Shown here piece after piece: positions 1 to 55,479 of a stretch of DNA of 55,479 bases. Made by a program: the position numbers and the translations under genes. The DNA lies in NCBI GenBank assembly GCA_973895155.1, contig OZ316894.1:502289-557767 (forward strand). The letters run 5' to 3'. The notes under the pieces are model-generated. The model searched no databases and was not told the origin of the DNA. It was given only the letters and a program-made list of their open reading frames with translations. Source of the stretch: Marsupella aquatica (taxonomy: Eukaryota > Plantae > Marchantiophyta). Every line of letters starts with the position of its first letter. Position 1 is the stretch's first letter.

Positions 1-48
1 TTCATGGTTTGCCCACGAATATGCAATTCTGGGTACGCCAGAATAATC
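1..48 (+). pseudogene. Fragment of family A gag in opposite orientation, cut by the window edge and by an inversion junction
   Basis: Bases 1-48 are the reverse complement of about 4305-4352 (gag region LHGLPTNMQFWVRQNN). They join directly to minus-strand integrase sequence. Confidence 0.85.
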
Positions 49-900
49 AATTCCCTGTACATCCCGATGCAACGTAGGCCACCAATACCCCGAGTCCAGA
101 ATCTTTCGAGCTGTCGTAACTGCCGCGAAATGGCCTCCAGCTTCTTCTTCATGCAGGGCCCGTATTATGATAAGTGTCTCCTTATACTCTAAGCAGCGTC
201 GTAACTTTCCGTTAATACCTTCCTTATGTAGGTGACCCTGTATCATGACGTAAGGCCCGGCTTTCCGTAAAAACACAGCGGCGGCCTCCTGATTGATGCC
301 GTCAGGGATGTGGCCCGTTAAAAGGAAGGTGATTATTGAGCCGTACCACGTTGGTGTCCCTTCCCCCACGTGGAACAACTCCTCATCCGGAAAAATATCA
401 TCAATTGGCTGATCGACTGGTACGCCGTCCAGTCGTGAAAAGAAATCGGCATTGAGGTGTACCCTTCCTGGCCGAACCCGAACTTCGTAATTAAATTCCT
501 GGAGAAGTAGCACCCACCGGGCTATCCGTCCTGTCACATCCGCTTTGTTGACCATGTACTTCAGGCTATCATGATCCGTGTGGAAAATGACCTTGTAGCC
601 TAGCAGATAGTGTCGGAAATTTTTACACGAGTAGATTATTCCCAAAGCTTCTCGATCAGTGGGGGAATAATTCTTTTCGGCTGCAAATAGTTGACGGCTA
701 GCGAAATAGATGGGGTGATCACGTCCATCCTCATCTAGCTGACTAAGTACGGATCCGATACAGAACCCTGACACATCGACATACACGTGGAACTCCTTAT
801 TCCAGTCTGGGGTGACCATGATAGGCGCGGTGGTGAGTCGTTTACGGAGTTCCTCAAAAGCAATCCGTCTTCAGGGTGTCTCCTCGACCACTGCGTCCTT
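49..900 (-). pseudogene. pol continuation: RNase H and N-terminus of integrase (frameshifted, stop-containing, truncated)
   Basis: Minus-strand reading gives DWNKEFHVYVDVSGFCIGSVLSQ, WVLLLQEF and YWWPTLHRDV, which parallel the family B RH/IN sequence. Homology ends near base 49. Confidence 0.85.
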
Positions 901-901
901 C

Positions 902-2827
902 TCAGTTAAGGGCAAAGTCTTTAATGAACCGGCGGTAATACCCTACGCAGCCCAAGAAGGATCGTACTGCTTTTTGATCCAAGGGGAACACCACCGCCAT
1001 CCAGGCCGCAACTTTCTCTTGGTCCACCTCAATGCCCCGTTTGGACACACGATGCCCGAGTAACACCCCCTCCTCTACCCCGAAGAAGCATTTGGCGGGA
1101 TGTAGTTTGAGGTTAACATCTCGGCATCGTTGCAATGTTCGTCGTAGGTGTTCGGGGTGCATGGCAACGGTTCCGAAGATGGCAAAGTCATCGATAAATA
1201 TCTCAAAAAATTCCCGTAGGAAATCGTGGAAGATATTCATCATAAGGCGCTGAAACATAGCCGGGGCGTTACACAGACCAAAAGGCATCCTCCGAAATGC
1301 GAACGTCCCCCACTCCGTAGTGAAAGTTGTTTTGAGCTGATCCGCGAGACGAATCCAGATTTGGTTATAACCTGAATACCCGTCAAGAAATGTATAGATT
1401 TCATTTCGGGCCACCATATCTAGAACCATATCCGTGAATGGTAATGGGTAATGGTCTTTTCGGGTTGCGTCATTCAGCTTACGGTAGTCCTGACAGATAC
1501 GAATCTTAGGTTTTCCATCCATACCTCCCTTCTTTGGTACAATGACAATGGGAGAGACCCAGTCGCTGGCCATTACCGGGTAAATGATATCGGCGGCGAG
1601 GAGACGATCAATTTCCTCCTTCACTAAGATGGAGTACCTCGGATTCATGCGACGCTGTCGCTGTCGTACCGCATGGGCTCCTAGGTTCAGATCGATCGTG
1701 TGTTCTCCCAACTCGGGGGAGACGCCTGTTAAATCATGATGACTCCATGCAAACACATCTTCATATTCCTTGAGCAAAGCTTGGATGGATTTTTCAGCCT
1801 TCCCCGTCAGAGCGTGGCCCAGGTTAAAAGATTTGTCCATCCCAATAGTGTACTTCCGGTAGTGCTCCTTCCTGATGACTTCAACCTGGTTTTGCAGACT
1901 CGGGTCCAGCCTCGCGTCAAGCTCAGCTAACCGAACTCCTCCGTACATGGGTGGGACCGGGATTGGTCTCGGGATGGGGTTTACTTCCTCCAATTGTGGA
2001 ATGGACGGATCCCATGAGACTCGCTTTTTATGTCTCGGTCTCGAGTTTTCGGCCTCAGGCGGTTGTTGGGCTGGTTCATGGTTACGAGGCTCTGAAATGG
2101 AAGGAGTAGCCTCGGCTCCCTGCTTAGCTGGAGCCGTGTCCTCCGTCTCGACGAGTTGTTCGTGCGTTTCCTCATCCCCGACAGTAGATGTGCTTGGGGT
2201 GGACTCAATGGCAGCCCTCGGGTAATTTAGAAGATGTGTTTCTCGGGTTGCTTCAACTCCGAAGACATCTTCCTCGGATAGGGACGAGATGAGTTCGATC
2301 ATATTGAGTTCCTCTTCCTCCGAGGTCTCCGAATCATATTCCTCGGGTCCTTGTGGGGTTTCTCCCTGATAATCGTCCATTGCCCAGGATACCCGTACGG
2401 TGGGTTCCCCGAACCGTAGCTCCTTCTTTCCCCAATCCGTGACTACGCGGCCACTGTACAACCACGGCCTGCCCAGAAGAACCGGATAAGAGGAGGGACG
2501 AACCGGCCTCATGACTAAGAAGTTGAGATAGAACTCTACCCCTCCCACCAAAGTGAGCACTCGTGTGAGCGTGCCTAATGGGAGGACCCTTGCCCCGTTT
2601 GCTAATCTGATAGCTCGGGCCGTGGGTTGATACGTGAGGTATCCTAACTTGACTGACGTTTCTTCAGTCATGATGTTGACTCCCGCTCCTCCATCTACAA
2701 GAACCATCTTGATGGTACAGTTATTAATTTGGATCGAGATGTCCGGCGCTCCAAGGTCCTCGCATATCATGTTGCAGTCCGCACTCCCAACTCGGGGTAG
2801 TCTCCTCCTTCGGCGACCCATGAGCAA
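902..2827 (-). pseudogene. pol: aspartic protease + reverse transcriptase
   Basis: LVDGGAGVNIM, LLGRPWL, WVSPIVIVPKK, CQDYRKLN, LDGYSGYNQI, MPFGLCNAPA, FIDD. The frame breaks near 902. Confidence 0.92.
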
Positions 2828-2860
2828 CTCCCTCAGTTGTCGTCTGTACTGGGGGTTGTT

Positions 2861-4977
2861 CTACAGCAGTTGCCCCACCATCGCTGTAACCGGGCAACTC
2901 TTCACGTCCTCCTTAATATCATAGTCCTCCTTTGTTTCTTTCGTTGGCTGCTGCTTGGCTTCCTCTTGTTTATCTTGCTTTTCTTGCTCCAGTCGCCGGG
3001 CTGTCTTGGCTGCTTTGATGTCCTTATCGATTGCCTTCTGGTATTCCCAAGCTTTGTAAGCCTCCAGCTGTTTCTTTACCAATTCTTTGATGCGGGGGAA
3101 AAACAGCTTCGGGTCGTCCCGTCGGTAGTCATCATCCTTTTCCGGGGGTATTTTATCGCTGGCTGCACCGGAGTAGTATCTTGCTTTTTCCTCCGTTTCT
3201 CCTCCGTCTTTTCTTCCTTCCGTTCGGCCCTTGTCGACACTCCGTAGCACTCGGCCTCATCCAATGGATTAGGGTGTTCCGCCACGTCCACCAGATTCAC
3301 CCACTCGGTGTTGTCATCTTGCCATTCTACAGCAATCATTTGGACGACTGCATCGCTCGTGACTGGTCCAGCCTGGGCCGGTCTAGCCGCACTCGTTCGA
3401 GCAGCGATTACCAACGGACAGTTGGCCGTGGAATGAGCCTCCGTTTTGCAAACTTGACATAGTGGGGTGCCTCGGCCATCTCCCTGACGTCTTGGTTTGG
3501 TGCATTCCCTCGCAAAGTGTCCTGGCTTTTCACAGTTGTAACAAACCGGGGACCGCCAAATCCCTGGCTTAGGAGGGATGCTCGGGTTACTGATAACCTG
3601 GAAACTCCGGCCATTACTTGGGTAGGGGTACGCAGTTCTACCCGCTAAATTACGCGGACCTACCGTTAAAATCTGGTACACGGAATCAGGAGGGTCCTCA
3701 AAGAAATACTCCGTGGACTCCGATTCGGGGCCCGGGTTGTCAACATCATCCAGCTCTACTTGGTGAACTCGGTTCTTCCACCTTGGGCATTCCTGCACCA
3801 CATGGCCGGATTGGAAGCACTTTGAACACCACGCATGGGCTCGAATCTCAAATGGCTTCTTCTTCTCCACCGGCTTTTCCGCAAGATGTACTGACAGTGC
3901 TTTGAGTCGATCCGTGATTTTGTTCAGCTTGTCTGCTTTGGCAGCCTTTGGATCTGGTATCGTTCTTCGCGCCCTGGGTTTAATCTTCCCTTCCTTCTTC
4001 ACTCGTCTCTTCTTCTTTTTGCTCCGGCTTTCGCTCTCCGAGTCACTTCCTGATGAACTGGAGGTAGAGGATCCGATGCTTGAAGCTGAATCCGAACTGG
4101 ATTCCGTCTCGGAGCTGGACGAGGTCGAACGATGTTTCTTCTTCTTCTTGCGTTTCTTCTTCCTCTCGTCGTCCGATTTGGAGTCACTGTCACTGAAGGT
4201 TTCGTACTTACCCTTCCTGCGGCGTGCTCGCTGGCTCCGCCGGGAGTTATAGGTGGACTCCCGGTAAGTTTCGGCGCACGCTATGGCCGCTTGCATTGAA
4301 ATTGGATTATTCTGGCGTACCCAGAATTGCATATTCGTGGGCAAACCATGAAGGAACCATGTAAGCTGGAGCGCGTCTCCTGGCCTGGGCCGGATCTTGG
4401 CCGCAAGTTTCTGAAACTTCTGAATGAACTTCCGCAGGGACTCTTTTTTTCCCATGCGAAGCTGGCCAATCTTTAATAGAGAATGCTGTTCTGATCCAAT
4501 GGCACGAAACTCCTGCAGCAATGCAGCTTGGAATTGTGCCCAGGTAGTCCCGGGTGGTAACGAGTTGTACCATGGACGAGCTTCTCCCCGCATCACTCCC
4601 GGGAGGACGGTTAGCTTAATGGCGTCTTCCCCATTAGCTTTAGCAGTGGCTTCAAACTCATCCAACCATTCATCCGGATCATCCCCATGACGCCCTTTGA
4701 AAGGTCCATAATGAAATCGCGATCGTTGCGATATTTGTGGAGGCGCTTGAGCAGCGCGGGCCACCGGTGGAGCGGCTGCCATAGGTGGTGGTGGTGGTGG
4801 TGGTGGAACCGCAGCAGGGCCGGTCGAACCGGACCCCGAAGGTCCCGGGGGTATGTTCATACGTCGGGACGATTGCGAGTCCTCTGAGCCCGACGAGTCG
4901 GAGCTTGTTGTGGTTGCACTTTCTCGTTCGCTGGTCAATCTCCTCAAGTAAGCTGCTTGAGAATGAGTGACGGGCAT
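2861..4977 (-). pseudogene. gag (retrotransposon gag domain, Ser/Lys-rich tract, three CCHC knuckles), frameshifted near 3150-3250
   Basis: DPDEWLDEF...GEARPWY gag motif. Knuckles CSKCFQSGHVVQEC, CYNCEKPGHFAREC, CQVCKTEAHSTANC. The frame-shifted ORF 2861-3250 continues homology with family B (DDPKLFFP vs DHPKLFYP). Confidence 0.88.
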
Positions 4978-5070
4978 TTACTCATATAAATGCAATGGTT
5001 AGTACTACGTCCTGCTGTATCCTGCCTAGGTGAATACGCACATGTCTCCCCTCTACGATATGTAGAGTGC

Positions 5071-5088
5071 CCCCTCCATCTAGCGCCA
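5071..5088 (-). promoter_or_regulatory. Primer binding site, probably tRNA-Asn(GUU)
   Basis: Minus strand TGGCGCTAGATGGAGGGG, identical to the family B PBS. It is one mismatch from the complement of the plant tRNA-Asn 3' end as recalled (TGGCGCTAGAAGGAGGG). Confidence 0.8.
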
Positions 5089-5100
5089 AAACAAAGGCTA

Positions 5101-8100
5101 TGTCACGTCGTAGGCTTCGGCCTTAACTCAGACTTCAGCTTAGACGGGCACATCCCTCGTAAATCTGAGGGTTCGGGCAGGGAGGGAAGCACGTAATGCA
5201 CCTTATTCTCGTAAACTAGCGCTAAGTGCGCATACTGCTAGATTCGGACACCTCCTAGGTATGGTTTGTGTTCCGCCGCCGGAACGTACCTTAGTCGATA
5301 GCAGGATCGACCTCGGCTTAAGGGCTTCTAAGCCTTCGTGCTGTCCGCCTTCGATCCGGATTCGATGATACAGGTCCTCAACCCGTGCTCGCAACCACTT
5401 ACCCGCAGGCTGCACCCTGTGCACGTCTCGGGTGGTGCGTTCGGCCTGGCGCTGCCACCCATACACGAGAAACCCACACACATATGCGCACACATGCATA
5501 CAATCTCGATTTACACGAAGGAAAATGATGGGAAAGGATTTTACTACAAAGGGAACATATGCGTACACTTAGTTGACCCGACAGCCCTGGAATGAACAGG
5601 TTCAAGGCCGAGGGTGCACACTACAACGGAGCCCGGCTCCGCACTCGCCCGGCGAGCTTAGTCCTACCCCCTCCCCTTGGTACTCTGTCATTCCCAGAGG
5701 TCGGGACTCCCCGCATATCCCGCGGATGTCCGACTCTGAAACTAAAAACCCCCCCCCCTCCTGCCTCTACCGAGGGGTGCACTAAATACTAAGAGCCGAG
5801 GGACGGGGTGTCCTCTCGCCGAAGATTCGCTGACTAAGGTCCTAACTAAGCTGACAGTCAGGCCGGAAAACGGCTGTGTCTTATTGGAAGATCCTAATCT
5901 ACGCAGGCTGGACAGCAGGGCAGCGCTGCTGTACCTAAGGCAGGTGCCTGTCCCAAGAGCCTGACTAAGCCAATCCTAATCCTAATCTATTCCTACTCCG
6001 CCGCTAATGCCTGGCACGCTTGCCAGAGCCGCCCGAATGGGAACGGCCATCCCGCTGCCTTCGAAGCCTGTCATTGTCCGCTTTGAGGAGCTGGACCTGG
6101 TCCAGCAGAGATTCGTTCTCTTGCCTCGCCGCGTCCGTCTCCTCTGCTGCCTCCTGACATGCCTCCTCCAGCTGCTGGGCGTCGCTCGTCAGTTTACCCG
6201 CCAGCTGGTCCTGCTTCTCGGCCTCGGTTTGGAGCCGCGCCATCTCGGCCTGCAGCGTGGCTATCTCCGCCGTGTCCCGCTGGGCTCGCTCCTCGGCCTC
6301 CTCCAGGTCTTTCTGCCAGGTGACAGCTTGTTTCTTCAAACTGTCAATCTGGTTCCGGAGTCATGTAATCTCGGCCTCGTTCCCAGCTTTGGCCTGTTCG
6401 GCTAGGGCGGTAAGAGCGTACGCCTTTGCTAACAACTCATCGGCGGCTGCAACCTTGGGTCGTAGTTGCAGAAGCTCAGCCTCTTGAGCCGCCACTTCGT
6501 TCTTTAGGTACACGGACTCCACCCGGTACCGCTCTATCCTCTGAAGGGCCTCCGACTGGGCCCGACCTGCCTTTACGGCGGCAACCAACTCCTGATTGAA
6601 GAAACAGGCTACCTTCCGGGCCATGAACTCCCCGGTATCCCGGGCAATTTGATGAGAGAAATCTCCCAGAAGCCCGTTCAGAAACGTACCCTGTACGAAG
6701 AGTTCCGGATGGTCCAAGTTGTACCTGTCCGGATTTGGGCACGGGCAGACGTCAACACGCGCAGGGGCCGGGGCAGTGACGTCCAGCCCTGGGGACATAA
6801 CGTTGGAAGGGGCTGGAGTGTCCTCCTGCAGCGATGTCCGGTTCTCTGGAATTGCCACCGGCGGGTCCTTGGGAGACCCGGGTTCGGGTAAGACCTCTGC
6901 CGTACCAACTTCTGTACTTAGCCCGGCTAGTTGGGTCGCATCAACGGTTGCGACGACCGACCCCTCCGGCGCCTCCTCGGTTACGATTACAGCTATTTGT
7001 GGAGGTGGGGTGGGTGAAGCTGGCGTGTCCACTGGACTTCGGGCCTCGGGTTGGGGCCGTCTCTCCAATGCCGGAAAAACCCACCTAGCTGGGACCAGCT
7101 TTGTAACGTTGATGCGGGGAAGGGTTCGTCGATCAAACCGGGTGTACCACTCAAGAATGATTTTGATGTGGCTAGCGAAATACGCCTTCCCGCCAATGTA
7201 CAGTGTCTTCCTTTGCCGCTCCATCTCTTCATGGAATTTCTTAGCGAAGTACGACGCCCATTTCCTAGGTCGATAGTTCTCGACCTGGATGACCTGGGCG
7301 ACGGAGATCTCCCCCCCGGGGTTCCATCATGTGGAGAGCGTACCTTTGGAACTCCAGCCGCTCAGCTATCTCGGGCATGAGGCAGGTCCTCATCACGAAC
7401 CCGTTGTCTACTGCTCCTTCTGAGGGAAAACTTGAAGATTGGTACTTGGCCCCCTTGCCCCCGGGAGCCCGTGATTCGACTCGATGGTCACCTTCGGGTA
7501 ACCCAAAGATCATCTTGAGCCGTTCTTCTATGAGGGACATATTCCTTCCCCGCAGCCGAGTCTGTTGACGTACATCGTCATAATTCTTGACGAATTCTGT
7601 CATGTCCTCCCCGTAGTACCTGCAAGTGTTCCAGGGGAGAGAGGTGAGGTGCTCAAATCCCTGAGTCTTCAGGTACACCGCATGCTTGGGATGGAGGATG
7701 TTGCTGTGAATGTTTTCCCCCATGCGGTGCATCGTCACCTTGGCTACGGCTACCGTGGCCAACGGTAACCCGGATGCAGTGGCGGATTCCTTCCTCTTCT
7801 TTCCCCGTGACTGACTCGGGGAAGGTGATACTTCCCCATCCTCCCGATCGGGCCTGGGGAGTGCCACTGCGGTTGGTAACGGGCCCGGGGCGGCCACGGT
7901 CACCATGTTGTCTGCTGGGGCCGCTCCTGGGGTCAGAGCAGGGGGTGGGGACGATATAGTGTCGGCCCCCCGAGCGCTTGTTCCTCTGGGCCGCCTGGTC
8001 AAGGGTGGGGTAGCCTCGTCGTCATCGCTAAGATCCACAGCGTTGATGACGGAGCATACCTGTGCTGGCTGGGTGATAGGTGGTGGGGTTTGGCTAGGCT

Positions 8101-9125
8101 GCGGCTGAGGCTGAAGCTGAAGCTGAGCCTGAGGTTGAGGCTGGGGTTGCATGGGCACGGGTACGGGTACGGGCCCGGCTGAGTTGGTCATGTTGGTTGA
8201 TGGCCGAGTTCCCATGAAGCTCTGCAGGTGCTGGTAGAAGTTCTCCGAAGCGAGTGCGGACGCCCTTATCGAACGGTTGGTACTGGACTCGCCGTTAATG
8301 ACAGCCCGAACCTGGGCAGGGAGGTGGTCGAAGTGATGTCGCTGCAGGTCGATTGTACCCGGGATATTGAAGACCTCGTCTGGAAGCCGAAGCAATGCTT
8401 CCCAGAACCCGATATATTTGTCTCCGTTGAAGAAGTACCCAGATACCTCTGCTGGTCGGTAAAGCTCGCTCTGAGACGGGTAGTCAAAGTTAAGGACGTA
8501 GTGGTGTCGTCCTGCTAGGCGGATGGCTCTCTCGTATTCGTGTTCGATTTTGTATCGGCACGGGTTGGCGTGTTTCAATGAATCGGCCAAGTGCCTTCCG
8601 ATAGATAGGAATTGCGTCCAGAATCGAATGGCCGAGCTGGAGAGGATCGTGTGCGACATTCAGAGGAGATAGTAGTGGCGACCTAAAGAGAACGAGAGAG
8701 CTGGGTTCGAAGCTGGCGCGCGGACTGATGGACTGGTGCACTACAAAGGGTTGGCTCCCCTTTTATACTTTGAGGGCTTGTCGATCCCCGACGTCTCCTC
8801 GACGCCCATAGGCTGAACCGCTCACGCTTGTGGTGTACCGGCCACTCCGCCGGTCTGAGTCAGCGTGCGTCAGTGGCCGCTTCCTTAAGTTCGTTATACG
8901 GACCCGAGGGAGGGGCCCTTCCACGCTCGTAACCCGGGTGTGCAAATAGCGACCCGCCGCCAGCCTGAACCTAAAGTCCCCCTTATTGGCTAATGATGTC
9001 CTACCCCTAATGATTACCTAAATGCTGTCGTTATGCTAATAATAGCGGCCTAAGACCCACCTAACGCGCGTGCTGAGCGCAGTTAGACTGAATCACTCAT
9101 TAACCGCCGTACCAGCGGCGTCACA
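5101..9125 (-). repeat. Family A 5' LTR, about 4.0 kb
   Basis: The minus strand begins TGTGACGCC (family B begins TGTGATGCC) and ends CGTGACA just before the PBS, giving an imperfect terminal inverted repeat. No second copy is in the window, so the boundaries are inferred. Confidence 0.7.
6004..8659 (-). pseudogene. LTR-internal ORF of family A (about 885 aa): P/Q-rich region, FGLP/NGF domain, C-terminal coiled coil
   Basis: ORFs 7265-8659, 6361-7224 and 6004-6339 join via one frameshift at the C/G run near 7311-7321 and one in-frame stop at 6361. LPW...EFV...FGLP.G...NGF...TC aligns by eye with the family B LTR ORF. Confidence 0.75.
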
Positions 9126-9135
9126 CGGTGTTATG

Positions 9136-11366
9136 TCACCGACCCCAGCCAAGGTTTTTTCCAATGCAAGCCACCACCTGATTCGAAAGGAATTGAGTAA
9201 TACCTGATGGGGTCTTTGTTGGAGTGCTTATAGAATCTGATTGATTGGCCTCGGCGGATTGTTCCTTGTCGATCTTCTTCTCGCCTCCTTCCTTTCGGGC
9301 CTTTTTCCCATCATAGGCTGGGTCCATTGGGATTATGGCCTCCAACGCTATTGCCTGGGGCATAGAGTCCGTCAATTGTCGTAGCTTGGATATATCGTAG
9401 TAATTTGTAGGCTCCTGTTGGTCCTTCAGCTTCATTGCACACTCCTTCTCAGCGTCATCAATAAAAGTATTCCAGTCACGGTATTCCATATACCATGGGC
9501 AATTTTGACGTTCCCAATTGCAGACTACTCTGCCATTAGGAATTTGGCCATCACATGGATACATGCTAAGGCTCCCTTTTGGCTCCATCCAAGATATGAG
9601 TGCCCATGGCAGCTCTTTCAATACGGATGCATTCATGTTCTCCTGATTGATTAGAAATCTTGTCGTGAACGCACCTCTTTGTTCACTTTTTCCACAATTC
9701 TTTTAACAGGACCGTGGCCTTTCCGTCAATCCAAATTTCCCCGCCTAGTTTCAGTGATTTCTCTTGCACATAAGCTTGATAAAGCCTTCTGTATAGCTCT
9801 GCAAATTCCTCCTCTGTCCTGGAAAACTCATGGTACATCTGTCTTTGGTAGGCCTTTGCAGCAAAATCGGTCAAAATCACACAACCAACGTGGTCAATGT
9901 AACACCACATTGACCAGACCGCTAACCAGGATCTAATTGCAGCATCACCATTGCTACGTGGACGGTGATACATACTCTTCTCCTCCTCCATTCCAAAATG
10001 AGCTTTCAATAGCTTTACTCTGCACTCTGCAGTTACTCGAGCCCCAGCAAACAAGCGGACCCTGTCCAAGCCAACCTGTACATTCATCACACCCTGCTTG
10101 GCGTCCTTTGACAAATTGTGATACAGCTGCCGACATACCGGCATGAACTGGTCTCCATTGGCCGGATTCACGCAGGCCGCAAGCTTGGGGAACTTGTTGT
10201 CCCAGGCCTTGCATGCAACAATAATCATTGCCTCCGTCTCCTCCTCAGTTCTCTTCATACTCCACGAGTGCCCACGAGCTGCGTCTTGTGCCATCTCCTT
10301 GGAGATATTGATTCGTTCCGCTTCAATGTTTGACCAAGATATGATGTACACAACGGCTTCTTTTGTCATATTCTTCGAGTACCAAGTCTTCCCATGTCCT
10401 CGATTTCCGGCCTTCATGAAAGCCTCCATTGTCTCCTTTGACATGAGCGAACTGTACTCCTCCAATGGAGTGTTCAATAGCTTTGCAACCCAATCAGCGT
10501 CATTAAACCAGGACGTCTTTACAATAGTCGCACTTATCCTGAAAATGACAAAAGGTACTCATAGCGGCAATTTCAGAGAGGCTCTCCAAGATGGCACACA
10601 AGGTTTACACAAACAAGTAATCACATTTTGCAAAAGGACGCAAATGAGAGTACTTACGAGTTGAGAGTGTGCATTGCTTGCTCAACCTTCTTGAATCCGT
10701 CCTTCCCAGCGTTCAAAAGAGAGAATTTGACGCACGGATGGTATTGCAATTGATCCGGATACTCAGAAGCAACTGCGGACCAGGCTGTGTATCTGTGGTT
10801 TCCATCAAAAACCCAAAACATCTTGTCCTTAAGGACTTTGAACTCCTCTGATGCATCGCACTCTTGCTCAAACTGTTCATTGAGCTGGGTCCATAGAGGG
10901 TCCCAAAATGGCTTGAAGTCTGACACTGTCTACGTTTCTCCAATTTCATTGAACTCAGTAATGTGGAACTTGCTGAGCTTCACAACATAGCCGCTCTCTT
11001 TGAATCCTTTTTTTAATTTTGCAACCGACTCATCCTGAGATTCCTCACTGCCTCCATTGGCATGAGCCAGCACAAGGGGATCCGGGGTGGATCCTTACTA
11101 AACTTTGTCTCATACTTGGAGACAATAGACTCCCAGGCTCCCTTCTCAGCAATATCAGCCAATTCCGCCGCTCCAATAGGCTCAAATGATATCTGCTTTG
11201 GCTCAAACTTCCTCCTGGAGTCGACTGACTCCATAAGTGGATCACCCTGTGAGCGCGTCAGTCGAGACGTGACTGGCGAAGGAGACTTGGATTGTGGTTT
11301 CTTACTCCGCTGAGAAGTTTGGCTGTCGGCAGGTCCAGCTCCAGTCGAGTCTTTCCTCTTTGGCAT
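9136..11366 (-). pseudogene. Spliced TE-associated gene with ParB/Sulfiredoxin-like DGNHR motif, frameshifted
   Basis: ORFs 11013-11366, 10654-10926 (WVFDGNHRYTAW), 9683-10477 and 9136-9636. The GTAAGT...TTTTCAG intron at 10657-10539 joins the middle two ORFs in frame. Frameshifts occur near 11010 and 9690. Confidence 0.6.
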
Positions 11367-12336
11367 TTTGACCTTAGATTACATGAGAAATAAAAGAGTT
11401 ATTACTCGGCAATAGCTTAACCTATAAACTTGACAAGATCTCAGCGAGCCCCGCCGAGAGAGCCAGTTTTCAAGGATACGCGGGGTTCAGCCTCTCACAC
11501 ATTTGATTCATCTACAAATGGATTTGACATATCAAGAAAAAGGGGGAGCCAAGAGAAAAACTTGAGAGAATCACCAACGCTCACGGCAAATCACTGTCAC
11601 AAATGCTCACAAAAAAATGTTGTTGGAAACGCTCACGGAGAAGCTACCACTAGCTCACTGCCTCAAAACACCAACGCAATCCAGTAGACACAATAACAGG
11701 GTTGCACAGGAGAGTTTACTGTGAGTGGGACGACTGAAGAAGAGCAAGAACAACGTAGATGTGAGCGCGGAGAAGTGAGATTGCACAGACCAATATGCAA
11801 AGATTGAGGAAGAGCACGGATTAGAGCGCGAACGAGTAAGGGATTGCGCAAAAGAGTGAGGCAGAGTGAGAAGGTCCAGGGATTAGTGATAAAGATGAGC
11901 GCCAAACCTAAGGTCACACCGTGGAAGAGTGACAAGGAAGGAACGACATCCACTTCAAGGAATAACATACCGCAGTACTGCACAACACTAAAGTACGCAA
12001 TAGATACGGGAGATCCTAACTATACTTCGATACGTACATGTTGTTAACGGCCCAAACAAGAAAGTACACAATGCTAACGCGAGTACTGACCACCACTACG
12101 AGAGAGTTTAGGGTCCAAATGTAGGAGACCCTCGCCGTCATTTCATTCCGAGGCCTACTGAGACGTGTCAACATCTCGGTGCGTCAGCTCAAAGAGGAAA
12201 TGGTTGCCCACATGCATTATCATTTGGGTGGCTTAACTAAAAGAGGAATTTGGGGTTAGGAGAAGGGGGAAGAGCACAAGTCAACAAGATCAAGGAGGGT
12301 TTGTTGGAGGAGACTTAATAAAGGCGGCCAATTATG

Positions 12337-12372
12337 TTTAGGGTTTAGGGTTTAGGGGTTTAGGGTTTAGGG
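12337..12372 (+). repeat. Interstitial plant telomere-type repeat (TTTAGGG) x5
   Basis: tttagggtttagggtttaggggtttagggtttaggg read directly. Confidence 0.85.
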
Positions 12373-12456
12373 TAAAATATGAGAAGTAGAAAAAAAGTCT
12401 AACACTCTAGTGAACTTCACGGTAGAAAAGTATGCCTCTTGGGTAAAAAGGTTGCC

Positions 12457-13066
12457 AGCCTCTCGGAGACCCTCTCTAAGATGGAGTCGTGGGCGTACTT
12501 TGGCCAGATGACACCACTTGTGGACCCTGTTAACAGTTTCAAAGGGTTAGCTACAACATACACTGTGTCTCTCAGAGACCCTCTCCGAGATGAAATTAAG
12601 GGTATTCCGTTTCAAAGGAAGGACCCAAATTGGTTCTATCCAACATCCGATGTCAGAGACCCTCTCTGAGATGTTGTGGTGTGGCCCGAACGGCCAGACG
12701 GCAAAAATTGTCAATCGCGTCTTGGGTGGAAAGGGAGGCAAGATTGCAACCCAATCGCTCGGAGACCCTCTCTGAGATGGAGCTGTGTGCCCCAAGTGGC
12801 CAGAGAGCAGTTCTCCCAGATTGCCTATTGGGTCAGAAAGGTCGCCAAATGAGACCCAGCCTCTCGGAGACCCTCTCTGAGATGGAGTCGTGGGCGTACT
12901 TTGGCCAGATGACACCACTTGTGGACCCTGTTAACAGTTTCAAAGGGTTAGCTACAACATACATTGTGTCTCTCAGAGACCCTCTCCGAGATTAAATTAA
13001 GGGTATTCCGTTTCAAATGAAGGACCCAAATTGGTTCTATCCCACATTCAATGTCAGAGACCCTCG
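12457..13066. repeat. Direct duplication of about 210 bp at about 400-bp spacing, rich in GAGACCCTC motifs
   Basis: agcctctcggagaccctctct.agatggagtcgtgggcg... starts at about 12457 and 12858 and is near-identical through tgtcagagaccctc. Confidence 0.85.
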
Positions 13067-13272
13067 CCAAAATACAAGGATGAACCCAAAAGTGCATGCA
13101 AAAACTGACCGTACAATACTTTTCAATGTTTTAACAATGTAATTCTGTACGGATCGCGTGTCCGTACAAATCTACCATCTCAAAGAGGCTTGCCGAGTAC
13201 AAATACTGTTCCCCAAATGACCCGAGTCCATCTCAGAGACCCCCACCGAGAATAATTTAGGGTGGAAACTAA

Positions 13273-13660
13273 ATGTCAGATACCCTCGCCGAGTAGGATT
13301 CTAGGTAAAAGTCTATGAGAATCCATCTCAGAATCTCGGAGACCCCCGCCAAGAATGACTTGGGATGAAAAGTAAATGACACTCAATGACCAAGGAAGTC
13401 CCTAATCCACCACAGAGAGGCTCGCCAGATAGCGCGACCGCATGTCAGAGACCCTCGCCGAGTAGGATTCTAGATAAAAGTCTATGAGAATCCATCTCAG
13501 AATCTCGGAGACCCCTGCCGAGAATGACTTGGGATGAAAAGTAAATGACACTCAACGACCGAGGAAATCCCTAATCCACCACAAAGAGGCTCGCCAGATA
13601 GCGCGACCGCATGTCAGAGACCCTCGCCGAGTAGGATTCTAGATAAAAGTCTATGAGAAT
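13273..13660. repeat. 169-bp tandem repeat, about 2.3 copies, cut by the family B LTR
   Basis: atgtcaga.accctcgccgagtaggattcta starts at 13273, 13442 and 13611. Confidence 0.9.
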
Positions 13661-16600
13661 TGTGATGCCTAGACAGGAATCACTCGGCCAGTTAAGTGGG
13701 TAAAGCAGGAAGGCACCCTAGGAACACCTTAGTATAGGGACAAAACAAGGAAAATATAAACCATTAGGGGCAACCATGGAACCCGGGCCGAGGCCGGAGG
13801 TAAGGACGCTGAGGGTGAAAACTCGATTAGGGTTAGGGCGCGTTAAGCGTCGGCGGCTAGGAAGGATCAACGGGAAGAAGGATCGGCAGAGGAGAGGGGT
13901 AAGGAGCGCTTGCAGGAGATGGTGGCTCATTTGCGAGCACGAACTAGGCAGACGACTACGGGAGGCCAACTACTGTCAGCTGCTTAGGCAAGCACTCGGG
14001 GAGAGAGTAGATACCGACGATCGACCTAAGGAGGGTATGAGCAACGTCAATCAAGCGGCACATTTCTGGGGATGCCTGTTCGAACGGGCAACTGAGTACA
14101 TCAAGACTTACGAGGACGAGGAATCAGAAAGGGCAGCTCGAGAACGGTAGGAGCTCGCTCGATTGTGGGAGCTGTAGAAGACGGCTTTCTTAGGAGGCCA
14201 ACTCATCAAGGATGAGTTCCTGTGGACGCCTACTTCCAATCAACTCGACGATCTTCTGTTTTGCAAAGACAGCGTCGTCGGCATCCGAGAGGCCATCAAG
14301 AACTGCAACGACATACACTGGGAATTAAAGGGTAGCACGGAAAGGTGGACCCAGGCAACGGTGCTAGGAGAAACCTCCACGGCAGCAGAGATGAAGAGGA
14401 AGGGAGCCGTCAACGATGAAGCCACCCCGGCAAAAAGAACGAGGTCGGCGGCACCAAAGAAGCCAGCCGAGCAGCAGAGCAGGAGGCAGGGAGAAGCCGA
14501 AGAGGAGGAGGTCGATCCCATCAAGGCCATTCCAACCAGGGATGACACCTGGAAGGGCTGGGCGGCAACCCTACCGGTGGAGGTGCAACTACATTTTGCA
14601 CGGGAGGAGGATGCATGCTTCACGGCCATGCAGACCAAGAAGTACCAAGGCTTCATGGCCGGATCCGGCTTAGAGGCCTTTGTAAGATTACCATGGCTGA
14701 AGCCGGAGGTACCGGAGTCAGACCTATTAGAATTCGTGGGGTCATGGGAACCCGAGACCAATTGCACGAGGATATATGGGAAGGATTTCTATCTTACTCC
14801 CAAGGTAATTGCCGAAGTGTTTGGCTTGCCGATAGGCAATAAGACCAAAGTTGATACCAGGAAGACCTTGCCTGACAAGGAGTTCCGGTCGTTCCCCGGG
14901 CCATCAACGAAGAATGGCTTCTTCCGGAACACCTGCACCAACCCGCACATAGGAGAGATGATCAACTTCTTGCGGGTGACCATGCATTGTAACTTGCCGA
15001 GGGCAGAGATCGGCAAGGCACAGGTCTATCTGGCAGAAAGGCCAGACCCAAGCCGGGACTACAACGGGTACCTCCTCAACCAATTGAAGAAGATCTTAAA
15101 GGAGGAGCAGCAGGTAATCGGCATGGGGAGCGTGTCGCGGCTTGGCTATCACATGCCGCTGTTGTGCCGGTATGCCAGAGGTCAGACTTTTGCCCCGGTA
15201 CTTCCCCTGCATGTAAGGGCACCCGAGGAAGCTCCAACGCCGAGGCCGTTGGCTGAGAAGCCTCAACCACCTGTTAGCCCTACGATCGAGCAGGTGTTTA
15301 GGCCCAGGAAGGAGGACTTGCCGATGCAGCAACCAGGCATGCAGAGTCTGCTGAAACTACTGGAGAAAGAAAAGAAATTGGCATCAGCAACAACAACGGC
15401 AACGGCAACAATGCAGGACACTACTACAGAGGTAGGCCTACACCGGCTCACAAGAGAAAACCCCTTTGCTGGAGACAAGGAGAGAATCAGGCCTGAATCC
15501 AAGCCAGGTGTTCGAATGTATGTGGGAATCTCAAGCTCCGAATCTGAGGCAGAATTGCCTGAAGCTCCTACCCACGAAGAGGAGAGGGAGAAGCCGGATG
15601 GCCAAGAAGTAGAGGAGGCAGTGGAGGACTGCAGCCATGATAATTCCAGCTATGGGTCGGACCATCACGTCCCAGGAGTAAGGACCTGTGGCCGGTTTGT
15701 CCCCACACTTCCAAGGGTAGTGCGAGGGGACCCCAACCAGCAGAGTAGCCCTGAGTCTCCCCCACCAGATGTTGCTCCCCCGAGCTTCGACGGCATAAAA
15801 CAGACGGTGCAGGAATTTCATGAGCGAATCAAGCAGGAAGAGGAGGCAGCCCTGGCTAAGGAAAAGGATTTACCAGGAGGAGATTGGCCGGAGGATATCA
15901 GGCGGCTAGCCAAAAAAGGAAGCAAACCTCTAGCCACGATTGAAGAGATCCGCAAGATGGCTTGGGAGCAGAGGCCGCGATGGGCGATGCCGATCACTTC
16001 TACTTACTCCACCTACGCTAAGAATAGAGCCATGGAGTATGGTGAGATGTGTGGGGAACTTGCGCTCGGCATCTTTGGAGAGGAGTTGGAGGTAGGACCC
16101 TTTTTCCATAGGGAGCAGTTGGAGAAGCACCAATTAGAAGAAGCGGTGGCTTTAGAGAGAAGCAAGAAGGACGAGGTCATTCGGCGGCTTAGGAGGATGG
16201 AAGCCGAGATTGAAGATCTAAGGGCGGCCAAGAAAGCCCAAGATGAACTGCGGATTAAACGACATGAGCTGAACATCATGCAGGGGCAGTTGGACACCGC
16301 GCAGGCTGATAATCAGAATATCAAGGATAGACTGACTCAGACGCAGGGAGAGTTGGCCGACACGATCAAAGAGAGGGAGAAGTGGAAGCAAGAGCTGAAG
16401 AATACAGAGGAGGCCCACATAACAGCCAACAGCCGGGCCATGGCGGAGACCCAAAGAAAGGAATGGGCGTTGAAGGGGGAGCTCGAGAAAATCCGCGGAG
16501 CCCTTGAGCAGAAGGAGGCCGAGTTAGGGAAATCCTATCAAGGGATTATGGCGCTGCAGCAGGAGCTTGCGTCCCTGACGGCCAGCTTCAAGGCCGACCT

Positions 16601-18323
16601 AAGGGAGAAGGACGAGATGCTCGAACAGACTTACGCCAAGATGAACCAGATGAAGTCTGTCATCATTGTAGAGCTCGACAAGGAGCTAAGAGCAACCCAG
16701 GAGGAGAGGACTACCTTGAAACAAGAACGGGAGGAAGCCCAGAAGGAACTAGAGGAGGCACGCAAGGACCTGGATGAGACCCAGGAGGAGTTGGAGGAAA
16801 TCACGAGGAAGATGGAGAACCTCCAGCGGCGGGCCGACAACCAAACGGAGCGGCTGAAGAAACAAGCCGCAGTATTTAAGTGCTTGTCTTCATCAGGCCC
16901 AACTCCAATTGGGGCAACCAAGTTACCAGGAGTGGTACTGGCCGAAGAAAAAGCCGCGCCAACTACACCAGTGCCGGAAGTAAGTGGGAAGGGGAAGGGA
17001 CCAGCTGCCGAACCAGAAAAGAAGAAAAAGCGGAAACCTTCAGGGTCAAGGAGTAATCCGACTCCACAAGCCGTGGTGACCAAAAAGGTAGAACCAGCAC
17101 CATCCTCCGGCATGAATACGGCAATAGATCCCGCTATCATCACAGGTGGGGGTGGTGCGGCCCAAGCCGAACTACTCAGTAATGAGGCCGGTATTCCAGA
17201 TCCGCCTCTTGAGCAGGCCGGGGAGACCGTAGCCGAGGCTGAGGCCGTAACCGATTCCCAAGCCGACGCCGACGCCGATGGTGGACCCAGTCAGGCCGAG
17301 GGAGAATTGACTCAGTCAAGGGCAGGTAATCTGTCAAGGAATGAGCCTACGGCAGTGGCTGAGGAGGAAGCGTTGGGGGCGTCCATTAAGGATCCACCAC
17401 CGGTGTCGTGACGGTGCAAGGGCGCCGTTCCTTTTAGGGAGGGCGGACGTGGAGGGAGGAGGCGTGAGTGGGCAGGGCGGGCTCGGATCTCCACGTTTAG
17501 GATTAGGATCAGAACCAGGAGCGGCCCTGACACTTAGCTTAGTGGGATTGCGGTCCCACTAGTAGGAGCAACACTTGTGCTCCTGCCTTGCTGTACATAG
17601 GTAGATTCGGGCAAGTAGATTACTATTAGGTAGATTAGGCTTACGATGCAAAGAATGGCGGATCCACTACCAGGATAAGTACCTGGGCAGCGGGGAGCTC
17701 AGGGCCTCTTCTTTAGCAAGTTTTTAGTTTGCACCAGCCGGGCTGGGATCAAGTAGTACGAGAAGCTCTCGGTTAGTCATACAGTGACCCTTGTGTATAT
17801 TCATGTTTCCTCATGCCTAAGAGCTGAATAGAGTTGGCCTCACGGCTTAGTTCGCAGAACTTGTGTATGAGATGTACTGTTTGTATGGCAAGTGCATGGT
17901 ATGACTCAGTCAGAATGAGTCATTTTGCTATTTGTGTGTCGCATTAACTTGTGTGAAGAGTGCCCACATCAACCAGAAGGAAGGAAAGTAAGCAGGGGAG
18001 TGAGAGTTGGATGTGTCGAGCTGAGAGAGGTCTTAGCGGCTTAACCAAGCCTATTGGGGATCATTCCGGCGGCGGAATCCAAACATACCTAACAAGACGG
18101 AGGGGAAGACAGGGGAAGGCCTAGATTAGGCTGGCTACGTATCTCATGACCCGATGAAGGATCTGTCCAGTATATGTGTGTAAAATGTTAATAGTAGTAG
18201 TAGAAGGTTAGCAGCGTCCCATGCCGCTAAGCCGCGGAAACGGCCTCGCCAAGCGCGAAACCTGCGGGAATCGGCTTGAGCTGGGGGGTTTCTTGGGTTT
18301 AGGGAGCCATGGGACGCACCACA
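13661..18323 (+). repeat. Family B 5' LTR (4663 bp)
   Basis: TGTGATGCC...GCACCACA followed by the PBS. Near-identical to 24541-29208. Confidence 0.95.
13776..17411 (+). pseudogene. LTR-internal ORF of family B (1211 codons; two TAG stops at 14148 and 14174)
   Basis: Same frame as the uninterrupted copy starting at 51771, which has CAG at both positions. Contains a basic N-terminus, FGLP/NGF domain, acidic/Pro linker and long heptad coiled coil. Confidence 0.85.
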
Positions 18324-18327
18324 TTTT

Positions 18328-18345
18328 TGGCGCTAGATGGAGGGG
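18328..18345 (+). promoter_or_regulatory. Primer binding site, probably tRNA-Asn(GUU)
   Basis: TGGCGCTAGATGGAGGGG, 4 nt after the LTR-terminal CA. Confidence 0.85.
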
Positions 18346-18392
18346 GCATTTCTTAAGCCGTGAGATATGAAGTTAGAACGGAAGCGTAGGTA

Positions 18393-21386
18393 ATGACTGA
18401 CCTTACACCGAGGGAAGAAAGAGTGATTCAACGGGAGAGAGCTCGACTGTAGCAGCTCGCCGGGTGGCATGATACACAGCGACTGAGAGGGGCAGAAAGA
18501 GCTGGTAGCTCCGAAACTGGAAGTGGCGTCGAAGAAGACATACCAGAAGAAGAGTCGGTAAGGAGAAGTGAGTCTCCAACCGACATGGGGGAACCAGAGG
18601 CACGGCCAGACGAGAGGCCAGGGACCAGATTGAGCCAGCGGTCACGCATACATTACAAGGCATTTCATGGGAGAGGAGATGAGGATCCGGACGAATGGTT
18701 GGATGATTTCGAGGGAACCGCTGCAGCAAATGGAGAATCGGCCATCAAGATGCAGATTCTTCCCGGCCTGTTCAAGGGTGAGGCTAGGCCTTGGTACAGA
18801 GCATTAGATGTGGAAGATCAAGCCATCTGGGATATCTTCAAAACACTCTTTGTTAAGGAGTTTCGACCCATTGGAACTTCAGAACTAGCAGTGCTGAAGT
18901 TGGGACAACTTCGGTTCAAGGAGAACAAATCCTTCAGGAAGTTCTTGCAACGCTTTCAGAAACTGGTAAGACGTACAAAGACCAATGCATCTGAAGGTAT
19001 GCAACTTCAATGGTTGGTGAATGCTTTGCCACAGAAGATGAGTTTTGCAATTAGGAAGGAGAACCCGGAGACCTTAGCCGAAGCAATTAAGGATATTCAA
19101 TTATACATTAATGTAGATATCACAAGCCGGAAGAAACAGCTTAAGTCTGAGAGTTCCTCATCAGAAGAGGGATCACCCCATAAGAAAAAAGATAAGAAGA
19201 AGAAACATTCTAAGAAGTATAGAAGTGATAAGTCAAGCTCGGATAGTGGGAGTAGCAAGAGTGAGTCATCTTCTAGTTCTGAAGAAGAAAAAACTAGGAA
19301 AAGGAAGGGCAGAAGGAGAGGGAAGACGAAAGTCAAGCTGGAGGCTAAGCCACCAGATAACATCGTAGCCCTTACCGAGCAACTTAAGGCTATCATTGCA
19401 GAGGTAAAACCGAAGAAGAAGGTAGTACAGGAGGATAGCTCTGTATGGTGTGCCTTATGTTATAAAACCGGACACCATAAAGATGCGTGTCCTAAGCTTA
19501 ATACTAATCATGTTTGGCATGTGGCCGAGATCAGACCATGTCAGGGAGAAGTAGAGTACTTTTTAGGAGATGCCGCTGATAGTGTTTTCGGCATCAGTGA
19601 GACTGGAGCACGAGACCTATCCAACAGACCTGCATCTCTATGGTCAGGGTTAAGGAACAATCCAGGAGAGATGTATCCTCGGATTATTCAGAACCCGTCA
19701 GTACCTCCTAGGCCGAATGTGCAAAGATTTGCGGCGTGCTATAATTGTGGTCAACCTGGCCATTTTGCTAGAGAATGCCCGAATGCACGCAAACAGGGTG
19801 ATGGACAACCAGCTCAGCTATGTATGGGATGCCGACAGGAAGGTCATATGCTAGGGCAATGTCCTACTTGGTTGGCAGGCCTGGCCGCAAATCATAAACT
19901 TTTGCCGGTCAAGATCCTACCGCCAGGCACTACCCCCGGAGGAGTTCAAATCAACCACATCGAACTAGGATGGCAAGAGGATGTCGAGGCAGAGTTCGTA
20001 CCATCTGATGATGAGGCCGAAGCCCTATCAACCTTCTCAGAGGAGGATTTAGATCATGATTGCTACCGGGTCTCTACTCGATCTACCAGAAGGAAGGAAA
20101 GGTGGGATGGGCTGGCCAAAAATAAAGGGAAGGTTACGGAGGAAAAGATCGACTCTTCGTCAACATCAACAGAAGGAGAAGGGAGGGCTCCGGCAATACA
20201 GGTAAGCCATGAGCCCACCAGTGAAACCAATCCTTCACAAGATAGCGACTTCAATCGAGATCATCCTAAGTTGTTCTACCCCTCTGTTACGGCTAGTGTT
20301 AAGGAACAACTAAGAGAATTAGAAACCCTGGAGAATACCGAAGCCATTGCCAAGGATGTAAAATGAGCAAAAGCATTGTTTGCTTCGGAAGACCCAACAG
20401 CTGTGGAGACTAGCGTGGCAAAACTGGCCAAATCCAAGACGGAGACACCACCAGAGGAGAAGCCGATTGTTCCCTATGACCTGGCTAAAGATGTACTAGA
20501 ATCTAGAGTCTCGGCAACAGTAGGTCAACTATTGAAAAATAGCCCGTACTTCCGGAAGCAATTAAGGAAGGCTATTCTCGGCAAGCCGAGATTACCCAAG
20601 GTAGCAACCAGATCCGACGTACTAATGATAGAAGAAGATCAAGGAGCCCTAGCATTACCATTAATGATTCAAGGAGAATTATTACTACGGGTACCCATCG
20701 ATGGAGGATCAGGGGTATGTATTATGATTGATTCAACAGCAAAAGGGTGGGGTCTAACACCGGAGATGACTGGAAGAGTGTTGAACATGGCCAATGGATA
20801 TCAGGTCATTCCCACGGGAGTGTTAACCGGCATCAAGACAGAGATAGGAGGTATCTTCTTTAGCATTAACTATGTAGTAATGAAGCCGGTAAATCCTACG
20901 TCATTCCGGCTATTGATTGGTAGGCCATGGCTGTACCTAGCCGAGGTAATAGAAGATTGGGGTAAAAAGCAGTTCACTTTCGGGACCCCCTCTATCACGG
21001 TATCCTGGGACACTAAGGATGACCGTAGGAAAAGCATAAGGGAAGTAGATGGGTACGACAGTGGACTGGAGTCAGCCGATGAAGTACGTTGGTTAGAATG
21101 CCTCACTGACCTAACCGAAGAAAGTGTCTTTGGACCAGAGGTACCCCCCAGCGGATTATGGCAAGAACCAATGGAAGGTGACTTGGAAGAAGAAGACGAA
21201 GAGGTCGAGGACTGCTTTACAATAGAATCCACCTTTTTAGTTGCAATTCCGGAGGAAGTAAAGGATGTAGACCAATTGGATGAAACGGCTAAGTGGGGAG
21301 CAGTAGCAGGGATAGTGGATTTTCTGCAGGCGTTGTGGCAGAGCCGGCAGGGTTCACAACGCCATCGATCATCGGCAAGGAATTAA
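18393..21386 (+). pseudogene. gag-protease ORF (in-frame stops near 18450 and at 20364)
   Basis: ATG 18393 and ORFs 18585-20366 and 20376-21386 are all in one frame. Contains DPDEWLDDF, three CCHC knuckles, protease PIDGGSG and LLIGRPWL. Confidence 0.88.
21317..21363 (+). promoter_or_regulatory. Candidate programmed -1 ribosomal frameshift signal
   Basis: G_GAT_TTT is in correct phase at 21317-21323, followed by a 5-nt spacer and a perfect 9-bp stem GGCGTTGTG/CACAACGCC. It lies in the -1 overlap of the gag-PR and RT ORFs. Confidence 0.7.
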
Positions 21387-24300
21387 ATACCAAGGGATCG
21401 GCATACAAGCCGATTACGAGGGCAGAACAAATTGAGGCCCTATTAGAAGCCGAGAGAGCACAGCGGCCTGACTCTCAAGAGCAAGAGGTGGATGAGATGG
21501 ACAGACACAATCCAGAGCCAAGGCAGGAAGGGGAGCCGACCACCAATTCAAAACCGAATAGACCGGCAAGGGGACAATCTATGGACACCAAGGACGGGAC
21601 CGACTCGGCTAGTCCAGCCGAGATTCCAGTTTATGGAGGTATGAGATTAGAGAGACTGGAAGCCGAACTGGACCCGAATTTGAAGAAGCAGATTAATATG
21701 ATCCAAGCACGGCAATATCGGAAGCTCGACTTAGGAGAGGGAAGAGAACTGAACTTAGGGAGAAACCTAGCACCTGAGCTCGAGAAAGAGATCAGTGACT
21801 TATTGATTGAATTTCAGGATGTGTTTGCATGGAGTCACCAAGATCTAAAGGGAGTAGATCCAACACTAGGGGAACATCGAATTGATCTCATGTTAGGAGC
21901 CAAATCATTTCGACAACCAATTCGAAGGATGAACCCGAAGTATTCCCTGCTGGTCAAAACAGAAATCGACAAACTAGTGGAAGCTGGATTCATCACTCCA
22001 GTCCTGCATTCAGACTGGGTGTCTCCAATTGTGATAGTTCCCAAGAAAGCTGGACCCGATGGTAAACCCAAGATCCGGGTTTGTCAGGATTACAGGAAGC
22101 TGAATGAAGCAACATTAAAAGACCATTTTCCTTTACCGTTTACTGATATGGTACTAGATATGGTAGCCAGTCATGAACTATATTCATTCATGGATGGATA
22201 CTCTGGTTATAACCAAATCAGGATTCGGCAGGAAGACCAAATCAAGACGGCCTTCATCACGGAATGGGGGATCTATGTCTTCAATCGTATGCCGTTTGGA
22301 CTCTGCAACGCACCAGCTATGTTCCAACGATTAATGGTGAACATTTTTCATGATTACTTGAGAAAGTTCATGGAAATCTTCATTGACGACTTTGCAGTAT
22401 TCGGGAAGGCATCGAAACATGCTAAATACCTCAGGAAAACCTTCATGAGATGTAGAGAGGTGGGTCTCAAGTTACACCCAGATAAATGTTTTTTTGCAGT
22501 AACCGAGGGGGTGCTACTAGGTCACAAGGTATCAAGGAAGGGCATTGAGATTGACAAAGGTAAGCTAGCAGTATGGCTAGATATCATGCAACCTAAGAAC
22601 ATAAAGGATGTAAGATCCTTCTTGGGATGCATTGGTTACTATCGCCGGTTCATCAAGGATTTTGCCAAGCTAGCTTTACCATTAACCAACATGCTCAAGG
22701 CAGGAGCAGACTTCGAACCCACACCCGAACGAGTCACAGCGGTGGTAGAATTGAAGCAGATGTTAGTAGAGGCCCCAGTCATGATAGCACCGGACTGGAA
22801 CAAAGATTTTCATGTTTTTGTAGATGTCTCGGGCTTCTGTATTGGCTCAGTACTAAGTCAGTTGGATGAGAAAGGAAGGGACCATCCCATATACTTCGCA
22901 AGCCGTCAGCTTGCCGATGCCGAACGGAACTACTCTACCACGGAAAGAGAAGCATTAGGAGTCATTTATTCTTGTAAAAAGTTTAGGCATTATTTACTAG
23001 GGTACAAGGTAATCTTTCATACTGATCATGAAAGTACCTAGTCAATAAGCCGGACCTTACAGGCAGAGTAGCAAGATGGATTTTGCTATTACAGGAGTTT
23101 GACTATGAGCTGAGGATCAAGCCGGGAAAGTTACATGCCAATGCCGACTTCTTTTCAAGGATCACAGGTAAACCTGCCACGGATTGCATCGATGATCAAT
23201 TCCCCGACGAGGAGCTATTCGTTGTGGAAATAGCTGGTACATGGTACCCTGAGATTTTACAATTTCTCAGCACTTCCAGATTACAGCCAGGATTAAGCCG
23301 AGAGCAAGCCGCAGTCTTTGTGCGGAAGGTCAGACAGTATCAGTGCATTAAAGGCATACTGCACAAGCATGGAATCAACGGCACGATTCAAAGGTGTTTG
23401 GAAAAGAGAGAGGTAAAATGAGTCCTACGGGCCATGCATGGAGAGGAGGCCGGAGGACATTTTGCCCCAGTAACCACGTCTAAGAAGATATTAAATGCCG
23501 GTTACTGGTGGCCCACCTTGCACAAAGATGTCTATCAGTTTATCAAACAATGCGATCCTTGTCAACGAGCGGGAGGACCAAGGGCGTCCACCAGACATCC
23601 ACTGCACCCTATTCTATCTCTGGCACCATTCGAGAAGTGGGGTATTGATTACATTGGACCTCTGAAACCACTGACCCACCCTCGACGGAACAAGTACATA
23701 ATCCTGGCTACGGATTATGCAACTAAATGGGTAGAGGCCAGACCAACAACGAAGGATGATGCAATTACTACGGCTAGATTCATGTATGAGCAGATCTTTA
23801 CCAGGTATGGAGCACCCCTAGAATTAGTTAGTGATAGAGGAACCCATTTTTTGAATGATATAATTAGTCGTTTAAATGAGCAGTATTTAGTTAAACATAG
23901 GCCTACTACTCCCTACCATCCAAAGGCAAACGGGTTGACAGAACGAGCAAACGGAATTATAGGAAAGATATTGAACAAGACAGTAGCTCAGAACAAACTC
24001 GATTGGGATGATAAATTGTTTGCTGCTGTTTTTGCTTACAATCTTGCCTATAAATCCACTACCGGTCATACACCCTTCTTCTTAACCTTTGGACAAGAAG
24101 CCCTGGTACCCATGCAACTTGAGATACCGACATTTCAAGTTACAATTGAGGAAAGAGCCTCAGCGTAGGAGAGCCTAAAGGAGCGAGAATATAGGTTAGA
24201 AGCTTTAGAGGAGGCGAGAATGATTTCAGCCGAGAGAGTAGAATATAGACAGAATATCATGAAGCAGCAGTATGATAAAAAGTTGAAAGTAGTTAGTATT

Positions 24301-24527
24301 CATACCGGTGATCTTGTGCTACTTTATGACAGTAGGTATAGTAGGTTTCCAGGAAAGCTTTACACTCGCTGGTTAGGACCCTTTAGAGTAACCATGATGT
24401 TCCCCAATGGCTTCGTACAATTGGCCAACATTACGGGAGAGGTATATCCAGTTTGCATCCATTATGACCGCCTCAAGAAATACTATATGGACGAAGATGA
24501 AGTTGTTCGCGAGGACGCTTCACAATT

Positions 24528-24537
24528 AAGTGGGGAG
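24528..24537 (+). promoter_or_regulatory. Polypurine tract inside the integrase CDS
   Basis: AAGTGGGGAG lies 3 nt upstream of the 3' LTR start TGTGATG. Confidence 0.7.
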
Positions 24538-24540
24538 CTA

Positions 24541-27500
24541 TGTGATGCCTAGAAAGGAATCACTCGGCCAGTTAAGTGGGTAAAGCAGGAAGGCACCCTA
24601 GGAACACCTTAGTATAGGGACAAACAAGGAAAATATAAACCATTAGGGGCAACCATGGAACCCGGGCCGAGGCCGGAGGTAAGGACGCTGAGGGTGAAAA
24701 CTCGATTAGGGTTAGGGCGCGTTAAGCGTCGGCAGCTAGGAAGGATCAACGGGAAGAAGGACCGGCAGAGGAGAGGGGTAAGGAGCGCTTGCAGGAGATG
24801 GTGGCTCATTTGCGAGCACAAACTAGGCAGACGACTACGGGAGGCCAACTACTGTCAGCTGCTTAGGCAAGCACTCGGGGAGAGAGTAGATACCGACGAT
24901 CGACCTAAGGAGGGTATGAGCAACGTCAATCAAGCGGCACATTTCTGGGGATGCCTGTTCGAACGGGCAACTGAGTACATCAAGACTTACGAGGACGAGG
25001 AATCAGAAAGGGCAGCTCGAGAACGGCAGGAGCTCGCTCGATTGTGGGAGCTGTAGAAGACGGCTTTCTTAGGAGGCGAACTCATCAAGGATGAGTTCCT
25101 GTGGACGCCTACTTCCAATCAACTCGACGATCTTCTATTTTGCAAAGACAGCGTCGTCGGCATCCGAGAGGCCATCAAGAACTGCAACGACATACACTGG
25201 GAATTAAAGGGTAGCACGGAAAGGTGGACCCAGGCAACGGTGCTAGGAGAAACCTCCACGGCAGCAGAGATGAAGAGGAAGGGAGCCGTCAACGATGAAG
25301 CCACCCCGGCAAAAAGAACGAGGTCGGCGGCACCAAAGAAGCCAGCCGAGCAGCAGAGCAGGAGGCAGGGAGAAGCCGAAGAGGAGGAGGTCGATCCCAT
25401 CAAGGCCATTCCAACCAGGGATGACACCTGGAAGGGCTGGGCGGCAACCCTACCGGTGGAGGTGCAACTACATTTTGCACGGGAGGAGGATGCATGCTTC
25501 ACGGCCATGCAGACCAAGAAGTACCAAGGCTTCATGGTCGGATCCGGCTTAGAGGCCTTTGTAAGATTACCATGGCTGAAGCCGGAGGTACCGGAGTCAG
25601 ACCTATTAGAATTCGTGGGGTCATGGGAACCCGAGGCCAATTGCACGAGGATATATGGGAAGGATTTCTATCTTACTCCCAAGGTAATTGCCGAAGTGTT
25701 TGGCTTGCCGATAGGCAATAAGACCAAAGTTGATACCAGGAAGACCTTGCCTGACAAGGAGTTCCGGTCGTTCCCCGGGCCATCAACGAAGAATGGCTTC
25801 TTCCGGAACACCTGCACCAACCCGCACATAGGAGAGATGATCGACTTCTTGCGGGTGACCATGCATTGTAACTTGCCGAGGGCAGAGATCGGCAAGGCAC
25901 AGGTCTATCTGGCAGAAAGGCCAGACCCAAGCCGGGACTACAATGGGTACCTCCTCAACCAATTGAAGAAGATCTTAAAGGAGGAGCAGCAGGTAATCGG
26001 CATGGGGAGCGTGTCGCGGCTTGGCTATCACATGCCGCTGTTGTGCCGGTATGCCAGAGGTCAGACTTTTGCCCCGGTACTTCCCCTGCATGTAAGGGCA
26101 CCCGAGGAAGCTCCAACGCCGAGGCCGTTGGCTGAGAAGCCTCAACCACCTGTTAGCCCTACGATCGAGCAGGTGTTTAGGCCCAGGAAGGAGGACTTGC
26201 CGATGCAGCAACCAGGCATGCAGAGTCTGCTGAAACTACTGGAGAAAGAAAAGAAATTGGCATCAGCAACAACAACGGCAACGGCAACAATGCAGGACAC
26301 TACTACAGAGGTAGGCCTACACCGGCTCACAAGAGAAAACCCCTTTGCTGGAGACAAGGAGAGAATCAGGCCTGAATCCAAGCCAGGTGTTCGAATGTAT
26401 GTGGGAATCTCAAGCTCCGAATCTGAGGCAGAATTGCCTGAAGCTCCTACCCACGAAGAGGAGAGGGAGAAGCCGGACGGCCAAGAAGTAGAGGAGGCAG
26501 TGGAGGCAGTGGAGGACTGCAGCCATGATAATTCCAGCTATGGGTCGGACCATCACGTCCCAGGAGTAAGGACCTGTGGCCGGTTTGTCCCCACACTTCC
26601 AAGGGTAGTGCGAGGGGACCCCAACCAGCAGAGTAGCCCTGAGTCTCCCCCACCAGATGTTGCTCCCCCGAGCTTCGACGGCATAAAACAGACGGTGCAG
26701 GAATTTCAGGAGCGAATCAAGCAGGAAGAGGAGGCAGCCCTGGCTAGGGAAAAGGATTTACCAGGAGGAGATTGGCCGGAGGACATCAGGCGGCTAGCCA
26801 AAAAAGGAAGCAAACCTCTAGCCACGATTGAAGAGATCCGCAAGACGGCTTGGGAGCAGAGGCCGCGATGGGCGATGCCGATCACTTCTACTTACTCCAC
26901 CTACGCTAAGAATAGAGCCATGGAGTATGGTGAGATGTGTGGGGAACTTGCGCTCGGCATCTTCGGAGAGGAGTTGGAGGTAGGACCCTTTTCCATAGGG
27001 AGCAGTTGGAGAAGCACCAATTAGAAGAAGTGGTGGCTTTAGAGAGAAGCAAGAAGGACGAGGTCATTCGGCGGCTTAGGAGGATGGAAGCCGAGATTGA
27101 AGATCTAAGGGCGGCCAAGAAAGCCCAAGATGAACTGCGGATTAAACGACATGAGCTGAACATCATGCAGGGGCAGTTGGACACCGCGCAGGCTGATAAT
27201 CAGAATATCAAGGATAAACTGACTCAGACGCAGGGAGAGTTGGCCGACACGATCAAAGAGAGGGAGAAGTGGAAGCAAGAGCTGAAGAATACAGAGGAGG
27301 CCCACATAACAGCCAACAGCCGGGCCATGGCGGAGACCCAAAGAAAGGAATGGGCGTTGAAGGGGGAGCTCAAGAAAATCCGCGGAGCCCTTGAGCAGAA
27401 GGAGGCCGAGTTAGGGAAATCCTATCAAGGGATTATGGCGCTGCAGCAGGAGCTTGCGTCCCTGACGGCCAGCTTCAAGGCCGACCTAAGGGAGAAGGAC

Positions 27501-29208
27501 GAGATGCTCGAACAGACTTACGCCAAGATGAACCAGATGGAGTCTGTCATCATTGCAGAGCTCGACAAGGAGCTAAGAGCAACCCAGGAGGAGAGGACTA
27601 CCTTGAAACAAGAACGGGAGGAAGCCCAGAAGGAACTAGAGGAGGCACGCAAGGACCTGGATGAGACCCAGGAGGAGTTGGAGGAAATCACGAGGAAGAT
27701 GGAGAACCTCCAGCGGCGGGCCGACAACCAAATGGAGCGGCTGAAGAAACAAGCCGCAGTATTTAAGTGCTTGTCTTCATCAGGCCCAACTCCAATTGGG
27801 GCAACCAAGTTACCAGGAGTGGTACTGGCCGAAGAAAAAGCCGCGCCAACTGCACCAGTGCCGGAAGTAAGTGGGAAGGGGAAGGGACCAGCTGCCGAAC
27901 TAGAAAAGAAGAAAAAGCGGAAACCTTTAGGGTCAAGGAGTAATCCGACTCCACAAGCCGTGGTGACCAAAAAGGTAGAACCAGCACCATCCTCCGGCAT
28001 GAATACGGCAATAGATCCCGCTATCATCACAGGTGGGGGTGGTGCGGCCCAAGCCGAACTACTCAGTAATGAGGCCGGTATTCCAGATCCGCCTCTTGAG
28101 CAGGCCGGGGAGACCGTAGCCGAGGCTGAGGCCGTAACCGATTCCCAAGCCGATGCCGACGCCGATGGTGGACCCAGTCAGGCCGAGGGAGAATTGACTC
28201 AGTCAAGGGCAGGTAATCTGTCAGGGAATGAGCCTACGGCAGTGGCTGAGGAGGAAGCGTTGGGGGCATCCATTAAGGATCCACCACCGGTGTCGTGACG
28301 GTGCAAGGGCGCCATTCCTTTTAGGGAGGGCGGACGTGGAGGGAGGAGGCGTGAGTGGGCAGGGCGGGCGCGGATCTCCACATTTAGGATTAGGATCAGA
28401 ACCAGGAGCGGCCCTGACACTTAGCTTAGTGGGATTGCGGTCCCACTGGTAGGAGCAACACTTGTGCTCCTGCCTTGCTGTACATAGGTAGATTCGGGCA
28501 AGTAGATTACTGTTAGGTAGATTAGGCTTACGATGCAAAGAATGGCGGATCCACTACCAGGATAAGTACCTGGGCAGCGGGGAGCTCAAGGCCTCTTCTT
28601 TAGCAAGTTCTTAGTTTGCACCAGCCGGGCTGGGATCAAGTAGTACGAGAAGCTCTCGGTTAGTCATACAGTGACCCTTGTGTATATTCATGTTTCCTCA
28701 TGCCTAAGAGCTGAATAGAGTTGGCCTCACGGCTTAGTTCGCAGAACTTGTGTATGAGATGTATTGTTTGTATGGCAAGTGCATGGTACGACTCAGTCAG
28801 AATGAGTCATTTTGCTATTTGTGTGTCGCATTAACTTGTGTGAAGAGTGCCCACATCAACCAAAAGGAAGGAAAGTAAGCAGGGGAGTGAGAGTTGGATG
28901 TGTCGAGCTGAGAGAGGTCTTAGCGGCTTAACCAAGCCTATTGAGGATCATTCCGGCGGTGGAATCCAAACATACCTAACAAGACGGAGGGGAAGACAGG
29001 GGAAGGCCTAGATTAGGCCGGCTACGTATCTCATGACCCGATGAAGGATCTGTCCAGTATATGTGTAAAATGTTAATAGTAGTAGTAGAAGGTTAGCAGC
29101 GTCCCATGCCGCTAAGCCGCGGAAACGGCCTCGCCAAGCGTGAAACCTGCGGGAATCGGCTTGAGCTGGGGGGTTTCTTGGGTTTAGGGAGCCATGGGAC
29201 GCACCACA
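24541..29208 (+). repeat. Family B 3' LTR (4668 bp)
   Basis: Near-identical direct repeat of 13661-18323, with scattered SNPs and small indels such as a 9-bp duplication near 26495. Confidence 0.95.
24655..28298 (+). pseudogene. LTR-internal ORF, 3' LTR copy (TAG at 25054, 1-bp deletion near 26990)
   Basis: ORFs 24655-25056, 25240-27024 and 26937-28298 reproduce the 5' LTR protein. Confidence 0.85.
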
Positions 29209-31676
29209 ATGGCTTCTTCCGGAACACCTGCACCAACCCGCACATCGGAGAGATGATTGATTTCTTGCGAGTGACCATGCACTGTAACTTGCCGAGGGCA
29301 GAGATCAGCAAGGCTCAGGTCTACCTGGCAGAAAGGCCAGACCCAACCCGGGATTACAACGGGTACCTCCTCAACCAACTGAAGAAGATCTTGAAGGAGG
29401 AACAGCAGGTGATCGGTGTGGGAAGCGTGTCCCGGCTTGGCTATCACATGCCGCTGTTGTGCCAGTATGCCAGAAGTCAAATCTTTGCCCCAGTACTTCC
29501 CCTATCGGCAAGGGCACCGGAGGAGGTCCCGGAGCAGAGGCCGGCACCAAAGAAGCCCAACCAGCCCGACAGTCCGACGATTGAGCAGGTGTTTAGGCCA
29601 AGGAAAGAAGACTTGCCGATGCAGCAACCAGGCATGCAAAATCTGCTGAAATTGCTGGAGAAGGAAAAGAGAACGGTTCCGGCAATGGCAACGACACCGA
29701 TACAGGACACTGCCCAAGAAGTTGACCTAAGCCGACTCAGAAGGGAAGACCCCTTTACCGGAACCAAAGAGAGATTGAGGCCGGAACACAAGCCGGGAGT
29801 GCGAATGTACGTGGGAGCCTCAAGCCCCAAATTTGAGGCAAAGGAGCCGGGAGTCCAAGTAGTGGAGGAGGCAATGGAAGACTACAGCAATGATAACTCC
29901 GGCTATGGGTCGGATCATCATGTTCCAGGAGTAAGGACCTGTGGCCGATTTATCCCCACACTTCCAAGAGTAGTTCGAGGGGACCCCACCCAGCAAAGTA
30001 ACCCCGAGTCTCCCCCACCAGAGGTTGCTCCCCTGAGCTTTGACGGCATAAAGCAGACGGCACAAGAATTTCAAGAGCGACTTAGGGAGGAAGAGAGAGC
30101 AGCCTTGGCTAGGGAGAAGGATTTACCAGGAGGAGATTGGCCGGTGGACATCAAGCGGCTTGCCGAGAAAAGAAGCAACCCTCTTGCCACCGTAGAAGAA
30201 ATCCGCAAGACGGCTTGGGAGCAGAGGCCGCGGTGGTTGATGCCGATGACTTCTAGTTACTCCACCTATGCTAAGGATAGAGCCATGGAGTACGGGGAGA
30301 TGTGTGGGGACCTGGCGCTCAGCATCTTTGGGGAGGAGTTGGAGCAGGGACCCTTTTTCCACAGGGAGATGTTGGAAAAGCACCGATTAGAAGAAGCGGT
30401 GGCTTTGGAGAGAAGCAAGAAGGACGAGGTCATCCTGCGGCTTAGGGAGAAGGAAGCCGAGGTGGAAGACCTACAGGCGGCCAAGAAAGCCCAAGATGAG
30501 TTGCGGATTAAGCGGCATGAGCTAAACATCATGCAGGGGCAGTTGGATACCGCTCAGTCTGACAATCAGATTATCAAAGATAAACTGACTCGGACCCAAG
30601 GAGAGTTGGTCGGCGCAGTCAAGGAGAGAGAGAAATGGAAGCGGGAGCTAAGGGATGCAGAGGAAGCCCACTTAGCAACCAACAATCGGGCCATGGCGGA
30701 GAACCAGAGAAGGGAGAGGGCATTGAAAGGAGAGCTCGAAGATATCCGCGGAGCCCTTGAGCAGAAGGAAGCAGAGTTAGGGAAATCCCATCAAGGGATT
30801 ATTACGCTGCAGCAGGAGCTTGCATCCCTGACGGCCAGCGTCAAGGCCGCCTTGCGTGGAAAGGACGACCAACTTGACTAGACTTCTGCCAAGATGAATA
30901 AGATGGAGTCTGTGGTCGTTGCAGAGCTCAACAGGGAGCTAGGAGCAACCCAGGAGGAGAGGGCTACCTTAAAAAAAGAATTGGAGGAAGCCAATAAGGA
31001 GCTGGAGGAGGCGTGCAAGGACCTGGACGAGACCCAGGAGGAGTTGGAGGAAATCACGAGGAAGATTGAGAACCTACAGCGGCGGGCCGATAACCAAACG
31101 GAGCGGCTGAAGACACAAGCCGCAGTATTTAAATTCTTGGCTTCATCAGGTCCAACTCCAGTTGGGGGAACCCAGTTACCAGGGGTAGTATTGGCCGAAG
31201 GACAAGCCGTAACACTCACCCCGGTGCTGGAGGTAAGTGGCAAGGGGAAGGAACCGGTTGTCGAAATAGGGAAGAAGAAGAAGCGGAAACCTTCTAGGTC
31301 TGGGAGTTATACGGCTTCTCAAGCCATTGTGACCGAGAAGATAAACCCGGCACCAACCTCCGGCATCGGCACGGTGGTAGATCCACCAATCCTAGGAAGT
31401 GGAGATGGAAAGGCCGAGGCCGGGAGAACCAGTAATGTTGCCGAGGTACCAGATCCTCCACTAGAACATGTCGGGAAGGCCGTAGCCGTAGCAGAGGCCG
31501 TAGCCATAGCAGAGGCCGTGACCGATGCTGAGGCCAAAGCCGAGGGTGGACCCAGTCAGGCCGATGAAGAGTTGACTCAGTCAGGGGCAGGTAATCTCTC
31601 AGAGGAGGGACGAACGGCAGTGGCTGGGGAGGAAGCGTTGGGGGCGTCCATTGAGGACCAGCCACCGGTGTCGTGA
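29209..31676 (+). pseudogene. LTR-internal ORF, diverged subfamily (one stop at 30879)
   Basis: Protein is collinear with the other copies through ...PPVS*. Indels are in frame. Confidence 0.85.
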
Positions 31677-32572
31677 CGGTGTAAGGGCGCCGTCCCTTTT
31701 AGGGAGGGCGGACGTGGAGGTAGGAGGCGTGAGTGGGCAGGGCGGGCGCTGATCTCCAAGTTTAGACTTAGGATCAGGATCAGGAGACGGCCCTGACACT
31801 TAGATTAGTGGGATTTCGGATCCACGGGTGTGGACGACACTTGTCCTCCTGCCTCGCTGTACTTAGGTAGATTATAGTAGGTAGATTAGGCTTACGCTGC
31901 AAGGAATCAGGCGGATCCACAACCAGGATAAGTACCTGGGCTTCGGGGAGTTCAGGGCCTCTTCTTTAGCAAGTTTTTAGTTGGACCAGCAGGGTTGGGA
32001 TCAAGTAGTAAGAGAAGCTCTCGGTTAGTTATACAGTGACCCTTGTATATATTCATGTTTCCTCATACTTAAGAACTGAATAGAGTTGGCCTCACGGCTT
32101 AGTTCGCAGAGCTTGTGTATGAGATGTACTGTTTGTATGGCAAGTGCATGGTATAACTCAGTCAGAAGGAGTCATTTTGCTATTTGTGTGTCGCATTAAC
32201 TTGTGTGAAGAGTGCCCACATCAACTAATAGAGGAATAGAAGTAAGCAACGGAGTGAGAGTTGGATGTGTCGAGCTGAGAGAGGTCTTAGCGGCTTAACC
32301 AAGCCAATTGGGGATCATTCCGGCGGCGGAATCCAAACATACCTAATGGAAGACCAGGAGAGGAATACAAGGGAGGGACTAGAATAGGCCGGCTAAGTAT
32401 CTCATGACCCGATGAAGGATCTGTCCAGTATATGTGTGTAAAATGTTAATAGAGGATTAGCAGCGTCCCATGCCGCTAAACCGCAGAAACGGCCTCGCCA
32501 AGGATGAAACCTGCGGGAATCAACTTGAGCAAGGGGGTTTCTTGGGTTTGGGGAGGCAGGGGACGCACCACA
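29209..32572 (+). repeat. Diverged family B-subfamily LTR, 5'-truncated (3' or solo LTR)
   Basis: Starts mid-ORF (ATGGCTTCTTCCGG, equivalent to about 14914) and ends GACGCACCACA with no PBS after it. It is clearly more diverged than the paired LTRs. Confidence 0.9.
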
Positions 32573-35500
32573 GGGAGTTTGGGAAAGTAAGCTGTAGTGG
32601 TTCTCTCGAATGCCGAAATAGAGCATGTGAGTTTTACACCAGGACTCAAGTCAGAAATTGTAATGGATGGGATGGGACCCCCAAGCTCTCTGGTCAGCAT
32701 TGTCCTGGGAGGTTTATCAATGTTGGAGGAATTGTTTGTCGCTATTGCCTTCAAGTTCCATTTTGTGTTGAGTCTTGTCCAGCAAAAATGTTTTATATGT
32801 ACCCGCAAGTTTTGATCGAAAATGATACTGCAAAACACATGTCACGACTTGCAATCCATATGGGAGTGCACAACCATCCATGTCGGAAGGTCTTGTCTAG
32901 AAGTGCTGAGAAAATAGCAATAGAAGAAATACGGAGACAGCATGAGAAGTCTCCTTCTACACCGTGCGTTTTGAAAAATGAGATCACTGGATCTTTAATG
33001 GATGCCGTAGGTGAGTCTGTGGATGACATTTCAAAGCTAGAAGAATCAGAAATCTGGAAATCACTTATGCTCGTTTCAACGCCTCAGAAGTTTTCTGCAT
33101 TATTTAAGAGCGTTCGCAAAGATCAGGTTGGTCGAGGTGATTTGGAATATCTGGTTCGCATGCAGAAGAATGTTACGTTTCCTTTTCTCCAAATATATCT
33201 TCTTCCTGGGCAGGGCTGTAAAGGTGATAGAGCGCATATTTTCAAAATGACTATCAAAGGTCATGGATCGGGAGTAGATTTACTACGTCAGATGAAGAAA
33301 GGGGGGCCTCTACAAGGAGCATGGGTGAGCTTTGACATGATGAAAAGGATGTCGAAAGAATGGAGTACTTTTAGTGCACATGTGTATGACCATAACTATC
33401 GAGCTTTGTGCACAATATTTACTTGTGAACTCAAAGCAGAGGACACTGCATCGCTTGAGAAAGCTTGGAGGTTGATGATCGAAGTCGCTTTGGAGAACGG
33501 TTTAAACGGTGTGGAAATCCATGGTTTCATGGCGGATAACGCTCAGGCGGGATGGATAGCGGTTAGGAATGTCTTCTTTGACGGCCATCCAAACCCGGAG
33601 AGAGAGCGATCGGATGCATTCCACTTTTATCAGTCTTTGCATCGGCACTCTATCGAAGGAGTACTTGAAGAAAAACATGTTGAACATCGAATCCTTTGGG
33701 AAGTTGCGGAATGCCGCTTCATTTGTGGAAGCCTACAGGGTATCACGAGAGATTGATTCATGGTGGAGATCTGGAAATTGTATTCCTGGGAAACTTAGAA
33801 TGTTGCAAGGATGGATCACTTGGTGGGTTGTGAGGTGGCGTCAGTGGGGAAATTTCATACGTTTGGTGAGTCAATGTATACTAGCGCCCGACGCTAGTAT
33901 TAATATCCCTTTTCTAATTGTGATATTTACTGATGTTTTTGCCAGCGCCGGGCGCTAACATACAAATAGCTTGATAGCTTCTTCAATCTTCACAATCATC
34001 ATGAAAACATTCATACCTTTTGTCCGCCCATTTTGAAGTTCCGCTTTTTGTATTTGATATATTGTACTGAATTTGACAAAACTCTTTTTCAGAGCAAAAG
34101 TGCACTTGAAGGGGGGATGATTCCCAATTGCACTGGTTCTGAAGCTGTTCACGGAATCATGAAAGCATGGCAGGGAAAGAAAACAGTTGGTTTGTTCGAA
34201 GGATGTAAGATCGATCACAACAGAGCAATCTCACAAATAGCAACCTATACAGCATATCGTGAAGGGCTTCATCGGGGTACCGGTCCAACAGTGTTTGAAT
34301 TGGCTTTTTGTTCGGTTGACCAAGCAGGGTCCCCGAAACTCTTCAAAGAAGCCTCTAATATGTTACTCGCAAATGCAGCAGAATCTGATTTGGAGAGGGA
34401 TTCTCCGTTGAATGGGGATTTTGTGACAAAGTCTATGAAAAGAAAAGGTCCGGCGACCGGGAATGTCTCTCCACAAGACTCCCATCGACATGACACGGTT
34501 CTCATAACTACGCCAAACACCCGAGGTTGCAAGAGGAGAAATTTGACCTCAGCCGAGTTTGAGCACATTCCGATACTTGGAACTCCTCCTTCGAATCCAG
34601 TTATCGATTTGTCTGAAAGTGGCTCTCCAGTTTCCCATCATGTCACTCAATCTTCCGAAGTTCCAGAAAGTGTTCCGAACACCACTCCATTCATTCCTAT
34701 AGACACTTCACTTTTTGAAGAGGACGTTGTACCCGGGTCGTGGCATTTGCGGAGAGTTTCCAGACACGGTGCTAGACCACAGTGTAATGGGACGTTGTCT
34801 GGAAGTTGTGATCGAGATGAGTGTCGTAATCGAATTAAGAAGGTCGGATATCCTTCAAATGCAGGGGTTGTCGGAATAGTCGTCAAAGGTTACCGCTTAT
34901 TCAGAGGTGAACACCATCTAGAGCTTGTCTGGTTCTGCCCCACTCGTGATTGCTGGAAGAGCCGCCCTCGTCGAGGTATTGTGAACCTCCCTACTTGCCC
35001 AGACTTTTTGCCAGTACAGAAAGGCACTCATCTTTCAAGTCTGGAGTTGAATTTCCTTCACGAGCAGGGCATTGAAGTCTCGAGAGGAGGTGTTGTTTCA
35101 CGTTGTCCTTCTCCATTTGAACTGAAAATCAACATTGACGTTTTCCCTGAAAAGATCGATCTTGCACAAGTCAACATCCATTTTTGAACGAGAAACGGGC
35201 GTGCGATGAGCTCTAGATCAAATCTCACTCAGGAATATCATAAAAGGATTGAATCAGCAACGAAAGAAACAATGACTTTGATCAAAACTATGGAAGTTTC
35301 ATCGGGAAATTCATACGGAAAACGATTCCAGATACGCACACGTGCACATTTACGAACTGCAAATACTTACTGGGTGCAAATTTGCATTTTCCCTTGTTGC
35401 TCTTGTGAAGATTTCTTTCGTCGACATTCTCGAGGGAAACCTTTCATGCCATGTAAACACTTGTACTGGGTTTACAAAGTTATCTGCAAGCTTGATCTTG

Positions 35501-35586
35501 TGGACAATATCCTCCCAAGCCAACCGATTCTTACCATTGCGGAACTACGTTATATTCTAGCGAGGCAGAATGCTTATGGTTTATAG
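32573..35586 (+). pseudogene. MULE-like DDE transposase with Cys/His-rich (GCM/WRKY-like) N-terminus and C-terminal SWIM finger
   Basis: Motifs SFDMM, FMADNAQAGWIAVRNVF...AFHFYQ, CTGSEAVHGIMK and SWIM CSCEDF...PCKHLYWV. In-frame intron 33866-34092, frameshift near 33700, stop at 35185. The 5' end is cut by the LTR. Confidence 0.72.
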
Positions 35587-35589
35587 GAA

Positions 35590-36072
35590 GAGATAAGTAA
35601 TCTCATCAGTTATCAGTCACTTTCATCAGTGTACCTGATATCAGCTGCCACCTCATCTCAGAGAGGCCACCAAGTTGCGATGCGAAAAAGAAAAAAAATG
35701 AAAAAAAAAATCTTGAATTTTTCTTCAAAATTTGAAGGAACACTTTTTTTTTTCAAATTTGTTTTCGCCATGAGGTATCCGTACCGTACGGACACCTATC
35801 TCGGCAAGCCCAGCTGAGATGGGAAAACCCTAAACCCTAAACCCTAAACCCTAAATTTCCGAAATTTTGTTTTTAAAAATTTTTTTTTGGGATTTTTTTT
35901 GGTTTTTTTTGGTTTTTGATTATTTTTCGGTCCGTACACCCATCTCGGCTGCCCATCTGAGATGAGCGGAAGTTCGAAAGCCCCATCTCAACTCCTCAGC
36001 TGAGATTCTAAAATTTTTGAGATAACTGATATTAGTTATCAGTCACTGATAACTGATGATGTTGTGTACCCC
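35590..36072. mobile_element. Non-autonomous MULE-type MITE with 10-bp TSD
   Basis: TTTATAGGAA at 35580-35589 and 36073-36082. The imperfect TIRs share TCATCAGTTATCAGT. Confidence 0.8.
35828..35855 (-). repeat. Telomere-type repeat (CCCTAAA) x4 inside the MITE
   Basis: ccctaaaccctaaaccctaaaccctaaa read directly. Confidence 0.85.
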
Positions 36073-36582
36073 TTTATAGGAAGGCTTAGTATTCTAGTTT
36101 ACGTTCAACAGGTATGTAGGACTTGTCGTTTCGTAACGGTAACTTTGTTTTAGTTAGCGCCCGACGCTAGTAAACAACATTTGGTTTCTTTTCAACACGG
36201 CTCAATGTTTTGTGGGTTGCTCAAAACACTTAATTTGTTTTTACAATTTTACGGATGTGTAATTTTCATTGTACGGGTAATAGAGATTTCTTTGTATTCA
36301 ATCGTCACCTGGACTTCAGTTTTGTTAGCGCCCGGCGCTAGACTTCATTTCCTTACTTGGTTTCAGTTTGTAGTTTCCAGGTCTGAACGTGTGGATTTCT
36401 TTCGCATGCATTCTCGAGGATGACCTTTTCTTGCCTTAGAAATCGTTATCCTCTGATCATTCCAGTAGATGGTAAGCGGGTATTTTGTTAATGATATTTT
36501 TTAACGGTATCAAACGCTTGGTTAGGACTAAGCGCTAGTAAAGGCATCTTCCGATAATTATCGTTTTCCCCATCTTTTTGAG

Positions 36583-37149
36583 TTGATGTTGAATTTGACC
36601 TCTTTGGTTTGGTCCAAAATTAAGCCGTTTTTTGTCAATGATAGTACCAATTCTCCTATTTTGTTCAACTATTTTTCCTGTTATGATCATCACTGTTTCC
36701 TGTTTCCTGTCACGGAGGTCGGGCCCATCAACAACATGCGTGTATTGTCAAGAGTTAGTAGGAAATGGAGATTCCTAATGACTCACTCGAAGGGATGGGC
36801 AGCCATAAAAGTGTTGCTGGACATTGTTGAAAACATATCTGAAAATTGACATTGGACTCAACACTCAACCGCATCCACGTTTCAAGTCCTCTTGCGTCAA
36901 ATTCCTCCTATTGATGCCCTCGCGATGATGTCACCTATATCATTGAAGTCTTGGGTGGCATATTATGTTTGGAGGACAGAGAGATATGAGAGGGATCTGT
37001 ATGATAATTTCTTTGACGAGGATGAGCTTGGAAGGGTCAAGCTATGGGTGGAGAATAGGCTACACACATTGTTGTGGTGTGACGATGTAGCGAGTTGGGA
37101 GAGCAACAATCCCGATAGTGGGTACGGGCTTCATAGTGATGACATTTGA
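36583..37149 (+). pseudogene. Possible F-box-like cargo gene fragment in the MULE
   Basis: VLSRVSRKWRFL...W resembles the end of an F-box motif. ORFs 36583-36849 and 36892-37149 share a frame across one stop. Confidence 0.3.
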
Positions 37150-37335
37150 TCATTTAGGGTTTAGGTCGGCCGCCATTGTTGGTTTAGGTTTAGTTTAGAA
37201 GAATTTATCCTCACCCTTGGTAGTTTTGGTTCAAATTTTGTAACATGGACAAATTTTGTACGAGTTTGGGATTAATAAATTACTTGACATTTGCACGACA
37301 AACATGTTTTGCACGGTGTTTTTTCAATGTCGGCT

Positions 37336-37615
37336 ACCTCGCCGACATGCAGAACTCAGCTTGGGTCTCTAAGATGAATCTTGGTCAGATCTCAGCAACC
37401 TTCTCCGAGATATACTGGCGTACGTCAAATTGCTAGATGTATGTCAGATCGCCAATGTTGACCACCTCGCCGACATGCAAAACTTGGCGAGGGTCTCTGA
37501 GATGATTCTTGGCCAGATCTCGGCGGCCTTCTCCAAGATATGCTGGCGTACGTCAGATTGCTGGACGTACATCAGATCGCCAATGACATGCAACACTCGG
37601 CAAGGGTCTCTGACA
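37336..37615. repeat. About 128-bp degenerate subterminal tandem repeat
   Basis: acctcgccgacatgca starts at 37336 and 37464, with a partial third unit near 37586. Confidence 0.75.
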
Positions 37616-37939
37616 CATTTTGCGGTTTTGAGCAGGCAGCTTAGTTTTGAGCACGCAGCTTTGTGAAGTTGGCGACCCTCGCCGAGATCTTTTCCCAACA
37701 CGAAATAGCCAAGCATAGCGTCTAACCCACCAAGGAGAGACAATGTATGGAGTTTTCAAAACAATTATAGTAAAGATCAAGTCGGCGGTCTCGTTGACAT
37801 TCTAATTTGGTCGCATTAATGTGTACGGAAAGGACATATTGGGTCCGCTTGAATGATTTTACGATGTTGACGAGTACGCCGACATATCCTTGCCAATGTC
37901 AGAGACCTCGCCCACATCCGCTCACTATGGACCCTTCAC

Positions 37940-37998
37940 TAATATCAGTGACTGATATCAGTTATCAGTCACTGATAACTGATGATGTTACCTATCTC
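37940..37998 (-). repeat. Putative right TIR of the MULE, built of palindromic ATCAGT/ACTGAT units
   Basis: ...gataactgatgatgttacctatctc is the inverted counterpart of gagataagtaatctcatcagttatcagt at 35590. Confidence 0.65.
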
Positions 37999-39956
37999 GT
38001 GAATGTTGTATATGTAGATCTGAAAATGCTCCTGTAGAGGGTAGTTCCTGCATAGCTTCTAAGCGCTCCATTACATCTGTACGAGAATGGATGGAGGGAG
38101 CAGTTTGTCCCAAGCTTGAGGGGCAGGAATGGCATCAAAAGAGTTGTATTTTTGGTAGTTGTGAAATATGTGGAGTTCATAAGTTGGTGTGGTGTGAAAT
38201 GGAGCTAGACGTCACAGAGAACCTTTCTATTGATTGGGAAACCTTTCAGTATGTTGATTAGATGAGACGGCACAGAACAAGAGAGAGAAGAAGAAAGGAA
38301 CTGCCGAAAGCGCACAGCAAAAGGTGAAGCGCTTGAGGCTGGTGCATAAGAGAACTACTCTTCCAGATTTCAAGTTGCAGGTATTGGATTCAATGAAGAC
38401 ATTTCTTGTTCATAATTTCAGAGCCCGTTGGCAAGGTAATCAGTCCAAACTGTGCCTGAAAACGTTTCCAAGGGGAACTATAGTCTCTTCCATAGACTTT
38501 TCTGAGAATTGTACTTTCAAGGTTCAGAATGAGATTCAAACTCAACATTGGGATAATAAGCAGATCACGTTGTTGATTCTTGTGACCTATAGACATCACG
38601 AGGATGTCTAGTCTATTGAGGCTGTTGTGGGTAGGTCTGTAGGAATGGCACAAGATGACACTGGGAATCGAGACATCATAGCTGATTATCATTTTTATAT
38701 TAGTGACGACAATACCCACGACACCCTGTTTGTGCAACATTATATGGATTCACATGCAGCATGGATGAAGGGTGAAAAAATCACATTCAATCAGCATTGG
38801 GTTTGGTTAGATGGAGCAGCTTCACAGTTTAAGGCTTGCAGGCCTTTCTATTACGTCTCGAGATACTACAAACGACACTGTGCTAGAATGAAGTGGTTCT
38901 TCCATGCTTCAGGACATGGGAAAGGTGTTGCTGTGAGTTTCTTAACACTACCTCTAGTTTATGACTTAAGCAACCCTAAACACTAGTATAGTGCTCAGCA
39001 TACTAGTATAGTGCTATGCTCTACTATGTTGTACATTCTGAATTCACTCTCTGATAAATATATTGTAATTCGTGTTCTGATTTTAGGATGCTCTTGGTGG
39101 TCACATTAAGAGCGGAATTGAGAAGGAGCAGCTGAAAGGGATTCATGGAGCTCGATTGGAGAATGCAGCTGATGTAGTTGCATTTTGCAAAGACAAATTT
39201 GCTCTTGGCTAAGAGAAGGAATACGGTGATGTTCAATTGGTGAGACGCGTGTTTTGGGAAATTGACGCACATGATGTGAATCGCAGAAAGAAATGGGACT
39301 GTGATCCAATCAAGGGAAGTAGATCCTTACATTGCTTTGATGGTTTTAGTAATCGTCTATCAACTCTTCTGCAAGTAAGGGAGCTCTCCTACTTCTGTGC
39401 TCATTGTGTAGATGATGAACCAGCAAAATGTGAGAATGTAGAATGGGTAGGACATTTCAAACTCGAGATGGTGAGAGGGATACTGCCAACTAATGTGACT
39501 GCTGACATAGACAACATTGGAGTAGGGGAAGGAGCATTTGAATGTGAGGATGGCTCGTTGGCACAACTGGTGCAACTTGGTGATTTTTACGCTGTGGAAG
39601 CTGAGCAACCCAATAAGTGGGCTGCTGATTTCTACATCCTTCAATGTGAGGAGGTGCTGCACACAATTAAAGAGGGATTTACAGACGGGTATGAGGTGGA
39701 GTTTGATACAAGCGACTTAGCATTGAAGGGAAGGTGGTTTCAACCAATTCCAAAGTCAGAAACCAAATTTGTGTTCAATGACAGTGCACCCGCAAGCTAT
39801 ACCCATGCAAAGTCTATAGTTCATATTAGATTTGCTCTGAATCCGTGTGAGGTGGGAAGGGGTCACAAGGGTGGCAGCCGGATGTACAACTTAGACTTAG
39901 ATACACTAGCAGCAATCACTACTTCCTTGACCTCGCAAGTCTTGGTTAGAACTTAA
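37999..39956 (+). pseudogene. Sola2-like DDD transposase, 5'-truncated, several stops
   Basis: CPK...WH...C..G.C..CG, HNFRARWQ, IDFSEN...QNEIQTQHW, ISDDNTHD, WLDGAASQFK. GHGKGVA|DALGG is joined by the in-frame intron 38933-39086. The Sola2 assignment is from recalled motifs. Confidence 0.65.
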
Positions 39957-40143
39957 ATTGTGCAGACAGGGATTGGAAGGGAATTTGCTTCGAAGCGTGA
40001 GTAACCTGGCGCCTGGCAACAGTTCAGGTATGGCGTCCACAAGTTACCTTTATTATACTTCTCTTTGCTTTTGTGTTGTATGTACATACCTGAACATACA
40101 GTGCTATACCTATTGCTTAAAATTGGCCTGTACTTAGAGTCAG

Positions 40144-40426
40144 GGGGTATGACATGCGTGATAGTAAACAGGAAATAGGTTTACTGGTACCAGCAAAAAT
40201 TTACTGTTACCAGAAAAATGACAATGTAAAAATATTTCCTAAAAAATCACATTTTCCAAAAAAAAATTTGCCGACAACATTTTTTGGCTAGCTTTGGGCG
40301 CTAGCAAAAAACAAATTTCAAAAAACAAATTCTTAAAAAATTCTTAAAAAATTACCACTCATTTTCCTGTTACCAGTTTCTATTTCCTGTTACTGTTTGC
40401 TGTTTGCTATCGTTTGTAAATACCCC
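40144..40426. mobile_element. MITE with GGGGTAT...ATACCCC termini and 8-9 bp TSD
   Basis: Flanks AGAGTCAG (40136-40143) and AGAGCCAG (40427-40434). Internal inverted blocks ACAGGAAATAG/CTATTTCCTGT surround an A/T-rich core. Confidence 0.7.
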
Positions 40427-40459
40427 AGAGCCAGGAGTGATTGGGCAAACTCCTTTTGT

Positions 40460-41030
40460 GTGGAGGACTTCCTGATCTTCATCTAGAGTATATTTAGGAC
40501 TTGGTATATTGTGAAGTCCTTTTAAGTAAGGACCCGCATCCTAAACATGACTCAACTCCTTTTTGGCTGAAGGACTCACGCTGTGAAAAGGACTAAACTA
40601 CTTTTTTTACTAAAGGACTCAATTCCTGAGAAGGACTTTAGTCCTTTTTGTCATGTGTTAAGGACTTGAGTCTTTTCTGAGTGAAGGACTTGACTCCTTT
40701 TTGTCATGTGTTAAGGACTTGAGTCCTTTCTGAGTGAAGGACTTAACTCCTTTTTGAGTGGAGGACTTGACTCCTTTCTGAAGGACTGTAGTCCTTTTTT
40801 AATGATGGACTTGAGTCCTTTCTGAGTGAAGGACTTGAGTCCTTTCTAATGAAGGACTTGACTCCTTTTTGAGTGAAGGACTGATCTTCTTTCTGTGTGA
40901 AGGACTTGCAGACTCCTTTTTTTATTGAAAACTTGACTCCTTTTGTGAGTGAAGGACTGATCTTCTTTCTGTGTGAAGGACTTGACTCCTATCTGATTGA
41001 AGGACTTGACTCCTTCCTGTGTGAAGGCGG
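40460..41030. repeat. Degenerate minisatellite of (GTG)AAGGACTTGA(C/G)TCCTTT units
   Basis: More than 20 GGACT cores at roughly 20-30 bp spacing. Confidence 0.9.
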
Positions 41031-43896
41031 CCTGCCTTACTATGACATTCTAAGTTATGGTGATAAGAATCACCTTCTTAAATCTTGTATAGAGTACCAT
41101 GGTCATCGTATATGTTTCCATGCCAACATACTGAAGTGCTTAACATTCAGAGGCCCGTAATCTTATCATGAAGGAAGAGTGTTCAATTCAAGTTTTCAAT
41201 AAATGGGGAATCATATCCAGAAATTTTGAGGTGTCTACAATTACTTTTTTATTTCATATTCTTACCTTGCGTTTTTTCTTGTAGGGTTTTGGTGGTCTTC
41301 CAGCGGGAGTCCACATTTGAAGCATGGGCTGGTCTGCAAGAGATGAAGGCTTGTTGTTGGGAACATCAAATGCTCATGAATTTGTCATATATTTAGAATC
41401 ATTGCATTGCTCTAGTAGTTCTTTTGTCCAGGGAGCAACAATTGTCCAGAGTGGGCTAGCTGGAGGTTGAGAGGCATTCAAACTCTGAGGGTGAACCATA
41501 CCCTTTTGTACAATTACGATGCAAGAAAGTAAAGCCGTGAAAAGCACCAAGTGCTATTTTGAATTGATCTCAATGCTCATTCAGCAAAATGTGGACTATG
41601 TTGTCTGGTGTTCTCAATGATGGTCCATCTACCAATATTTAATCCAGAATCTGTAACAGCCCTCTCAGCTGAGCAACGCTGAAATTTGATTAAAGGAGCG
41701 TCCTTGTTTTGCATAGTTGACTTGAAAGGCCAGACTACTTTTGATCACCTTCCTTAGCAGCTTAGCCTGTATCCCTACAGAGCATGATCTTGTGGTCAAA
41801 TTGATTGTGAGTGGAGAGAATTGAGAGGCAGGGGGTCACAAATAATGCCTAGCTTCAAGTAGTGCCTTCACTACTAGTGTGATCTAAAAACATATCCATG
41901 GAGAGTACTTTGTTCATGTTTGGAACATTGTAGCATAATTTAATGGACAACGATTCCAACTTAGATCTCATTGAAGGAGTAAAAAAATTCAAAATGAAGT
42001 CTGCAACAGTACGAGGATTGTTCCTCTCGTGACTCCCAGGCAAATGTGTATTCTTGAGACTTAGAACAAGATCTCGTAAACCCTGTCGTAAACATCAAAC
42101 ATGTGTGAATGGTGAATCATATGAGAAGTTGAAATGAATGAGACTTCTTGTACATGAAGGTATCTTGAGTCCAGTATATATGGTTCACACCGGCCATACT
42201 AGGGTTATTCAGGGCCACTTCACCATTACATCTCAATGTCAAACGAGTGTGGGTTTGTTAGCAACTCAGATTATCCCAAATTTAAGAAGCAACCATCAAG
42301 CTAATCACTTGCATACAAAACCGAAGGCAAGATCGTGACCAATGGCTTACAGGCAATCAGGAAACTAAGTCAGCTTGGTGGACAAAAAATCTTTCCAATC
42401 AGAAAGAATTGTCGGCTATTCAGAATTAACACGACACCAAGTATCTTGACCTAGAGGATCATGCTCTGTAGGGAATTTTTCAAAGTCAACTTTCCTAATC
42501 TCCTCTAGAAAGAATGAATGGCTAGCAAGCAAGATAGGAATATTTAGCAACCTTGGAACACCCTCTGGACCTCCCAATACCAAGATAACACCACGGGCTC
42601 AAAATGTGCCAAGAATTTGCCAATGTTATTCAAAGGTTCAAGATCTTCCTCGATCATGCACAATGTCAAATTAAATATAGAATTGAAATGTTGATGGCAT
42701 TTCAAGTCTAATTAGAGATTTCAAAACTACAAAATGACACCATCTGGTCCATTGCATGATTGAGGACTACCATTTTCTCCTTTTTTCTCCACAAAAAGGA
42801 CTCGAGTCCTTGCCATTTTGCATTAAATGTGCAACATATCCCTCAATGGCCAAGATTGAGGATACGTATATCAAAGGCTAGATTTGAACTGGTGAACTGA
42901 TTCCATTAAATGAACTTTTTTGGATTTAGCAGGACCCTAGTAAAGCTTGCACTCGTATCCTCATATAGAGTACTTATGATGTGTTTAATGTCCTCGAGGC
43001 GAGTAGCCGTCGTTTACTTTTCAAAAAAAGGACTCGGAAGTCTTGGAAACCTACAATAAATGTCCTCGCAATCCCCGCCGGCCAGGACATTTTGAAAACA
43101 AGGACTCCAAGTCCTTCCAACTTTGGCGCGATAGTCTCAACAGTAGTAAGGACTCGAGGACAAAGGAGTATTATTGAGAGTTTTATGCCTGAGCTATCAA
43201 ATTTTACGAAGTGTTTCATGGTGGACACCAAGCAGCTTGAGGTCCATAGCCAAAATCAGTAGTGTTCGAGTGTTGGGGCAGGAAGAGAGAGCGACGAGAA
43301 ATTGCAAACGAGTAGGTATTTTGTTGCGCATGGCAAGATTGTCCATGTTGGCCCGGCCCATTCAAACCATTGAGATAATTACAGCCCGAGAGCTCTCGTC
43401 GCAGCAGAGTTTATTGGCAACAAAGGGAAGCTAGTGGAGGACGGCCAACTTACTTCCGGAAGCGATTTCATTGTTTTTTTCACATCTGAGCACTTCAACG
43501 GGTCGCTGACATAGGTTTGGTTTGCACATGATGATCAAACTCTCAAAAATGATGGCTAGCATTCTTTTGATTCCTTAGCTGACTTTTCGATAGACCGTCG
43601 TATGTACCCCTATCTGTTCGCGTGCTATTAACACGGGATTATCCGTCAGCTGCATTGGTTGGAGTAATGCAACCTTCTAATTCCATTGTGTAATGCATGT
43701 AGGCCGAGCGGGCGGTTTGTTTGAAGCCAGCGGAGGAAATTTTACCCGATTCGTTGGTGATTGAATCCAACCAACATCCATTTTCAATCCGCAGCAGTCC
43801 TGAGGTAATAATGTAGGTGTTGGCCCGATACGCTTGCTTATACTTTGAGTTTTCACCACAACTTTCCTCTGTACTAGCGTATTTTTGAATGCCGTC

Positions 43897-46383
43897 ATGG
43901 ATGCCTCAACTGATAATCCAGAAGCTCCTAGAACTTCTACTCTTGAGCTAGGAGAAATGGAGATAGTTACAGTCCCAGACCCTGTTCTTCCTCATAGTAG
44001 CAGAGTCCGGTCCACTAGCAAACCAACCACGTATGTCTCCCAAGCTACAGATCGTGCTTCTCCCGACTCTCCAGCTCTTGTAGAGAGTATCAAAACTTCA
44101 AAACCAAAGACTAAGGTGGAGCCGCCTCTAGAGCCATGGGATCCTAAAGATTATGTGAAGGACGCAGAGTATTTCCATGTCACATTTGGTCTTCCAAATG
44201 AAGGTGTTAATCCTCATAAGATCAAAGACATTTCCAAGGAGCAATTGGCCGAAGTGTTTGGAGAGAAAGACAGGAATGGGTATAAGTTGAGTCTCTGTGT
44301 GGGCCTCCCAATTGAGGAGGTTTTGCAGCTATCCCAAGTCGTGGATGGTTACGATGCACCAGTGAATGGATTCTTGTCTTTCACTTTCATCAAAGGGGCA
44401 TATGCAGAAAGGATCCAAAGGCGAAAGGTGGACTGGTGTGTGTATGCGGTGTTGAAGCTGAAGGGGCAAATTGCCCAATGGGAGCGAGATGGCAAGGGTA
44501 AGCCAGATGGGCCTCCTTGCGTTAGGAGGTTGCGTCTGTATTTGCCACCAGTGCCTCAGGAATTTAGTGAAGATACTCAGAATCGGGTTAGGAAAAAGAT
44601 TTGTATCAAGCATCAAGCGCCAGGGGACAAAGCTCATCCGGGGACAGCCGATTCAGGAGCGGATTTTGGTAGCAAGGGAAGCGCACACGAGAGCGCACAT
44701 CCCAAACCATTGGAGGCTGCCCTTTCTGCCCCCGCAACAACGCTTCTCCCTGCCAAGCCTATTTCTCCTGTTGTCCCTATAGTGCCAAGAAGTCTTTTGC
44801 TTGCTATTCTGGATGGGCAAATAGTCACGATCAAATGCAGTCTTAGAGACACCCATGAGAGCATCAGTAAGGTTCAGAAGACTCTACAAGACTTGGAGGC
44901 AGCAAACAAGGATCATCCAAAACTCAGCTCTGGTCTGGTGGACCAACTTCAGAAACTACAGCAAGAATTGCAAGATGTGAGAATCAAAGTGAAGGCCGCA
45001 GACACCTTGTATGATGACATGTCAACAGAAATAGAGCTTGAGGAGCTCAAGGGAGAGCAAGATGAGGAGGTACAATGTCTGACCTGTCCCTGTGTCCATC
45101 AAACTATTTGTAGGCTAGATATATATGTTTAGTTGAGATGTTGGATTCAATTTAGCAGGACGAGGCATTGATGCATTGACGACGAGCTGCAAATAATGTT
45201 GTCGTGTGCATATATTTTTTGGGGTGGGCAGGAAAGCTATGTTGTTATCCTGCAACAGAAGTTGGAGGAGGGTAACAAGGCCATGGAGGCTTTGAAGGAA
45301 TCTGAGTCATTTATCCTAAAGGGGATGGCTACATTTGAGAAGCTCATTGAGACCAGGAAGAAGCGCTTTGAACAGTTACCACACAAGGTGGCTCGTTTGA
45401 AAGTTGTGGAATCACAGTTGGAAGGACATGTGAAGCGTTTGGAGTTGGCTGCAGCAGCTCAAAAGGCTGAATTGTCCATTTTGGAGCCTGTGTTGTCCAA
45501 TCCATGTCCAGCATTGCAGCCTCGATTTGTTCCCACATCAACTGCGATAGTGGGAACTGAAGTGTTCGTGAGTAATTGTCCAGTTTGTTGCCACGGGTAT
45601 CATTGTTTCAATTGGGTTCCAGCAAGTTGTGGCCACGCCTATCATCCGCATTGTTTATTTACCTTGTTGGGGAATAAAACAAGGACAAGTTGTTGCTTTG
45701 CTTGTGGGGAACCCTTTTGTGAAGATTGGATTCGAAGTTGGGGTCTTCCAAAGAGAGCGGTAGACAAGCTGCCGTTAGGTGAAGGCTCCTATATTCAGGA
45801 TTTGAAGGCAACATATGGGGCTAACAGTGCCCAATTGGGCACACGTCATCACCTTTTGCAACAGATGCAGTCCACGCAAGCAGTGGTATGTGTATAACCA
45901 GACTAGGCCTGCAGGTCATGTTTAGGTAGTTGGACAGTTTGAGTTTTTAGTTGGGCCATTAAGTGAATGTCGTCATTGTGTGTGCAGGAACAAGCCGAGG
46001 TCCAAGCAACTGTGTTGTTGAACAATGTGGACCACACTAGTGTGGTGCATGAACAGGGTGCCCCTGTGGATGAGTCTCCTGAAATGCCAGTGTTCAATTC
46101 CACAGCAGCCATCGGACTGCATGTGAGGAAGAAACAGAAGCAGGAGAGTGAAGTAGCTAGCAAGGTGACCAGTACCCCATTGACATCTCTTGAGCTTGGC
46201 ACCTTGCCCTTCACTCCTGAGTCTCGCTCTCATGTTTCATTCAGGCAACTGTTGAGTCTTGTTCAAACTGAAGCAGGAGAAACATCTCCTCCACGGTCCA
46301 GGAGTGCAATCCAATCCCAAGTTGTTCCTCGCAAGTCATCAAACTCCAGGAAAAGATTGCAACTTCTTGTGAGAGACCCATAG
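43897..46383 (+). CDS. Predicted 3-exon, about 740-aa protein: FGLP/NGY domain + coiled coil + RING-H2 finger
   Basis: Exons 43897-45069, 45232-45885 and 45988-46383 are joined by phase-0 GT-AG introns with no stops. RING: CPVC-x11-CGHAYHPHC-x12-CFAC. Confidence 0.7.
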
Positions 46384-46594
46384 CAAAAGGAAGAAGGTTT
46401 TTCTCTGGGTGCTGTAAACTGAATAATATAGAAAATCGTTTTATGTGCAGCAAACTAAATCAGGGCGGAAAACAAGAGCCACTACTGTGAACTAGTTGTA
46501 GAGATCAAGCAGGTAACTATGGGTTTCCTACCTTGTGATGTTCTTTTGTCCTTTATTTGTTTGCCTTTGGTTGTCATTATGGTTTGTCACACTA

Positions 46595-47145
46595 GCAGGA
46601 CTCGGACAACAAGGGCCAAGGAGTTCAAGTCCTTCTTAAGGACTTTCAGTTCTCGCTTGAGCACTTAAAGTCCTTCATAAGCACTTGAAGTCCTTATTGG
46701 AGTCGTGGGGCAAGGACTGGGAGTCCTTCGGCCATGACTAGGACTTGGAGTCCTTGGGTAGAGTCCTTGGGAAAGGACTAGTAGTCATTGGGAAAGGACA
46801 CGGAGTCCTTGGGAAAGGACACGGAGTCCTTGGGAAGAGTCCTTGGAAAGGACACGGAGTCCTTTGGGAAAGGACACAGAGTCCTTGGGCAAGGACACGG
46901 AGTCCTTGGGAGTCCTTGGGGAAGGACCCGGAGTCCTTCGGAGTCCTTGGGGAAGGACCCCGAGTCCTTGGGGAAGGACCCCGAGTCCTTGGGAAAGGAC
47001 AGGAGTCCTTGGGAAAGGACACTTAGTCCATCGACAAGAACACTGAGTCCTTGGCTAAGTCCTTCGGTAAGGACTCTAAGGATTTACCAAGGACTTGGAG
47101 TGAGGAAGGACTTGAAGTCCTTGGGAAATCCTTGCAAAAGTCTGT
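46595..47145. repeat. Minisatellite of about 21-22 bp GGAGTCCTTGGGAAAGGACAC hairpin units
   Basis: The core array spans about 46745-47025. Each unit contains GTCCT...AGGAC. Confidence 0.92.
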
Positions 47146-47238
47146 CGAGTGAGAAAGTGCAAGAGTCTTTGGTTAGTTTGTTTGATTCAAATTGTTGAAT
47201 TCTTGATTTTGAGAATGAGGTGCTTCAGTTTTGCAGAT

Positions 47239-47582
47239 GGAGAAGCTTAGCCTATATGATACTCTCCATGAGGTCAGGATTGATCAGATATGGGGTCTAT
47301 GTGCTGGAGCCTTTACTTATGAAGGCTGTGGGGGAGTTTTGAGTGATGGCCGTCCCTGCACCTTGGGAAAGCACAAACGGAGGTTGAGAATGCAGAATCC
47401 TGAGTCACCTTTAGGTCCTCGATCATGCAACAGACTCCAGCACTCTTGTTCTAGGGATGGGGAAGGAACATATATGTATTGTTTTGCTGTGCAGGTTGGC
47501 GATGTGGTGCTTCAAGTGAATGAAGCTAATGGTCTGCAGTTGATGGGGATCTCGGGCCAGGACTATAGGGATTCTGATGATG
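47239..47582 (+). pseudogene. Possible RPA70 C-terminal OB-fold/Zn-ribbon-like exon, truncated
   Basis: FTYEGC...C..K...C....C......YMYCFAVQVGD......LMGISG resembles the Rep_fac-A_C pattern. It is preceded by a TTTTGCAG acceptor. Confidence 0.4.
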
Positions 47583-48494
47583 TATGACCTGGCTAAAGAT
47601 GTACTAGAATCTAGAGTCTCGGCAACAGTAGGTCAACTATTGAAAAATAGCCCGTACTTCCGGAAGCAATTAAGGAAGGCTATTCTCGGCAAGCCGAGAT
47701 TACCCAAGGTAGCAACCAGATCCGACGTACTAATGATAGAAGAAGATCAAGGAGCCCCAGCATTACCATTAATGATTCAAGGAGAATTATTACTACGGGT
47801 ACCCATCGATGGAGGATCAGGGGTATGTATTATGATTGATTCAACAGCAAAAGGGTGGGGTCTAACACCGGAGATGACTGGAAGAGTGTTGAACATGGCC
47901 AATGGATATCAGGTCATTCCCACGGGAGTGTTAACCGGCATCAAGACAGAGATAGGAGGTGTCTTCTTTAGCATTAACTATGTAGTAATGAAGCCGGTAA
48001 ATCCTACGTCATTCTGGCTATTGATTGGTAGGCCATGGCTGTACCTAGCCGAGGTAATAGAAGATTGGGGTAAAAAGCAGTTCACTTTCGGGACCCCCTC
48101 TATCACGGTATCCTGGGACACTAAGGATGACCGTAGGAAAAGCATAAGGGAAGTAGATGGGTACGACAGTGGACTGGAGTCAGCCAATGAAGTACGTTGG
48201 TTAGAATGCCTCACTGACCTAACCGAAGAAAGTGTCTTTGGACCAGAGGTACCCCCCAGCGGATTATGGCAAGAACCAATGGAAGGTGACTTGGAAGAAG
48301 AAGACGAAGAGGTCGAGGACTGCTTTACAATAGAATCCACCTTTTTAGCTGCAATTCCGGAGGAAGTAAAGGATGTAGACCAATTGGATGAAACGGCTAA
48401 GTGGGGAGCAGTAGCAGGGACAGTGGATTTTCTACAGGCGTTGTGGCAGAGCCGGCAGGGTTCACAACGCCATCGATCATCGGCAAGGAATTAA
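47583..48494 (+). pseudogene. Protease part of the gag-PR ORF
   Basis: PIDGGSG and LLIGRPWL; matches ORF 20376-21386. Confidence 0.9.
48425..48471 (+). promoter_or_regulatory. Second copy of the candidate -1 frameshift signal
   Basis: GGATTTT, 5-nt spacer and the same 9-bp stem are conserved. Confidence 0.7.
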
Positions 48495-51400
48495 ATACCA
48501 AGGGATCGGCATACAAGCCGATTACAAGGGCTAAACAAATTGAGGCCCTATTAGAAGCCGAGAGAGCACAGCGGCCTGACTCTCAGGAGCAAGAGGTGGA
48601 TGAGATGGACAGACACAATCCAGAGCCAAGGCAGGAAGGGGAGCCGACCACCAATTCAAAACCGAATAGACCGGCAAGGGGACAATCTATGGACACCAAG
48701 GACGGGACCGACTCGGCTAGTCCAGCCGAGATTCCAGTTTATGGAGGTATGAGATTAGAGAGACTGGAAGCCGAACTGGACCCGAATTTGAAGAAGCAGA
48801 TTAATATGATCCAAGCACGGCAATATCGGAAGCTCGACTTAGGAGAGGGAAGAGAACTGAACTTAGGGAGAAACCTAGCACCTGAGCTCGAGAAAGAGAT
48901 CAGTGACTTATTGATTGAATTTCAGGATGTGTTTGCATGGAGTCACCAAGATCTAAAGGGAGTAGATCCAACACTAGGGGAACATCGAATTGATCTCATG
49001 TTAGGAGCCAAATCATTTCGACAACCAATTCGAAGGATGAACCCGAAGTATTCCCTGCTGGTCAAAACAGAAATCGACAAACTAGTGGAAGCTGGATTCA
49101 TCACTCCAGTCCTGCATTCAGACTGGGTGTCTCCAATTGTGATAGTTCCCAAGAAAGCTGGACCCGATGGTAAACCCAAGATCCGGGTTTGTCAGGATTA
49201 CAGGAAGCTGAATGAAGCAACATTAAAAGACCATTTTCCTTTACCGTTTACTGATATGGTACTAGACATGGTAGCCAGTCATGAACTATATTCATTCATG
49301 GATGGATACTCTGGTTATAACCAAATCAGGATTCGGCAGGAAGACCAAATCAAGACGGCCTTCATCACGGAATGGGGGATCTATGTCTTCAATCGTATGC
49401 CGTTTGGACTCTGCAACGCACCAGCTATGTTCCAACGATTAATGGTGAACATTTTTCATGATTACTTGAGAAAGTTCATGGAAATCTTCATTGACGACTT
49501 TGCAGTATTCGGGAAGGCATCGAAACATGCTAAATACCTCAGGAAAACCTTCATGAGATGTAGAGAGGTGGGTCTCAAGTTACACCCAGATAAATGTTTT
49601 TTTGCAGTAACCGAGGGGGTGCTACTAGGTCACAAGGTATCAAGGAAGGGCATTGAGATTGACAAAGGTAAGCTAGCAGTATGGCTAGATATCATGCAAC
49701 CTAAGAACATAAAGGATGTAAGATCCTTCTTGGGATGCATTGGTTACTATCGCCGGTTCATCAAGGATTTTGCCAAGCTAGCTTTACCATTAACCAACAT
49801 GCTCAAGGCAGGAGCAGACTTCGAACCCACACCCGAACGAGTCACAGCGGTGGTAGAATTGAAGCAGATGTTAGTAGAGGCCCCAGTCATGATAGCACCG
49901 GACTGGAACAAAGATTTTCATGTTTTTGTAGATGTCTCGGGCTTCTGTATTGGCTCAGTACTAAGTCAGTTGGATGAGAAAGGAAGGGACCATCCCATAT
50001 ACTTCGCAAGTCGTCAGCTTGCCGATGCCGAACGGAACTACTCTACCACGGAAAGAGAAGCATTAGGAGTCATTTATTCTTGTAAAAAGTTTAGGCATTA
50101 TTTACTAGGGTACAAGGTAATCTTTCATACTGATCATGAAAGTTTGAAGTACCTAGTCAATAAGCCGGACCTTACAGGCAGAGTAGCAAGATGGATTTTG
50201 CTATTACAGGAGTTTGACTATGAGCTGAGGATCAAGCCCGGAAAGTTACATGCCAATGCCGACTTCTTTTCAATGATCACAGGTAAACCTGCCACGGATT
50301 GCATCAATGATCGATTCCCCGACGAGGAGCTATTCGTTGTGGAAATAGCTGGTACATGGTACCCTGAGATTTTACAATTTCTCAGCACTTCCAGATTACA
50401 GCCAGGATTAAGCCGAGAGCAAGCCGCAGTCTTTGTGCGGAAGGTCAGACAGTATCAGTGCATTAAAGGCATACTGCACAAGCATGGAATCAACGGCACG
50501 ATTCAAAGGTGTTTGGAAAAGAGAGAGGTAAAATGAGTCCTACGGGCCATGCATGGAGAGGAGGCCGGAGGACATTTTGCCCCAGTAACCACGTCTAAGA
50601 AGATATTAAATGCCGGTTACTGGTGGCCCACCTTGCACAAAGATGTCTATCAGTTTATCAAACAATGCGATCCTTGTCAACGAGCGGGAGGACCAAGGGC
50701 GTCCACCAGACATCCACTGCACCCTATTCTACCTCTGGCACCATTCGAGAAGTGGGGTATTGATTACATTGGACCTCTGAAACCACTGACCCACCCTCGA
50801 CGGAACAAGTACATAATCCTGGCTACGGATTATGCAACTAAATGGGTAGAGGCCAGACCAACAACGAAGGATGATGCAATTACTACGGCTAGATTCATGT
50901 ATGAGCAGATCTTCACCAGGTATGGAGCACCCCTAGAATTAGTTAGTGATAGAGGAACCCATTTTTTGAATGATATAATTAGTCGTTTAAATGAACAGTA
51001 TTTAGTTAAACATAGGCCTACTACTCCCTACCATCCAAAGGCAAACGGGTTGACAGAACGAGCAAACGGAATTATAGGAAAGATATTGAACAAGACAGTA
51101 GCTCAGAACAAACTCGATTGGGATGATAAATTGTTTGCTGTTGTTTTTGCTTACAATCTTGCCTATAAATCCACTACCGGTCATACACCCTTCTTCTTAA
51201 CCTTTGGACAAGAAGCCCTGGTACCCATGCAAGTTGAGATACCGACATTTCAAGTTACAATTGAGGAAAGAGCCTCAGCGGAGGAGAGCCTAAAGGAGCG
51301 AGAATATAGGTTAGAAGCTTTAGAGGAGGCGAGAATGATTTCAGCCGAGAGAGTAGAATATAGACAGAATATCATGAAGCAGCAGTATGATAAAAAGTTG

Positions 51401-51642
51401 AAAGTAGTTAGTATTCATACCGGTGATCTTGTGCTACTTTATGACAGTAGGTATAGTAGGTTTCCAGGAAAGCTTTACACTCGCTGGTTAGGACCCTTTA
51501 GAGTAACCATGATGTTCCCCAATGGCTTCGTACAATTGGCCAACATTACGGGAGAGGTATATCCAGTTTGCATCCATTATGACCGCCTCAAGAAATACTA
51601 TATGGACGAAGATGAAGTTGTTCGCGAGGACGCTTCACAATT

Positions 51643-51652
51643 AAGTGGGGAG
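51643..51652 (+). promoter_or_regulatory. Polypurine tract
   Basis: AAGTGGGGAG just before the LTR start at 51656. Confidence 0.7.
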
Positions 51653-51655
51653 CTA

Positions 51656-54600
51656 TGTGATGCCTAGAAAGGAATCACTCGGCCAGTTAAGTGGGTAAAG
51701 CAGGAAGGCACCCTAGGAACACCTTAGTATAGGGACAAAACAAGGAAAATATAAACCATTAGGGGCAACCATGGAACCCGGGCCGAGGCCGGAGGTAAGG
51801 ACGCTGAGGGTGAAAACTCGATTAGGGTTAGGGCGCGTTAAGCGTCGGCGGCTAGGAAGGATCAACGGGAAGAAGGACCGGCAGAGGAGAGGGGTAAGGA
51901 GCGCTTGCAGGAGATGGTGGCTCATTTGCGAGCACAAACTAGGCAGACGACTACGGGAGGCCAACTACTGTCAGCTGCTTAGGCAAGCACTCGGGGAGAG
52001 AGTACATACCGACGATCGACCTAAGGAGGGTATGAGCAACGTCAATCAAGCGGCACATTTCTGGGGATGCCTGTTCGAACGGGCAACTGAGTACATCAAG
52101 ACTTACGAGGACGAGGAATCAGAAAGGGCAGCTCGAGAACGGCAGGAGCTCGCTCGATTGTGGGAGCTGCAGAAGACGGCTTTCTTAGGAGGCGAACTCA
52201 TCAAGGACGAGTTCCTGTGGACGCCTACTTCCAATCAACTCGACGATCTTCTGTTTTGCAAAGACAGCGTCGTCGGCATCCGAGAGGCCATCAAGAACTG
52301 CAACGACATACACTGGGAATTAAAGGGTAGCACGGAAAGGTGGACCCAGGCAACGGTGCTAGGAGAAACCTCCACGGCAGCAGAGATGAAGAGGAAGGGA
52401 GCCGTCAACGATGAAGCCACCCCGGCAAAAAGAACGAGGTCGGCGGCACCAAAGAAGCCAGCCGAGCAGCAGAGCAGGAGGCAGGGAGAAGCCGAAGAGG
52501 AGGAGGTCGATCCCATCAAGGCCATTCCAACCAGGGATGACACCTGGAAGGGCTGGGCGGCAACCCTACCGGTGGAGGTGCAACTACATTTTGCACGGGA
52601 GGAGGATGCATGCTTCACGGCCATGCAGACCAAGAAGTACCAAGGCTTCATGGCCGGATCCGGCTTAGAGGCCTTTGTAAGATTACCATGGCTGAAGCCG
52701 GAGGTACCGGAGTCAGACCTATTAGAATTCGTGGGGTCATGGGAACCCGAGACCAATTGCACGAGGATATATGGGAAGGATTTCTATCTTACTCCCAAGG
52801 TAATTGCCGAAGTGTTTGGCTTGCCGATAGGCAATAAGACCAAAGTTGATACCAGGAAGACCTTGCCTGACAAGGAGTTCCGGTCGTTCCCCGGGCCATC
52901 AACGAAGAATGGCTTCTTCCGGAACACCTGCACCAACCCGCACATAGGAGAGATGATCAACTTCTTGCGGGTGACCATGCATTGTAACTTGCCGAGGGCA
53001 GAGATCGGCAAGGCACAGGTCTATCTGGCAGAAAGGCCAGACCCAAGCCGGGACTACAACGGGTACCTCCTCAACCAATTGAAGAAGATCTTAAAGGAGG
53101 AGCAGCAGGTAATCGGCATGGGGAGCGTGTCGCGGCTTGGCTATCACATGCCGCTGTTGTGCCGGTATGCCAGAGGTCAGACTTTTGCCCCGGTACTTCC
53201 CCTGCAGGTAAGGGCACCCGAGGAAGCTCCAACGCCGAGGCCGTTGGCTGAGAAGCCTCAACCACCTGTTAGCCCTACGATCGAGCAGGTGTTTAGGCCC
53301 AGGAAGGAGGACTTGCCGATGCAGCAACCAGGCATGCAGAGTCTGCTGAAACTACTGGAGAAAGAAAAGAAATCGGCATCGGCAACAACAACGGCAACGG
53401 CAACAATGCAGGACACTACTACAGAGGTAGGCCTACACCGGCTCACAAGAGAAAACCCCTTTGCTGGAGACAAGGAGAGAATCAGGCCTGAATCCAAGCC
53501 AGGTGTTCGAATGTATGTGGGAATCTCAAGCTCCGAATCTGAGGCAGAATTGCCTGAAGCTCCTACCGAGGAAGAGGAGAGGGAGAAGCCGGACGGCCAA
53601 GAAGTAGAGGAGGCAGTGGAGGACTGCAGCCATGATAATTCCGGCTATGGGTCGGACCATCACGTCCCAAGAGTAAGGACCTGTGGCCGGTTTGTCCCCA
53701 CACTTCCAAGGGTAGTGCGAGGGGACCCCAACCAGCAGAGTAGCCCTGAGTCTCCCCCACCAGATGTTGCTCCCCCGAGCTTCGACGGCATAAAACAGAC
53801 GGTGCAGGAATTTCAGGAGCGAATCAAGCAGGAAGAGGAGGCAGCCCTGGCTAGGGAAAAGGATTTACCAGGAGGAGATTGGCCGGAGGACATCAGGCGG
53901 CTAGCCAAAAAAGGAAGCAAACCTCTAGCCACGATTGAAGAGATCCGCAAGACGGCTTGGGAGCAGAGGCCGCGATGGGCGATGCCGATCACTTCTACTT
54001 ACTCCACCTACGCTAAGAATAGAGCCATGGAGTATGGTGAGATGTGTGGGGAACTTGCGCTCGGCATCTTCGGAGAGGAGTTGGAGGTAGGACCCTTTTT
54101 CCATAGGGAGCAGTTGGAGAAGCACCAATTAGAAGAAGCGATGGCTTTAGAGAGAAGCAAGAAGGACGAGGTCATTCGGCGGCTTAGGAGGATGGAAGCC
54201 GAGATTGAAGATCTAAGGGCGGCCAAGAAAGCCCAAGATGAACTGCGGATTAAACGACATGAGCTGAACATCATGCAGGGGCAGTTGGACACCGCGCAGG
54301 CTGATAATCAGAATATCAAGGATAAACTGACTCAGACGCAGGGAGAGTTGGCCGACACGATCAAAGAGAGGGAGAAGTGGAAGCAAGAGCTGAAGAATAC
54401 AGAGGAGGCCCACATAACAACCAACAGCCGGGCCATGGCGGAGACCCAAAGAAAGGAATGGGCGTTGAAGGGGGAGCTCGAGAAAATCCGCGGAGCCCTT
54501 GAGCAGAAGGAGGCCGAGTTAGGGAAATCCTATCAAGGGATTATGGCGCTGCAGCAGGAGCTTGCGTCCCTGACGGCCAGCTTCAAGGCCGACCTAAGGG

Positions 54601-54668
54601 AGAAGGACGAGATGCTCGAACAGACTTACGCCAAGATGAACCAGATGGAGTCTGTCATCATTGCAGAG
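51656..54668 (+). repeat. Family B 3' LTR, first 3.0 kb, interrupted
   Basis: Begins TGTGATGCC. Homology stops after CATTGCAGAG. Confidence 0.93.
51771..54668 (+). CDS. LTR-internal ORF, stop-free for 966 codons until the insertion
   Basis: Open from ATG 51771. The last about 59 aa of the listed ORF come from the inverted LTR. Confidence 0.85.
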
Positions 54669-55479
54669 TGTGGTGCGTCCCATGGCTCCCTAAACCCAAG
54701 AAACCCCCCAGCTCAAGCCGATTCCCGCAGGTTTCGTGCTTGGCGAGGCCGTTTCCGCGGCTTAGCGGCATGGGACGCTGCTAACCTTCTACTACTACTA
54801 TTAACATTTTACACACATATACTGGACAGATCCTTCATCGGGTCATGAGATACGTAGCCGGCCTAATATAGGCCTTCCCCTGTCTTCCCCTGTCTTCCCC
54901 TCCGTCTTGTTAGGTATGTTTGGATTCCGCCGCCGGAATGATCCCCAATAGGCTTGGTTAAGCCGCTAAGACCTCTCTCAGCTCGACACATCCAACTCTC
55001 ACTCCCCTGCTTACTTTCCTTCCTTCTGTTGATGTGGGCACTCTTCACACAAGTTAATGCGACACACAAATAGCAAAATGACTCATTCTGACTGAGTCAT
55101 ACCATGCACTTGCCATACAAACAGTACATCTCATACACAAGTTCTGCGAACTAAGCCGTGAGGCCAACTCTATTCAGCTCTTAGGCATGAGGAAACATGA
55201 ATATACACAAGGGTCACTGTATGACTAACCAAGAGCTTCTCATACTACTTGATCCCAGCCCGGCTGGTGCAAACTAAAAACTTGCTAAAGAAGAGGCCCT
55301 GAGCTCCCCGCTGCCCAGGTACTTATCCTGGTAGTGGATCCGCCATTCTTTGCATCGTAAGCCTAATCTACTTAACAGTAATCTACTTGCCCGAATCTAC
55401 CTATGTACAGCAAGGCAGGAGCACAAGTGTTGCTCCTACCAGTGGGACCGCAATCCCACTAAGCTAAGTGTCAGGGCCG
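54669..55479 (-). repeat. Inverted family B LTR (3' end), running off the window
   Basis: TGTGGTGCGTCCC... is the reverse complement of the LTR end. No PBS follows it on the minus strand, so it is a 3' or solo LTR. Confidence 0.93.

Follow-up and report, generated by a model that had tools for sequence, protein, structure and literature searches.

The window analysed here, the whole 55,479-nucleotide stretch of DNA from the liverwort Marsupella aquatica, holds elements of two LTR retrotransposon families, which we call A and B (Table 1). In family B, an internal region occupied by gag-pol lies between two direct repeats, LTR1 and LTR2, with 98.8% identity (43 substitutions in 4659 columns), and each repeat carries a long gene of its own. 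The domain order gag, protease, reverse transcriptase (RT), RNase H, integrase is that of Ty3/gypsy elements, as are the termini: direct repeats with TG...CA ends, a primer binding site (PBS), which we take to be of the tRNA-Asn type, after the 5' LTR, and a polypurine tract (PPT) before the 3' LTR. These domains were assigned by Pfam, except that the protease was placed by homology to family A. Pfam gave no match to an additional RNase H or a chromodomain in the pol of either family B copy.

Table 1. Features of the two retrotransposon families in the window (positions are those of the window).
Feature	Position	Strand	Remarks
Family A putative 5' LTR	5101..9125	-	4025 bp, TG...CA, then PBS and gag; TATA box at 8767
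Family A homologue of the LTR-borne gene	6004..8659	-	N-terminal domain, core domain, coiled-coil-like end; tblastn E 3e-10; one frameshift, one stop
Family B LTR1 (5' LTR)	13661..18323	+	4663 bp, TG...CA; sits mid-unit in a 169-bp tandem array
Upstream in-frame stretch	13776..14036	+	87 codons without counterpart in homologues; TATAA at LTR nt 95
LTR-borne accessory gene	14037..17411	+	likely 1124 codons; TAG at 14148 and 14175 in the LTR1 copy
N-terminal helical domain	14037..14375	+	common to family A and Calypogeia homologues
Core domain, predicted VANC/PMD-like fold	14514..15212	+	codons 247-479, 233 residues
Proline-free E/K/Q/R-rich stretch	16176..16775	+	codons 801-1000; composition plus weak coiled-coil Pfam matches below cut-off
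Non-coding LTR tail	17412..18323	+	912 bp; 7 TTAGG words; 28-bp motif at 18064-18091 common to family A
Primer binding site	18329..18347	+	identical to family A PBS over 24 bp including flank
gag (Retrotrans_gag, zf-CCHC)	18585..20366	+	terminal TGA in frame with next reading frame
pol (protease, RT, RNase H, integrase)	20367..24552	+	broken: stops and a 7-bp deletion
Polypurine tract	24528..24540	+	directly 3' of integrase frame
Family B LTR2 (3' LTR)	24541..29208	+	4668 bp; gene with TAG at 25054 and frameshift at codon 776
LTR4	29209..32572	+	older, 5'-truncated, 83% identical; codons 380-1211; same 3' end
Second family B element	47583..54668	+	5'-truncated: pol, PPT, LTR3 (51656-54668)
Another family B LTR, 3' end	54669..55479	-	reverse insertion into LTR3

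The limits of the LTRs are well marked. All four family B LTR 3' ends in the window share their last base and are followed by four different sequences, and three 5' ends begin on the same base, two of them after a PPT and the third partway through a unit of the tandem array. The PBS follows LTR1, and the PPT precedes both LTR2 and LTR3. Because these ends coincide and PBS and PPT are in place, we regard the 4.66-kb repeat as the true LTR, and the long LTRs of the earlier note stand, as opposed to LTRs of 0.9 kb. There is no target site duplication (TSD) of 4 to 6 bp around the LTR1-LTR2 pair, whose flanks, AGAAT and ATGGC, come from different repeats. LTR1 and LTR2 diverge by 0.92% from each other and by 0.86% and 0.66% from LTR3. 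The pair probably arose by recombination or from a nest that suffered a deletion. CpG and CWG ratios do not separate the LTR from gag-pol.

The reading frame runs from an ATG at LTR nt 116 (13776) to an in-frame TGA at 17409-17411, which gives 1211 codons and 78% of the LTR, just where the earlier note had placed it. It is in the sense orientation and downstream of the PPT, which adjoins the start of the gene-bearing 4.66-kb LTR2 and LTR3, and it is found in all four family B LTR copies that span the region. What did not hold is an intact 1211-codon frame, since none of the four copies is whole. Counting codons from ATG 13776, the LTR1 gene is interrupted by TAG at codon 125 (14148) and again at codon 134 (14175), the LTR2 gene by TAG at codon 134 and, at codon 776, by the loss of one nucleotide, and the LTR4 gene comprises codons 380-1211 only, with one stop. 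The LTR3 gene is open across codon 134 and for 966 codons in all, before an inverted LTR end interrupts it. The frame is not a product of chance: over codons 88-1211 of LTR1 it contains 2 stops, against 22-53 in the other five frames. The real start is probably codon 88 (ATG 14037, LTR nt 377), to judge by homology; this would leave a gene of 1124 codons, 72% of the LTR, and the 87 codons before it are probably a leader or promoter.

A T-to-C change at 25054, which would open codon 134 in LTR2, is absent among the five differences that reach at least 10% of depth in two public sequencing runs (X1, X2). Most close copies thus seem to carry the codon-134 stop, a TAG that divides the N-terminal domain and that appears to prevail among them. 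A frame of 1006 codons with the core domain and the coiled coil follows from ATG 14391, past this stop. The earlier idea that each insertion delivers two copies, and that every solo LTR keeps a complete gene, is weakened accordingly: the codon-134 TAG seems common, and no solo LTR with TSDs is seen in the window.

The gene is under purifying selection. Between LTR1 and LTR4, dN/dS is 0.31 over 818 codons and 0.15 in codons 380-490, the substitutions by codon position number 117/95/202, and all three indels within the gene are multiples of 3 (two of seven in the tail). In diverged contigs, the changes are mostly synonymous on both sides of codon 134, as judged by eye on loose ends. Summed contig depth, which is not copy number, is 3.8, 3.5, and 3.0 times higher for the gene than for gag-protease in runs X2, X4, and X5, the gene and gag bins overlapping in X5; run X6 was excluded as too sparse (231 contigs). 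The depth of the tail exceeds that of the gene, at 5.1, 9.5, and 3.8 times gag in the same three runs. Run X2 also contains three joints that link position 18323 to other LTR positions.

Family A has the same layout, with a homologous gene in a putative LTR that ends in a 903-bp tail, and its RT is about 71% identical to that of family B over the RT core. The bounds of its LTR are inferred, because the second LTR falls outside the window. A TATA-like word stands at nt 359 of this LTR, 108 nt 5' of the ATG of the gene. TTAGG heads the 5-mer counts of the non-coding LTR parts, with 11 occurrences in each family (2.8 and 2.5 expected). The top count was reached in 44 of 300 shuffles for family B, which is weak, and in 3 of 300 for family A. 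We therefore treat TTAGG as no more than a candidate target word. The word resembles the telomere repeat.

The protein encoded in the LTR has an N-terminal domain, a core domain, and, at codons 801-1000, a likely coiled coil. The N-terminal domain is linked to its homologues by a nine-sequence profile (E 2e-6; 23.0 bits, best of 500 shuffles 5.6); the pairwise comparison of the A and B N termini is not significant, 273 of 2000 shuffles being as good. A model of this domain (pLDDT 64) gave 4638 chains at Z >=2 without a clear winner. KKKKRK at codon 1082 may serve as a nuclear signal. The protein has no hydrophobic segment (maximum KD19 0.83), and we reject an env-like role on that ground. Word-indexed protein searches with the ORF returned zero homologues, and only a full HMMER scan of 1.84 billion proteins recovered them, 70 for the core domain at E <=0.001. 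We looked up 20 proteins, 17 of them core-domain homologues; Calypogeia fissa is the only species named, in 7 records.

The model of the core domain is confident (pLDDT 89.6), and among 48,161 solved chains VIA-align found a single one at Z >=2, VANC21 (Z 7.8, rmsd 4.1, 207 of 233 residues). The match is middling, at 9-12% identity, and Z below 8 may reflect a common arrangement. The fold search that had been proposed beforehand gave the same answer, VANC21 being also the top Foldseek match in the PDB (E 1.1, TM 0.46). The fold match may thus supply a candidate function where the earlier reading offered none, and likeness to VANC21 by itself shows no function. At the sequence level, none of 58 aligned members matches PMD or DUF1985 in Pfam at E <=0.01, and two match Transposase_32 (PF20167) weakly (best E 0.0058). 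The window protein itself has no Pfam match to Transposase_32 or PMD (PF10536). Atlas leads were to Transposase_32 and ATHILA clusters, all with scores below 0.9. A sequence search of solved structures returned coiled-coil noise only, and a viral fold library gave no match at E <=0.001.

How did a gene come to lie within an LTR? A metagenome scan with generic RT patterns found at least 79 loci. No gene inside an LTR was seen among the 15 listed loci that were checked for repeats. The sole close locus among the matches listed, L001 (RT 57% identical), has a homologue of the gene (E 4e-7) that sits 3' of integrase and 5' of a 991-bp LTR, flanked on both sides by PPT-like tracts. Since this closest flanked relative keeps the gene between pol and an LTR of about 1 kb, the gene likely moved into U3. 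Sense ORFs stand between pol and PPT in L001, L010, L021, and L005, and the L010 ORF, tested against PF20167 and PF10536, reached E 3e-7, under the curated cut-off. The earlier view that an accessory gene was absorbed into U3 fits these loci and the selected gene found in the LTR; its placement in U3 itself we infer. The PPT context of family B resembles the downstream tract of L001 and not its upstream one, which leaves a simple tract switch unproven. The 912-bp tail is likely the ancestral LTR. The L001 LTR has no sequence match to the tails of families A and B, and contains TTAGG only twice. L005, with 6190-bp terminal repeats and a 1267-codon ORF, was considered as a second case and rejected: its PPT follows the ORF, which is therefore internal, and the long repeat is a tandem or assembly feature. 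Viral contigs gave no match to the RT or the PBS, and prokaryote genomes gave one PBS match (L080). The nearest named RTs are from Riccia sorocarpa, and a quick RT tree, made without labelled references and from an incomplete careful search, places the RT with those of Riccia and metagenomes, apart from angiosperm ones.

Our literature search found no gene-inside-LTR layout of this sort for plants. Retroviruses do have ORFs in U3 that are copied into both LTRs, such as MMTV sag and part of HIV nef; these are several times shorter than the family B gene and unrelated to it in sequence or fold. The extra ORFs of plant elements, Athila ORF-1, Ogre PMD, and Retand TRP28, lie in the internal region (PMC7264820, PMC6317226, PMC11963269). 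They share with the family B gene the character of a family-wide accessory gene under selection, with a globular domain and a coiled coil, whereas the latter is a sense-strand gene 3' of the PPT that lies within the LTR and occurs at both ends. Ogre and Retrosat2, in the parts of their descriptions available to us, also combine LTRs of 3 to 6.5 kb with extra ORFs (PMC6431247, PMC3485330), which are there internal or upstream of gag-pol and not within the LTR. Family B shows no additional RNase H, the mark of the Tat clade of REXdb (TatI-III, Ogre, Retand). Athila is recognised by an RT of its own group, the lack of that domain, and a tRNA-Asp or tRNA-Asn PBS; family B lacks the domain, its PBS type is putative, and its RT stands apart from the angiosperm ones in the quick tree without labelled references. 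According to the portions of the sources that we could consult, the liverwort Tat Z2 (PMC13468544) and the moss Phygy (PMC6317226) are likewise non-chromoviruses of bryophytes without additional RNase H. Phygy is there given as 7.7-10 kb, with a tRNA-Trp PBS, NCGN TSD, and no extra ORF (PMC6317226), and family B, at 15.5 kb and with a large extra ORF, does not belong to it.

The system closest in fold is VANC of the VANDAL Mutator-like DNA transposons (PDB 9lnk, 9lnj). VANC binds to a short motif found in the non-coding stretches of the element that encodes it, and causes loss of methylation (PMC5735166); the VANC fold is common to PMD proteins, and coiled-coil oligomerisation has been modelled (PMC13547354, bioRxiv 10.1101/2024.09.27.615353). 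The family B protein resembles it in its predicted core fold and coiled coil, in being encoded by a transposable element, and in the short word that recurs in non-coding parts of that element. It differs in its carrier, a retrotransposon LTR, in its host, a liverwort, while VANC has been called dicot-specific (PMC13547354), and in its 9-12% identity and lack of a DUF1985 match; its function is at present a model. Given this carrier and the missing DUF1985 match, the protein may be VANC-like in its proposed action and is not a VANC.

We lean, with modest conviction, towards the following proposal: family B is a non-chromovirus Ty3/gypsy element with a gene in its LTR, encoding a VANC/PMD-like protein that holds off silencing through the element's own LTRs. 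The LTR bounds, the coding selection, the second family with the same layout, the homologues, and the fold match are what the data show; the steps from U3 placement and the direction of the move through expression and DNA binding to anti-silencing are our reconstruction. The gene would originally have stood between pol and an LTR of about 0.9-1 kb. Plus-strand priming would then have shifted to a purine tract upstream of the gene, which joined U3, and reverse transcription would from then on copy it into both ends. A promoter of its own, close to where the LTR begins, could drive the gene, and the protein, with its predicted DNA-binding fold and likely coiled coil, could bind a short word in its own LTRs and there hold off host silencing. 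Each end repeat would thus likely ship its own anti-silencing factor. Acting in trans, the protein from a minority of open copies could serve the many with the codon-134 stop.

Other accounts share part of this evidence. The layout and fold could be as described and the protein do a different chromatin job, tethering the integration complex to chosen sites such as the LTRs of other copies, or activating LTR transcription, with silencing marks unchanged. Of the four LTR 3' ends in the window, two adjoin family B LTR sequence, the X2 joints run from the LTR end into LTR positions, and no function has been shown for the related accessory domains found in Athila, Ogre, and Retand (PMC7264820, PMC11963269). 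Self-insertion is, however, to be expected when an element is very abundant and its LTRs are long, and VANC and MAIN/MAIL, the two relatives of the fold that have been characterised, both counteract silencing (PMC5735166; bioRxiv 10.1101/2024.09.27.615353), which leaves this account conceivable but doubtful. It is unlikely that the gene lies in R/U5 instead of U3, one promoter near the LTR start giving both a gene mRNA that ends in the tail and a read-through genomic RNA. The only clear TATA-like words are indeed upstream of the gene (nt 359 in family A, nt 95 in family B), with none such in the tails; but a gene in U3 would require its own upstream promoter anyway, relatives retain the gene 3' of pol, the tails of 912 and 903 bp have the size of the whole L001 LTR (991 bp), and strong-stop DNA would presumably exceed 4 kb.

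The prevalence of broken copies raises a further question: is the gene a dead passenger, useful at capture and now dispensable in the amplified subfamily? The codon-134 TAG in LTR1, LTR2, and apparently most close copies of two runs points that way, as does the broken family A copy. Yet gag-pol is equally broken in the same copies, LTR3 is open at codon 134, the 1006-codon frame still follows ATG 14391, and the diverged contigs look mostly synonymous on both sides of the stop, so that we find this explanation quite unlikely. Far less probable still is a true LTR equal to the 0.9-kb tail, with the 4.66-kb repeats as tandem duplication or recombination products. The missing TSD, a pair no closer to each other than to LTR3, and a tail deeper than the gene would suit it; against it, two independent elements each have the PPT directly before the 4.66-kb repeat, LTR1 opens at that same TG next to an unrelated flank, the arrangement recurs in family A, and the gene is covered about 3-4 times as deeply as gag. 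The anti-silencing proposal also has a bolder form, which we put forward tentatively and do not expect to hold in full: the LTR as a self-contained VANC-type module, with gene, promoter, and TTAGG clusters on both sides, whose solo LTRs could unsilence the whole family, and retrotransposon proteins of this fold as the older source of VANC.

What accessory ORFs do for plant retrotransposons has yet to be settled (PMC7264820, PMC11963269), and the VANC fold match makes their function directly testable. Pipelines with short LTR limits, or that search for ORFs only in the internal region, would probably overlook such elements or date them wrongly. With a gene inside the LTR, a solo LTR also takes on another meaning, because recombination between LTRs would leave the gene behind. 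If the proposal is true, sequence-specific anti-silencing would extend from the DNA transposons of eudicots to the retrotransposons of early land plants.

We consider it nearly certain that family B, the element bounded by LTR1 and LTR2, carries a gene inside a long LTR. These two LTRs, a repeat of each other by self-BLAST, align with 98.8% identity (43 substitutions in 4659 columns), and the interval between them holds the PBS, gag and pol in Ty3/gypsy order, and the PPT. All four 3' ends of the family B LTR fall on the identical base, with four different sequences beyond it, and the three 5' ends begin at the same TG; two of these abut the PPT on its 3' side, and the third sits midway through a unit of a 169-bp array. 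Because the ends are shared and the flanks differ, we reject tandem duplication as the source of the 4.66-kb repeat. In median summed contig depth, which is not copy number, the gene stands at 3.8 (public sequencing run X2), 3.5 (X4), and 3.0 (X5) times gag-protease, with eight bins for each region, overlapping ranges in X5, and run X6 excluded as too sparse. Three joints in the X2 contigs link 18323 to other LTR positions. The LTR ends, the placement of the PPT, and the contig depth bear out the earlier note's claim of a 4.66-kb LTR. The tail, the non-coding part of the LTR 3' of the gene, is deeper than the gene (5.1 times gag in X2, 9.5 in X4, 3.8 in X5), which may reflect higher conservation of the tail or tail-only derivatives; between LTR1 and LTR4, identity is 90.6% in the tail and 83.1% in the gene.

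LTRs of the two families and state of the accessory gene in each
Feature	Positions	Strand	Description	Accessory gene
LTR1	13661-18323	+	4663 bp; repeat of LTR2	TAG at codons 125 and 134
LTR2	24541-29208	+	4668 bp; repeat of LTR1	TAG at codon 134, frameshift at codon 776
LTR3	51656-54668	+	Follows another copy of pol and the PPT also found before LTR2	Open for 966 codons, then cut by inverted insertion
LTR4	29209-32572	+	83% identical copy, 5' part absent	Codons 380-1211 only, one stop
Inverted LTR 3' end	54669-55479	-	Further copy of the family B repeat	
Family A putative LTR	9125 to 5101	-	4025 bp, TG to CA, then PBS and gag; bounds inferred, second LTR beyond the window	
Family A homologous gene	8659 to 6004	- (sense to element)	tblastn E 3e-10	One frameshift, one stop

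The check for target site duplications at the 4.66-kb ends went against the LTR1-LTR2 pair, which has none (flanks AGAAT and ATGGC). The two LTRs are also no closer to each other (0.92% divergence) than to LTR3 (0.86% and 0.66%). Minority alleles are common to LTR2 and LTR3 at 24820 and to LTR1 and LTR2 at 15386 and 15648, and this mixed sharing hints at recombination among LTR copies. Recombination, or deletion within a nest, likely produced the LTR1-LTR2 pair, a point that concerns this copy and not the LTR unit.

The sense ORF described in the earlier note stands as a frame, running for 1211 codons from an ATG at LTR nucleotide 116 (13776) to the TGA at 17409-17411 and filling 78% of the LTR, but it is whole in none of the four copies. 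Between LTR1 and LTR4, dN/dS is 0.31 across the 818 codons compared and drops to 0.15 within codons 380-490, and frame-keeping indels are 3 of 3 in the gene and 2 of 7 in the tail; substitutions by codon position number 117, 95, and 202. We place the likely start at ATG 14037 (codon 88), which would give 1124 codons and 72% of the LTR, because a nine-sequence profile, built from the N-termini of family A and of eight homologues, scores 23.0 bits against LTR3 codons 92-187 (best of 500 shuffles, 5.6) and the homologues begin with that helical domain, at residues 1-7. Given this start, the TAG at codon 134 sits within the first domain. Runs X1 and X2 differ from 24470-25100 at five sites with at least 10% of depth; the LTR2 TAG at 25054 is deeply covered in both and not among them, an absence that does not prove sameness. 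From these sequences, the stop seems to be shared among close copies and no private accident. In loose ends of diverged copies, changes read by eye are mostly synonymous on both sides of codon 134. Starting at ATG 14391, an open frame of 1006 codons retains the core domain (codons 247-479).

Neither a named Pfam domain nor a hydrophobic segment was found in the accessory protein. A full HMMER scan of 1.84 billion proteins gave 70 homologues of the core domain; records were consulted for 20 proteins, 17 being such homologues, and the seven that carry a species name are all from Calypogeia fissa. The core-domain model, built on 58 aligned rows, has a pLDDT of 89.6 and a pTM of 0.87. The structure search proposed in the earlier note was run with Foldseek, and its top PDB match is DNA-bound VANC21 (9lnj; E 1.1, TM 0.46), the next rows having a TM of at most 0.16. 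In VIA-align, run without Foldseek, VANC21 (9lnk) is the sole chain of 48,161 with Z of at least 2 (Z 7.8, rmsd 4.1, 207 of 233 residues, 9% identity), whereas the model of the N-terminal domain reaches this threshold with 4638 chains and no clear match. The predicted resemblance to VANC21 is thus middling in score, yet it spans the domain and has no competitor. Codons 801-1000, proline-free and rich in E, K, Q, and R, with KKKKRK further on, are likely a coiled coil. VANC21 recognises a motif of nine bases within the non-coding regions of the element that encodes it and brings about family-specific loss of methylation (PMC5735166). The accessible parts of PMC13547354 and bioRxiv 10.1101/2024.09.27.615353 describe a VANC fold common with MAIN/PMD proteins and modelled coiled-coil oligomers, as for the Athila domain.

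The minus-strand element, family A, shares all 24 bases of the family B PBS and a 28-bp motif near the LTR 3' end. A TATA box lies 108 nt ahead of its gene, and a 903-bp tail follows the gene. This layout is therefore a lineage trait and not a single accident. In both families TTAGG is the most frequent 5-mer outside the coding part of the LTR, with 11 occurrences each, all on the sense strand (expected, 2.8 in family B and 2.5 in family A); shuffles reached the top count in 44 of 300 cases for family B and 3 of 300 for family A. It could be a target word, as a lead only.

How did the gene come to lie in the LTR? Among the ORFs of 79 metagenome loci (matches listed), the core profile finds L001 (E 4e-7), L021 (6e-5), and L010 (0.009). 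L001, whose RT is the closest among the matches listed (57% identity) and whose LTR has the same first seven bases as that of family B, is ordered integrase, PPT-like tract, sense ORF, PPT, 991-bp LTR. The sense ORF likewise lies upstream of the PPT in L010, L021, and L005, and hence the internal position of the gene is likely ancestral. If plus-strand synthesis were primed from a tract 5' of the gene, the gene would fall in U3 and the old LTR would persist as the 0.9-kb tail. The tracts at 3760 and about 6560 of L001 flank its internal accessory ORF (L001:3717-7576), and the locus is possibly an intermediate, with the gene moving into or out of the LTR. Against a simple switch of tracts, the family B PPT context is like the downstream tract of L001, and the L001 LTR has no sequence match to the tail of either family. 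The absorption into U3 proposed in the earlier note thus agrees with the internal ORFs of the relatives and fits less well with the PPT and the tails; we infer the placement in U3, though the gene may lie in R/U5 instead. L005:1-18746 was considered as a second LTR-borne case and rejected: its 6190-bp terminal repeats each carry a 1267-codon ORF, but this precedes the PPT and is internal.

Among named proteins, three from Riccia sorocarpa have the most similar RTs (52-58% identity). A quick tree drawn from 102 RT rows, with no labelled references, groups both families with R. sorocarpa and metagenome RTs, apart from angiosperm matches. The host is likely a liverwort. Pfam found neither an additional RNase H nor a chromodomain in pol. 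Family B is unlike Phygy in size and extra ORF (supplementary table of PMC6317226), and liverwort Tat Z2 (PMC13468544) is a candidate lineage. The gag of family B terminates in a TGA (20364-20366) in frame with the protease region, either a mutation or a read-through signal.

Other features surround these elements. An ORF at 43897-45897 (+) matches the accessory-domain profile weakly (E 0.003), has a coiled-coil-like end, and is perhaps another element's distant member of the family; a following ORF shows, by eye, a RING-like cysteine pattern. Short-unit arrays with AAGGAC...GTCCTT near-palindromes (40549-41027 and 46627-47074) lie on either side of these ORFs. Arrays at 12455-13660, one of them interrupted by LTR1, and at 37325-37640 have units of 128, 169, and about 400 bp with CTCGCCGAG / GAGACCCTC-like words in common; they probably represent the subterminal repeats of a different family of transposons. 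Short, telo-box-like runs of the plant telomere repeat occur at 12336-12373 and 35825-35855. A broken gene (32573-35600, +) abuts the end of LTR4; two pieces scanned gave no Pfam match, and a CxC...CKH pattern seen near 35400 suggests what we take to be the SWIM finger of a Mutator-like element.

Genes in U3 are known in retroviruses. Additional ORFs are located in the internal region (PMC7264820; available text of PMC11963269). In the literature searched, which comprised non-subscription papers and included the accessible text of PMC3485330, PMC6431247, PMC12885004, PMC12859917, and PMC12844716, no plant retrotransposon is described whose LTR encloses a protein-coding gene, and no VANC-like factor is shown for any retrotransposon. 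The constituents, accessory ORFs, long LTRs, and VANC, are known; it is their combination in a plant LTR that was not found in print. Our best reading, which we put at a little better than even, is that the gene has a VANC/PMD-like anti-silencing role in U3.
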